From the IMG/VR virus record IMGVR_UViG_3300010970_000064: 37,380 bases of DNA, one strand, 5' to 3'. The DNA is from a virus. Under the pieces are notes generated by a model. The model was given only the letters and a program-made list of their open reading frames with translations. It searched no databases and was not told where the DNA came from. Made by a program: the position numbers and the translations under genes. Positions 1 through 37,380 of this stretch are shown here, one piece after another (the first letter of the stretch is position 1; every line of letters begins with the position of its first letter).

Positions 1-55
1 CACTGATGATGCTGGTTATGCATTGGCTCGTAAGGTTGACAGCAAGTTGATCGAA
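1..55. repeat. Exact 55-nt duplicate of the window end (37326-37380), marking circular closure
   Basis: Direct base-by-base comparison of the two ends shows they are identical. Confidence 0.95.
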
Positions 56-592
56 CTAGGTCGTGCTGTTCAAGGTGGTGGCGGTACTGCTGCTTATAGC
101 GGTGCATTCTCTGGTGCTGACGGTACAACTGCTTATGTTGCTGCTGCTAACACTGGTAACGGCGCTTTGACTGATGCTGCTATCCGTCGTTCTATCCAGC
201 GTTTGGATGACCAAGACGTTCCAATGGACGGACGTTTCTTAATCGTTCCTCCTTCAACCCGTAACACATTGATGGGTATTGACCGCTTTACTGAGCAAGC
301 TTTCGTTGGCGAAGCTGGTTCTTCAAATACCATCCGTAACGGCGAAATTGGTAACGTATACGGTGTTCCAGTTTTCGTATCTAGCAATGCTGATACAACT
401 TCTGGTTCTACTGCTACTCGTATCTGCTTGCTTGGTCATCGTGACTTCGCAGTATTAGCAGAGCAAATGGCTGTTCGTTCACAAACTCAATACAAGCAAG
501 AGTGGCTCGGTACATTGTTTACCGCTGACACATTGTTTGGTGTTTCAGAGTTGCGTGACGGTGCTGCCGTAGCAATCGCTGTTCCAGCCTAA
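1..592 (+). CDS. Major capsid protein, C-terminal part. It continues the ORF that runs off the window end; the first full codon starts at nt 2.
   Basis: The frame is open from nt 2 to TAA 590-592. Nt 1-55 equal 37326-37380, so the ORF from ATG 36994 joins in frame (307 aa in total). The sequence looks like an HK97-type capsid protein, follows the scaffold gene and is followed by hairpins. Confidence 0.8.
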   Translation, partial: TDDAGYALARKVDSKLIELGRAVQGGGGTAAYSGAFSGADGTTAYVAAANTGNGALTDAAIRRSIQRLDDQDVPMDGRFLIVPPSTRNTLMGIDRFTEQAFVGEAGSSNTIRNGEIGNVYGVPVFVSSNADTTSGSTATRICLLGHRDFAVLAEQMAVRSQTQYKQEWLGTLFTADTLFGVSELRDGAAVAIAVPA

Positions 593-609
593 TACCTAGA
601 AACTAGGTT

Positions 610-640
610 CTGCCCTGCAGTAGATGTGGGGCAGTTTCTT
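610..640 (+). terminator. Candidate intrinsic terminator after the capsid gene
   Basis: CTGCCC (610-615) pairs with GGGCAG (629-634) and is followed by TTTCTT. A smaller hairpin, ACCTAG-aaa-CTAGGT, lies at 594-608. The 13-nt loop is long, so termination is probably only partial. Confidence 0.45.
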
Positions 641-684
641 TAAGGGGTCTTTGTAGACTCTTTAAATAAACTGTAGGAGACAAA

Positions 685-855
685 ATGGCGCAATTTAAGT
701 GCAAACTATCTGGAACTCAAATTACTGTTGACAACGATTGGGATATTAAGACTATGCGTCGTCATCCTGAATACGATGAAATTGTAGAAGAAGTAAAACC
801 TAAAGTTGAACCTGTAGCTGTTAAGAAAGTAGTTTCTAAATCTAAAGAGGTTTAA
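685..855 (+). CDS. Small hypothetical protein (56 aa), not in the supplied ORF track
   Basis: ATG 685 lies 4 nt after AGGAGA (675-680), and the TAA at 853-855 ends 2 nt before the tail fibre ATG. Product: MAQFKCKLSGTQITVDNDWDIKTMRRHPEYDEIVEEVKPKVEPVAVKKVVSKSKEV. Confidence 0.55.
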   Translation: MAQFKCKLSGTQITVDNDWDIKTMRRHPEYDEIVEEVKPKVEPVAVKKVVSKSKEV

Positions 856-857
856 TA

Positions 858-2609
858 ATGGGTATTTATAGAGGACCCGGTGGTGTAGGCGATGCGGTCA
901 ATGACGCTTCTTCAGAAGCGGTTATTACCGTTACTGCACGTGATGAAGCTGTTGCCGCTAGAAATGCTGCTGTAGTTGCTAAGACTGCTGCAGAGTTAGC
1001 TGAGACTAATGCAGAGCTTGCTGAAGTAGGCGCAGAAGCAGCCTTAGCCGCTGCTCAAGGTGTTGCTACTGACTTATCCGATGACATTGCTGCTGCTTTA
1101 GCGGCTCAAGCGGCTGCTCAAGCCGCTGCAACTGCTGCTGCGACTTCAGCAACTAACGCATCCAATTCTGCTACTGCAGCTTCTGGTTCTGCGTCTACAG
1201 CAACTACACAGGCAACCAATGCAAGCACCTCAGCATCTACAGCAACTACACAAGCAACTAACGCAGCCAGCTCAGCAAGTGCAGCAAGCACTTCAGCAAC
1301 AAACGCTGCAAGCAGTGCATCAAGCGCTTCCACATCTGCTACAAATGCAAGCAACTCCGCTACATCCGCTTCAGGATCAGCTTCTGGAGCAGCTACTTCA
1401 GCCTCTAATGCCAGCACTTCTGCAACTAATGCATCAGCCAGCGCAACAAGCGCTTCAGGCTCAGCAAGCACAGCAACTACACAAGCAGGCATAGCAACAA
1501 CTCAGGCGACAAACGCTTCTAGTTCTGCTTCTGCAGCATCAACATCAGCTTCTGCAGCATCTACCTCAGCAACTAACGCAGCAAGTTCTGCTACAGCGGC
1601 TTCAGGGTCTGCTTCTACTGCTTCTACTCAGGCTTCTAATGCAGCTACTTCAGCAACAAACGCTGCTAATTCGGCAACAGCGGCTGCGGCTTCTGCTACA
1701 GCGGCTGCGGCAGTTATTCCAACTCAAACAGGTAATAACGGTAAGTACTTAAAGACTGACGGAACAAGTACATCTTGGGACGCTTTAGATATTTCTACTG
1801 CTGATGTTAGCGGTACTTTACCGATTGCTAATGGTGGTACAAACAGCACAGCTACTCCTACATTAGGTGGAGCAGTATATGGCACAGGTTCTGCTTACGC
1901 TATTACAGCGGCTGGTACTGCAGGACAGATTCTTACTTCTAATGGCGGTGCTGCTCCAACATGGCAAGCTGCGCCAGTAAGCTTACCTTCACAAACAGGT
2001 AACACAGGTAAGTATTTAACTACTGATGGATCTACAGCTTCCTGGGATGCATTAGCAACAGTAGCTAATAGCGGTTCTTACAATGATTTAATAGATCAGC
2101 CGACATTAACTACTAATTTAGACAGTTTAACTGATGTTACTATTACATCTCCTACCACAGACCAAGTATTAAAATACAATGGATCAGGGTGGGTAAACGG
2201 AGCAGGAGCGACTGGCGGTGGTTTCCCATCTGGAACTTCCATGTTATTTGTTCAAACTGCAGCGCCGACAGGATGGACAAAAGTAACAACACATAATGAT
2301 AAAGCTTTAAGAGTTGTAAGTGGAACAGCTAGTACAGGCGGTTCTGTGGCTTTTACAACTGCTTTTGCAAGCGGAAGCACAGGTGCTTATACATTAGCTA
2401 CTTCACAGATTCCAGCACACTCACATTTATTAGACTTAGCTGGAGGACCAGGATCGCCTGCTGCTAATTTCTATGCAGATACATGGGGTGGTGCATCTTC
2501 AATAGTTCCTCAACTAACAAGTCAATCTACTGGAGGCGGCGGTTCACACAGTCACTCTTTAAGCCTTGCTGTTCAATATGTTGATGTCATTATTGCAACT
2601 AAAGACTAA
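858..2609 (+). CDS. Tail fibre protein with an Ala/Ser/Thr repeat shaft and a C-terminal tail-collar-like domain
   Basis: 583 aa. It has a long SATNAS/TATTQATNA repeat region and a duplicated QTGN.GKYL.TDG...SWDAL motif. The C-terminal GTSMLFVQTAAPTGWTKV ... IPAHSH ... GGGSHSHS resembles phage tail collar (MdpB-type) domains. Confidence 0.75.
   Translation: MGIYRGPGGVGDAVNDASSEAVITVTARDEAVAARNAAVVAKTAAELAETNAELAEVGAEAALAAAQGVATDLSDDIAAALAAQAAAQAAATAAATSATNASNSATAASGSASTATTQATNASTSASTATTQATNAASSASAASTSATNAASSASSASTSATNASNSATSASGSASGAATSASNASTSATNASASATSASGSASTATTQAGIATTQATNASSSASAASTSASAASTSATNAASSATAASGSASTASTQASNAATSATNAANSATAAAASATAAAAVIPTQTGNNGKYLKTDGTSTSWDALDISTADVSGTLPIANGGTNSTATPTLGGAVYGTGSAYAITAAGTAGQILTSNGGAAPTWQAAPVSLPSQTGNTGKYLTTDGSTASWDALATVANSGSYNDLIDQPTLTTNLDSLTDVTITSPTTDQVLKYNGSGWVNGAGATGGGFPSGTSMLFVQTAAPTGWTKVTTHNDKALRVVSGTASTGGSVAFTTAFASGSTGAYTLATSQIPAHSHLLDLAGGPGSPAANFYADTWGGASSIVPQLTSQSTGGGGSHSHSLSLAVQYVDVIIATKD
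1128..1713 (+). repeat. Low-complexity Ala/Ser/Thr/Asn coding repeat inside the tail fibre gene
   Basis: Reiterated GCA/GCT/TCA/ACT-rich units encode (S/T)A(S/T)xATNA-type repeats. This region also creates spurious ORFs in other frames (1118-1492 minus, 1219-1494 plus). Confidence 0.85.
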
Positions 2610-2914
2610 TGAAAATAGAATCTAAACAAAACTGTCCTTTAGATAACTTTAACCCATGTCGTCAATTAGATTGTGCTTGGTTTATGAAAGTACAAGGAAA
2701 AAATCCTAATACTGGGGAAGAAATTGAAGACTGGGCTTGTTCTATGGCTTGGCTTCCTGTTTTATTAATTGAGAACAGTCAGCAACAACGGCACACAGGC
2801 GGAGCTATTGAATCCTTTAGAAATGAAATGGTAAAAGCAAACGACATGAGTCAAAAAGTGCTATTAGCAAGTGCTGGTATTTTACCAAAAGAAACTTTAA
2901 TAATTCAGGATTAA
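2609..2914 (+). CDS. Hypothetical Cys-containing protein (101 aa)
   Basis: ATG overlaps the tail fibre stop (TAATG). Four Cys residues sit in NCPLDNFNPCRQLDCAW...WAC. I did not recognise a family. Confidence 0.55.
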   Translation: MKIESKQNCPLDNFNPCRQLDCAWFMKVQGKNPNTGEEIEDWACSMAWLPVLLIENSQQQRHTGGAIESFRNEMVKANDMSQKVLLASAGILPKETLIIQD

Positions 2915-2916
2915 AA

Positions 2917-3405
2917 ATGCAATTAACAATCATTCGTGCAGATAGTATTGTTTATAAAGACGGTATAGGATACTCTCCGTTAGATTTGTCGGGTGTTCCG
3001 GTTGATGTACACGCACTTCAATTTAACACAGATATTAATTCTGGTTGGATAGAATATAGTCTTCAGCCTGACGGAACCACCAAACCAAGTGAAGATATTA
3101 CAGATTTACCTGTTTGGGCTACTGCTTGCGAACAAAAATGGGACGATGCTGATTATACTGTTAAAAATCCACCACCACCGACACCGGAAGAGGCTCTTTT
3201 TAAATGTAAATCTCAAGCGGCGGCTTTATTGTCACGCACAGACTGGACTGTGTCAGGAGATGTTGGAGATGCAACAAAAGCAAATCCATATTTAGTTAAT
3301 CAAGCTGAATTTATTACATACCGAAATAGTTTAAGAAGTTTAGCGATTAATCCTGTCGTAGATCCTATTTTTCCTGACCTTCCGGTTGAACAATGGTCTA
3401 ATTAA
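2917..3405 (+). CDS. Hypothetical protein, possibly a tail fibre assembly or chaperone-like protein
   Basis: 162 aa, close behind the fibre gene with one short ORF (2609-2914) between. The C-terminal LLSRTDWTV..D......NQAEFITYRNSLRSL resembles the conserved end of tail fibre assembly proteins. Confidence 0.35.
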   Translation: MQLTIIRADSIVYKDGIGYSPLDLSGVPVDVHALQFNTDINSGWIEYSLQPDGTTKPSEDITDLPVWATACEQKWDDADYTVKNPPPPTPEEALFKCKSQAAALLSRTDWTVSGDVGDATKANPYLVNQAEFITYRNSLRSLAINPVVDPIFPDLPVEQWSN

Positions 3406-4577
3406 TGCCAAAAAAGATTTCTATTATTGGTAGTGGTACAGCAGGTGCAATCGGAGCAGCACACTTTTCACGATGGACCGATTGTGAAATAGACTGGTAT
3501 TACGATTCTAAGATTAAAACAATGCCAGTTGGTGAAGGTTCTTTAACAAACCTTCCACAGATGTTATTTGAAGCTGTAGATTTTAGTTATGATGATTTAA
3601 ACGCAATTGACGGCACACCGAAACTAGGTATTCATAAATCTGGTTGGGCTAATGATGTTGATTTTAAAGAACACTTTCGTCCAGGAACAACTGCTTATCA
3701 TTTTAACGCTGTAAAGCTACAAGAGTTTTTATTTAAAAAGCTAGATGGTAGAGTTAATTTAATTGATCAAAATGTAGGCAGTCACGATGAGCTTGATTCA
3801 GATTTTATCTTTGATTGTAAAGGTTTTCCCAAAGAGTTTAGTGAACACCATAAATCAGAATTTATATCCGTTAATGCTGTGTATGTCACTCAGTGTCTGT
3901 GGGATGTTCCAAAGTTTAATTACACCTTAACAATTGCAGTACCACATGGTTGGGTTTTTGGTATTCCATTAAACAACCGCTGCGCTATTGGGTATTTATA
4001 TAACGACCAAATCTCTACTTTAGATGAGATTAAAGAAGACGTAAAGAATGTCTTTGACCGCTTTGGTTTAAACCCAAGTGAGAAGACTTTAGAATTAAAG
4101 TTTAATAATTATTATCGAAAACAGAACTTTGTCGGAAGAGCAGCGTATTCAGGAAATACATCGTTTTTCTTAGAGCCTTTAGAAGCTACGTCTATTGGGT
4201 TTATGGATCAGATTCAACGCATGGCTATGGGTCATTGGTTTGAAGGTATTTCAGCGGATGTTGTAAATGATTTTTATATACAAGCGATACAAGAAATAGA
4301 AAACATCATTATGCTGCATTACTTTGCTGGATCAAAGTATAATACTCCTTTTTGGGAATACGCTCAAGACCGTGGACAAAAGTGCATGGAACGGGCTGTG
4401 AAAAACCCAAGATTTATAGAGTTTTATAAGAACTCTAAGAACTATAATTTTAAGAATTGTTTAAGTACACCTCTTGATAAAATGATGTACGGATCGTGGG
4501 ATCAACGAATCATGAACATGAATATTACACAACTAGATCTAGTTACAAAACTTGATAATTTAATCGGAGCAAATTAA
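3405..4577 (+). CDS. Flavin-dependent halogenase (tryptophan halogenase family) homologue, compact 390-aa form
   Basis: Motifs seen: IIGSGTAGAIGA (GxGxxG), VGEGSLTNLP (compare GVGEATIP), PKLGIHKSGW (Lys strand), HGWVFGIPL (WxWxIP-like) and FFLEPLEATSIG (catalytic Glu motif). Both ends are translationally coupled to neighbouring genes. Confidence 0.7.
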   Translation: MPKKISIIGSGTAGAIGAAHFSRWTDCEIDWYYDSKIKTMPVGEGSLTNLPQMLFEAVDFSYDDLNAIDGTPKLGIHKSGWANDVDFKEHFRPGTTAYHFNAVKLQEFLFKKLDGRVNLIDQNVGSHDELDSDFIFDCKGFPKEFSEHHKSEFISVNAVYVTQCLWDVPKFNYTLTIAVPHGWVFGIPLNNRCAIGYLYNDQISTLDEIKEDVKNVFDRFGLNPSEKTLELKFNNYYRKQNFVGRAAYSGNTSFFLEPLEATSIGFMDQIQRMAMGHWFEGISADVVNDFYIQAIQEIENIIMLHYFAGSKYNTPFWEYAQDRGQKCMERAVKNPRFIEFYKNSKNYNFKNCLSTPLDKMMYGSWDQRIMNMNITQLDLVTKLDNLIGAN

Positions 4578-4948
4578 TGGCACACTACGCTAAAGTCTTA
4601 TCAACAGACAACTCAACAAAGTTTTACGTACAGGAAGTAATTGTTGCTGACGCAGAGTTTATTTCTGCTTTACCAGGACTATATAAGCAAACTTCATATA
4701 ACACTCGTGGTAATGTTCATTACGGTTCCGACGGGCAGCCCGATGGCGGTGTAGCCTTACGTGCAAACTATGCAGGTATTGGACACATTTACGATATTGT
4801 AAATGATGTATTCTATGCTCCACAGCCTTTTCCTTCATGGACTTTAAACGAATCCACATGGACTTGGGAAGCTCCTGTGTCTTATCCTACTGACGGTAAT
4901 CAATATACTTGGGACGAAACTACTCAGTCTTGGGTTGTGTTTGCATAA
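4577..4948 (+). CDS. Conserved phage hypothetical protein with a Trp-rich C-terminus
   Basis: 123 aa, TAATG coupling to the upstream gene. Motifs: MAHYAKV..., QTSYNTRGNVH, LRANYAGIGHIYD, PFPSWTLNESTWTWEAP, YTWDETTQSW. It resembles a widespread phage protein of unknown function. Confidence 0.6.
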   Translation: MAHYAKVLSTDNSTKFYVQEVIVADAEFISALPGLYKQTSYNTRGNVHYGSDGQPDGGVALRANYAGIGHIYDIVNDVFYAPQPFPSWTLNESTWTWEAPVSYPTDGNQYTWDETTQSWVVFA

Positions 4949-4957
4949 TAATTTATT

Positions 4958-5164
4958 ATGATAGATCACATTGAACGACTAGCCGTGATAGAGTCCAAAG
5001 TTGAAACTTTAGAAGACAATCACAAAGAACTTCTCAGACTCATGCACGAGATTAAAGATGAGATGACTCGTTACAAAGGATTCTTAGGTGGTATTGCTTT
5101 CCTAACTTCTGGTGTAGTCGTCTTCTTAACCTTATTTAAAGATTGGCTTGTTAAACACCTATGA
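4958..5164 (+). CDS. Small coiled-coil protein with a C-terminal transmembrane helix
   Basis: 68 aa. The N-terminal half is charged and helical, and FLGGIAFLTSGVVVFLTLF forms a TM segment. Confidence 0.5.
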   Translation: MIDHIERLAVIESKVETLEDNHKELLRLMHEIKDEMTRYKGFLGGIAFLTSGVVVFLTLFKDWLVKHL

Positions 5165-5496
5165 AACTATTATCTATCGGTAAGAATCTCACAGCAGGTG
5201 TTGAGACAATTATTTATACAGTCCCAGAAGGCTATCAAGCTACTTGGAACTTAATGTATATACATAATGGTGGCGGTAATACTAAATCATTAACTATTGA
5301 ATGGCAAGACACAGCCGCTGGTGCTGATATTGTTATTTTACAAGATAGACCTTTTCCATCTAAAGAGTACTTCCAGTTTAATGGCTATGGCTCTGGTATT
5401 GTTTTACGTGAACGTGATAAGATCAAAATGACACCTGAAGCAGGGTCTGCGTTCAGTATGGTTTGTACAGTTATATTGGAGAAAGCACAAGCATGA
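5161..5496 (+). CDS. Hypothetical protein (111 aa)
   Basis: ATGA overlap with the upstream ORF. No family recognised. Confidence 0.5.
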   Translation: MKLLSIGKNLTAGVETIIYTVPEGYQATWNLMYIHNGGGNTKSLTIEWQDTAAGADIVILQDRPFPSKEYFQFNGYGSGIVLRERDKIKMTPEAGSAFSMVCTVILEKAQA

Positions 5497-5654
5497 ACAA
5501 GAAACAAACAGCTAAAGTTGGTAAAGTCATGGGCGAGTATAAAGACAAGACTTTACACAGCGGTAAAGGTGGTCCAGTAGTTAAATCTCGTAAACAAGCT
5601 ATTGCAATCGCTTTAAGCGAAGCAAAGATGCCAATGAAGAAAGCAAAGAAATGA
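5493..5654 (+). CDS. Small basic protein (53 aa), DUF6496-like
   Basis: I prefer the ATG at 5493 because it forms an ATGA overlap with the previous stop; the track start at 5463 lies inside the upstream gene. KVMGEYKDKTLHSGKGGPVVKSRKQAIAIALSEA matches my recollection of that family. Confidence 0.55.
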   Translation: MNKKQTAKVGKVMGEYKDKTLHSGKGGPVVKSRKQAIAIALSEAKMPMKKAKK

Positions 5655-5803
5655 AACAAGGACTCTATTCAAACATCGCAGCAAAGAAAAAACGTATTGC
5701 TGAAGGCTCTGGTGAGAAGATGCGTAAGGTTGGCTCTAAAGGCGCTCCTACCGCTAAGGCTTTTAAAGACTCAGCTAAGACAGCAAAGAAGAGCTATAAA
5801 TGA
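5651..5803 (+). CDS. Small basic protein (50 aa), not in the supplied ORF track
   Basis: ATGA overlaps at both ends. Product: MKQGLYSNIAAKKKRIAEGSGEKMRKVGSKGAPTAKAFKDSAKTAKKSYK. Confidence 0.5.
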   Translation: MKQGLYSNIAAKKKRIAEGSGEKMRKVGSKGAPTAKAFKDSAKTAKKSYK

Positions 5804-6069
5804 TTAAAAAAGGTACTGAAACTTTCTCAGGCTACAACAAGCCAAAGAAGACACCTAACCACCCAACTAAGTCTCATGCTGTGCTTGCGAAGGCAGGCGA
5901 CAAAGAGAAGCTTATCAGGTTTGGTCAACAAGGTGTTTCTGGAGCAGGTTCTAGTCCTTCCTCAGCAGCCGAGAAAGCTCGTCAGAAGAGCTTCAAAGCA
6001 AGACACGCTGAGAACATCGCTAAAGGTAAGATGTCGGCTGCGTACTGGGCTGACAAGGTTAAGTGGTAA
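5800..6069 (+). CDS. Basic protein (89 aa), DUF5872-like
   Basis: KPKKTPNHPTKSHAVLAK.GDKEKLIRFGQQG ... SFKARH ... AAYWADKVKW resembles a family seen in phages and large DNA viruses. Confidence 0.55.
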   Translation: MIKKGTETFSGYNKPKKTPNHPTKSHAVLAKAGDKEKLIRFGQQGVSGAGSSPSSAAEKARQKSFKARHAENIAKGKMSAAYWADKVKW

Positions 6070-6072
6070 GCT

Positions 6073-6276
6073 GTGAAGTTGTATCATAACTGGAGAGAGA
6101 TTCTCCGGAAGTCGTGGTCTTTAAAGTTCATAGTCTTAGCAGCAATCTTGACAGCCTGTGAAGCAATCCTTCCACTGTACTGGGATCAGTTTCCTAGAGA
6201 TACGTTTGCAGCCTTAACCTTTATTACCATTATTGCAGCTTCCATAGCTCGTTTAGTGGCTCAAAAAGATATATGA
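6073..6276 (+). CDS. Putative holin (pinholin-like, two TM segments) with a non-ATG start
   Basis: 67 aa with two hydrophobic helices (FIVLAAILTACEAILPLY and AALTFITIIAASIARLV). It lies immediately upstream of, and ATGA-coupled to, the SAR endolysin. The frame has no ATG, so the start must be GTG 6073 or TTG 6079. Confidence 0.6.
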   Translation: MKLYHNWREILRKSWSLKFIVLAAILTACEAILPLYWDQFPRDTFAALTFITIIAASIARLVAQKDI

Positions 6277-6734
6277 ATGAGAAGATTAGACGCAACGCAG
6301 CAATATTGTCAATCAGTGCTTTAACAGTAATTGGTATTGCCTCACATGAAGGATTCCGTGAGAAGGCTTATAGAGACGTTACAGGGGTTCCTACGGTAGG
6401 ATATGGAGAGACCAAGGGAGTTACAATGGACTCAACCACGACCCGTTTAGATGCCTTGATGAGGCTTGAGATAAGTGCAGGAGAACACGGTAAAGGAATG
6501 GTGCAATGCATTAAAGTTCCTATCTCCCAAGGCGAGTACGATGCTTATGTCAGTTTTACTTATAACGTCGGTGTAGGAGCTTTTTGTCGGTCTACGCTGG
6601 TAAAGAAGCTTAATAACAAGGACTACGACGGAGCCTGTAAAGAATTATTAAAGTGGACACAAGCAGGCGGTAAAGTATACCCTGGGCTGGTTAAACGTAG
6701 ACAACAAGAATATAACACCTGTATTGGAGACTAA
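6273..6734 (+). CDS. SAR endolysin, T4-lysozyme-like (GH24) muramidase
   Basis: The E26-x8-D35-x5-T41 catalytic triad sits in HEGFREKAYRDVTGVPTVGYGET. The N-terminal segment AAILSISALTVIGIAS is weakly hydrophobic and rich in Ala, Ser and Gly, typical of signal-arrest-release domains. Confidence 0.85.
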   Translation: MNEKIRRNAAILSISALTVIGIASHEGFREKAYRDVTGVPTVGYGETKGVTMDSTTTRLDALMRLEISAGEHGKGMVQCIKVPISQGEYDAYVSFTYNVGVGAFCRSTLVKKLNNKDYDGACKELLKWTQAGGKVYPGLVKRRQQEYNTCIGD

Positions 6735-7211
6735 ATGGGTTGGTTACTAAGTGGCTTTAATGGTTTAATTGCACTAGCAGCAGCGGTAGCTATCGCCTTT
6801 GGTGGCGGTGCTTATATGGGATCTAAATATAGGACTAACTACTATGAAGCAAAGATTGCAAAAGATAAAGAAATATATCAGCAAGCTCTGGCGGAAAGCA
6901 AGGCTAAATTTGACGATGCTACGGCTGAGTATTTTCAACAGATAAAACAGGAGCAAACAAAGAATGCATACTACACAAAACAGGTCAAGAATCTCTACAC
7001 TGTTGGCAGTCCTAACTGTAACGTCACTTATGGCTTTATCAGGCTGTACAACGACTCCGCCAGCGGTAGCTCCTCAGATCCCAAAAGCACTGACAACCTC
7101 ACTTCCGAAGTTGACCTTGCTACCGTACTCACCACCGACATTGAAAACCACGGAAAGTACCGTGAAGCAGCAGCCCAAATAGAAGCATTAAAGTCAGGAA
7201 ATAGCAAATAA
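6735..7211 (+). CDS. i-spanin (Rz-like)
   Basis: It has an N-terminal TM (LIALAAAVAIAFGGGAYMG) and a charged coiled-coil periplasmic domain. It follows the endolysin and contains the embedded o-spanin ORF. Confidence 0.75.
   Translation: MGWLLSGFNGLIALAAAVAIAFGGGAYMGSKYRTNYYEAKIAKDKEIYQQALAESKAKFDDATAEYFQQIKQEQTKNAYYTKQVKNLYTVGSPNCNVTYGFIRLYNDSASGSSSDPKSTDNLTSEVDLATVLTTDIENHGKYREAAAQIEALKSGNSK
6964..7182 (+). CDS. o-spanin (Rz1-like lipoprotein), fully embedded in the +1 frame of the i-spanin gene
   Basis: The signal peptide carries the lipobox LSGC (MHTTQNRSRISTLLAVLTVTSLMALSG|C), and the mature part is Pro-rich. The arrangement is the classic embedded Rz/Rz1 architecture. Confidence 0.75.
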   Translation: MHTTQNRSRISTLLAVLTVTSLMALSGCTTTPPAVAPQIPKALTTSLPKLTLLPYSPPTLKTTESTVKQQPK

Positions 7212-7216
7212 AATGC

Positions 7217-7245
7217 TTGACTTTTCAGCTCTTTTGTGGTAAAAT
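7217..7245 (+). promoter_or_regulatory. Sigma70-type promoter TTGACT-N17-TAAAAT with an extended -10 TG
   Basis: TTGACT at 7217-7222, exact 17-nt spacer, TGgTAAAAT with the -10 at 7240-7245. It lies in the 55-nt gap before the tail-tube genes. Confidence 0.65.
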
Positions 7246-7266
7246 ATTAGCACCTATAAGGAAACC

Positions 7267-7920
7267 ATGTCCTACACTTATATTCAACTTGTTAACGAAG
7301 TACTTGTTCGCTTACGTGAGCGTGAAGTTACTTCCGTTAATGATACAGCATATTCCAAGCTAATCGGTAAGTTTGTCAATGACGCTAAACGTCAAGCCGA
7401 AGATGCGTACAACTGGAATGCTTTAAGCACAACTCTTACAGCAGACACTACTCCAGGAATCTTTAACTACGTGTTAGAAGGCTCTGGACAACGGTTCCGT
7501 ATGATTGATGTTATCAATGATAGCTCCGATTATATCCTCAAGAACGTAGCTACTACTGAAATGGATCGTATGTTCTTAACCACATCGACAGATCGTGGTG
7601 AGCCTCGTTATTATAACTTTAATGGAACTAATACAAATGGTGACACGCAAGTCGATTTATATCCTATTCCTGATACTGTTTATAGTTTACGTTTTAACAT
7701 AATCCGTCCACAGCCTCCACTGAACTTAAACAGTGATACATTATTAATTCCACATGAGCCAGTCATCTTTGGTGCTGTCGCTCGTGGAATGGCAGAGCGT
7801 GGTGAAGACGGCGGTATGGATTCTAATGCCATGTATGCATTGTATCAACAATCTCTTGGCGACGCTATTTCACTTGAGTCAGGTCGTTATATCGAAGAAG
7901 CAGCTTGGATTGACATCTAA
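7267..7920 (+). CDS. Putative tail tubular protein A or adaptor-like protein
   Basis: 217 aa. It is the first gene of the tail operon and is TAATG-coupled to the larger tail protein, with size and order like T7 gp11/gp12. The call rests on synteny only. Confidence 0.4.
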   Translation: MSYTYIQLVNEVLVRLREREVTSVNDTAYSKLIGKFVNDAKRQAEDAYNWNALSTTLTADTTPGIFNYVLEGSGQRFRMIDVINDSSDYILKNVATTEMDRMFLTTSTDRGEPRYYNFNGTNTNGDTQVDLYPIPDTVYSLRFNIIRPQPPLNLNSDTLLIPHEPVIFGAVARGMAERGEDGGMDSNAMYALYQQSLGDAISLESGRYIEEAAWIDI

Positions 7921-9713
7921 TGGCTGAACAGTTACTAACAGGTGCTATACAAGCTCCGGGATTCTCTGGATTAAACATCCAAGACTCCACGGTACAGCTT
8001 ACCAGTGGCTTTGCTCTTGAAGCTTACAACTGTGTCATTGACCGATATGGTCGTATTGGCGCACGTAAGGGCTGGACTAAAGTGAATACAACTGCAGCCA
8101 GTACAGGTAGCTTTAGAGCTATCTTTGAGTTAGTTAAGAATGATGGTAATATTGTCGTTAGTGCAGCTAATAATAAACTGTACACAGGAACAACTACACT
8201 TACTGAGCAATCTGTTTACGGTACAAACTATAAATCAGGAGCTACATACACACAAACAGGTGTAACTGTTACAGTAACTAAAGCAGCTCACGGATACACT
8301 GCAGGACAGGTTGTTCATTTCAATGTATCTTCTGGGACTTTACTTGACGGTAATTACACTGTAGTTGCTCCAACAACAGATACATTTACTGTTACGGCTG
8401 CGGTTTCTGCCACAACAAGTGGTTCTACATCTTTAGTGAATGTTATTCCTTATGCGATTACTGAGAACAACTGGCAGTTTACAGCAATGCCTTATCTTGG
8501 CGGTATTAACAGCTCTGCTCATATCATTGGTGTTCAGCGTAATCATGCTCCTTTAATTTATCATCGTTATGGCACAGACCACACTGATGAGTATGGTTTT
8601 CAGCGTTTAGGTGACTTAGCAGCATTACCGACAGGATATACTGTTGATACATTTAAGCCTTCTTGCTCCGTAACTGCCTTTGGTCGTTTATGGGTTGCTA
8701 ATATCGGCACAGACGATCAGACAGTATACTTTAGTGATCTACAAGATCCTATTAACTTCACTACTGGTACTGCAGGTTACTTAGACGTAAGTCAAGTGAT
8801 TCCTACAGGTGATGGTATTGTAGCTTTAGCGTCGCATAATGGATTCTTAGCTATCTTTTGTCATCGTCACATTATTCTTTATTCTAACCCTACAGACCCA
8901 ACAGCATTAGCTGTACAAGATGTCATTAAAGGTGTTGGTTGTATTGCTCGTGATTCAGTAGCTTCTGTAGCTGGTACAGACAACTTATTCTTATCTGAAA
9001 CAGGTGTCCAATCTTTACAGCGTCTCGTTGTAGAAAAGTCAATGCCGTTTCGTGATATATCTAAGAATGTTCGTGATGAGTTAATCTCTAACGTAAATAC
9101 AGAAGATGAAGATAACATCAAGGCTGTGTACTATGCTCCTGATGCGTTCTATTTGTTATCACTACCTACAACAGGATTTACATACTGTTTTGATACTCGT
9201 GGACAGTTAGAAAGTGGAGCTGCAAGAGCTACTGTATGGAGAAACATTAATCCTACAGCGTTCTGCGTAACAGAAGCCCGAGAACTTTATATGGGTAAAC
9301 CCGGTTATATTGGAGTATACGAAGAATATGCAGACAACACAGTACCTTATCGCTTTAGTTATTACACTAACTATTTTGACATGGATAGCCCAACAACAAT
9401 TAAGATCCTTAAAAAGGTCGGTGTTGTAGCCATTGGTGGTCGTGGTCAAAACTTATCAGTTAAATGGGCTTTTGATTACACTGGTAATCATGATAGTCAA
9501 ACAATTGCATTATCTTCAGGCGGTATTGCTGAATATGGTATCGGTGAATACGGTATTGCAGAATATAGTAGTGGAATTTCATTAGACTCAGTTAAGTTCA
9601 ATGCAACTGGAACTGGTAAAGTCGTTCAATTAGGATTTGAGTGTGACATTGACGGATCTCCGTTATCCATTCAAAAGATCGACTTAGCATTAAAACAAGG
9701 TAAGAACCTTTAA
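7920..9713 (+). CDS. Putative tail tubular protein B or nozzle-like protein
   Basis: 597 aa, placed by synteny with podovirus tail genes. It contains a GI(A/G)EY x3 tandem repeat near the C-terminus. Confidence 0.4.
   Translation: MAEQLLTGAIQAPGFSGLNIQDSTVQLTSGFALEAYNCVIDRYGRIGARKGWTKVNTTAASTGSFRAIFELVKNDGNIVVSAANNKLYTGTTTLTEQSVYGTNYKSGATYTQTGVTVTVTKAAHGYTAGQVVHFNVSSGTLLDGNYTVVAPTTDTFTVTAAVSATTSGSTSLVNVIPYAITENNWQFTAMPYLGGINSSAHIIGVQRNHAPLIYHRYGTDHTDEYGFQRLGDLAALPTGYTVDTFKPSCSVTAFGRLWVANIGTDDQTVYFSDLQDPINFTTGTAGYLDVSQVIPTGDGIVALASHNGFLAIFCHRHIILYSNPTDPTALAVQDVIKGVGCIARDSVASVAGTDNLFLSETGVQSLQRLVVEKSMPFRDISKNVRDELISNVNTEDEDNIKAVYYAPDAFYLLSLPTTGFTYCFDTRGQLESGAARATVWRNINPTAFCVTEARELYMGKPGYIGVYEEYADNTVPYRFSYYTNYFDMDSPTTIKILKKVGVVAIGGRGQNLSVKWAFDYTGNHDSQTIALSSGGIAEYGIGEYGIAEYSSGISLDSVKFNATGTGKVVQLGFECDIDGSPLSIQKIDLALKQGKNL
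9522..9566 (+). repeat. 3 x 15-bp tandem coding repeat (GIAEY-GIGEY-GIAEY)
   Basis: ggtattgctgaatat / ggtatcggtgaatac / ggtattgcagaatat, read directly from the sequence. Confidence 0.9.
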
Positions 9714-9721
9714 GGACTAAC

Positions 9722-11086
9722 ATGAGTGATTATTTAAAATCGACTAACTTCGCAACAAAAGACGCATTACCTAGCGGTAACGCAGGTAAGATTGTTAAAG
9801 GCACTGAGATTGACAACGAGTTTAACGCTATTGCTGATGCAGTAGAGTCTAAGGCAGATTTGTTAAATCCAGTATTTTCAGGTCTTTTAACTACAGATAC
9901 TTTAGCTACTGGCGGAGCTGCTAACATTGGTGGAACTTTAGCTGTTACTGGTAATACATCAATGGCTGGTAACTTACAAATGACTGGAACAGGATTTGCT
10001 TTGGTTCCAAAAGGAACTACAGCTCAGCGTCCTGCGTCGCCAGCTTCTGGTTATATTCGTTATAACACTGACTTAGGTTATCTTGAAAACTATACAGGAA
10101 CCGTTTGGCAAGCAGTAGGCTATGTCACTCCTGCTGATGTTTCTGACGAAGTTAATACAGCAACTGGATATTTTCAAGTACCTGTCGGCACTACAGGTCA
10201 ACGTCCAGCAACACCTGTTAATGGATTAATTCGTTACAACACTACTAAAGATTTCTACGAAGGCTATTACAACAGTAACTGGTTACGTTTCCAGACATAC
10301 CTACAAGGTGAATACACTTTAACTTATGTTCTTGCTGCAGGTGGCGGTGGTGGTGCATTAGGCGGTGGTGGCGGTGGTGGTTTAATTGCTAACACAACTA
10401 CAGCTATTCCTACAACAGTTTATACAATTACCATTGGTGCTGGTGGTGCTACTTCAGCAAACGGAAGTAATTCATCTATTACTGGAATTGCAACTGCTAC
10501 TGGCGGCGGCGCAGGTGGTACTTATTCAGGAAATGGCGCAAGTGGTGGTTCTGGCGGCGGTGGTACAGGTGGTGATGAAAGCCACTTAGCTGGTTACGCT
10601 GGCGGTGCTGGTACAACAGGACAAGGCTTTGCAGGAGGCGGTGGCGGTACAAACGTCGGAGCAGGGCAGTCGGGTTGCGGAGGCGGTGGCGGTGCTGGTG
10701 GAGCAGGAGCAGGTGGCGCATCAAACACTAGTGGCGGTGTTGGCGGTAACGGCGGTGCAGGTTATACATCCTCTATTACTGGTATCTCCGTATCTTACGC
10801 TGGCGGCGGCGGAGGCGGCGGTGGAGGTAGTGCAGCTGGTGGTACAGGTACAGGCGGTGGAGGCAACGGAGGAGGTACAGCTTCTGCAGGCGGCACTAAC
10901 ACAGGTGGTGGCGGCGGAGGTGGTACGTTCCCTGGAGGAACAGCCGCTGCTGGTGGTTCTGGTGTATGTTTTATCTCTATGCCAACAATCAACTATACAG
11001 GTACAACTACTGGAACACCAACAGTGACCACATACGGCTCAACAACTGTATTAAAATACACTGCTTCAGGTACGTACACAGCTTGA
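9722..11086 (+). CDS. Tail fibre or spike protein with a glycine-rich C-terminal domain
   Basis: The N-terminal region (STNFATKDALPSGNAGKIVKGTEIDNEFNAIADAVESKADLLNPVFSG) is typical of phage fibre N-termini. RPA.P..G.IRYNT occurs twice. Roughly 200 aa of poly-Gly-rich sequence follows. Confidence 0.65.
   Translation: MSDYLKSTNFATKDALPSGNAGKIVKGTEIDNEFNAIADAVESKADLLNPVFSGLLTTDTLATGGAANIGGTLAVTGNTSMAGNLQMTGTGFALVPKGTTAQRPASPASGYIRYNTDLGYLENYTGTVWQAVGYVTPADVSDEVNTATGYFQVPVGTTGQRPATPVNGLIRYNTTKDFYEGYYNSNWLRFQTYLQGEYTLTYVLAAGGGGGALGGGGGGGLIANTTTAIPTTVYTITIGAGGATSANGSNSSITGIATATGGGAGGTYSGNGASGGSGGGGTGGDESHLAGYAGGAGTTGQGFAGGGGGTNVGAGQSGCGGGGGAGGAGAGGASNTSGGVGGNGGAGYTSSITGISVSYAGGGGGGGGGSAAGGTGTGGGGNGGGTASAGGTNTGGGGGGGTFPGGTAAAGGSGVCFISMPTINYTGTTTGTPTVTTYGSTTVLKYTASGTYTA
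10334..10950 (+). repeat. GGT/GGC-rich low-complexity coding region (poly-Gly tracts)
   Basis: Runs of GGTGGCGGTGG units. The region generates spurious overlapping ORFs (10386-10589, 10497-10724, 10605-11027, 10795-10992). Confidence 0.85.
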
Positions 11087-11379
11087 TGAATGCTAAAGTA
11101 CCTGTAGTGTTAAAGCCAGAGTATACGATGTACTTAGAAGACTTTAATCGTATGCTTTGGTTTCATACTGATGTCTATAGTTGGAACAAATCAATTAAAT
11201 CAAAGTTTATCAAAGATTTAGATGTGCTACAGAGTTTAGTAACAATTCCATTAGCTGCTTTAGTTGATGACAGTAATAAGAAGTTAATTAAATTTTCACG
11301 TGTAGTTGGTTTTGTTCCGGTAGACACAACAAACGGTACAGACGGTAAAACATATAATATATTAAGTAGGAGTTTATAA
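11086..11379 (+). CDS. Hypothetical protein (97 aa)
   Basis: I prefer the ATG at 11086 because it overlaps the fibre stop (TGATG); the track start at 10966 lies inside the fibre gene. Confidence 0.5.
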   Translation: MNAKVPVVLKPEYTMYLEDFNRMLWFHTDVYSWNKSIKSKFIKDLDVLQSLVTIPLAALVDDSNKKLIKFSRVVGFVPVDTTNGTDGKTYNILSRSL

Positions 11380-12770
11380 TGGGTCAAATAGTTGGCGCAG
11401 TTTTAAATACGGCTGGCGGACTGATAGGCGGAAGCCGAGCAGCAGACGCAGCAGGACAACAGGCTGCATCGTATCGTAACGCAGCTACCAATGCGTCTAA
11501 CTTAGCACAGTTTAGACCCGTAGGAACGACTACTAACTTTGGTACGTCTAACTACACTTACGATCCTAATACAGGTCGTATGACTTCCGCTGGCTACTCT
11601 TTAAATCCTCAATTACAGGGTTTACAAGGTGGTTTGATGAATGCCGCTACAAGTTATAACTACCAGCCTGACGTTGGTTTTATTAACGGTATTCGTGAGA
11701 ACTCTCTTGCTGGTATGCGTATGGCAGCTCAACAAGCGCCTAATGCGTTTAATGCTGGCAATCAATTATATGCACGTTCCGAAGACTTATATCCACAGGC
11801 TAATTTAGCTTACGGTCAAGGACAGAATTTATTTAATCAAGGTATTGCTGTAGCAGGACAAGCTCCTGAGTTATTTAGTCGTGCTGCTGATCTTTACAAC
11901 ACTGGTGCTAGTTACTTAGGTTCTGCACCACAGGCTGAAGCAGATTATCTTGCTCGTACACGTGCTGCTTTAGCACCACAGGATGAAACTACACTAGCTC
12001 GTTTACGTAATCAAGTATATCAAACAGGTCGTGCTGGTTTAGCCACAGGCGGAACTACTCCTGTTGCTGGTGGTCTCATGGCTGCAAATCCTGAAATGGC
12101 TGCTTATTATAATTCATTAGCTCAGCGTGATCTTGACATGGCTACTAAAGCTCAAGAACAAGGTCGTATTAATGTGGCTCTTGGTTCTTCGCTGTATGGA
12201 GCAGGTGGACAATTAGGTACTGCAGGTGCAAACATTGCAGGCACTGCAGCAAACATTCAAGGTGTTGGTGGTAACTTATTTAACGTAGGTGCAAATCAGT
12301 ACGGTACTGCAGCTAACTTAGTTGGTGTTGGCAATCAATCACTCACTACTGGCGGTGGTTTGTTAACTACATCTTCTAACCTTGGTACAAATGCTATTAA
12401 TCAAGAACTTGGTAAATATAGAATTCAAAATGCAGCTCTTGATACTTTAGGTAACTACTTAGGTCAGATGAAGACTGTTGAAGGCATGGGCGCACAGCCG
12501 TACACTATGAGTAACGCTTTAGCAGGTCAAGTAGCTGACGCAGGGGCTAATCAAGGTAGATTCATGATGTCTGGTGAAACTTCTGCTGCTCCGTTGACTT
12601 ATCAAAATGCTTCGTACAGTCCGTTTGCACAAACATTACAAGGCGCTGGTTCAGCCTTTGGTGGTGGTCAATATAGTTCTTCTAACAACCCTGTAAATGC
12701 TTGGTTTGATAATTTTATTACCCGTCAGTCAAATCAATCAAGCCCTGGCTTTGTTGGTCCTTCATATTAA
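11379..12770 (+). CDS. Putative internal virion or ejection protein (Gly/Ala/Asn/Gln-rich)
   Basis: 463 aa, TAATG-coupled. Its position is equivalent to T7 gp14-16. The call rests on composition and synteny only. Confidence 0.4.
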   Translation: MGQIVGAVLNTAGGLIGGSRAADAAGQQAASYRNAATNASNLAQFRPVGTTTNFGTSNYTYDPNTGRMTSAGYSLNPQLQGLQGGLMNAATSYNYQPDVGFINGIRENSLAGMRMAAQQAPNAFNAGNQLYARSEDLYPQANLAYGQGQNLFNQGIAVAGQAPELFSRAADLYNTGASYLGSAPQAEADYLARTRAALAPQDETTLARLRNQVYQTGRAGLATGGTTPVAGGLMAANPEMAAYYNSLAQRDLDMATKAQEQGRINVALGSSLYGAGGQLGTAGANIAGTAANIQGVGGNLFNVGANQYGTAANLVGVGNQSLTTGGGLLTTSSNLGTNAINQELGKYRIQNAALDTLGNYLGQMKTVEGMGAQPYTMSNALAGQVADAGANQGRFMMSGETSAAPLTYQNASYSPFAQTLQGAGSAFGGGQYSSSNNPVNAWFDNFITRQSNQSSPGFVGPSY

Positions 12771-12782
12771 TTAGGAAATTTT

Positions 12783-13877
12783 ATGGCAAATATTGTACAA
12801 GGTATGTTTGGAACATCTCCTAGTCAGGTTGGACAAGATCGTTATGATACTGGGTTTGCACAAGACTTACGTGCTGTTCAGTTAGATCCTATGCAGCAAG
12901 CTAATTTAGCACTGCGTCAAGGTGGACGAGGCATTGCTCAAGGCGCTCTTGCTCCGATGCTTGGTGTTCAAGATGTAGAGCTACAGAAAGCTCAAATGGC
13001 ACAGCAGTTAGCTTCTCAATATGACATTACTAGTCCTGATGGTTTGAAGCAATACGCTCAAGCACTAGCTCAAAATGGTATGCCTGAGTTTGCTCAGATT
13101 GCTGTTACTAAAGCTCAAGACATGGAATCTAAAGGTCTTGGTATTCAACAGTCTCAGTTAAACATTAAGAAAACTGAACAAGCTACTACACGTGAAGAAC
13201 AGTTACGTGAAGCACTTGCTGCTCTTCCTGCTGATGCAACTGAAGAAGATTACTTAAAAGTATATCGTCAGTTTGGTTCACCTGATCAACAAGCACGTAT
13301 TATTGAAGCTAGTATTACTGCTAGAAATAAACTAGGTGCTGCTCAGAACAAACCACTTCCAGCTAGTCTGCAAAAGAGTGAAGATAAAGACTTAGAAGCA
13401 ATTGATAGCTATAAAGCTCAATCTGAAACACTGCAACCTTCTATCGCAGCTCTTACACAAGATGAAAAAGGTGTTAGAAAGCTTAACCTTGATCCAGTCA
13501 GTATTGCAAAGTATATAAGCCGTAATGCTATCGGTGAGTCTACACCTGAAAGTAGAGCATACGCTGGTTTAAAATCTGCTGTTGATACTGCAGTTAACTT
13601 ACAAGTTAGTGCCGAAAAAGGTGTACAGACAGATAAAGACGTATTGCGTTTTGCCAATGCTTTAATTGCAGCATACGGACGTAATGACTCTGAAGCAACA
13701 CTTGAAGCTTTGAAGAAATACAACGCTGCCATTGAAACAGCTAAGACACGCACAGAGAATAGACTTGAATCTAGAAGAACTTCACAAGGAGTTTCTCCTT
13801 ATTATGTAGAAGGACGTGATTCTACTAAATCTTCTGCTCCGTTAGGAACAGCTACTAATCCTATTGTTTTGAAATAA
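12783..13877 (+). CDS. Putative internal virion protein
   Basis: 364 aa, Ala/Gln-rich and helical, lying between two other candidate core proteins. Confidence 0.35.
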   Translation: MANIVQGMFGTSPSQVGQDRYDTGFAQDLRAVQLDPMQQANLALRQGGRGIAQGALAPMLGVQDVELQKAQMAQQLASQYDITSPDGLKQYAQALAQNGMPEFAQIAVTKAQDMESKGLGIQQSQLNIKKTEQATTREEQLREALAALPADATEEDYLKVYRQFGSPDQQARIIEASITARNKLGAAQNKPLPASLQKSEDKDLEAIDSYKAQSETLQPSIAALTQDEKGVRKLNLDPVSIAKYISRNAIGESTPESRAYAGLKSAVDTAVNLQVSAEKGVQTDKDVLRFANALIAAYGRNDSEATLEALKKYNAAIETAKTRTENRLESRRTSQGVSPYYVEGRDSTKSSAPLGTATNPIVLK

Positions 13878-13886
13878 AGGAAGTAT

Positions 13887-15896
13887 ATGCCGGTATATCA
13901 ATACGACGGACAGCATTACGATCTTCCTGAAGGTTTGTCGAATGAACAAGCAATTGCAAAGATTAAATCTCATTTAGGTCAACCTGCTACCGCAACACCA
14001 AGCACTCCAGCAGTTACAACTGAACAACCGAAAAGGTCATTGGTAGAAGAAGCAATTCGTCAAGTTGGTTTGACTGGAAGAGCAGCTTACGAGGCATTCA
14101 CGTCTCCTGCAACAGCCGTACTAGAAGGAGCTACTGGTGCTTACAATCTAGGAGCGCAATTACTTGGCTCTAAAAGCCGTGCGCCTTCTATTGCAGCAGA
14201 ACAAAGTAAAATGCTAAGTAGTGTTTTACCAACTCCTGAAAATGCCACTGAACGTGCTGTACAGTCTGGTGTTCAAGCAATGACAAGCACAGCAGGTTTA
14301 GCTAAAGTAGCCCCTAATGTGGCTGTTTTGTCTGCTGATATGGCTCGTCAAATACCCGTAGCTGGAATCTCTGGATTAGCTGCACAGCCTGCTGCTGAGT
14401 TTGTGAAAGATGCTACAGGTAGTGACTTGGCTGCAACTATTGCAGGTATCGGTGTAGGTACTCTTACGGCTGCAGGTGCAGGAAAAGCATTGTCGGCATT
14501 AGAGACAGGTAAACAGCCTATCTATACTATGAAGCAAGTCAAAGAACGTGCAGCTCAGTCTTATACTGCCGTTGATAATGCAGGTGTTACTTTAAAACCT
14601 GATAGTGTCAGAGGAATGATTACTAACATCAGACAAGGTTTAGATGATGCTCGGATGGTTCCTGGTACAGATCAAGCGGATGCAGTAACACTTCGTTTAG
14701 CAGAGATGGAAAAAGTATTAGGCAACAATAAAGAACTATCTTTTTCTTCTTTAGATAAAATGCGTTCTATGTTGAACGATTTAAAAGGTAGCTCAGACCG
14801 AGACATTAGTCGACTAGGTAATGTCGCTGTAAGTAAAGTTGATGATTACATTAGTAACTTAGGTGCTGGTGATATTATTGCTGGTAAAGACGGTATTAAC
14901 CAAGCTGTTAAAAGTGTTATGTCAGCTCGTAAAGACTGGCGAAATGCAAGTCGTGCTGAGATGCTTGATGATGCATTGAATACTGCTGAAGCACGTGCGT
15001 TGGACCCTAAAGCGTCTGAAAGTGAACTTATCCGTCGTGGCTTTATTAACATTGCTGCAAACAAAGATAAATTAAAACTGTTTAATGAGACAGAACAGAA
15101 TGTAATTAAATCTGTTGCTAAAGGCGGTACGTTAGATCCTTTATTGAGTATTGCTTCTAGATTTAGTCCGTTACGTTCACAGTTAGCAGCCGCAGGCGGA
15201 GCAGCAGTCTACACACAATCTCCAACAGCAGCTATAGCGTTGTCTGGTGGTGGTTTAGCTGCAGATTTGACACAAGGCTTTTTACGTAGCAGAGCAGCAA
15301 AGTCTGCCATTAACAGAATTGCATCTGGAGCGCAGCCTGACGCACCAAACCTTGCTTATCGTGGCTTACTAAGCGAGACATTGAATCCACCAACATTACA
15401 ACCAGAGCCTCAAACAGGTCTGATGAATGCTCCTGTGGAGCCAGTGTCTGAGTCTACTAGAAAAGCTGTATCAGATTCAGTTCCTGAAGTGAAGATCAAA
15501 CCAGCTACTAGTTTTGATACACAACATCCAATTGCTCAGAAAATAGCTCAAGAAGCTGATAGACAAGGCTTAGGAGAGTTTAAAGATATTCTAATGCGTC
15601 AAGCATACCAAGAGTCTCGTTTTGATCCTATGGCTCGTTCTAAGAAGAATGCACGTGGTGTAATGCAGATTGTTCCAGGGACTGCAAGAGATTTAGGCTT
15701 AAAAGACCCTTACAATGCTGACGATAACATCCGTGCTGGTGTAGAGTACATGGGTCAACTTCTAAGACGTTATAACTATGACGTTAAGAAAGCCCTTGCA
15801 GCTTATAACTATGGAATGGGTCGTGTAGATAAACAAGGACTTACTCGTCTCCCTAAAGAGACTAGAGATTATCTAAATAAGATACTACAAGAGTAA
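13887..15896 (+). CDS. Internal virion protein with a C-terminal lytic transglycosylase (SLT) domain
   Basis: The C-terminus has QESRFDPMARSKKNARGVMQIVPGTARDLG ... NIRAGVEYMGQL ... ALAAYNYG, which is an SLT/goose-lysozyme-like motif set. It is the last gene of the late arm, comparable to T7 gp16. Confidence 0.75.
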   Translation: MPVYQYDGQHYDLPEGLSNEQAIAKIKSHLGQPATATPSTPAVTTEQPKRSLVEEAIRQVGLTGRAAYEAFTSPATAVLEGATGAYNLGAQLLGSKSRAPSIAAEQSKMLSSVLPTPENATERAVQSGVQAMTSTAGLAKVAPNVAVLSADMARQIPVAGISGLAAQPAAEFVKDATGSDLAATIAGIGVGTLTAAGAGKALSALETGKQPIYTMKQVKERAAQSYTAVDNAGVTLKPDSVRGMITNIRQGLDDARMVPGTDQADAVTLRLAEMEKVLGNNKELSFSSLDKMRSMLNDLKGSSDRDISRLGNVAVSKVDDYISNLGAGDIIAGKDGINQAVKSVMSARKDWRNASRAEMLDDALNTAEARALDPKASESELIRRGFINIAANKDKLKLFNETEQNVIKSVAKGGTLDPLLSIASRFSPLRSQLAAAGGAAVYTQSPTAAIALSGGGLAADLTQGFLRSRAAKSAINRIASGAQPDAPNLAYRGLLSETLNPPTLQPEPQTGLMNAPVEPVSESTRKAVSDSVPEVKIKPATSFDTQHPIAQKIAQEADRQGLGEFKDILMRQAYQESRFDPMARSKKNARGVMQIVPGTARDLGLKDPYNADDNIRAGVEYMGQLLRRYNYDVKKALAAYNYGMGRVDKQGLTRLPKETRDYLNKILQE

Positions 15897-15903
15897 CAAA
15901 AAA

Positions 15904-15921
15904 GGGGACTTTCGAGTCCCC
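15904..15921. terminator. Bidirectional intrinsic terminator where the two arms converge
   Basis: GGGGACT-ttcg-AGTCCCC. The plus strand has TTAGTTTATT downstream. The minus strand has a clean TTTTTTG downstream. Confidence 0.8.
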
Positions 15922-15926
15922 TTAGT

Positions 15927-16064
15927 TTATTCGTCGTGCGGTGTACTCATCATGATTCTTATAAATCCTAAGTCCACAGCCCAGTGTGATTCATCATCCC
16001 AATCTGGGACATACTCGAAACCAATCGAGAAGCCACAGATTAGATGAAAGTCGAAGTATCTCAT
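15927..16064 (-). CDS. Small hypothetical protein (45 aa), not in the supplied ORF track
   Basis: ATG forms an ATGA overlap with the RNR stop. Product: MRYFDFHLICGFSIGFEYVPDWDDESHWAVDLGFIRIMMSTPHDE. The ORF ends just before the terminator. Confidence 0.4.
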   Translation of the reverse strand: MRYFDFHLICGFSIGFEYVPDWDDESHWAVDLGFIRIMMSTPHDE

Positions 16065-17971
16065 ATTTCACATCCTCCAGCGGTACAGGACAGTGTCTGC
16101 ACACCTTCCACGTTATCGTCATACTCCTTGAAGTTCTCCCAATCCACTGACTCAGGTAAAAGCATCTTTAACTGATTGTAGGTCTCTTCTGTACATTCTT
16201 CGTACGGAGCCTGCTTGTAAGTTCCACCATCCATCGGTAGGAACGACACTCCAGTTACTTCATCAAAATGCTTGAACGTCCAAGCCCCTACATCCATCCA
16301 TTCGTTCTCCAATACTGAGATTGTCACAGAAGGTTTGTGTTCACAGTAATGACGTTGGAATATTAACCACAAGCGTAAGTGTTCAATTGCTGTTAAGTCT
16401 TCACGTAACAACGCACCATCAGCTACCTTCACAGGGAAGCTAAACACTGTAGTTGAATCAGGCTTCATAAAGCAAGGCTCTGCTACGAATCCAGCTTGTT
16501 TCATAAACTCTGTTAAAGGGTCTTTATTGTCAGCTCTAACACGACGGATATAATACTGGCTATGCTGAGGATGAATACCACTCGCAGTAGAACATAATTG
16601 CGATACAGTTCCTTCAGGCTTAATTGCGGTAACAGCAACACTTTGGTTAATACCAATAGCAGCAGCAAACTCAGCGTTAACAGCAACAGCAATATCACGT
16701 AATTTCTCCAATCGTGCAGGTAATTCAGCATCATCAGGATTGTTCAACAAAGTGTTGTCCAAGATGCCAGTCATTGACACTCCTAAGAGTGCTTCTTCTT
16801 CAGTATTCTTTTGCCAAATCTTACGCAAGTATGGAAAATCTGTGAGACTAGCTTGAAAGGTTCCAAGAATAGTAGCCAAACGAATTTTATTAGAAATGCT
16901 ATTGACATCATCAGTGCTGCGAATGATACAAGAAGAAAGGTTACAGAACTGATAAGGACGTAAGATAATTTCTGAGCATGGGTTGGTTCCAAAATCGTAC
17001 GAAGCATCACGTCTTCCATTCTTTGCAGCTTGTTTCTGACTCGCTTCTCTATTGAAGATACCACGCTCACCACTATGTGAATCATAAATAGAACTCCACT
17101 CTCTAATGAATTGACCGATACTAGGTGTTTCGGCATAGGTTGCTGAATTGTTTGCTAATGCACGTTGACCTTGATGCTCCCACCAGTTACCTGCTTTAGC
17201 GTGTGCCATCTTGTCGTCAGATAAGTCTGACAAGGAAATCATGGCTGACCGTCGGACTCCACCCACAACAACAACTTCCCCGATCTTGCAGAGAATATCA
17301 TGACACTCAAGGGAAGTGAGACGACGACCTGCTGCTCCTTTAAACTTGGCAACGCAAAACTTATAAAGTTCTTCCAAAGGTCCGGGTCCAGAAGCACGTC
17401 CTCCAAAGGTTTTAAGTCTAGCTCCTGCTGGTCGAACTCGTGATACGTCGAACTTTGGAATTTCCCCAGAGTATAGTAAAGCCAAGAGTTGTCGGAGTGA
17501 TTTAGCCCATCCTTCTTTAGAATCCGACACAACAATAGTAGTCTTACTATCAAACAACTGCTCCGGGACTTCAGGTAACTTCTTGACATATTGCTGCTCC
17601 ACAGAGAAACCGACACCAGTGCCACAGAGAAGGATATACATCGCTTCGTCAAAAGCTTTAGGGTCATCTATAGGTAAGTAAGAACAATTGAATGCAGCCA
17701 CGTTCTGACGCTCTAGCGCAGATCCTGCTGTCATTACTGCTCTCATGGAAGGTACTACATCTAAATGAGTTACTGCATCTTGTAATTCTTTACGTAATTC
17801 AGGTGTTAACTTGTAATTCTGTTTTGTCTCTAAATGCTTTTCCATAAAGTCAAAGTAACGAGTTACTGTCTCGCCCCAATGCTCTCTACGTCCTTTGTCG
17901 TCAAGATACCGACTGTAACGGCTCTTAGCGATGAATGTGTTGTACGGGGTCATTTGATACTTGTCTGTCAT
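16061..17971 (-). CDS. nrdJ: Ribonucleotide reductase, most likely class II (adenosylcobalamin-dependent, single chain)
   Basis: Active-site motif TNPCSEI and a C-terminal Cys pair (CTAGGCEI). The N-terminus, SRYSRYL...RREHWGETVTRY, is typical of RNRs. The genome has no small-subunit gene (class I) and no activase gene (class III). Confidence 0.75.
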   Translation of the reverse strand: MTDKYQMTPYNTFIAKSRYSRYLDDKGRREHWGETVTRYFDFMEKHLETKQNYKLTPELRKELQDAVTHLDVVPSMRAVMTAGSALERQNVAAFNCSYLPIDDPKAFDEAMYILLCGTGVGFSVEQQYVKKLPEVPEQLFDSKTTIVVSDSKEGWAKSLRQLLALLYSGEIPKFDVSRVRPAGARLKTFGGRASGPGPLEELYKFCVAKFKGAAGRRLTSLECHDILCKIGEVVVVGGVRRSAMISLSDLSDDKMAHAKAGNWWEHQGQRALANNSATYAETPSIGQFIREWSSIYDSHSGERGIFNREASQKQAAKNGRRDASYDFGTNPCSEIILRPYQFCNLSSCIIRSTDDVNSISNKIRLATILGTFQASLTDFPYLRKIWQKNTEEEALLGVSMTGILDNTLLNNPDDAELPARLEKLRDIAVAVNAEFAAAIGINQSVAVTAIKPEGTVSQLCSTASGIHPQHSQYYIRRVRADNKDPLTEFMKQAGFVAEPCFMKPDSTTVFSFPVKVADGALLREDLTAIEHLRLWLIFQRHYCEHKPSVTISVLENEWMDVGAWTFKHFDEVTGVSFLPMDGGTYKQAPYEECTEETYNQLKMLLPESVDWENFKEYDDNVEGVQTLSCTAGGCEI

Positions 17972-18141
17972 TATTCTTCTTCCCAGTCTACTTCGGTTAT
18001 AAGGTGTTCAAAATTCTCTTCGATTAAATCAGGAAAAGCCTTAACAAGGTCTTCTGAGCTTATATTTAATAGCTCCAGTAAGGACACTTCGTCAAGGCTT
18101 TTGAGACGCTCTCGAAGCTCTACTAGCGTCAGGGGAAACAT
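17971..18141 (-). CDS. Small acidic hypothetical protein (56 aa), not in the supplied ORF track
   Basis: TAATG overlap with the RNR start. Product: MFPLTLVELRERLKSLDEVSLLELLNISSEDLVKAFPDLIEENFEHLITEVDWEEE. Confidence 0.5.
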   Translation of the reverse strand: MFPLTLVELRERLKSLDEVSLLELLNISSEDLVKAFPDLIEENFEHLITEVDWEEE

Positions 18142-18495
18142 TTATTTCTTATCCTTCGTGTAATACTTCTCTTTTACTTCATCGTAATTTGCAATCAAGA
18201 AATCTATATAATGTTTGGCTTTGCGTAAGTCTTCAATGCCATTCTTATGTGGATACCTGAGTATATATTTTACCACATTTGCAGTCCACGGGTCAAGGTC
18301 CCAAGCAAGAAAAATATCCCAAGGCTGTAATGCACCTTTTTGGTAATGATCTCCACCGACTTGTGATGACTTTACGTGCTTTACTTCATCTTCAATAGGA
18401 TGAAACTTCTGTAACCCTTTGAAATACTCTTCCAAAGTAAAATCCTTAGATGAGTAGCCGTAAGGTGCTGGCATCGCTACTGGGTTATCATGCAT
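18142..18495 (-). CDS. DUF3310-domain protein
   Basis: GGDHYQKGALQPWDIFLAW...ANVVKYILRYPHKNGIEDLRKAKHYIDFLI matches the DUF3310 pattern (GG.HY ... KY..R...K....DL.KA..Y). Confidence 0.7.
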   Translation of the reverse strand: MHDNPVAMPAPYGYSSKDFTLEEYFKGLQKFHPIEDEVKHVKSSQVGGDHYQKGALQPWDIFLAWDLDPWTANVVKYILRYPHKNGIEDLRKAKHYIDFLIANYDEVKEKYYTKDKK

Positions 18496-19225
18496 AGTGT
18501 TTCACCTTTACCGGTTCTTTCTTTGTTTTTGCGCCTTGAGACCAACTTCCGCAATCTTTGCACTGGTATCGTTGATAGCTGCCAGTAATCGATATAGCAG
18601 TGCCACGCTTTTGTAATCGAGTCCCAGAACAGGTGGGACAAACAGTATTATCGGTATAAAGATTGTGATTAGGATGAGATTTAATCCATGGAAGAAGAGT
18701 GCTGTACAAAGACTCCAGCAAAACCACATCCTGAATATTATATGATTCCATACGACCCCAAGCATCTTTATCTCCGTTCATGCATTTAACCCAAAGATCA
18801 TGTCCTTCGTGAGCGTGTTTCTTTCCTAAACCGAGCCGTTGGGATACATAATCCAACTTATTAGAAGGAAATCTAAAGTTACTGCGAACCACACGAAGTA
18901 AGTCAATCTGTTTATAAGGCGATGGTGGATTGTAACGATGTAAGAGGAATTCCTTGTTAAGCGTAGGAATGTCAAACTTAGTACCGTTATAATGCACCAC
19001 AGCGTCAGCTTCGTCCAATAATACATGAATACCTTTCAACATTGCTTTAGGTTTAGATTGGTGTACAGAATCAAAATGAACTTCATCTTCACCAAGCCAC
19101 TTAGCTGCGTAGCAAAGGACATAAGAAGATTCCATTAACTGATTGATACTGACGTTTTGCTGCCACAGACCCCAGACGTGAGCTGTGTTAGGACTTGTCT
19201 CAATATCGAGCAATAGAATTTTCAT
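18488..19225 (-). CDS. DnaQ/RNase H-fold 3'-5' exonuclease with a C-terminal zinc ribbon
   Basis: Exo I motif LLDIETSPN and later acidic motifs (HYNGTKFDIP, YNIQDV). The C-terminus has CPTCSG...CKDCGS. Confidence 0.7.
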   Translation of the reverse strand: MKILLLDIETSPNTAHVWGLWQQNVSINQLMESSYVLCYAAKWLGEDEVHFDSVHQSKPKAMLKGIHVLLDEADAVVHYNGTKFDIPTLNKEFLLHRYNPPSPYKQIDLLRVVRSNFRFPSNKLDYVSQRLGLGKKHAHEGHDLWVKCMNGDKDAWGRMESYNIQDVVLLESLYSTLLPWIKSHPNHNLYTDNTVCPTCSGTRLQKRGTAISITGSYQRYQCKDCGSWSQGAKTKKEPVKVKHYA

Positions 19226-19533
19226 TCGTCATCGCCCCAATCGGTAGCTTCTTCGGCTTCTTCACGTTCTTGATCAAATCCTTTAGCTACAGAATAAGCA
19301 TCACGTGAAATACTACGTTCACCTGATTCGCTCCAACGATCAACAAAATTAAAATCATTGATAAAAGCTACTGATTCTTTTACATCGTAACCGTATACAG
19401 CGTTTACACTATTTAATAACTTCAATACTAAATCCTGCCATGTACCTGAGTCTTCTGTTACGAATACATTACTAAAGACATTATCCTGCTCTTCGATTGT
19501 AATCGTCACTTTACGTGGATATTCGATAGTCAT
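19222..19533 (-). CDS. Acidic hypothetical protein (103 aa)
   Basis: ATGA coupling at both ends. No family recognised. Confidence 0.5.
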   Translation of the reverse strand: MTIEYPRKVTITIEEQDNVFSNVFVTEDSGTWQDLVLKLLNSVNAVYGYDVKESVAFINDFNFVDRWSESGERSISRDAYSVAKGFDQEREEAEEATDWGDDE

Positions 19534-19916
19534 TTGTTACCTTTCACAAGTAGTAATACGTCAATTTGATGTTGTAAATCTTTAATCTTTTGAACCATAT
19601 CCAAGAAGTGTTCTGCATCTACTAGAGCCAGAGGCTTGCTTAGGTTCTGCTTCAAAATAACTAAAGGTTCAATCAGTCCGTGAGTCTTTGCTTGTTCATA
19701 GTCCTTGTACACTGCGATTGCTTTTCTGTTCTTGCATTCGATTGTGTAAGATACCAGTTCACGAGCTGCAGTTGACAGTTGCACATCTTCGCCGCCTGCA
19801 CCCATGCTTGTAGAACGCACATCATCAGTGGTTAGAGTAGGGAACCGTTGGAGTATCTGATCCCGACACCACTGTTGTAACTTTCTTCCTTTTGCTTTTG
19901 CGGACTGGGGCTTCAA
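19530..19916 (-). CDS. PD-(D/E)XK resolvase-like endonuclease (Holliday-junction resolvase type), apparent TTG start
   Basis: Basic N-terminus KAKGRKLQQW, then GEDV ... ECK (a D...ExK motif). The only start upstream of these motifs is TTG 19916, which lies inside the preceding ORF. Confidence 0.55.
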   Translation of the reverse strand: MKPQSAKAKGRKLQQWCRDQILQRFPTLTTDDVRSTSMGAGGEDVQLSTAARELVSYTIECKNRKAIAVYKDYEQAKTHGLIEPLVILKQNLSKPLALVDAEHFLDMVQKIKDLQHQIDVLLLVKGNK

Positions 19917-20163
19917 GTTTAATCTCTTTCTTTTTAGTAATCATCTTCTTCGGGATTGTGATACTGTTGTTACACATTCCTTCAGTGATCGTCCCTGCTA
20001 GTTCAATTTGTTCTTCATCTTCAAAGACAACAAACCCAACTGTTTTACACCTTAAATCTTCACGCTTTGCTTCATGCCACTCTCCCTGTGCTAGAGCATC
20101 AAGCCATTCTACTAAGACAAGCTTGGTGGTGTCCAGAGCTGATCGTGGCTTCTTTGGAGCCAT
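19825..20163 (-). CDS. Hypothetical protein (112 aa if started at ATG 20163)
   Basis: It fills the 195-nt gap between the FEN stop and the nuclease start. It overlaps FEN by 52 nt and the nuclease by 92 nt. The track start at 20250 lies deep inside FEN. Confidence 0.4.
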   Translation of the reverse strand: MAPKKPRSALDTTKLVLVEWLDALAQGEWHEAKREDLRCKTVGFVVFEDEEQIELAGTITEGMCNNSITIPKKMITKKKEIKLEAPVRKSKRKKVTTVVSGSDTPTVPYSNH

Positions 20164-20792
20164 AGTAGCTGCCCGTTCTCCAAGACTCGCTCCTCGTTTC
20201 CTTGGTAGGCTTCGAGGCAAGCAAGATACATTTCGTTTTCTGTTTTGCATTCTTTAAGAATCCTTTTTGCTTTGACGGGACCAATCCCTTTAAGACCAAT
20301 GATGTTGTCAATTCGATCTCCAGTAAGTATTTGTGTATAAAAGCTGAGTAAACCTTCAAACTCTGTTACGTGATACTTTTCCTTTTTGCGATAATTGTAA
20401 TGCCATCCCCGAAGTTGATTAAGGTCTTTATCAATATGTACCATAATCATTTCATCTTCCGGTATAGCATAACAGGCTATTGCAACTGCATCGTCTGCTT
20501 CTATTCCATTTGTCATCATAAAGCCGTACTTCACCTGGAGGTGTTCACGTAAGGCAGTGTAATGAGCAGGTTTAGGAGCTACACGAGTTCCTTTGTAAGG
20601 AGCAGTCTTAGCTAGATCGTTACGGAAGTTTCCTTTACCCGTAAGCCATCCAAAATAAGTATCTGCTCCTACATCAGAAAGAATCGTATCGACAGCTTCA
20701 TTCATCCTCCATTTAGCTAAAGGCTCTTCAATATCTTCACTAGAAAAGCCAATAGCGTACACGAGTGAGTCAGCGTCGATTAAAGCTCGCAT
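20112..20792 (-). CDS. 5'-3' exonuclease / flap endonuclease (PIN plus H3TH)
   Basis: LIDADSLVY at the N-terminus, an acidic cluster GIEADD, and the H3TH motif LTGDRIDNIIGLKGIGPVKAKRIL. Confidence 0.8.
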   Translation of the reverse strand: MRALIDADSLVYAIGFSSEDIEEPLAKWRMNEAVDTILSDVGADTYFGWLTGKGNFRNDLAKTAPYKGTRVAPKPAHYTALREHLQVKYGFMMTNGIEADDAVAIACYAIPEDEMIMVHIDKDLNQLRGWHYNYRKKEKYHVTEFEGLLSFYTQILTGDRIDNIIGLKGIGPVKAKRILKECKTENEMYLACLEAYQGNEERVLENGQLLWLQRSHDQLWTPPSLS

Positions 20793-21205
20793 TACAGAAC
20801 GTCGTCTAACTCAGCTTCTGCAGGTGCTGGAGTATACGTCACCAGGTCATCTACAGTAATCTTAGCAATCGATGGAGCCATGCCATGCTTAGGAGTCATG
20901 CGGTGTTCGTAAGACGATACGATAGCGGTAATCTTAGTGCCATTACCGATGCTATCAATACCAATTGCTTTACCAGCTTTATCGAATGGTGTGAAGACAT
21001 ACTGGCTCTTACCAACAATATAGTTATTCATCTCAGGTTTGTTCTTGATATGAATACCTAACGCAACTAGCTTTGCAGCATCGTCATCACTGATATTGCC
21101 AATAGTACATTCGTACTTGGTGTTTGTATCGTTAAATTTAGTGTTAAAAGTGTTCATCCACTTGCTCCAGAACAGTTCACCTTTAATTGTCACTTGCTTA
21201 GTCAT
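20792..21205 (-). CDS. Single-stranded DNA-binding protein, T7 gp2.5-like
   Basis: 137 aa from ATG 21205, with AAGGA 7 nt upstream. It shows a gp2.5/DUF2815-like pattern and an acidic C-terminal tail, AEAELDDVL. The track start at 21277 would cover the promoter. Confidence 0.6.
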   Translation of the reverse strand: MTKQVTIKGELFWSKWMNTFNTKFNDTNTKYECTIGNISDDDAAKLVALGIHIKNKPEMNNYIVGKSQYVFTPFDKAGKAIGIDSIGNGTKITAIVSSYEHRMTPKHGMAPSIAKITVDDLVTYTPAPAEAELDDVL

Positions 21206-21245
21206 AATATTATCCTTCATTAGGTTAGTTAAATACTGCTTTATC

Positions 21246-21254
21246 ATTATACCA
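21246..21254 (-). promoter_or_regulatory. Extended -10 promoter element TGGTATAAT upstream of the SSB gene
   Basis: The minus strand reads gtgTGgTATAATga, about 40 nt upstream of ATG 21205. No good -35 box is present. Confidence 0.45.
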
Positions 21255-21285
21255 CAATTGTGTAATATACTACACATTTTTACAT

Positions 21286-21459
21286 CTACTGCAACGTCAT
21301 TTCTTGGTCTTTGTCTCCTTCTTGCAACACTTCAAGAGTACGTTCAAGAATGTCTAATACGTCTTCGTGTGGTGCTGACGTATAAACCATTAAGTACCCT
21401 TCAATCTCACCGATAGTTACTAGTGGAATAAAGTTGTCTGGAATAGATTTCTCTTTCAT
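21286..21459 (-). CDS. Small hypothetical protein (57 aa), not in the supplied ORF track
   Basis: ATGA overlap with the upstream small ORF. Product: MKEKSIPDNFIPLVTIGEIEGYLMVYTSAPHEDVLDILERTLEVLQEGDKDQEMTLQ. Confidence 0.45.
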   Translation of the reverse strand: MKEKSIPDNFIPLVTIGEIEGYLMVYTSAPHEDVLDILERTLEVLQEGDKDQEMTLQ

Positions 21460-21605
21460 GGTGCTTTAAGTGCCTCTTCCATTGCCTTAGCATAATCTTT
21501 CATGGTTAAAAGCTCTGCTTCAAGCTTGTTAAGATTATTTATAATTTCTGATAGCGATACACCACAGCGTAGCTGCAGAAATACAATTTTCTTTAAATCT
21601 TCCAT
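21456..21605 (-). CDS. Small hypothetical protein (49 aa), not in the supplied ORF track
   Basis: TAATG overlap with the DNA polymerase stop. Product: MEDLKKIVFLQLRCGVSLSEIINNLNKLEAELLTMKDYAKAMEEALKAP. Confidence 0.45.
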   Translation of the reverse strand: MEDLKKIVFLQLRCGVSLSEIINNLNKLEAELLTMKDYAKAMEEALKAP

Positions 21606-23254
21606 TAGTGTGTTTCCTTCCAGTTATTACCTACTTTGTATTCACCAGTTAGAGGACATCTCATCTCTAACACTTTACCTGCTTCTTCAATGCTTTTTAC
21701 TCCTAACTGCCCTGCCTGCTCTGCATATTCAGCAGCCACTTCTATCTGCCACTCATCATGTACGTTAGCTACAAACTTATAAGGTATCTTAGCTATCTTT
21801 AATTTACGGTCTAAGATCACCAATGCTTGCTTCATGACAATCGCACCTGCACCCTGCAATAACGTGTTAACGGCTGAATGCTCCGACCTACAAAGTAACT
21901 GCCTTCCATCAAGACCCGGTAGTTTCCCATTCTTAGCGAAGAGCCTACCAATCTTTTGGCGCAGCTCTTGTAACTTCGGTGTGTTGCATAGAAAAGAATC
22001 AATGAGCCTTTGTCCTTCTTTCGCTGAACCACCAACAACTGACCCGATCTTGGCAGCTCCTGCGCCATAGAGAAAGGCATAAATAAACGTTTTAGCCTGA
22101 TTCCTCGTTTCAAGTCCAGCAGCTTTTTGGTTTGTGGTGTGGATGTCACCCGATACGACTTCATTTGTATACGCATTGTCATTCATATAGTGAGCCAACA
22201 TACGAAGTTCTAAACCTGAAGCATCGATACCGACTAACTTATTGCCTTTCTCAACAGTCCAAAGTTCTCTACACTCGTGTCCATAAGGACTACCACTGTT
22301 CGGTACTTGAGCCATATTGGGACTCATGTGCGTCATACGACCTGTGACAGCACCGTTGGTGATAACTCTACCGTGGACACGTCCATCGGATTTAAGATTG
22401 TCTAACCAGCTCTCAATCTGTCCAATCCGCTTTTGTAACATCATGTACTCAGCTAAGGTTTTGGCTTCCGGGTAGTCGAGCGTTTCGAGGACGGCTTCGT
22501 CGACGATGACGCTGCCTTTTTCGGTGCGCTTGGTTGGCTTCCATCCTTTTTCGATGAGACGCTCGGCAATTTGCTGGCGGCTCCCCGGGTTGAACGGAGT
22601 GATGATGTCTTTGAGTGGTTTACCGAGTTTGCTGATACGTCCTGATTCAACTTTGGCAGGAAATATCCTTTGCATTTCAGTTTGAATAGCGTCCAGCTTA
22701 GATTTAAGTTCAGCCAATAGCTGTAAAGCTTTAGGCTCATCGAGTCTGAAACCGTTTTCTTCTTGTTTTGTAATGATCGCTTGTACATTGTGTTCAAGTT
22801 CTATACTCCTTTGTGAAAACTTCTCTAGTTCTAAAGTAGCTACTAAACGATAAAACAACTTGCTAGTAACCAATGTGTCCTGGATGCAATAATCTTGCAT
22901 TTCAGATGTTGCGCCATCGTCCCAATCACTGAAGTCACCTTTAGGAAAACCTAAACGATCACCCCATGCTGCTAGACTATGTCCTCCGTCGAGACTTGGG
23001 TTCAGGAGACGGCTTGCGATCAGCGTATCGTACACTTGGCTCAACCTCATCGTGACGTTCCAGTTCTTCCGGAGTACTGGTGCATCGAAACTTATTCCGT
23101 TGTGCATGATAATCAAATCGCAACTTTCCAAATACTTTTGTAATCCATTTGCTGCTTTCCATACTAAAACCTCATCTGTTTCAATGTTACGAGTAACACA
23201 CATCCATATATTGTCGTGTGTACTATTTGTTTCAATGTCAAGAACGATTTTCAT
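21605..23254 (-). CDS. DNA polymerase, family A, with an N-terminal 3'-5' exonuclease domain
   Basis: Exo I VLDIETNS, motif A GIDASGLELRMLAH, motif B RNQAKTFIYAFLYGAG, motif C VANVHDEWQIE. The start at 23254 forms an ATGA overlap with the upstream gene, giving 549 aa. Confidence 0.9.
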   Translation of the reverse strand: MKIVLDIETNSTHDNIWMCVTRNIETDEVLVWKAANGLQKYLESCDLIIMHNGISFDAPVLRKNWNVTMRLSQVYDTLIASRLLNPSLDGGHSLAAWGDRLGFPKGDFSDWDDGATSEMQDYCIQDTLVTSKLFYRLVATLELEKFSQRSIELEHNVQAIITKQEENGFRLDEPKALQLLAELKSKLDAIQTEMQRIFPAKVESGRISKLGKPLKDIITPFNPGSRQQIAERLIEKGWKPTKRTEKGSVIVDEAVLETLDYPEAKTLAEYMMLQKRIGQIESWLDNLKSDGRVHGRVITNGAVTGRMTHMSPNMAQVPNSGSPYGHECRELWTVEKGNKLVGIDASGLELRMLAHYMNDNAYTNEVVSGDIHTTNQKAAGLETRNQAKTFIYAFLYGAGAAKIGSVVGGSAKEGQRLIDSFLCNTPKLQELRQKIGRLFAKNGKLPGLDGRQLLCRSEHSAVNTLLQGAGAIVMKQALVILDRKLKIAKIPYKFVANVHDEWQIEVAAEYAEQAGQLGVKSIEEAGKVLEMRCPLTGEYKVGNNWKETH

Positions 23255-23448
23255 AAAATCATTATACCATATAAGTACATCAAGACTGCTACAAATTCGA
23301 CAATAAACAAAGCATAGTCCTTCTGTCGTAATCCAGCAACGGACCACAACAAGCTACCTATAAACCCAAAAAAGATGTTCATAGGATAGATGTTTAAACT
23401 GGTTAAACCAATACCAATTAAACAAAGGACTGTGCCTGTCCACTTCAT
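23251..23448 (-). CDS. Small polytopic membrane protein (65 aa, 2-3 TM)
   Basis: Product: MKWTGTVLCLIGIGLTSLNIYPMNIFFGFIGSLLWSVAGLRQKDYALFIVEFVAVLMYLYGIMIL. The start is TAATG-coupled. It loosely resembles one PnuC-type repeat unit. Confidence 0.5.
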   Translation of the reverse strand: MKWTGTVLCLIGIGLTSLNIYPMNIFFGFIGSLLWSVAGLRQKDYALFIVEFVAVLMYLYGIMIL

Positions 23449-23615
23449 TACTGCTTTTCTTCCATCAGCATTGCTGCCAGCTTTAATGCACGTTGCGTTG
23501 CAGCAAAGTCCCATTGGTCCGATTGTGACTCAGCAAGTTCTGCATCAAAGGCAAAGCTCCAGTCCTTCTCAATCATTAATTTAAAAATATCTGCTGCTAA
23601 TTCAGTCTTGTTCAT
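23448..23615 (-). CDS. Small acidic hypothetical protein (55 aa from ATG 23615)
   Basis: The internal start MNKTELAAD overlaps the upstream gene by 14 nt. The track start at 23651 would overlap it by 50 nt. Confidence 0.45.
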   Translation of the reverse strand: MNKTELAADIFKLMIEKDWSFAFDAELAESQSDQWDFAATQRALKLAAMLMEEKQ

Positions 23616-23907
23616 CTGCGCTATATCCTTTTCTTCTTCCCTGGTTGTCAAAATAGTTTGTTACACCTTGCTCAGTACGGGTCCTATATCCAATACGATT
23701 ACCATTAGTGTCATAAATACCATTAGGACTGTTGTAGTTATTTGGTGAGTTCTTATAATTGTTCGGACTATTCTCATAATTATTTGGCGAGTTAGCGTAG
23801 TTATAAGGACTATTTTTGTAGTTATAAATACTATCGTTATAATTTGTCTGAGCATGAGCCGTGCCAATTAACAGCATGATCGTGCTACTTACCAGTACAG
23901 TTTTCAT
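23602..23907 (-). CDS. Secreted repeat protein with NSPNNY heptad-like repeats
   Basis: Signal peptide MKTVLVSSTIMLLIGTAHA|QT, then YNYKNSPYNYANSPNNYENSPNNYKNSPNNYNSPNG. Confidence 0.65.
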   Translation of the reverse strand: MKTVLVSSTIMLLIGTAHAQTNYNDSIYNYKNSPYNYANSPNNYENSPNNYKNSPNNYNSPNGIYDTNGNRIGYRTRTEQGVTNYFDNQGRRKGYSADEQD

Positions 23908-24043
23908 TTTGTTCTTTCTGTTTAAGTGAGTTACGATACTTCTTCAGTTCTTCTACTGCTTGCTGGATAGACTTGTAATGCTTAGGTGCATACTCGTTAC
24001 CGAAGCGTTGGTCTAATTCTTCAATCAATTCATCTAAGTTCAT
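23885..24043 (-). CDS. Small hypothetical protein (52 aa), not in the supplied ORF track
   Basis: GGAGGA lies 4 nt upstream of ATG 24043. Product: MNLDELIEELDQRFGNEYAPKHYKSIQQAVEELKKYRNSLKQKEQNENCTGK. Confidence 0.5.
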   Translation of the reverse strand: MNLDELIEELDQRFGNEYAPKHYKSIQQAVEELKKYRNSLKQKEQNENCTGK

Positions 24044-24262
24044 TTATTCCTCCATTAGTCTTTCAAGTACTGCTAGTTTCTCATCATCAGTCATAACGTA
24101 CCATGTACTGATTTCTTCTTTAGTTCTACGACAATCGTTACATTTCTCTAGGGAGCTATCATAATTACACTTCCCTATGCATGGCGACTTTACCATATCT
24201 GTTTTCCATTTCCATAAGTTATTCCAATTAGGTAGATGTAGTGGTGGACATTTCCAAGCCAT
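24044..24262 (-). CDS. DUF1289-like Cys-rich (putative Fe-S or metal-binding) protein
   Basis: SPCIGKCNYDSSLEKCNDCRRTKEEISTWYVMTDDEK fits the DUF1289 pattern SPC..C....C..C.RT..EI..W. The start at 24262 is TAATG-coupled. Confidence 0.6.
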   Translation of the reverse strand: MAWKCPPLHLPNWNNLWKWKTDMVKSPCIGKCNYDSSLEKCNDCRRTKEEISTWYVMTDDEKLAVLERLMEE

Positions 24263-24492
24263 TACATCACCGGCACACCTTGCCTGATCCGATTCGGATA
24301 AGCCTGCTCTAACCAAAAACATCTTACATCGCCGCTATTGTCACGAGCAAGAAAACCTTTCCAGTAAGTATGCTTTGTGGTGAAGTCGTGACAGTCTAAG
24401 AATTGAATGTCATAGTAGGTCTTCATGCCATAAGCACCGATTCCCAAAGCAAGACAAAACATACACACGATACACACGATTTTATAGTTCAT
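24262..24492 (-). CDS. Small membrane-anchored protein (76 aa)
   Basis: N-terminal hydrophobic segment IVCIVCMFCLALGIGAYG followed by a soluble Cys-containing domain. Confidence 0.5.
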   Translation of the reverse strand: MNYKIVCIVCMFCLALGIGAYGMKTYYDIQFLDCHDFTTKHTYWKGFLARDNSGDVRCFWLEQAYPNRIRQGVPVM

Positions 24493-24493
24493 C

Positions 24494-24943
24494 TTAAAAC
24501 CTCAAGTCTGATTGTGGAACAAAATAAGAAGGCGGTCTGCCTGCTACCTTAGACATAAAATATTGTGGTTTCTTGGCATCACGTGCGTACATATAACCAC
24601 GTACAGTATATTTTCCATTTATACCAGTAAGCAAATAATACTTGGTATCGTCTTTATCACGATCACGAATAATCAAACTACCATTTTCGTGTTGAGTAGC
24701 ACGAACCTCAACGTCGCCAACATCCGGATGGAACCATGCAGCTTTATTCCAGTAAACATTTAAGTATTTAGCCATTGCACACTCAGACAAAGCGCCTTCG
24801 ATGTGTCGTTGCCAGGCAGTATCTTGCTTCTCTCCAATGAATGACTTTTTAGCTGCTTTAATGTCTTCACATTGGCGCAAAATACCAATTTGACTAGCTA
24901 CAAATATTTCTTGTAAAGATAATTCAATTACAGGATTAGTCAT
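24494..24943 (-). CDS. Hypothetical protein, possibly a PD-(D/E)XK-fold nuclease
   Basis: GALSECAMAKYL ... PDVGDVEVR ... LIIRDRD. The D...EVR arrangement resembles a restriction-endonuclease-like core. The start could be 24943 or 24955. Confidence 0.35.
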   Translation of the reverse strand: MTNPVIELSLQEIFVASQIGILRQCEDIKAAKKSFIGEKQDTAWQRHIEGALSECAMAKYLNVYWNKAAWFHPDVGDVEVRATQHENGSLIIRDRDKDDTKYYLLTGINGKYTVRGYMYARDAKKPQYFMSKVAGRPPSYFVPQSDLRF

Positions 24944-25028
24944 AATAAAATCCAATCGTTTTAAAGAACCACAGGATAAACATAATCATTACAAACGCAC
25001 CTATTAGATGAACAATAAACTTAATCAT
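24936..25028 (-). CDS. 30-aa hydrophobic peptide ORF, not in the supplied ORF track
   Basis: ATGA overlap with the upstream ORF. Product: MIKFIVHLIGAFVMIMFILWFFKTIGFYYD. Confidence 0.35.
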   Translation of the reverse strand: MIKFIVHLIGAFVMIMFILWFFKTIGFYYD

Positions 25029-25183
25029 ACTAAGTCCCTAATTTTCAAAATTTTACCGATAGTTTTATCCATAAATATAAAACTGTTATGGCATTTCAAA
25101 TCTATGTGTTTATCTTCAAAATAATACCTACCAAAAATACATATCGCAATTAATGTAAGAATGGCAATTATTACTTCTCTCAT
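25025..25183 (-). CDS. 52-aa protein with an N-terminal TM helix, not in the supplied ORF track
   Basis: ATGA overlap with the primase-helicase stop. Product: MREVIIAILTLIAICIFGRYYFEDKHIDLKCHNSFIFMDKTIGKILKIRDLV. Confidence 0.4.
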   Translation of the reverse strand: MREVIIAILTLIAICIFGRYYFEDKHIDLKCHNSFIFMDKTIGKILKIRDLV

Positions 25184-26766
25184 AATACGTCCTTCATCTC
25201 TAGCATCCTGCCAGTGTCCTTGTTATATAAAAGTGAAGCACAGTGTGGACTTGTGAGTCCAGCAAAGCGATTCTTAAGTATCGATACCTTAGTCGTGTTG
25301 CGTTCCATAGGGTCTTCGGCTTGTGCATTACGTACCAGTCCAATAACGATGTCTGATAGCTGTGCAATAGAGCCTGAACCACGTAACTGACTCAGTGACG
25401 TAGCAGCACCTTCCTCGTGTCCTTTAGACTCAGGACGCTTCAGGTGTGATACAGCGATTAAACATATTCCAGTTTCTTGTACTAGCATACGCAGCTTAGT
25501 CATCAATTCATCTATAGACTTTCTTTCGTCACCATTGCTCTGTGAGCTAACCACCATTGAAATATGATCAAGAAAAACATACTTACAGTCAGCAGCCTTG
25601 GCAAAATATCGAATGCGATTAATGACATTATCAATATCTGTAGAGCCAAAGTTATCCCAAAAGAACAGACGATCCGTCCCAAGTGTATTGTCGAATGCAT
25701 CTTTTAATTCCTCGTGTGATACCTGGGTAGTGGGTAAGTGTAGTGGCTTATTAGCAAACAAGGACATAACAGACTTAGCAGTTTTGCTTACCGACTCTTC
25801 CATAAACATACAGCCGATGTTCCCATCAGTAGTCTGAAGCAAGTGCCATAGGATCTCTCTAAGGAATTGAGATTTACCAAGTCCTGATCCTGCAGTAACT
25901 GTAATAAGTTCACTGGGTCTAATTCCATAAGTGAGTTCGTTAACCCCGTCCCATGGATAGAGAGCAAGACTCTTTTCGACTGGTTTGGTGACTTCGTCCC
26001 ATAGCGTCGATCCAGCAATAATTCCATCTGGAGTCCATTGTTCTGCATTCCACCAAAGGGCGATGTAGTCTTGACTCTTTCCGTTTTTAAGATAGTCACA
26101 AGCATCTTTATATCCTTCAATGTGTTTAACAATCTTGCATTTACTACCAAATAGCTCAGCGACTTCATTAGCTGCTTTTCTTCCTACTTCGTCACCATCA
26201 AAAGAGATGATAATCGACTCAAAGCTATCAAGCCAATCATAAGCAGCTTTACAGTCCTTTAGAGCAGCACTAGCTCCATTCTTGACACTCACATGGGGAT
26301 ACTTACTACCTGCCATCTGAAAGCCTGCCAGAGCGTCTAATTCGCCTTCGTGAATGGTGACGTTACGACCACCTTTAGCGAACTTGTTTTGTCCGAAAAG
26401 TGTAGTCGCTTTCCAGTCACCCTGGATAGAAAAAGACTTATCGCTTACATTACGAACTTTAAGACCAGCGATAGCGTTATCACTATCAAAGTAAGGATAA
26501 TAATGCTTTGAATCATCTTGTTTTACTCCGTATGCTAAGCAAGAAGCCGAAGTGATACCACGATCAACAATAGAAGTGCTAGTAAGATTGTCATAATTAG
26601 TAAAATTCCTCATAGGTGATACTTTCTGTTTAGTTTCGACACCATCGCCATCGATGTAGTTATTGCATACATGGCAGTATTGATGATTGTCGGTATAGAT
26701 GGAGTTACCATCACTGGAACCGCATTTAAGGCACGGAATGTGCTTAATGAATTGACTAGTAGTCAT
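25180..26766 (-). CDS. Bifunctional primase-helicase (T7 gp4-like)
   Basis: Zinc finger CLKCGSSD...CHVCNN, TOPRIM motifs IHEGELDALAG and ISFDGDEVG, Walker A AGSGLGKSQF, and DnaB-family motifs. Confidence 0.9.
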   Translation of the reverse strand: MTTSQFIKHIPCLKCGSSDGNSIYTDNHQYCHVCNNYIDGDGVETKQKVSPMRNFTNYDNLTSTSIVDRGITSASCLAYGVKQDDSKHYYPYFDSDNAIAGLKVRNVSDKSFSIQGDWKATTLFGQNKFAKGGRNVTIHEGELDALAGFQMAGSKYPHVSVKNGASAALKDCKAAYDWLDSFESIIISFDGDEVGRKAANEVAELFGSKCKIVKHIEGYKDACDYLKNGKSQDYIALWWNAEQWTPDGIIAGSTLWDEVTKPVEKSLALYPWDGVNELTYGIRPSELITVTAGSGLGKSQFLREILWHLLQTTDGNIGCMFMEESVSKTAKSVMSLFANKPLHLPTTQVSHEELKDAFDNTLGTDRLFFWDNFGSTDIDNVINRIRYFAKAADCKYVFLDHISMVVSSQSNGDERKSIDELMTKLRMLVQETGICLIAVSHLKRPESKGHEEGAATSLSQLRGSGSIAQLSDIVIGLVRNAQAEDPMERNTTKVSILKNRFAGLTSPHCASLLYNKDTGRMLEMKDVL

Positions 26767-27049
26767 TAGAAGCCTTTAATCGAAGTTCGTCTATTTCTAA
26801 CTGTAATGACTTGATTAACTCTACCACTTCAGACATTTGAACATGACCGACTGCTACGATAGGGCATTTACTAATACGTTCAATCATAGTCCATGCATCA
26901 TAAGTAGGTTTTATGCGATACTCAATATCAGGAAACCACCCCGGGTTTGATGTATCAGTCCATCGTTGATATTCTCTATTAAATGCTTGAATTGTTCGTC
27001 CGTCCGCCCACGCTTTAATAATTGCAGAGTGCTTTTGTGGTTTGTTCAT
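26756..27049 (-). CDS. Hypothetical protein (97 aa)
   Basis: GGAGG lies upstream of the ATG. The motif IIKAWADGRTIQ...W.D...PGW...EYRIKP is common in small phage proteins. Confidence 0.55.
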   Translation of the reverse strand: MNKPQKHSAIIKAWADGRTIQAFNREYQRWTDTSNPGWFPDIEYRIKPTYDAWTMIERISKCPIVAVGHVQMSEVVELIKSLQLEIDELRLKASNDY

Positions 27050-27213
27050 ATAAGAGCCTCCTGAAATTGTGATAAGTCAATAATTAGCTTAGGTGTTCGT
27101 ACACGCTTAAAAGTCCAGCCGTCATGATTTGACACTAGGTGTCTAGCTTCTTCTTGACGACCTACTATACGCATAAGATCACCAGCTTCATCATAAATTA
27201 AGTATTTATTCAT
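27046..27213 (-). CDS. Small hypothetical protein (55 aa), not in the supplied ORF track
   Basis: ATGA overlap downstream. Product: MNKYLIYDEAGDLMRIVGRQEEARHLVSNHDGWTFKRVRTPKLIIDLSQFQEALI. Confidence 0.45.
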   Translation of the reverse strand: MNKYLIYDEAGDLMRIVGRQEEARHLVSNHDGWTFKRVRTPKLIIDLSQFQEALI

Positions 27214-27364
27214 TGAAGTGTTCTACCTGCGCTAGTGTTTGGTGGTATCGGTCAATGATGTCTTTTTGGACTGTTTCATAACCATGTAAGCGAATAGCAT
27301 CGACAATATCATCAAGGACAAAGTGATACCATGCGTTTTGTGATGTGAATCGGTCTTCATTCAT
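27206..27364 (-). CDS. Small hypothetical protein (52 aa), not in the supplied ORF track
   Basis: AAGGGG lies upstream of ATG 27364, and the ORF overlaps the next one by 8 nt (ATGAATAA). Product: MNEDRFTSQNAWYHFVLDDIVDAIRLHGYETVQKDIIDRYHQTLAQVEHFNE. Confidence 0.45.
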   Translation of the reverse strand: MNEDRFTSQNAWYHFVLDDIVDAIRLHGYETVQKDIIDRYHQTLAQVEHFNE

Positions 27365-27374
27365 ACAGTCCCCT

Positions 27375-27392
27375 TATACTTTAAAGTTAAAC
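27375..27392 (-). promoter_or_regulatory. Conserved 18-nt element GTTTAACTTTAAAGTATA (minus-strand copy), with palindromic core ACTTTAAAGT
   Basis: It is the exact reverse complement of 31531-31548. It lies 10 nt upstream of ATG 27364 in a 96-nt AT-rich gap. Confidence 0.6.
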
Positions 27393-27406
27393 TATAAATA
27401 GTTAAT

Positions 27407-27435
27407 GTTATAAGTTTAAACATAGACGACGTAAA
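27407..27435 (-). promoter_or_regulatory. Candidate sigma70 promoter TTTACG-N17-TATAAC
   Basis: On the minus strand the -35 box is at 27435-27430 and the -10 box at 27412-27407, with an exact 17-nt spacer. Confidence 0.4.
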
Positions 27436-27460
27436 AGACTTATAAGTATTATACAGCATT

Positions 27461-27691
27461 TTATTCGTTCTCCATAGGTTTGTCATTCCACGATGTGAGA
27501 TAGTCAGAATCTTCATCATAGGCAGGTTCTTCTTCGTCATCATGCTTTAAGTCGGTACGCTCCAGGGCTAATACGTCGCCTGAGATCGTGCCGTAGCACT
27601 TATTACACATATCTAAAAAGTTACCCGTTGTAACGCTTTTACGTGTCGCTTCGTAGTCTGATAATGCCTTATTGCAGCAATAGCATCTCAT
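27461..27691 (-). CDS. Zinc-ribbon protein with an acidic C-terminal tail
   Basis: CYCCNKAL ... CNKCY (CxxC...CxxC) followed by a D/E-rich tail. Confidence 0.6.
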   Translation of the reverse strand: MRCYCCNKALSDYEATRKSVTTGNFLDMCNKCYGTISGDVLALERTDLKHDDEEEPAYDEDSDYLTSWNDKPMENE

Positions 27692-28308
27692 ACATTACCC
27701 CATTGATCTGCCATAGCGTCAGCAATTCCTTGGAATGTTGTATTCCTAATTTTGGCTCTTGTTTTAGGGTCGTGATTAGCAGCGTCCGCATACCATTTAG
27801 ATGTACGCTTCCCAGATTTGTAAGTAATAAACTCGCCCTTGTCTACAATGTTTGTAGGTACTAACTTAGGTAGACCCTTCAGCCATAAACAGGTTGACTT
27901 TGATGCTTCATGTCCGTACTGCCATGGTTGAATAATTTGGTCTGGCTTCCGGAAGTTTGTAGACATTATTCCTATAGGATTTTCTACAGCAATTTTAGGA
28001 ATATTTGCATTCATGAGAGTCATAAAGAACTTTATAGCATCTTCCCTATCTTGATGACGTGTCGGGAATCTATCCTTATATTCTGGCTTAAACCATTTAT
28101 TCCCTGTAACTGTTAGATAAGTACAAGGTGGGTGAGCAATCATCATATCCCAGGTATTTGGGAATTTAATAACGTTTAAAACATCGTCCTGGATGTGCGG
28201 TCCAGGTTTATCGCATGGTTCAATATCGCAGGATATTGCGTTATGACCTGCTTTAATGAATGCGTCCCGTACTGTGCCACTAAACTCACAAGCAATTAAT
28301 ATTCTCAT
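27688..28308 (-). CDS. Compact DNA (cytosine-5) methyltransferase-like protein (206 aa)
   Basis: Motif I-like ILIACEFSGTVRDAF, motif IV AHPPCTYLT (PC), motif VI AVENPIG (ENP, cf. consensus ENV) and C-terminal RNTTFQGIADAMADQW (motif X-like). GGAGG RBS. I saw no obvious long target-recognition domain. Confidence 0.6.
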   Translation of the reverse strand: MRILIACEFSGTVRDAFIKAGHNAISCDIEPCDKPGPHIQDDVLNVIKFPNTWDMMIAHPPCTYLTVTGNKWFKPEYKDRFPTRHQDREDAIKFFMTLMNANIPKIAVENPIGIMSTNFRKPDQIIQPWQYGHEASKSTCLWLKGLPKLVPTNIVDKGEFITYKSGKRTSKWYADAANHDPKTRAKIRNTTFQGIADAMADQWGNV

Positions 28309-28331
28309 ACTACCTCCAAAATCGATTTTAA

Positions 28332-28347
28332 GCCCCTTTTCAGGGGT
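28332..28347 (-). terminator. Short GC hairpin (CCCCT-gaaa-AGGGG on the minus strand) between a 61-aa ORF and the methyltransferase gene
   Basis: Read directly from the sequence. It is followed by cttaaaatcgatttt, not a clean U-tract, so it may be an attenuator or an RNA-stability element. Confidence 0.3.
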
Positions 28348-28360
28348 GCTAGACTAGCTT

Positions 28361-28546
28361 TTACAGCTCAGGTGTACCCTTACCATTACTTTCTACGTTT
28401 TCTTTACCATGCGCCTCTATTTCAGCCTTGGTAAAAATGGCATAATAGCGCCTTTGTGTTTCCATAATAAAATCAGCATAGCGCCTGGCTTCATCATACA
28501 TATCGAACCAAAAGCCGTTTACATAGTAGTTATTGTCATTTTTCAT
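28361..28546 (-). CDS. Hypothetical protein (61 aa)
   Basis: It sits downstream of the promoter at 28563-28591 and has an AAGGA RBS. Confidence 0.5.
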   Translation of the reverse strand: MKNDNNYYVNGFWFDMYDEARRYADFIMETQRRYYAIFTKAEIEAHGKENVESNGKGTPEL

Positions 28547-28562
28547 AATGTGAAATTCCTTT

Positions 28563-28591
28563 ATTGTAAAGTTTTCTAAATTGATTGTAAA
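28563..28591 (-). promoter_or_regulatory. Sigma70-type promoter TTTACA-N17-TACAAT
   Basis: -35 box at 28591-28586 and -10 box at 28568-28563 with an exact 17-nt spacer, in a 46-nt intergenic gap. The unit AACTTTACAAT occurs twice. Confidence 0.55.
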
Positions 28592-28592
28592 G

Positions 28593-28874
28593 TTAACGAT
28601 TATTATAAAAAGATTCTGTTGCTAAGTGTTCGCCTAAGTCTATCATATAGGCTCTAATCTGCTCTTTTTCGGCTTCGGTACAGTCTTCCCAGCTTCCTAG
28701 GTCTTCCCTAAGCTCTAATTCGCATACAGCCTCATAGAAGTTATTAAGCAGCTTAGGATCTAAAGCGCCGCCGTCCCTGCTCTCAAACTCTATCCAATCG
28801 GCAATATATTCGTCTATATCGTCGCTGTCATCGTCTTCTGGCTCATAATATCTATCATGCATTGATGTACCCAT
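28593..28874 (-). CDS. Hyper-acidic early protein (93 aa, about 30 percent Asp+Glu)
   Basis: GGAGG lies 8 nt upstream of the ATG. The sequence includes EPEDDDSDDIDEY and about 28 acidic against 7 basic residues. Confidence 0.55.
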   Translation of the reverse strand: MGTSMHDRYYEPEDDDSDDIDEYIADWIEFESRDGGALDPKLLNNFYEAVCELELREDLGSWEDCTEAEKEQIRAYMIDLGEHLATESFYNNR

Positions 28875-28875
28875 T

Positions 28876-29037
28876 TTACTTTACCTCCTGTTTAGTGATC
28901 ATAAAAACATACTTCTTAGCAGGTTTAAACCCGTATTTTACCCATGTTTGCATTACGTTGACCGATAGAGACCCATTATAATGCCACTTAGGATCTTTTA
29001 GCGGCGGATTGTCATTAGTGTAATTAGATTTTCTCAT
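28876..29037 (-). CDS. Small hypothetical protein (53 aa), not in the supplied ORF track
   Basis: Product: MRKSNYTNDNPPLKDPKWHYNGSLSVNVMQTWVKYGFKPAKKYVFMITKQEVK. It fills the gap between two annotated ORFs. Confidence 0.4.
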   Translation of the reverse strand: MRKSNYTNDNPPLKDPKWHYNGSLSVNVMQTWVKYGFKPAKKYVFMITKQEVK

Positions 29038-29041
29038 ACGC

Positions 29042-29335
29042 TTATTTTACTTTCACGTGATAAAAATGCTCGTTAATAAATTGTGCTGCCTGTAAAACTC
29101 CTTTATACATTGTATTTAATTCTAAAGCAATACTATCCCCGGTGATATCACCAATAGCGCCAAAACCGATATAGCGCTTATCTGGAGCGATAAACTTTAA
29201 GTCTATATACGTACCCTTATACTCAATTGATAAGTGCGTCATACCCCGTTTTAAGCATTCTGCAATGGTACGCATAATATAGGTCTTATTTGCTTTAGCA
29301 ATTTTTACGGGATAAATTAATTCACTCATGATCAA
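29042..29335 (-). CDS. Hypothetical protein (97 aa)
   Basis: The ORF has a 4-nt overlap with the upstream gene. No family recognised. Confidence 0.5.
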   Translation of the reverse strand: MIMSELIYPVKIAKANKTYIMRTIAECLKRGMTHLSIEYKGTYIDLKFIAPDKRYIGFGAIGDITGDSIALELNTMYKGVLQAAQFINEHFYHVKVK

Positions 29336-29565
29336 ACCCCTTTCACGTCTAAAATAGACTCTTTATCAATTGCCCTGTATCCTTCGCTCTTCAGGTCATA
29401 CACTGTGATAAACTTATCAGGGTTTAACGTGCTGCAGCCGCCTTTTAAGTGTTTAGTGACCCCTAAGCGGCAATTCATTACCCTTAGAGAGCCGTCCTTT
29501 TTTACAAATTTAACGGTTATGATTTTACCGTTAGAATTTAAAATTCTATCTACAAAATTAAGCAT
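29332..29565 (-). CDS. DUF2693-like small beta-barrel protein
   Basis: KIITVKFVKKDGSLRVMNCRLGVTKHLKGG fits the pattern F.KKDG..R.M.. Confidence 0.5.
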   Translation of the reverse strand: MLNFVDRILNSNGKIITVKFVKKDGSLRVMNCRLGVTKHLKGGCSTLNPDKFITVYDLKSEGYRAIDKESILDVKGV

Positions 29566-29578
29566 AATATGCCCCTTA

Positions 29579-29905
29579 TCAAGTGTTATACAGGTTTAAA
29601 GTTTTATTACTAAGCTTCTCTACAATTCGACGGTATACGTCCGCCTTGCTTTTATAGTAGTGGTAATTCTGGTCCCCTTCTCTAAAGTTTAACCATAAAT
29701 TAGACTGCAGGTTTTTAATAATATCAGTCTCTAGGTGATACCTGGAATAGTGGTCTTTAAAGCCGCCGATATTGTAATGCGCTATAAACCCATTAGCTAA
29801 GTAGATATATTTATAACCCGTCCCGTTAAGCTTCTCAATATCGCTGCAAGCTTTCACAATGTTATTGACGATAAGACTTTTTTGCTTTTCTGTTAGTGCT
29901 TCCAT
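29579..29905 (-). CDS. Hypothetical protein (108 aa)
   Basis: An ORF consistent with the operon context. No family recognised. Confidence 0.5.
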   Translation of the reverse strand: MEALTEKQKSLIVNNIVKACSDIEKLNGTGYKYIYLANGFIAHYNIGGFKDHYSRYHLETDIIKNLQSNLWLNFREGDQNYHYYKSKADVYRRIVEKLSNKTLNLYNT

Positions 29906-29922
29906 TTTTGACCCCTTATAAA

Positions 29923-30642
29923 TTAAATTACAAACCCGGATTGATCTTTTACGGCTTTACCTTTGGCATACAATGCGACAATATGACCCAACGGCTCAAC
30001 GTGTCGCACGTCCGAATTATCGCCGCCAATAACAGGCATACCCTTGAAAGTCTCAGGTATATCTTTAGCGTACCGGAAAACTGCAGCTAAGCGCATATTT
30101 TGACTAATAGCGATATCGTTGTACTTCTGGAATGTTACGACGTTACTATATGAGAATGTAAGGTCATAATTTTTTGGCAGGTCTTTACGGTTTGCCACTT
30201 TAGTGTAGTCATAAAATTGGGTATCAGGAAAGCGGCTCATTAAATTAGGATAGACTTTACCGTCAAAATCAGTGAATTCTACATTTTCCCATTTGATATC
30301 GGACGTACCATTAAGACGGATTAAAAGGGTTTGCCCCAATTTAGCGGCTTTACGTTGACCAGCTTCGATATCCTTCACCAGGTTAAGCATAAAGTTTTGG
30401 CGCTCATTAAAGAATTTTTGAGTTTTGGCTATACGTGATTTTTGAATACTGTTAAATGCTCCACGTCCTGCAGTGTATAAGCAGGCATTCTCACAATTAG
30501 CAAGCTTAGCCATCGGGCAAACTTGAAAGCCGCTTATATCGGACGGCGCTAAGTATAAGATACCGGTATAAAATCCTAACTTTTCACCCTTAACTGTTTT
30601 TGCGTTAGTGTTAAAACCTAATAATGATGTACGTGTAAACAT
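29923..30642 (-). CDS. GP88-family-like protein (function unknown)
   Basis: NAKTVKGEKLGFYTGILYLAPSDISGFQVCPMAKLANCENACLYTAGRG resembles the N-terminal Cys-containing signature of the phage GP88 family as I recall it. Confidence 0.5.
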   Translation of the reverse strand: MFTRTSLLGFNTNAKTVKGEKLGFYTGILYLAPSDISGFQVCPMAKLANCENACLYTAGRGAFNSIQKSRIAKTQKFFNERQNFMLNLVKDIEAGQRKAAKLGQTLLIRLNGTSDIKWENVEFTDFDGKVYPNLMSRFPDTQFYDYTKVANRKDLPKNYDLTFSYSNVVTFQKYNDIAISQNMRLAAVFRYAKDIPETFKGMPVIGGDNSDVRHVEPLGHIVALYAKGKAVKDQSGFVI

Positions 30643-30653
30643 GGTATAGATCC

Positions 30654-30743
30654 TTATAAGTAAACTACAATATAAACTACTGCAACAATGATAGAATAGA
30701 CTGCAAACCCTGTAAGTATAAAGCTTTTTAAATTGGTTGACAT
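30654..30743 (-). CDS. 29-aa hydrophobic peptide ORF, the first ORF of the leftward arm
   Basis: Product: MSTNLKSFILTGFAVYSIIVAVVYIVVYL. AGAGAG lies upstream. It is not in the supplied ORF track. Confidence 0.3.
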   Translation of the reverse strand: MSTNLKSFILTGFAVYSIIVAVVYIVVYL

Positions 30744-30777
30744 TTTAAAACTCTCTCTTTTCTGTTTAGATGTATCC

Positions 30778-30806
30778 AGAATATACAGTACTTTTCCACG
30801 TGTCAA
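30778..30806 (-). promoter_or_regulatory. Candidate leftward early promoter TTGACA-N17-TATTCT
   Basis: -35 box at 30806-30801 (perfect match) and -10 box at 30783-30778 (4 of 6). One copy of the TATACAGTACTT repeat overlaps it. Confidence 0.5.
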
Positions 30807-30853
30807 CAATTATTTTGTAGGTACTTTCCCTAATGTATATCTATACAGTACTT
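30782..30853. repeat. Two copies of the 12-bp TATACAGTACTT (30782-30793 and 30842-30853), operator-like
   Basis: Exact direct repeat 60 bp apart, containing the AGTACT palindrome. Confidence 0.8.
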
Positions 30854-30898
30854 GCCTGGTCTATTAAGATCTAAGCCGCCTGCACTATTATTTTGCCC

Positions 30899-31051
30899 CT
30901 ATAGTATTTTTATGGTCTAATGGTTTAAGGTCTAAGTAGTGCTGCTTAGGTATCTCTATAGGGTCCTTCAACGATACTCATACGCTCACAATGGCAAGAT
31001 CTATAGAGACCTTCAACGCTCCAGGATAGACCACTATAGGACTGCTTAGGC
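30899..31051. repeat. Cluster of direct repeats and four CTATAG palindromes
   Basis: CTATAG occurs at 30899, 30956, 31001 and 31034. TCTATAGRGWCCTTCAACG occurs at 30955-30973 and 31000-31018. CTGCTTAGG occurs at 30942-30950 and 31043-31051. GTAGTGCT occurs twice, the second copy at 31070-31077 just past this span. Confidence 0.85.
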
Positions 31052-31385
31052 TTTAGAGACCCGGGGCAGGGGTAGTGCTACTGAGTTGCTTTTACGGATA
31101 CCTCCAACATTCCTAAAAAGAAGAAATAAGTTCACAAAAAAGAAAAAGAACCTAGTACTCTAAAGTAACTTAAAAGCCAAGAAAGTGGTGTCTAATCTGA
31201 CAATTGAGAATCCCTTATGAATCAACGACCTAGACCACTAAAGTGCATGAAACGTCAATAAAACATAAGTGTTGTAAAAGTCTTATCACCAGAGGATGCT
31301 CACCCGAAGGGCTAAGATGTGTCAGGTGCGCTGTCCGCAGGACCTAGGAGACACTAGAGACATGAAAATAAATCTTAGAAAGGTA

Positions 31386-31414
31386 TTGACAAATCTGTCA
31401 ACTTAGTGTATAAT
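31386..31414 (+). promoter_or_regulatory. Perfect-consensus sigma70 promoter TTGACA-N17-TATAAT (rightward, terminase operon)
   Basis: TTGACA at 31386-31391, 17-nt spacer, TATAAT at 31409-31414. The spacer contains an inverted TGTCAA. Confidence 0.8.
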
Positions 31415-31471
31415 AGAACTATGAAGAAATCTATGTCATTAAAAACACTAAGGATGTTTTTAACTAAGTAA

Positions 31472-31523
31472 GTTAACTATTATTAGTTATAACTTAGGTA
31501 GTTATACATTATAAGTTATAAAC
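31472..31523 (+). promoter_or_regulatory. Array of four GTTA(TA)AC-type palindromic sites at 14-15-bp spacing in the terminase-operon leader
   Basis: GTTAAC at 31472, GTTATAAC at 31486, GTTATAC at 31501 and GTTATAAAC at 31515. Confidence 0.6.
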
Positions 31524-31530
31524 TATATAC

Positions 31531-31548
31531 GTTTAACTTTAAAGTATA
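31531..31548 (+). promoter_or_regulatory. Conserved 18-nt element GTTTAACTTTAAAGTATA (plus-strand copy)
   Basis: It is the exact inverted copy of 27375-27392. It lies 38 nt upstream of ATG 31587 and is followed by the hairpin TGTGC-aaaaa-GCACA. Confidence 0.6.
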
Positions 31549-31586
31549 GTAGGGCTGTGCAAAAAGCACAATAACCTGAGAGGCTT

Positions 31587-32021
31587 ATGTCGGATAATAA
31601 AGAGATTGTTGTCGTCACGAACGAAGTGAGTGCTACTAACGTAGCGCCTGCGGCGAAACCAAAGGCTAAAATGGGTCGTCCTCGTAAGGAAGACTTAAAG
31701 AAAGCTAAAGCTCCTATTGGTCGTCCTAAGAATGATACCGGTAGACTAGCTGAGTTTAAGCAAAGACTACTAGGCACTAGCGGCTCTGCAGTAATTGAAA
31801 AGATTATACAGATCGGGCAAGATGATGATCATCCCGGTCAGATGGCAGCATTGAAGATGGCTATGGATCGTATCCTACCATTGTCAATGTTTGAAAAGGA
31901 CGCTAAAGGTCAGCGTAACGCAATACAAATCAATATCACTGGTATTGGTGAAGCTAAGATTGAATCTACTACAGATTTGTCTGACGATGTTATAGACATG
32001 GAAGACGAAGATGAAGCTTGA
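31587..32021 (+). CDS. Putative terminase small subunit
   Basis: 144 aa immediately upstream of, and overlapping, the large terminase gene. It has basic GRPRK/GRPK motifs and an acidic C-terminal tail. Confidence 0.5.
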   Translation: MSDNKEIVVVTNEVSATNVAPAAKPKAKMGRPRKEDLKKAKAPIGRPKNDTGRLAEFKQRLLGTSGSAVIEKIIQIGQDDDHPGQMAALKMAMDRILPLSMFEKDAKGQRNAIQINITGIGEAKIESTTDLSDDVIDMEDEDEA

Positions 32022-33264
32022 TTTTGAGTTGTTGCCTTGGCAGCAGGAGGTCTACAAAGACCAAAGCCGATTCAAGGTAATTGTTGCTGGTCGTCGCTGC
32101 GGTAAGTCGAGACTATCTGCGATCAGCTTAATTGTAGAAGGACTCAAGTGTCCCAAAGGATCTGCTGTAATGTATGTCGCCCCAACGCAAGGGCAGGCTC
32201 GGCAGATTATCTGGGATGTCTTAATGGATTTAGGTCGTGATGTTATCGCTGCTAGTCACGTTAACAACATGGACATTACACTTGTTAACGGAGCTAAGAT
32301 TTATGTTCGAGGTTCTGACCGACCTGATACTCTTCGTGGTGTCAGTCTTACTTATTTGGTCCTTGACGAAGTAGCTGACATTAAGAGTGAGACTTGGGAA
32401 AAGGTATTAAGAGCGTCTCTTTCTGATAAAAAAGGTTCTGCCCTGTTTATCGGTACTCCTAAAGGACGTAACTGGTTCTACGATATGTACAACCTAGGTC
32501 TTGCAGAAGATGATAAAGATTGGAAGTCTTGGCACTTCACCACTAAAGATAATCCACTGATTGATCCAGAAGAGATTGAAGGTGCAAGAAAGAGTTTAAG
32601 TAGCTTTGCTTTCAAGCAAGAATACGAAGCCAGTTTCGATAATGCTGGTACTGATACCTTTAAGGAAGCTTGGCTAAAGTATGGAGAAGAACCCAAATAC
32701 GGTTCATATTATATTGCTATTGACTTGGCTGGCTTTGAGAACATCAATAATTCAACGGAACGTAAAAAGCGTTTGGACAAAACTGCCATCGCTGTGGTTA
32801 AAGTTGACGAAGATGGTGACTGGTTTGTACACAAGATTGAAACAGGTCGTTGGGACGTTCAAGAGACCGCCAGACGCATCCTGAAGAACATAGCTGAGTT
32901 TAAACCGATGGCTGTAGGGATAGAGCGTGGTAGTCTTAAAAATGCTGTGTTGCCCTATCTAAGCGATCTGATGCGATCTAATAATGTGTTTGCTCATATC
33001 CATGATCTGACACATGGTAACAAAAAGAAAACAGAACGTGTAGTGTGGGCTTTGCAAGGACGCTTTGAGCATGGCAAAGTTATTCTCAATGAAGATGAAG
33101 ACTGGGCTGACTTTAAGGATGAGTTCCTGATGTTTCCTACTCCACAAGTGCATGATGACTTAATTGACGCTTTAAGCTATATCGATCAACTAGCTGTAAC
33201 CTCGTACTTTAGTGACGATAACTCTGACGAGTACGAACCTTTAGACACCATCTCAGCCTACTAA
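32011..33264 (+). CDS. Terminase large subunit
   Basis: Walker A VAGRRCGKS, Walker B YLVLDEVAD, and a C-terminal nuclease motif VHDDLIDALSY. Confidence 0.9.
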   Translation: MKLDFELLPWQQEVYKDQSRFKVIVAGRRCGKSRLSAISLIVEGLKCPKGSAVMYVAPTQGQARQIIWDVLMDLGRDVIAASHVNNMDITLVNGAKIYVRGSDRPDTLRGVSLTYLVLDEVADIKSETWEKVLRASLSDKKGSALFIGTPKGRNWFYDMYNLGLAEDDKDWKSWHFTTKDNPLIDPEEIEGARKSLSSFAFKQEYEASFDNAGTDTFKEAWLKYGEEPKYGSYYIAIDLAGFENINNSTERKKRLDKTAIAVVKVDEDGDWFVHKIETGRWDVQETARRILKNIAEFKPMAVGIERGSLKNAVLPYLSDLMRSNNVFAHIHDLTHGNKKKTERVVWALQGRFEHGKVILNEDEDWADFKDEFLMFPTPQVHDDLIDALSYIDQLAVTSYFSDDNSDEYEPLDTISAY

Positions 33265-33271
33265 GGAAAAT

Positions 33272-33520
33272 ATGTACGATAAAGAAAATGAATTTGTTCC
33301 TCTAAACTTTGAAACACTTAGCAAGAACCCAGAAGTTTGGGAAGTGATTAAAGAAGAGTTGAACTATCTTAGTGGCGACTGTTTGATGAAAATCATTACT
33401 GCTGCTAAAGAAGCTGGCATGAAAGATAAAGACATCTTCTTTCCTGCAGTTGAAAACATCGAGATTGAATTTGAAGATCCGTTTGCTTCATCTATCAAAG
33501 ATTCAACTAAGGAAGACTAA
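33272..33520 (+). CDS. Small acidic hypothetical protein (82 aa)
   Basis: An ORF between the terminase and portal genes. Confidence 0.5.
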   Translation: MYDKENEFVPLNFETLSKNPEVWEVIKEELNYLSGDCLMKIITAAKEAGMKDKDIFFPAVENIEIEFEDPFASSIKDSTKED

Positions 33521-33522
33521 GA

Positions 33523-35517
33523 ATGCCAGATAAAGCCATCGACCAAAAGCTATCCAGATTTGAAGAAGCGGAAGAGACCGCTAAGGATAAAGACCTAATT
33601 GAATTCGTTCTCGCCCATTGCGATGAATGGAGAAACCACCGTGACACTAACTACCTTCCTTACTGGGATGAGTACGAGCGTATGTTCCGTGGTATCTGGG
33701 CAGCAGAAGACAAGATGCGTGAATCAGAGCGTTCACGTCTTGTTACTCCAGCGATGCAACAAGCTATCGAAGCTAAACAAGCTGAGATTTCAGAAGCTGT
33801 GTTTGGTCGTGGTGAGTGGTTTGATATTGCTGACGATGTACAAGACCAAGATCCTATGGATGTGGCTCTTACACGTACACAGATGCACGAAGACTTTAAA
33901 CGCAGTCGCATCAAGAAAGCAGTTGACGATGTTATCCTGTTAGCTGAGCTATATGGTACAGGTATCGGTGAGATTGTTGTTAATGAAGAGACTGTATTGT
34001 CTCCTGCAACACAACCTATTCCAGGTGCTTCAGTAGCTGCTATCGGTGTAATGGAGAAGAAGCAGTTCATGGTTGGTTTAAATGCTATCAACCCACGTAA
34101 CTTCTTGATCGACCCTAACGCTATTACTGTCGAAGATTCCCTTGGTGTAGCGATTGAAGAGTATATGTCTTACTATACTATCATCGAAGGCATTGAGAAC
34201 AAGATTTATCGTAAAGTAGGTATTACTCCTAGCTATCGTTCTACAGACTTAGAGCGTACACAGGAAGAGTCTCCTTCACGTATCGATAAGTTACCTGTTA
34301 TCCGTTGGTACGGTAAAGTTCCACGTTCAATGCTTGAAGGTCTAGAAAAGGGTGAGAAGCCAGCAGTTCTTTTCCCTGAAGACTCAGCACCGTCAGAGTA
34401 CACAGATATGGTTGAGGCAGTAATCGTTATTGCTGACAACCAATACCTCCTCAAAGCTGAGGAAAGCCCTTACATGATGAAAGATCGTCCTGTAGTAGCT
34501 TACCAAGCTGACTCGATGCCAGGTCGTTTCTGGGGTCGTGGTACAACTGAGAAGGGCTACAATATGCAAAAGGCACTCGATGCCCAGATGCGTAGCCATT
34601 TAGATTCATTAGCATTAACTACAGCGCCAATGATGGCGATGGATGCAACAAGATTACCACGTGGCGCTAAGTATGAAGTACGTCCTGGTAAGAACTTCTT
34701 GGTGAACGGTAATCCAGCAGAGATTATGATGCCGTTTAAGTTCGGTTCTACCGACACCGGTAATATGCAGACCGCCCAGGCATTCCAACAGATGCTATTA
34801 CAAGCAACTGGTACATTGGATAGCTCCCAAATGCCATCACAAGTGGCAGGCGGAGAAGCGTCTGGTGCTGGTTTGTCTATGGCTTTGTCAGGTTTGATGA
34901 AGAAAAACAAACGTGCATTGATCAACTTCCAAGAAGATTTCTTAATTCCATTCATTACTAAGGCTGCTTATCGCTTTATGCAGTTCGATCCTGAGCGTTA
35001 TCCAGTTCAAGACTTCAAATTCCAACCTATTTCTACCCTTGGTATGGTTGCACGTGAGTATGAACAGCAACAAATGATTGGTTTAATGCAGACACTGGGA
35101 CCACAAAGCCCAATTACTCCTGTATTGCTCCAAGGTATTATACAGAGTTCATCGCTGTCTAATAGAGACGCTATTGTTGCTCAACTGCAGCAGATGTCAC
35201 AGCCTGATCCAGCACAAGCTCAGATGGCTCAACAGGCTGCTGAGATGGATATGCAGCTCAAAGGCTCACAAATTGAGTACTACACCTCTTCTGCAGAGAA
35301 GAATCGTGCTGATGCTCAGAAGAAGACTGTTGAAGCTCAGATTATGCCTCAAGAAGCTGAAGCTAAGATGATTGGTAACATCTCTCGTGGTTCTTCAGAC
35401 ACTGTTGACTTCGATAAACGAGTCAAGGTAGCTGAACTAGCACTAAAAGAAGAATCAATCAAGTCTGGTGAACGCATTACCGCTATGCAAATGGCTGGCA
35501 AACAACAGAAACAATAA
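33523..35517 (+). CDS. Portal protein
   Basis: 664 aa, placed directly after the terminase genes and before the scaffold and capsid genes. The call rests on size and synteny. Confidence 0.7.
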   Translation: MPDKAIDQKLSRFEEAEETAKDKDLIEFVLAHCDEWRNHRDTNYLPYWDEYERMFRGIWAAEDKMRESERSRLVTPAMQQAIEAKQAEISEAVFGRGEWFDIADDVQDQDPMDVALTRTQMHEDFKRSRIKKAVDDVILLAELYGTGIGEIVVNEETVLSPATQPIPGASVAAIGVMEKKQFMVGLNAINPRNFLIDPNAITVEDSLGVAIEEYMSYYTIIEGIENKIYRKVGITPSYRSTDLERTQEESPSRIDKLPVIRWYGKVPRSMLEGLEKGEKPAVLFPEDSAPSEYTDMVEAVIVIADNQYLLKAEESPYMMKDRPVVAYQADSMPGRFWGRGTTEKGYNMQKALDAQMRSHLDSLALTTAPMMAMDATRLPRGAKYEVRPGKNFLVNGNPAEIMMPFKFGSTDTGNMQTAQAFQQMLLQATGTLDSSQMPSQVAGGEASGAGLSMALSGLMKKNKRALINFQEDFLIPFITKAAYRFMQFDPERYPVQDFKFQPISTLGMVAREYEQQQMIGLMQTLGPQSPITPVLLQGIIQSSSLSNRDAIVAQLQQMSQPDPAQAQMAQQAAEMDMQLKGSQIEYYTSSAEKNRADAQKKTVEAQIMPQEAEAKMIGNISRGSSDTVDFDKRVKVAELALKEESIKSGERITAMQMAGKQQKQ

Positions 35518-35534
35518 AAAAGCAGAAAAAGCTC

Positions 35535-35563
35535 TTGACAAACTGACAGAAACGTGTTATAAT
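35535..35563 (+). promoter_or_regulatory. Perfect-consensus sigma70 promoter TTGACA-N17-TATAAT upstream of the scaffold/capsid genes
   Basis: TTGACA at 35535-35540, 17-nt spacer, TATAAT at 35558-35563. There is an A-rich tract upstream and a CTATAG site just downstream of the -10 box. Confidence 0.8.
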
Positions 35564-35616
35564 GTATCTATAGCGGTACTTATAACACAATTTCTTCCTT
35601 ATGTTAAGGGCAAAGA

Positions 35617-35874
35617 ATGCAAAAAGAATTACAAGATTATTACGAGAATAGATTCTCAATGATGACTACTCAGGGATGGCAAGACCTCCTTGAAGACTTA
35701 GAAATCATGATTAAAGCTACAGATACGTTGGCTGGAATCGATTCAGAGAAGCAACTGTACTTCAAAAAAGGTGAAATGTCAATTCTTAATTGGCTAAAGA
35801 ACCTTCGAGATGCAAGTGCTGAAGTATACGACCAACTCCAAGCGGAGGAACTCGATGCCGAGACGCTTGTTTGA
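35617..35874 (+). CDS. Hypothetical protein (85 aa)
   Basis: It is the first ORF after the promoter at 35535. Confidence 0.5.
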   Translation: MQKELQDYYENRFSMMTTQGWQDLLEDLEIMIKATDTLAGIDSEKQLYFKKGEMSILNWLKNLRDASAEVYDQLQAEELDAETLV

Positions 35875-36100
35875 GTTTAAATGTAACAAAGATCATATCA
35901 CGGAGCAGTTCGTCGACGAGACGATTAAAACTTCTCCGTGTCGTGAGTGTGACGAGATGGCGACTCGTATTATCTCTCCCACTGGTATCTATTTAGAACC
36001 GTTTAGTGGGCAGTACCCTGGGGCTTATGACCGGTGGACTCGGGTGAGAGCTGAGAAGCACGCATTAGAGGTAAAAAGAAACGCTGAACACGGTTCATAA
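35855..36100 (+). CDS. Zinc-ribbon-like small protein (81 aa, FmdB-like)
   Basis: The ATG at 35855 is preceded by GGAGGA. Motif: FEFKCNKDH...SPCRECDEMATRIISP. The track start at 35810 lacks an RBS. Confidence 0.5.
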   Translation: MPRRLFEFKCNKDHITEQFVDETIKTSPCRECDEMATRIISPTGIYLEPFSGQYPGAYDRWTRVRAEKHALEVKRNAEHGS

Positions 36101-36159
36101 GTAGTGACGTTACTACCGAACCATTTTTAAAACATCCTACAATCTTTACGACAGGAGAC

Positions 36160-36966
36160 ATGATGGCTGAAATCATTGAAGTGCAAGACGACAACGGTAA
36201 CATTGATAATTTACCACAGAATACAACGAACGAACCTGCCCAAGCAGACAACTCAGTTCAGAGTGTAGCAGACGAAGCGGCAGTCCCAGAGAAGTATAAG
36301 GGTAAATCCTTAGATGAGATTGTTAAGATGCATCAAGAGGCTGAAAAGCTGATTGGTCGTCAAGCTCAGGAAGTGGGTGAAGTTAGAAAGTTAGCGGACG
36401 AGTTGATCAAGCAACAACTCAATACCAACAAGCAAGACACGCAGCCACGTGCCGAAGATAACGAGATAGATTACTTTGCTGACCCCGATAAGGCAGTAAA
36501 TCATGCAGTAGAAAATAACCCAGTTGTTCGTCAGTTACGTGAACAGCAGGAAGCTCAGATTAGACAACAAGCTGCATCGCAGTTACAGTCTAAGTTTCCG
36601 AACTTCCAAGAGGTTGTAGCTTCTGATGATTTCGCTAATTGGATCAAGACTTCTAAAGTACGCTTAGATTTGTTTGCAAAAGCTAACAATTATGACTACG
36701 ATTCAGCAGAAGAATTGCTTGATACTTATACACAGCTTCGTGGTGTAAAAGCTCAACAAGCAGATGATGCTCTGAAACAAGGTGAAACTGTTAAACGTAA
36801 CCAAACATTGAAAGCCGCTGCTGTACAGAAGGGCGGATCAGGGGAAGTAGGCAAACCTATTTATAGACGTGTCGATTTAATTCGTTTAAGAATGCAAGAC
36901 CCAGAGAGATACAATGCCATGCAAGATGATATTATGGCAGCGTATAACGAAGGTCGAGTAAAATAA
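36160..36966 (+). CDS. Scaffolding protein
   Basis: About 267 aa, rich in Gln, Glu, Lys and Ala and predicted helical, lying between the portal and capsid genes. SD spacing (AGGAGA) favours the second ATG at 36163. Confidence 0.6.
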   Translation: MMAEIIEVQDDNGNIDNLPQNTTNEPAQADNSVQSVADEAAVPEKYKGKSLDEIVKMHQEAEKLIGRQAQEVGEVRKLADELIKQQLNTNKQDTQPRAEDNEIDYFADPDKAVNHAVENNPVVRQLREQQEAQIRQQAASQLQSKFPNFQEVVASDDFANWIKTSKVRLDLFAKANNYDYDSAEELLDTYTQLRGVKAQQADDALKQGETVKRNQTLKAAAVQKGGSGEVGKPIYRRVDLIRLRMQDPERYNAMQDDIMAAYNEGRVK

Positions 36967-36993
36967 TTTTATTTAATTTAGGAGATTTTAAAA

Positions 36994-37380
36994 ATGGCTT
37001 TCGGTGATAACAATCAAACAATAACAACAGCGAATAAGTTCATTCCAGAAATTTGGAGTGACGAGGTCGTAGCAACATACAAAAAGAACTTGGTTCTTGC
37101 AAACCTCATCAAAAAAATGTCTTTCAAAGGCAAAAAAGGTGACTCACTGCATATTCCAAAACCAGGACGTGGCAATGCAAACGCTAAGACTGCAGCTACT
37201 CAAGTAACTTTGAACGTAGACACAGCAACTGAAGTTGTAGTATCTATCGACCAACATTGGGAATATTCAATCTTGATCGAAGACATCGTAGAAGCTCAAG
37301 CTTTGGCTTCTATGCGTCAGTTCTACACTGATGATGCTGGTTATGCATTGGCTCGTAAGGTTGACAGCAAGTTGATCGAA
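36994..37380 (+). CDS. Major capsid protein, N-terminal part (the ORF continues at nt 1-592 across the circular junction)
   Basis: AGGAGA lies 8 nt upstream of the ATG. The N-terminus MAFGDNNQTITTANKFIPEIWSDEV is typical of HK97-fold podovirus capsid proteins. There is no stop before the window end. Confidence 0.8.
   Translation, partial: MAFGDNNQTITTANKFIPEIWSDEVVATYKKNLVLANLIKKMSFKGKKGDSLHIPKPGRGNANAKTAATQVTLNVDTATEVVVSIDQHWEYSILIEDIVEAQALASMRQFYTDDAGYALARKVDSKLIE
37326..37380. repeat. Exact 55-nt duplicate of nt 1-55
   Basis: Direct comparison of the two ends. Confidence 0.95.

What the first reader, a model, noticed from the sequence alone, without database searches (positions are those of the whole stretch)
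3405..4577. Compact flavin-dependent halogenase homologue inside the tail-fibre/lysis late operon
The 390-aa ORF keeps every hallmark I can recognise of tryptophan-halogenase-family enzymes. These are GxGxxG (IIGSGTAG), VGEGSLTNLP, the Lys-bearing PKLGIHKSGW strand, a WxWxIP-like GWVFGIPL (second Trp replaced by Phe) and the catalytic-Glu motif FFLEPLEATSIG. It is at least 100 aa shorter than characterised Trp halogenases, so it probably lacks their C-terminal substrate module. It is translationally coupled on both sides, between a tail fibre or chaperone-like pair and the lysis cassette, which is an unusual place for a redox enzyme. It could act on a host surface or metabolite target, on a virion protein, or have been recruited as a non-catalytic fold.
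Basis: partly seen in the sequence, partly recalled or inferred. Interest (0 to 1): 0.7.

Follow-up and report, generated by a model that had tools for sequence, protein, structure and literature searches.

The report
Compact phage flavin-dependent halogenase gene
This marine phage gene encodes a shortened but apparently working version of the enzymes that attach chlorine, bromine or iodine to aromatic rings; it belongs to a large, almost virus-only, uncharacterised branch of an enzyme family already known in phages.

Summary
ORF 3405-4577 (+, 390 aa) is real, every quoted motif is present, and its start and stop each overlap a neighbouring gene by 1 nt.

It is a clear member of the tryptophan-halogenase family:
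- Pfam PF04820 scores 110.9 bits against a cut-off of 21, and it is the only family hit.
- PHROG 2928 'tryptophan halogenase' scores 5.5e-71.
- The AlphaFold model (pLDDT 95.5) matches only flavin-dependent halogenases at the top (PyrH, Xcc4156, BrvH, PrnA, VirX1; E about 1e-26).

In 73 compact relatives the FAD motifs, the catalytic Lys (K73 = PrnA K79) and the catalytic Glu (E260 = PrnA E346) are invariant. The roughly 148 residues missing relative to PrnA are mostly internal (PrnA 105-157 and 190-205), plus about 57 at the C-terminus. The equivalents of the indole-stacking residues F103 and W455 are kept.

The compact clade is large and almost entirely viral: at least 584 IMG/VR contigs against 1 hit in 185,579 species genomes. 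Cultured cyanophages already carry it, annotated as 'tryptophan halogenase' or hypothetical.

A tail fibre-chaperone-halogenase gene order recurs, but mostly within one lineage. The slot after such chaperones holds 36 different gene families.

Verdict: a probably active accessory halogenase with an unknown aromatic substrate. It is a new member of a known kind and of moderate interest.

The parts
3405..4577 (+). Gene for the 390-aa compact flavin-dependent (tryptophan-type) halogenase
   Evidence: ORF. PF04820 110.9 bits. PHROG 2928 5.5e-71. AF2 model pLDDT 95.5. Foldseek top hits PyrH, Xcc4156, BrvH, PrnA, VirX1.
3429..3446 (+). GxGxxG dinucleotide-binding motif (G9-S-G11-T-A-G14)
   Evidence: G9, G11 and G14 are invariant in 73 relatives. 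It aligns to PrnA G12-G17.
3528..3539 (+). VGEG motif (V42 G43 E44 G45), equivalent to PrnA V47-G-E-A50 near the flavin
   Evidence: V42, G43 and E44 are invariant. Alignment.
3621..3623 (+). Codon of K73, equivalent to the catalytic Lys79 of PrnA
   Evidence: phmmer, profile and MAFFT alignments all pair it with PrnA K79. Invariant.
3675..3677 (+). Codon of F91, aligned to PrnA F103 (indole-stacking residue)
   Evidence: MAFFT alignment with the verified PrnA sequence. Invariant in the clade.
3951..3968 (+). WxFxIP variant of the WxWxIP motif (W183 V F185 G I187 P188)
   Evidence: W183, F185 and P188 are invariant, I187 at >=90%. It aligns to PrnA W272-T-W274-K-I-P.
4167..4184 (+). F255-L-E257-P258-L-E260, matching FX[DE]PX[EFL]; E260 is equivalent to the catalytic Glu346 of PrnA
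   Evidence: F255, L256, E257, P258 and E260 are invariant. Alignment to PrnA FLEPLE. Motif definition from PMC8407142.
4497..4499 (+). Codon of W365, aligned to PrnA W455 / RebH W466 (indole-stacking residue)
   Evidence: Supported by MAFFT and independently by the HMMER profile alignment to RebH. At least 90% conserved.
858..2609 (+). Tail-fibre gene at the head of the tightly packed gene run
   Evidence: PHROG 3279 tail fibre protein 9.5e-13. C-terminal part similar to cyanophage tail-fibre and baseplate proteins.
2609..2914 (+). 101-aa Cys-containing ORF of unknown function; its start overlaps the tail-fibre stop
   Evidence: No Pfam or PHROG match. Conserved in the same position in L001-L003.
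2917..3405 (+). 162-aa tail-fibre assembly / chaperone-like ORF; its stop overlaps the halogenase start
   Evidence: Weak PHROG hits only: tail assembly chaperone 4.5e-4, tail fibre assembly 5.6e-4. Not recovered by the Phage_tail_APC-type HMM built from other loci, so the assignment is tentative.
4577..4948 (+). 123-aa Trp/Tyr-rich ORF (PHROG 7759, function unknown); its start overlaps the halogenase stop
   Evidence: PHROG 7759 1.5e-26. Widespread in marine phages that have no halogenase. Recurs near compact halogenases in 6 of 63 loci.
6073..7211 (+). Lysis cassette downstream on the same strand: holin 6073-6276, endolysin 6273-6734, spanin-like 6735-7211
   Evidence: PHROG 1356 holin 4.9e-11, PHROG 7 endolysin 3.7e-51, PHROG 1403 Rz-like spanin 5e-6.

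Best explanation
ORF 3405-4577 encodes a catalytically competent, two-component flavin-dependent halogenase of a compact (~380-400 aa), almost virus-only clade of the tryptophan-halogenase family.

Inferred mechanism, taken from the PrnA/RebH paradigm: a host flavin reductase supplies FADH2, since none is recognisable in the phage. FADH2 reacts with O2 and a halide at the flavin site (GxGxxG, VGEG, G250-N251) to form hypohalous acid. The WxFxIP wall keeps substrate away from the flavin. The oxidant passes to K73/E260, which direct electrophilic halogenation of an electron-rich aromatic ring.

That ring is probably indole-like and held between F91 and W365. The PrnA segments that enclose free L-tryptophan and bind its amino-acid end are deleted or not conserved. 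I therefore infer a shallower, more open pocket that does not read free L-Trp specifically, comparable to open-site enzymes such as VirX1 or BrvH.

The gene is an accessory cargo gene. It sits in the variable slot downstream of the tail-fibre/chaperone genes and is probably expressed with the late structural and lysis genes.

Shown here: family membership, fold, conservation, deletion map, gene context and distribution. Inferred: catalytic activity, the reductase source, pocket openness, expression timing and the substrate.
For: - Family and fold. PF04820 is the only Pfam hit, at 110.9 bits against a cut-off of 21. PHROG 2928 'tryptophan halogenase' scores 5.5e-71. All 30 PDB sequence hits are flavin-dependent halogenases, with PrnA at 2.8e-16 and profile hits down to 1.6e-30. 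The AF2 model has pLDDT 95.5 and pTM 0.93. All 50 top Foldseek PDB hits are halogenases, at E about 1e-26 to 1e-23 and TMq 0.68-0.78.
- Catalytic residues. G9/G11/G14, V42-G43-E44, K73, W183/F185/P188, F255-L-E257-P258, E260, G250 and N251 are invariant in 73 relatives whose mean column identity is only 50%. K73 and E260 pair with PrnA K79 and E346 in three independent alignments. The PrnA sequence used was verified identical to 2apg_A.
- Selection. Against the 89%-identical homologue, pN = 0.059 and pS = 0.80 (saturated).
- Aromatic pocket. F91 aligns to PrnA F103 and is invariant. W365 aligns to PrnA W455 / RebH W466 and is >=90% conserved.
- Deletions are mapped.
- No flavin reductase was recognised among the window ORFs scanned.
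- Operon. Both flanks overlap by 1 nt. No terminator or promoter signal above chance lies between 858 and 7211.
- Clade size. There are 345 clusters at 50% identity with E <= 1e-30, nearly all 350-430 aa. At least 584 IMG/VR contigs carry a relative, against 1 hit in the GTDB species genomes.
- Cargo slot. The position after APC-type chaperones holds 36 different gene families in 75 loci.
Against: - No biochemical evidence exists for any member of the compact clade. Several full-length PF04820 proteins with an intact Lys/Glu pair still have no known natural substrate.
- The second Trp of WxWxIP is Phe, and PrnA S347 is Ala (A261, invariant). The effect of either change is unknown.
- I could not inspect model coordinates, so K73-E260 geometry, the tunnel and pocket openness are inferred from alignment only.
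- The C-terminal alignment (W365 = W455) lies in a low-identity region.
- Late co-transcription is inferred from gene packing, not measured.
Confidence: 0.7

Rival explanations
1. The enzyme halogenates Trp or Tyr side chains of a virus-encoded protein, most plausibly the tail fibre made from the same operon. This would be an optional decoration that tunes adsorption, stability or resistance to proteolysis.
For: - In 11 dereplicated IMG/VR loci the order is collagen-repeat tail fibre, Phage_tail_APC chaperone, compact halogenase. The halogenase start overlaps the chaperone stop in every case.
- The window has the analogous order but lies outside that halogenase clade.
- Cultured cyanomyoviruses S-RIM4 and S-ShM2 place a compact halogenase directly upstream of virion structural and tail-fibre genes.
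- Overall 22 of 63 loci have a fibre or chaperone gene within 4 genes.
- Frequent neighbours are 2OG-Fe(II) oxygenases, carbamoyltransferases and sulfotransferases. Iyer et al. 2010 proposed that collagen-like and tail-collar proteins are the substrates of hydroxylase/sulfotransferase operons (PMC2938197).
- The contig types range from pelagiphage-like podoviruses to cyanomyoviruses, an AmoC-carrying virus and a giant-virus-like contig. That spread favours either a universal or a virus-encoded substrate.
- The amino-acid-binding part of the Trp pocket is lost while the indole-stacking residues are kept.
Against: - The 11 fibre-chaperone-halogenase loci form a single halogenase clade, so they count as roughly one event.
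- Counting independent lineages gives about 20%, against a rough chance expectation of 10-18%.
- Of 80 loci with related chaperones, 69 have no halogenase within 5 kb. The slot after the chaperone holds 36 gene families. The fibre/chaperone system therefore works without the halogenase.
- About two thirds of the compact halogenases lie in other contexts, such as replication modules and tailoring-enzyme islands.
- No halogenated virion protein has been reported, to my knowledge.
Confidence: 0.13
2. The protein keeps the fold and binds flavin but carries out other chemistry, or releases free hypohalous acid, rather than regioselective halogenation. Candidate roles are hydroxylation or oxidation of a metabolite, or oxidative damage.
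For: The substrate module is strongly reduced. The second Trp of the WxWxIP wall, proposed to block monooxygenation (PMC8407142), is Phe in all members. Distant Foldseek matches in viral proteomes are FAD monooxygenases.
Against: - K73 and E260 are needed for halogenation but not for monooxygenation, and both are invariant.
- No monooxygenase family reaches significance in Pfam.
- The halogenase matches are about 15 orders of magnitude stronger than the monooxygenase matches.
- Variants of WxWxIP occur in active halogenases.
Confidence: 0.1
3. The gene is a decaying or non-catalytic remnant. On this view it is a truncated halogenase fold kept as a structural or binding protein, or a transient passenger picked up by recombination, as was suggested for prnA in P-SSM2 in 2005.
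For: The protein is about 148 aa shorter than PrnA. Sullivan et al. 2005 classed the cyanophage prnA among 'hypothesized transient genes' (PMC1079782). Its position is in a variable slot.
Against: - The length is tightly conserved (mostly 378-405 aa) across hundreds of diverged relatives.
- Catalytic and cofactor residues are invariant.
- pN is 0.059 with saturated pS.
- The fold is predicted confidently, with no disordered or broken parts.
- The deletions are shared by the whole clade, so they are an old, stable architecture and not recent decay.
Confidence: 0.04

Closest known systems
VirX1, flavin-dependent halogenase of cyanophage Syn10 (PDB 6QGM), the only characterised viral halogenase
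   Same: It is virus-encoded and belongs to the same PF04820 family and fold (phmmer 8.7e-11, profile 5.2e-21, Foldseek about 5e-25). It has the Lys/Glu catalytic pair and a large accessible active site with broad aromatic substrate scope, and its natural substrate is unknown (PMC8407142).
   Different: VirX1 is 531 aa and has the full substrate module, whereas this protein is 390 aa. Identity over the Foldseek alignment is only 16-17%. tblastn against Syn10 gives 24.7% over 57% of the query. Halide preference and oligomeric state are unknown here.
PrnA / RebH tryptophan 7-halogenases (PDB 2APG, 2E4G), the mechanistic paradigm
   Same: GxGxxG, GEA/GEG, K79 (= K73), WxWxIP (here WxFxIP) and FLEPLE with E346 (= E260) are shared. 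The indole-stacking F103 (= F91) and W455 (= W365) are also kept.
   Different: PrnA residues 105-157 and 190-205, two small segments and about 57 C-terminal residues are missing. Residues that bind the amino-acid part of L-Trp in PrnA (Y443, Y444, E450 from my own knowledge of the PrnA structure) have no conserved counterpart. S347 is Ala and G349 is Ser. PrnA and RebH sit in antibiotic gene clusters, and this gene does not.
BrvH / Xcc4156 and related marine-bacterial 'orphan' indole halogenases (PDB 6FRL, 6Y1W, 9LUQ, 9LTB)
   Same: These are among the best structural and profile matches (Foldseek 2.7e-26 for 6Y1W and 9.5e-26 for 6FRL; profile 1.6e-30 for 9LUQ). They are family members that lie outside classical biosynthetic clusters.
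   Different: They are 476-523 aa cellular proteins. The compact clade is almost absent from cellular genomes.
Compact 'tryptophan halogenase' genes already annotated in cultured cyanomyoviruses and in UniProt
   Same: Examples are S-ShM2 SShM2_028 (359 aa), the S-RIM14 gene, S-RIM4 RW110999_041 (387 aa, 'hypothetical protein') and UniProt A0A6J5L5N7 (393 aa, uncultured Caudovirales phage). All share the shortened architecture. S-RIM4 is 45.5% identical over 93% of the query. The genes sit next to virion structural and tail-fibre genes. The BFVD model A0A6J5L5N7 superposes with TM 0.72/0.72 and rmsd 3.2. Sullivan et al. 2010 list prnA genes of 1104-1167 bp.
   Different: These are from T4-like myoviruses of cyanobacteria or uncultured freshwater phages. 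The window is a ~37-kb podovirus-like genome whose DNA polymerase is closest to those of pelagiphages and roseophages. None of these proteins has been studied experimentally.

Membership tests
Flavin-dependent halogenases of the tryptophan-halogenase family (Pfam PF04820) | Profile match above the curated threshold, with no better match to another FAD oxidoreductase family | tested here: met
   PF04820 scores 110.9 bits against a cut-off of 21 and is the only family at E <= 1. PHROG 2928 scores 5.5e-71. NCBIfam has no model that matches.
Flavin-dependent halogenases of the tryptophan-halogenase family (Pfam PF04820) | N-terminal GxGxxG Rossmann motif and the acidic/GEx flavin contacts | tested here: met
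   G9-S-G11-T-A-G14 and V42-G43-E44 are invariant. D34 (= PrnA E38) is >=90% conserved.
Flavin-dependent halogenases of the tryptophan-halogenase family (Pfam PF04820) | Catalytic lysine (PrnA K79) | tested here: met
   K73 aligns to K79 in the phmmer, profile and MAFFT alignments and is invariant in 73 sequences.
Flavin-dependent halogenases of the tryptophan-halogenase family (Pfam PF04820) | Catalytic glutamate (PrnA E346) within FX[DE]PX[EFL] | tested here: met
   F255-L-E257-P258-L-E260 is present and E260 is invariant. Motif definition from PMC8407142.
Flavin-dependent halogenases of the tryptophan-halogenase family (Pfam PF04820) | WxWxIP motif | tested here: inconclusive
   It is present as W183-V-F185-G-I-P188. 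The second Trp is Phe in every member. The review notes that variants or absence of the motif occur in active halogenases.
Flavin-dependent halogenases of the tryptophan-halogenase family (Pfam PF04820) | Two-module fold: FAD-binding box plus helical substrate module | tested here: met
   The AF2 model has pLDDT 95.5. Foldseek TMq is 0.68-0.78 to PyrH, PrnA, RebH and VirX1. The helical module is present but reduced (residues 262-389).
Flavin-dependent halogenases of the tryptophan-halogenase family (Pfam PF04820) | FADH2-, O2- and halide-dependent halogenation activity | not testable with these tools
   This needs purified protein, a flavin reductase, NADH, halide and LC-MS.
Free-L-tryptophan halogenases in the strict sense (PrnA, RebH, PyrH, Thal type) | Complete substrate pyramid, including PrnA 105-157 and the C-terminal residues that bind the amino-acid moiety of L-Trp | tested here: not met
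   PrnA 105-157, 190-205 and about 57 C-terminal residues are absent. Only the F103 and W455 equivalents are kept. The protein should therefore not be filed as a tryptophan 5-, 6- or 7-halogenase.
Free-L-tryptophan halogenases in the strict sense (PrnA, RebH, PyrH, Thal type) | Location in a secondary-metabolite biosynthetic gene cluster | tested here: not met
   The window is a complete phage genome with no biosynthetic core genes.
Virion structural protein or tail-fibre maturation factor | Obligatory co-occurrence with the tail fibre/chaperone pair | tested here: not met
   69 of 80 loci with related chaperones lack a halogenase. About two thirds of compact halogenases lie in other contexts.
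Virion structural protein or tail-fibre maturation factor | Presence in purified virions, or halogenated residues on virion proteins | not testable with these tools
   This requires virion proteomics.

The most novel reading that the evidence does not exclude
The compact, virus-restricted halogenases may be protein-modifying enzymes. On this reading they halogenate exposed Trp or Tyr residues of tail fibres or other virion proteins made from the same late operon. That would be the first enzymatic halogenation of a virus particle and a new way of tuning host recognition. A weaker version is also of interest: they are the smallest natural Trp-type halogenase scaffold, with an open site usable for biocatalysis.
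Probability: 0.12. Interest if true: 0.85.

Novelty: new member of a known kind. Interest (0 to 1): 0.38.

Why it matters
Phage 'tryptophan halogenase' genes have been listed as auxiliary genes since 2005. Only one, the full-length VirX1, has been studied, and none has a known natural substrate.

This gene belongs to a large, diverged, almost virus-only branch that has lost about a quarter of the protein yet keeps every catalytic residue. The chemistry is therefore under selection in viruses of very different hosts.

Three consequences follow:
- Enzymologists gain a candidate minimal halogenase scaffold, with a predicted open pocket.
- Marine virologists gain a concrete, testable question, because cultured cyanophages (S-RIM4, S-ShM2) carry the same architecture next to their tail-fibre genes. 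Does infection produce halogenated metabolites, or halogenated virion proteins?
- If neither is found, the gene remains an ordinary accessory gene of unknown substrate.

Tried and rejected
1. NCBIfam scan: no model matches.
2. Megablast of 25 kb of the window against 50,697 phage records: no match, so there is no close cultured relative.
3. A flavin-reductase partner in the phage: none recognised in Pfam or PHROG scans of 40 window ORFs.
4. The downstream ORF 4577-4948 (PHROG 7759) as an obligatory partner or substrate: rejected. The family is widespread in marine phages that lack a halogenase and is near the halogenase in only 6 of 63 loci.
5. Homology of window ORF 2917-3405 to the Phage_tail_APC chaperones found upstream of other compact halogenases: not detected by an HMM built from them. 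Only weak PHROG hits support the chaperone label.
6. Obligatory fibre/chaperone-halogenase coupling: rejected.
7. Informative domain fusions: P0193 is only a tandem double halogenase, and the 300-aa extension of P0248 has no Pfam match.
8. Cellular homologues for host or pathway clues: the GTDB scan gave one 7-kb MAG contig with phage-like small ORFs.
9. The VirX1 primary paper (PMC6875430) is not held, so a review was used instead.
10. I could not obtain model coordinates, so K73-E260 distances, tunnel and pocket volume were not measured.
Full report
OBSERVATION. The ORF is real and as described. It runs from 3405 to 4577 on the + strand, starts with ATG and encodes 390 aa. It carries IIGSGTAG (residues 7-14), VGEGSLTNLP (42-51), PKLGIHKSGW (72-81), GWVFGIPL (182-189) and FFLEPLEATSIG (254-265). 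Its ATG overlaps the stop of ORF 2917-3405 by 1 nt (TAATG). Its stop overlaps the ATG of ORF 4577-4948 in the same way.

GENOME SETTING. The window is a complete circular assembly.
- The first 55 nt equal the last 55 nt, and the major head gene spans the junction.
- It is a ~37.3-kb podovirus-like genome. Terminase, portal, head, tail fibre, lysis, tail and internal-virion genes lie on the + strand. Ribonucleotide reductase, DNA polymerase, exonuclease and primase/helicase lie on the - strand.
- Its DNA polymerase is closest to those of pelagiphages HTVC103P/104P/115P (about 51%) and Roseobacter CRP phages (44-46%).
- No cultured phage is similar at the DNA level.
- The halogenase sits in a tightly packed same-strand run. 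A terminator-like hairpin follows the head gene (610-634). No promoter or terminator signal above chance lies between 858 and 7211.
- The lysis cassette begins 1.5 kb further on (6073-7211), after six small ORFs. 'Between the fibre genes and lysis' is therefore only roughly right.

WHAT IT IS. The protein is an unambiguous member of the tryptophan-halogenase family.
- Pfam gives a single hit, PF04820, at 110.9 bits against a cut-off of 21.
- PHROGs gives family 2928 'tryptophan halogenase' at 5.5e-71.
- Every one of 30 PDB sequence matches is a flavin-dependent halogenase, including PrnA, RebH, PyrH, Thal, BrvH and VirX1.
- A profile of 73 relatives raises these matches to 1e-30 to 1e-20.
- AlphaFold2 with that alignment gives a very confident model: mean pLDDT 95.5, pTM 0.93, and 362 of 390 residues at >=90.
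- The first 50 Foldseek matches in the PDB are all halogenases, at E about 1e-26 to 1e-23 and TM 0.68-0.78 normalised to the query.
- In the viral structure library the only strong matches are two halogenase-like proteins. One is a 393-aa 'flavin-dependent halogenase' of an uncultured phage (TM 0.72/0.72). FAD monooxygenases follow about 15 orders of magnitude weaker.

ACTIVE SITE. My recalled PrnA sequence proved identical to PDB 2apg_A over all 538 residues, so PrnA numbering could be used. Three independent alignments (phmmer, profile, MAFFT) agree on the following pairs:
- K73 = K79
- E260 = E346
- G9-G14 = G12-G17
- V42-G-E44 = V47-G-E49
- W183-x-F185-x-I-P188 = W272-x-W274-x-I-P

In 73 relatives with only 50% mean column identity, all of these residues are invariant. 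So are G250, N251, S253, F255, L256, E257 and P258. Against the 89%-identical homologue, pN is 0.059 while pS is 0.80, which is saturated. This is the pattern of an enzyme under selection for catalysis, not of a recruited scaffold.

Two clade-wide substitutions are of unknown consequence. The second Trp of WxWxIP is Phe, and PrnA S347 is Ala (A261). The review literature notes that WxWxIP variants occur in active enzymes, and that FX[DE]PX[EFL], which is present here, is the more general motif (PMC8407142).

WHAT IS MISSING. The shortfall of 148 residues relative to PrnA is not simply a lost C-terminal module.
- PrnA 105-157 is replaced by a few residues.
- PrnA 190-205 is absent.
- Two small segments (near PrnA 228-234 and 258-260) are absent.
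- About 57 residues are missing from the C-terminal helical region.
- A reduced helical module of seven helices remains (residues 262-389).

F91 aligns with PrnA F103 and is invariant. W365 aligns with PrnA W455 / RebH W466 and is >=90% conserved. The latter pairing is supported by MAFFT and independently by the HMMER profile alignment to RebH. From my own knowledge of the PrnA structure, these two residues stack on the indole ring of the substrate. The residues that hold the amino-acid end of L-Trp (Y443, Y444, E450) have no conserved counterpart here.

My inference is an indole-type pocket that no longer reads free L-tryptophan and is probably more open. I could not inspect coordinates, so this step is not shown.

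HOW COMMON, AND WHERE.
- The word-indexed search found more than 1,045 relatives. The best 120 are mostly 378-405 aa, with a few outliers (348, 370 and 473 aa).
- The exhaustive representative search found 345 clusters at 50% identity with E <= 1e-30, again nearly all 350-430 aa apart from fragments.
- A scan of one genome per 185,579 bacterial and archaeal species with comparable patterns found a single 7-kb MAG contig with phage-like small ORFs. Both scans use exact peptide patterns, so distant members are missed.
- Carriers include podovirus-sized contigs, a 158-kb virus with AmoC, a contig with giant-virus-like genes that has two copies, and T4-like cyanophages.
- Among cultured phages the closest is S-RIM4 (45.5% identity, annotated 'hypothetical protein'). 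Other phage halogenases are at most 33% identical.
- Shortened versions were already visible in the literature. Sullivan et al. 2010 list prnA genes of 1104-1167 bp beside ones of 1437-1593 bp (PMC3037559), and S-ShM2 annotates a 359-aa 'tryptophan halogenase'.

GENE CONTEXT. I called genes in 95 loci and dereplicated them to 63 by halogenase identity.
- Recurrent neighbours are collagen-repeat tail fibres (14/63, mostly at position -2) and Phage_tail_APC chaperones (11/63, always at -1).
- Two families that are or look like 2OG-Fe(II) oxygenases also recur (13/63 and 11/63). Only the first has Pfam support; the representative of the second had no Pfam match.
- Carbamoyltransferases occur in 6/63, and further halogenase paralogues occur in tandem.
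- In all 11 fibre-chaperone-halogenase loci, and in the window, the halogenase start overlaps the upstream stop.
- S-RIM4 and S-ShM2 place their compact halogenase directly upstream of virion structural and tail-fibre genes.

This fits the tailoring-enzyme islands described by Iyer et al. 2010. They suggested secondary-metabolite or peptide modification for phage halogenase/dioxygenase clusters. They also proposed collagen-like and tail-collar proteins as substrates for hydroxylase/sulfotransferase operons (PMC2938197).

TESTING THE FIBRE LINK. Three checks weaken an obligatory link.
- The 11 loci form one halogenase clade in a neighbour-joining tree, so they represent about one event. The window lies elsewhere in the tree.
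- Counting independent lineages, adjacency to fibre genes is about 20%. That compares with a rough expectation of 10-18% from gene counts (my estimate, not a formal test).
- I fetched 80 loci by the chaperone instead of by the halogenase. Only 11 carry a halogenase and 69 do not. The gene directly after the chaperone belongs to 36 different families in 75 loci.

The position is therefore a variable cargo slot beside the fibre module. The fibre link survives as a minority hypothesis, not as the explanation. The downstream ORF (PHROG 7759) is likewise not a dedicated partner, because it is common in marine phages without a halogenase.

MECHANISM. The most likely account is an active two-component flavin-dependent halogenase.
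- A host reductase supplies FADH2, since none is recognisable in the phage.
- Hypohalous acid forms at the flavin.
- K73 and E260 then direct electrophilic substitution on an aromatic, probably indole-like, ring held between F91 and W365.

Carriers span viruses of very different hosts, including streamlined ones with little secondary metabolism. The substrate is therefore more likely a universal metabolite or a virus-encoded molecule than a host-specific natural product. This is inference. Halide preference cannot be read from the sequence. I give the 'active halogenase, accessory late gene, aromatic substrate unknown' account a confidence of 0.7.

COMPARISON AND NOVELTY.
- It works like PrnA/RebH at the flavin and Lys/Glu sites, and probably like VirX1 or BrvH in having an accessible pocket.
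- It is a member of PF04820.
- It fails the features that define free-L-Trp halogenases (complete pyramid, biosynthetic cluster), so it should not be named a tryptophan 5-, 6- or 7-halogenase.
- Phage halogenase homologues are long known, VirX1 is characterised, a PHROG family exists, and compact forms are already annotated. I therefore rate this a new member of a known kind.
- What this analysis adds is the deletion map, the invariance of the catalytic set, the near-exclusive viral distribution and the recurrent but non-obligatory fibre-module position. None of these appears in the papers retrieved by my literature searches.
- Interest is moderate (0.38). The protein-halogenation reading, if true, would be much more interesting.

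Noticed in passing
window 1-55 and 37326-37380; head gene across the junction (about 36.98 kb to 592): The first 55 nt are identical to the last 55 nt, and the major head protein ORF continues across the junction. The window is therefore a complete circular assembly of about 37,325 bp.
   Followed up: yes
window 610-634 (+): A strong terminator-like hairpin (10 pairs, 6 GC, followed by a T-run) lies directly after the major head gene. This is the classic position for an attenuator that raises capsid mRNA levels.
   Followed up: no
window 858-2609 (+): The tail-fibre ORF has about 250 residues of Ala/Ser/Thr low-complexity repeats (ATSASNASTSA...). Local GC is 0.478 against about 0.40 for the genome. 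Long mirror ORFs in other frames are by-products of the repeats.
   Followed up: partly
window 4577-4948 (+): This Trp/Tyr-rich 123-aa protein of PHROG 7759 is widespread in marine phages. Carriers include Roseobacter CRP-143, Methylophilales phage Melnitz (three copies), pelagiphages HTVC025P, Greip and HTVC023P, and cyanomyoviruses. Its function is unknown.
   Followed up: partly
window 5463-6069 (+): Three consecutive small Lys-rich ORFs (DUF6496 at 5463-5654, then 5651-5803, then PHROG 7595 at 5800-6069) lie between the halogenase block and the holin. They may be internal or DNA-associated proteins.
   Followed up: no
L004/L005 (JGI 3300043333 contig, 158 kb), halogenase at 8001-9173, AmoC at 15051-15818: A large viral contig carrying an ammonia monooxygenase subunit C gene, as reported for marine thaumarchaeal viruses, also carries a compact halogenase.
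   Followed up: no
L009/L023/L024, halogenases at 6958-8142 and 9928-11106 of L009: This contig has RNA polymerase Rpb6, a dual-specificity phosphatase and wide gene spacing, so it looks like a giant virus. It carries two diverged compact halogenase paralogues separated by an alpha/beta hydrolase and a 2OG-oxygenase-like gene.
   Followed up: no
L007/L008 and L017, downstream of the halogenase: A 96-kb viral contig has, directly after the halogenase, two 2OG-Fe(II) oxygenases, a carbamoyltransferase, two sulfotransferases and an Asp/Arg hydroxylase-like protein. All follow three Gly_rich_2 fibre-like genes and a tail chaperone, forming a full tailoring island beside the fibre module.
   Followed up: partly
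L144, L150, L152, L154 (gene directly after the APC-type chaperone): In four loci the slot after the tail-fibre chaperone holds a P-loop kinase-like protein (MGLPGSGKTTLAKAL..., resembling APS or other nucleotide kinases). This is another enzyme in the position the halogenase occupies elsewhere.
   Followed up: no
P0193 (765 aa, metagenomic protein): This protein is a tandem fusion of two halogenase domains in one polypeptide. Tandem separate paralogues (two or three copies) are also frequent in viral loci such as L060, L065, L073 and L077.
   Followed up: partly
window 7920-9713 (+): This 597-aa ORF in the tail module matches PHROG 5107, which is labelled 'amidase' (3.8e-31 over its whole length). 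The label may be misleading for what looks like a tail structural protein.
   Followed up: no

Follow-up and report, generated by a model that had tools for sequence, protein, structure and literature searches.

Among the nearest comparisons for the locus described here is the concatemer-junction or left-end region of phage T7, which brings together a terminal repeat, arrays of short repeats, the tandem E. coli promoters A1-A3 and secondary origins; the primary origin of T7 consists of promoters followed by an AT-rich region. At the cos site of phage lambda (cosQ-cosN-cosB, adjoining the small-terminase gene Nu1), the cosN/cosB logic is that of a conserved core plus variable recognition repeats. 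The injection-stop-signal region of phage T5 is large and untranslated and contains repeats, inverted repeats, palindromes, and DnaA boxes (bioRxiv 10.1101/866236). In addition, DNA mini-hairpins including CCGAAGG have been reported at priming sites, namely those of phage G4 and of RSF1010 ssiA, as well as at the early promoters of phage N4 (PMC13037366), and the stability of such hairpins has been addressed separately (PMC3201870).

Here, we analysed a window of 37,380 nucleotides, the whole stretch of DNA under study, which corresponds to a circularly assembled phage genome of 37.3 kb with an overlap of 55 nt falling in a structural gene. It contains a gene-free gap of 843 bases (30744..31586) that by far exceeds any other in the genome, the runner-up intergenic gaps being ~330, 265, and 225 bp long. 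A preliminary description had claimed a gene-free stretch of 840 bp at this place, which is borne out by our analysis: the gap contains no ORF of more than 44 aa, and alignments with relatives show indels whose lengths cannot be divided by three, without preservation of the small ORFs. The repeats and other features named in that description were all recovered in a sequence check, the repeats at the positions given there. Our comparison set comprised about 50 related uncultured freshwater phage contigs (labelled L002-L055 etc.), and hubs of 0.9-1.6 kb are kept across all clades. We conclude that the gap is a central cis-acting hub, a new example of an ordinary type of phage feature.

This phage is a member of a freshwater lineage that is abundant and uncultured. 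It has no cultured relative: a search of 50,697 phage records yielded no DNA match, and the best protein identities amount to 36% for TerL and 51% for the DNA polymerase; the nearest TerL proteins among cultured phages include those of T5-like phages (26-29% identity). A hub 100% identical to that of the window is present in SRR5433230 and JGI 3300010966. A match to a 19-nt pattern in the 93-kb high-GC contig L078 was dismissed as a chance match inside a coding region. The replisome genes are T7-like and encode a T7-type DNA polymerase, primase/helicase, and exonuclease, and no phage RNA polymerase gene was found among the ORFs of the 37.3-kb genome. The gene preceding terL encodes a 144-aa protein that we term terS-like from this position only. 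It has at least 500 homologues, none of them annotated; it has no family match in PHROGs, Pfam, or NCBIfam and no detectable similarity to Nu1 or any terS family, and its AlphaFold2 model (pLDDT 54) was too poor for a fold search aimed at structural confirmation.

Divergent sigma-70-type promoters frame the hub. On its left side, a 5′-untranslated leader of the early operon (30744..30777, - strand) extends to the start codon, ATG at 30743, of a gene for a 29-aa membrane-type peptide, which is conserved at the DNA level in L005, L007, L008, and L009. Further small early proteins are WYL_2-like (29332-29565) and zinc-ribbon-like (27461-27691). The leader is preceded by the predicted leftward promoter PL1 (30806-30778, - strand; TTGACA, 17 nt, TATTCT, 10/12 consensus), the hexamers of which (+ strand TGTCAA and AGAATA) are retained by L003, L009, and L002. 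Further upstream, the conserved block TAGGTACTTTCCCTAATGTATATCTATACAGTACTT (30818..30866, - strand; 97% identity over 37 nt in L004) contains the second copy of the 12-nt repeat TATACAGTACTT (30782-30793 and 30842-30853) and probably acts as a second leftward promoter, PL2, with the -10 region TGTATAGAT; at the same position and on the same strand, L003 carries TTGAGA, 16 nt, TATAAA. On the right side, the predicted promoter PR (31386..31414, + strand) matches the sigma-70 consensus at 12/12 positions (TTGACA, 17 nt, TATAAT), with TTGACA being invariant in 26 sequences and TATAATA in 16. It is preceded by an A/T-rich stretch with the conserved sequences AAATAAAT and ACAAAGGTA (31362..31385, + strand), which may serve as an UP element, and has a paralogue at 35535-35563. 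Judged from these sequences, host RNA polymerase is predicted to initiate in both directions: transcription from PL1, and probably from PL2, would proceed leftward through the early arm, and that from the perfect and invariant PR rightward through the terS-like, terL, and portal genes. The sequences ACCACTATAGG and CCACTAAAGT resemble T7/T3-type phage promoters; this reading was rejected because the genome lacks an RNA polymerase gene. The sole match in genome collections that hinted at a host, a 35-kb contig in a 'Sphingobacterium' MAG, was likewise set aside, since with promoters of proteobacterial type its placement is probably a binning artefact.

The leader between PR and the terS-like gene is 170 nt long. 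Within it, the 80 bp at 31469..31548 have the highest AT content and the lowest stability in the genome, ranking first at both 80 and 120 bp in a nearest-neighbour stability scan. Upstream thereof, a hairpin AAAAACA-CUAAGGA-UGUUUUU (31441..31461, + strand) exposes a loop that resembles a Shine-Dalgarno sequence; it always lies in gene-sense orientation, is duplicated in some relatives, and its variants retain pairing via G-U on the sense strand. At the downstream end, an invariant 24-bp box TTAACTTTAAAGTATAGTAGGGCT (31533..31556, + strand) includes the 10-bp perfect palindrome ACTTTAAAGT (31536-31545) and is followed by a small hairpin UGUGC-AAAAA-GCACA (31556..31570, + strand), the Shine-Dalgarno sequence GAGAGG (31578-31583), and the ATG at 31587. 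With compensatory changes in 4/5 pairs, 98.6% of cells paired, and 0/500 shuffles reaching this value, the alignment proves this hairpin in front of the ribosome binding site by covariation. Taken together, the conserved divergent promoters and the conserved structured leader support the earlier proposal of a control region.

The promoter, the AT-rich leader, and the box recur in a second cassette (27364..27486, - strand), which is inverted relative to the hub copy. It precedes small genes in front of the primase/helicase gene, heading the replication operon at a distance of 4.1 kb from the hub, and is conserved in L005-L008, L012, L014, and L052. Its segment 27373-27452 ranks second at 80 bp in the stability scan; of the two genomic segments with the lowest stability, one thus follows PR and the other the second-cassette promoter. 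The second copy of the box (27374-27392, - strand) contains the palindromic site at 27377, and the box is invariant in 27 distinct sequences of the two paralogous cassettes. Where the palindrome does change, it does so by a symmetric double substitution (ACTTTAAAGT to ACTTATAAGT), which suggests a DNA site bound by a dimeric protein of the phage, a candidate operator through which both operons may be regulated together. This fits the idea of a landing pad for a regulator put forward in the preliminary description, and no DNA-binding protein recognising the palindrome was identified. The box also contains a good -10 hexamer, TATAGT, and L012 and L040 keep TAATGT. A -35-less promoter was nevertheless not adopted, as the second copy in the window reads TATAAG and there is no conserved upstream element. 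Inversion of the segment between the two inverted 24-bp boxes was likewise discarded, as no recombinase was found.

Palindromic sites in the hub (31157, 31536), in the second cassette, and inside the arrays of relatives, together with the presence of the same box in two divergent operons, would also be accounted for if the hub served transcription and translation control only, with operators and leader elements for a regulator that times the early, replication, and packaging genes. A variant of this explanation is a nut-like antitermination signal, in which a linear box would be combined with a small hairpin in each of two divergent operons. In either form, the hub would contain neither an origin nor a packaging site. 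The hairpin with its 5-bp stem and A5 loop is similar in size to lambda boxB and counts in favour of this explanation; however, the covarying hairpin occurs in the leader of the terS-like gene only and is missing from the second cassette, and no regulator or N-like protein was identified in this phage. We regard control as the only function of the hub as rather unlikely, the more so in view of the elements located between the promoters.

Among these is the G-box GGGGCAGGGG (31063..31072, + strand). All clades that possess it, even distant ones in which the terS-like protein is 47-56% identical (L022-25, L029/31, L033-35, L037-39), carry it upstream of the terS-like gene and on the same strand. 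The G-box is followed by a spacer of fixed length (31073..31111, + strand), which begins with the third copy of a short repeat unit (TAGTGCTACTGAGT, 31073-31086) and contains the C-rich box GGATACCTCC (31096-31105), and then by an A-tract (31112..31150, + strand) starting with CCTAAAAAG, which is invariant or nearly so. From the G-box to CCTAAAAAG, the element has a nearly constant length of 57-58 nt in 30 sequences from all clades, and the alignment shows that ~21 nt of the A-tract are an insertion unique to this genome. An A-rich, easily melted segment next to the repeats had been claimed before; the A-tract does adjoin the repeats, but in the stability scan it does not figure among the segments that melt most readily, the least stable DNA being the leader downstream of the rightward promoter. 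Pairing of the G-box with the C-rich box seemed attractive in single sequences (GAGGGU/ACCCUC versus UGGGU/ACCCA), but RNAalifold returned no structure for 30 sequences, and cognate combinations (-11.3 kcal/mol) hardly differ from non-cognate ones (-10.9 kcal/mol, p = 0.09).

Downstream of the A-tract, the palindrome-type site O1 (ACTCTAAAGT, 31157..31166) is a perfect ACTTTAAAGT in close relatives, and a related half-site, ACCACTAAAGT, is located at 31234-31244 (repeat D1, 78-nt spacing). It is followed by a block conserved in the alignments with relatives, AAAAGCCAAGAAAGT...GACAA...AATCAA...ATAAGTnTTGTAAAAGT (31169..31285, + strand), for which no consensus RNA structure was predicted.

The G-box and the -35 hexamer are 310-314 nt apart in most members of the main clade, with a total range of 305-340 nt. 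In the L022/L055 clade, the G-box occupies the -10 position of a PR-paralogous sequence (TTGACA, 17 nt, TAGGGG), and a similar promoter-like sequence is found in L038 and L039 (CTGACA, 17 nt, TATGGG), which would suit an element devoted to control. In the main clade, however, the G-box lies 310 nt upstream of PR, and a promoter scan detected no promoter in front of it in the window. Moreover, tandem arrays of six sites, a G-box/A-tract core of fixed geometry, and GNA mini-hairpins exceed what ordinary operators need.

In every clade with the G-box module, it is located 60-530 nt upstream of the gene preceding terL, and this position holds even where promoters or neighbouring genes are rearranged. 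The distance of the repeat unit and G-box from the terS-like gene is ~60 nt in L037, where they follow the promoter and have HNH endonuclease genes on their upstream side, and ~100 nt in L038 and L039. Because the core of repeats plus G-box is always found just upstream of the gene preceding terL, we favour, tentatively, a site of terminase recognition and cutting: a hub with divergent promoters and a leader, between whose promoters terminase would bind and cut concatemers, be it at a pac site, a cos site, or a terminal-repeat boundary. The ~580 bp between the promoters would then constitute a DNA-level assembly site, the conserved core of which comprises the G-box, the fixed spacer, the C-rich box, and the A-tract. 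Short repeats that vary between clades would flank this core, and a palindrome and two C-GNA-G mini-hairpins would follow, reminiscent of the combination of conserved and variable parts at lambda cos.

Contigs ending inside the hub are more frequent among the relatives than expected (12/41 versus about 4.7), and the seven full-length related contigs break at differing places, all outside the hub. The ends within the hub are scattered without a one-base pile-up, L032 alone starting in the G-box, and therefore fit assembly breaks at repeats. When contig ends from IMG/VR, JGI, ENA, and Logan were taken as a proxy for physical termini, they likewise proved scattered and supported no fixed terminus. 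Two recurrent end positions, located 1,305 and 1,078 nt from the terS-like gene on its upstream side, fall within the variable early region or beyond it and were discarded as well.

To the left of the G-box, we find a lineage-specific repeat zone (30895..31060) with four CTATAG sites, a 19-bp direct repeat, TGGTCTA/TAGACCA words, and degenerate units. The CTATAG palindromes and GGTCTAA-type repeats noted previously are present, and the CTATAG and TGGTCTA clusters exceed chance. CTATAG occurs at 30899, 30956, 31001, and 31034, so that 4 of the 10 copies in the window fall within 140 bp; the segment 30810-31385 holds these 4 compared with 6 in the rest of the genome (p ~4e-6). TGGTCTA/TAGACCA (30856, 30914, 31027) occurs 4 times in this segment and twice elsewhere (Poisson p ~9e-8; ~5e-5 once corrected for 521 words). 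GGTCTA is found 5 times as compared with 10 times in the remainder of the genome, with GGTCTAA at 30914 and 30929 and GGTCTAT at 30857. The 19-bp direct repeat is present as well, its two copies, TCTATAGGGTCCTTCAACG (30955-30973) and TCTATAGAGACCTTCAACG (31000-31018), being 89% identical and spaced by 45 bp. The short unit mentioned above occurs as (TAG)TGCTGCTTAGG at 30937, TAGGACTGCTTAGG at 31037, and TAGTGCTACTGAGT at 31073, the copies inside the zone (TAGTGCTGCTTAGG at 30937 and TAGGACTGCTTAGG at 31037) being degenerate versions of a family-wide unit.

In its position, the zone is homologous to the tandem arrays of 22-bp units in relatives (L020 5418-5565, six copies), and the repeats to the left of the G-box are clade-specific: 22-bp tandem units in L020, L019, L011, and L033, TGTCA-type repeats in L039, and CTATAG/TGGTCTA in the window. 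The ~22-bp direct repeats of the relatives show internal partial dyad symmetry. In the window, a regular array of at least three direct repeats of ~17-22 bp is absent, and there are only the two-copy 19-bp repeat and irregular words. The repeats designated as iteron-like in the preliminary description are present and clustered beyond chance, but the case for an origin or a pac or terminal boundary, also raised there, now draws on other elements, namely the G-box with its spacer and A-tract, the clade-specific flanking repeats, and the mini-hairpins described below; among the relatives compared, however, CTATAG is not conserved beyond the closest one, L003, which keeps 3/4 sites, and is absent in L009, L004, and L002. 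Conservation of TGGTCTA is partial even in L003 and L009, and alignment with relatives limits that of the zone to blocks such as TATAGGGTCCTTCAACG..CTCATACGCTC.

The turnover of the CTATAG sites would also be expected of chance repeats in a decaying, functionless spacer, and the global identity of the left half of the hub to L009, L004, and L002 (~0.50) is not above that of fourfold sites. Nevertheless, hub blocks are invariant in the same relatives in which the identity at fourfold sites of terL is 0.49-0.60, TGGTCTA and CTATAG are enriched, the hairpin changes are compensatory, and all clades retain a hub. Chance, to which we assign a negligible probability, is already contradicted by these conservation data.

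Two mini-hairpins on the + strand precede the A/T-rich stretch upstream of PR and correspond to the GC-rich hairpin region noted earlier, which we find at 31303-31343. Mini-hairpin 1, CCC-GAA-GGG (31303..31311; motif CCCGAAGGG at 31303), has a GNA loop in 19/19 relatives (GAA 17, GGA 1, GTA 1). Mini-hairpin 2, GTCC-GCA-GGAC (31333..31343; CCGCAGG at 31335), has a GNA loop in 17/19, and its stem covaries in 6 sequences (CG to GC and CG to UA). Overall, a GNA triloop closed by C-G is found in 36/38 cases in the 19 relatives, the middle base alone varying. The C-GNA-G motif is defined here according to PMC3201870 and PMC13037366; as a word, CCGNAGG is not rare in the genome (6 copies compared with about 8 expected), and an N4-type polymerase gene is absent from it.

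A structured ncRNA in the hub is unlikely. It would be encoded by the central part of the hub and might span, for instance, the G-box through the two GC hairpins (about 31063-31347, + strand); we consider this interpretation very improbable. The small hairpins do covary, and a U-G to C-G change in GCUC...GGGC fits pairing on the + strand, but RNAalifold on 19 sequences gives just three tiny helices with 15 pairs in ~330 nt, and the folding energy of 30810-31385 is no better than that of shuffles on either strand (z = +0.5, +1.1). The constant length from the G-box to PR and the promoter-like sequence ahead of the G-box in some clades would be compatible with a transcript; in the window, no promoter precedes the G-box and no terminator-like site was found. 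In addition, no Rfam match reached the gathering score, the sole match up to E = 10 being a chance match to mir-252 with 18 bits against a cut-off of 45, and ARAGORN detected no tRNA or tmRNA.

The main rival to a terminase site is a replication origin, which we consider possible. A phage or host protein would bind the short repeats, the strong promoters and the AT-rich leader would open the duplex, and the two + strand mini-hairpins would provide the T7-type primase/helicase with single-strand priming signals; replication would be bidirectional and co-directional with the two gene arms. The T7-like replisome genes are in line with this explanation, as is the least stable DNA just downstream of PR and of the second-cassette promoter, since promoters followed by an AT-rich segment resemble the layout of the T7 primary origin. 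The tandem arrays of L020, L019, L011, and L033 likewise argue for it, but the window itself lacks a regular array and T7-type replisomes do not need iterons. TGGTCTA, enriched in the hub, contains the T7 primase site TGGTC, yet is just partly conserved even in L003 and L009, and the C-G-closed GNA loops, of the mini-hairpin type reported at priming sites, stand against the commonness of CCGNAGG genome-wide. The cumulative GC skew has its minimum at the hub (30.5-31.5 kb; maximum near 15.5 kb) but is confounded by gene orientation. Furthermore, PHROGs, Pfam, and NCBIfam searches of the flanking genes revealed no initiator-like gene beside the hub, and DnaA boxes (TTWTNCACA, <=1 mismatch) are not enriched, there being 3 in the hub and a genome-wide total of 73, which is below that of shuffles. 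Finally, the core of repeats plus G-box tracks the terS-like gene and not the replication genes in L037-L039. The 22-bp arrays, the A-rich tract, and the GNA mini-hairpins suit an origin and a packaging site equally well, and the module of repeats and G-box is probably the starting point of one process or the other.

A more far-reaching version of the terminase site, which we consider doubtful, is that the G-box module is the concatemer junction of a T7-like podovirus without an RNA polymerase of its own. This would place the physical ends in the interval between two consensus sigma-70 promoters that face inward, with ~260-320 bp separating each promoter from an end. Entry and transcription would begin with the early arm, and the perfect promoter of the packaging and structural genes would come in last, so that gene timing would be set largely by the order of DNA entry and by a palindrome-binding protein. 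The C-GNA-G mini-hairpins beside the junction would double as priming sites, and one compact non-coding hub would combine the termini, the origin, and both promoter sets.

For such phages, the hub provides a concrete list of conserved parts that is testable without a host, namely host-type promoters of perfect consensus, a leader cassette present in two copies, a candidate palindromic operator, the G-box core, and GNA mini-hairpins. If the G-box marks the terminase site, genome ends and packaging type could be called in hundreds of metagenomic contigs.

How does the hub compare with the described systems? Like the T7 junction, it belongs to a podovirus whose DNA polymerase, primase/helicase, and exonuclease are of T7 type, and no other non-coding region of the genome is as large; short repeats are likewise found together with strong host-type promoters facing into the genome and with G/C-rich palindromes adjoining the repeats, and GGTATTGACAA is shared with the T7 promoter A2. 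In contrast to T7, this phage has neither an RNA polymerase gene nor phage-type promoters, its TerL is not T7-like, and its gene arms diverge, whereas T7 is transcribed in a single direction. Moreover, the CCTAAAG-type heptamer present 15 times in the first 400 bp of T7 has no array-like counterpart in the hub, which contains no C-N-TAAAG and no enrichment of CTAAAG (3 compared with 1.6 expected).

With iteron origins such as lambda ori and plasmid oriV the hub shares ~22-bp direct repeats, present in its relatives, that adjoin an A-rich tract, and with the single-strand initiation signals of the G4 origin and RSF1010 ssiA the same CCGAAGG/CCGCAGG mini-hairpin motifs (PMC13037366). It differs from them in that no initiator gene was found, no regular array is present in the window, both mini-hairpins are on one strand, and the replication genes are 4 kb away. 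Compared with the T5 injection-stop-signal region, the hub has no enrichment of DnaA boxes and, as far as its sequence goes, no sign of long terminal repeats or two-step DNA entry, but is likewise large, untranslated, and dense in repeats and palindromes, with an architecture conserved across relatives. Compared with lambda nut, a linear box is present in the leaders of both divergent operons, the covarying short hairpin in that of the terS-like gene only. Finally, in contrast to lambda cos, the variable repeats of the hub lie on the side of the G-box away from the terS-like gene, and the small protein has no detectable similarity to Nu1. It shares with cos, however, a location directly upstream of the small gene preceding terL, an A-rich and possibly bent segment, and a core that is conserved among related phages while the flanking repeats vary between lineages.

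The hub, the gene-free stretch at 30744-31586 between the divergent gene arms, is the largest gap in the genome and exceeds the next one more than twofold. In line with the preliminary description, it lacks a credible ORF: the ORFs inside the gap comprise at most 44 amino acids, none of them preserved in relatives. Likewise, each of the repeats listed there was found where it had been placed. The hexamer CTATAG occurs in ten copies in the window, four of them inside 140 bp, and is enriched in the interval 30810-31385 (four versus six in the rest of the genome), as are GGTCTA (five versus ten) and TGGTCTA/TAGACCA (four versus two, p ~9e-8). The CTATAG palindromes to which that description had drawn attention are, however, poorly kept, with three of four retained in L003, the closest relative, whereas the related contigs L009, L004 and L002 have lost all four. 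The A-tract is indeed present, but part of it is an insertion private to the window genome. Conservation of the hub is block-wise, with particular blocks invariant in 16-30 sequences. Whole-hub identity to more distant relatives amounts to 0.51-0.59, similar to the level at terL fourfold-degenerate sites, where identity between the window and main-clade relatives is just 0.49-0.60. Long gene-free hubs (0.9-1.6 kb) also precede the terS-like gene, the 144-aa gene before terL, in related clades. The hub is without a match to a known RNA family and is not a globally structured RNA; nor is it a T7-type heptamer array, as a comparison with the actual left end of T7 showed, or a T5-type DnaA-box array.

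The window represents a complete, circularly assembled phage genome of ~37,325 unique bases. Positions 1-55 are repeated exactly at 37326-37380, within a structural gene; this 55-nt terminal overlap indicates a circular metagenome assembly, and the window ends are therefore not physical genome ends. The minus-strand arm (16061-30743) encodes a ribonucleotide reductase, a T7-type exonuclease, DNA polymerase, primase/helicase, a DNA methyltransferase, a GP88-family protein and many small genes. The plus-strand arm, running from 31587 to 15896, starts with the 144-aa gene, which overlaps terL, followed by portal, capsid and tail genes. We observed no DNA match to the window in 50,697 phage records, and among cultured phages the closest proteins reached 36% identity for TerL and 51% for the DNA polymerase. 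The hub lineage has no cultured member and is abundant in freshwater metagenomes, and a hub identical to that of the window is present in two further samples. Using the 144-aa protein as query, 41 IMG/VR loci were gathered; its homologues number at least 500, each annotated as 'hypothetical'. The structural arm also contains a 390-aa gene (3405-4577, plus strand) that matches the PHROG 'tryptophan halogenase' family (E = 5.5e-71), an auxiliary-type gene unusual for a 37-kb podovirus. Between the convergent arms, a perfect 9-bp GC-rich hairpin, AAGGGGACT-TTCG-AGTCCCCTT (15902-15923), has an A-run on one side and a T-run on the other and is therefore likely a bidirectional terminator. A 35-kb contig of the same phage family, L055 (CAZDTN010000004.1; TerL 79% identical), was deposited within an 'uncultured Sphingobacterium sp.' MAG; promoters of the TTGACA/TATAAT type make a binning artefact the probable explanation.

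Since no RNA polymerase gene was found among the ORFs of the window genome, both arms must depend on the host RNA polymerase for transcription from the hub. The rightward sigma-70 promoter PR (31386-31414, plus strand) comprises TTGACA and TATAAT separated by 17 nt, matching the consensus at 12/12 positions; its hexamers are invariant in relatives, with a conserved A/T-rich stretch upstream. The only other 12/12 sigma-70 site in the genome is located at 35535-35563 (plus strand) downstream of the portal gene and ahead of the following one, carries a TG extension and has the flanking pattern TTGACAAA...GTGTTATAAT in common with PR. A CTATAG is found at about +5 (35568) of this promoter, and a paralogous site is present in L003 and L009. 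The leftward promoter PL1 (30806-30778, minus strand; TTGACA, 17 nt, TATTCT) is conserved as well. Moreover, the 12-nt repeat spanning the PL1 -10 region has another copy 60 bp upstream, within a block showing 97% identity in L004, suggesting a putative second leftward promoter beyond PL1.

The 580 bp between the promoters comprise, from left to right, a short-repeat zone, a G-rich element termed the G-box (31063-31072), a spacer with the C-rich box GGATACCTCC, the sequence CCTAAAAAG with the A-tract, a palindrome-type site (31157-31166) with a related half-site 78 nt further right, a conserved block and two small GC hairpins on the plus strand. Across 30 sequences drawn from all clades, the element reaching from the G-box to the A-tract is nearly constant in length (57-58 nt). 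The -35 hexamer lies 310-314 nt from the G-box in the majority of the main clade (305-340 nt overall). The repeats left of the G-box differ between clades. In L020 (5418-5565; also in L018 and L019), six tandem 22-bp units of the CTTAGAAGTGACTACTTACTAA type run up to the G-box, with a perfect ACTTTAAAGT inside the final unit; no other array in the phage family is as clearly iteron-like. Related units occur in L019, L011, L033/34, L045, L048, L052 and L087, TGTCA-type repeats in L039, and degenerate units together with CTATAG and TGGTCTA words in the window. In L048, L052 and L087, one repeat unit is surrounded by an 8-9-bp inverted repeat, absent from the window, which shows a compensatory change (CTTCGGAG/CTCCGAAG versus CTTTGGAG/CTCCAAAG) and would give these relatives an additional small hairpin or cruciform in their hubs. 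In L022-L025, L055 (about 2075-2115), L038 and L039 the G-box lies where the -10 element of a promoter-like sequence would be, and in L055 this sequence is paralogous to PR including the spacer (TTGACAAATGCTCAGAAGTATGC-TAGGGG versus TTGACAAAATCTCAGAAGTATGG-TATAAT). An apparent pairing between the G-box and the C-rich box failed the cognate-partner test. Both GC hairpins are C-GNA-G mini-hairpins, in which the loop is GAA, GCA, GGA or GTA in 36/38 cases and the middle base alone varies; the stem of the second one covaries. Such d(GNA) loops closed by C-G form exceptionally stable DNA hairpins (PMC3201870), noted at the primase start sites of phage G4 and of RSF1010 ssiA, the latter with CCGAAGG, as well as in phage N4 early promoters (PMC13037366).

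The leader of the packaging operon, extending from PR to the ATG at 31587, begins with the hairpin AAAAACA-CUAAGGA-UGUUUUU (31441-31461, plus strand), which has the sense orientation in all cases, is duplicated in some relatives and keeps its pairing in variants via sense-strand G-U. According to a stability scan, the genome-wide stability minimum over 80-120 bp falls in this leader (31469-31548 and 31409-31528). Next follow an invariant 24-bp box (31533-31556, plus strand) that holds the perfect palindrome ACTTTAAAGT, and the hairpin UGUGC-AAAAA-GCACA (31556-31570, plus strand), which displays compensatory double changes in 4/5 pairs; 98.6% of cells are paired, a level reached by 0/500 shuffles. 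A Shine-Dalgarno sequence between this hairpin and the ATG is the last element. In L002 (1450-1495) an insertion of ~40 nt, self-complementary itself, lies exactly in the A-rich loop of the covarying hairpin, the stem GTGC/GCAC being retained. In addition, a 16-codon mini-ORF, MKKSMSLKTLRMFLTK (31422-31472, plus strand), begins at the expected PR transcription start and spans the leader hairpin at 31441-31461. As the mini-ORFs at this position in relatives differ in frame and length (e.g. ATGAAGTAA in the second, inverted cassette), it probably does not encode a conserved peptide.

This second cassette, consisting of a promoter, an AT-rich leader and the 24-bp box (27364-27486, minus strand), is inverted relative to the hub copy and heads the replication operon, where it is followed by small genes and then by the primase/helicase gene. 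Its leader is the other of the genome's two least stable stretches of DNA, a rank that applies to 40-80 bp of 27364-27486. In relatives, the palindrome of the second cassette reads ACTTATAAGT; two bases are altered symmetrically and the dyad is preserved. Because the central two bases in a 10-nt palindrome cannot pair within a hairpin, this change speaks for a DNA site bound by a dimeric protein and against an RNA stem. We infer that a phage protein might thereby co-regulate the replication and packaging operons. The preliminary description had regarded the hub as a candidate origin, packaging or control region; this broad guess was reasonable and a control function is well supported, but the functional weight lies on elements that had not been singled out.

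A replication origin is the main alternative to a packaging site, though the less probable of the two. Although the 22-bp arrays of relatives and the A-rich tract adjoining the repeats would suit an origin, an initiator gene was not found among the flanking genes and DnaA boxes are not enriched. The GC-skew minimum falls at the hub as well, which would also suit an origin, but it is confounded with gene orientation. Mini-hairpins that match motifs of known priming sites, the T7 primase site TGGTC contained in an enriched word and the most meltable DNA following strong promoters are likewise consistent with an origin, but the repeats-plus-G-box core goes with the terS-like gene and not with replication genes. 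In every clade having this core, it is situated directly upstream of the gene preceding terL, L038 and L039 included. In L037, where three HNH endonuclease genes lie upstream of the hub, the core is found downstream of the promoter and ~60 nt from that gene. One sub-lineage (L086-L091) contains an Endonuclease_7 (PF02945) gene inserted between the terS-like gene and terL. The position of the core argues for a packaging site, as does the over-representation of contig ends in the hub (12/41 versus ~4.7 expected). Lambda-type cosN and cosB likewise combine a conserved core with lineage-specific flanking repeats, a resemblance that also favors packaging. However, the contig ends are scattered instead of falling at a single base, full-length contigs break outside the hub, and the 144-aa protein can be assigned as a small terminase by position only. 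A packaging function is the favored but tentative reading, one that falls somewhat short of probable.

The finding is real, and regions of the hub's type are familiar from phages. Packaging and origin functions are not mutually exclusive here, because the T7 concatemer-junction region harbors ends and secondary origins together.
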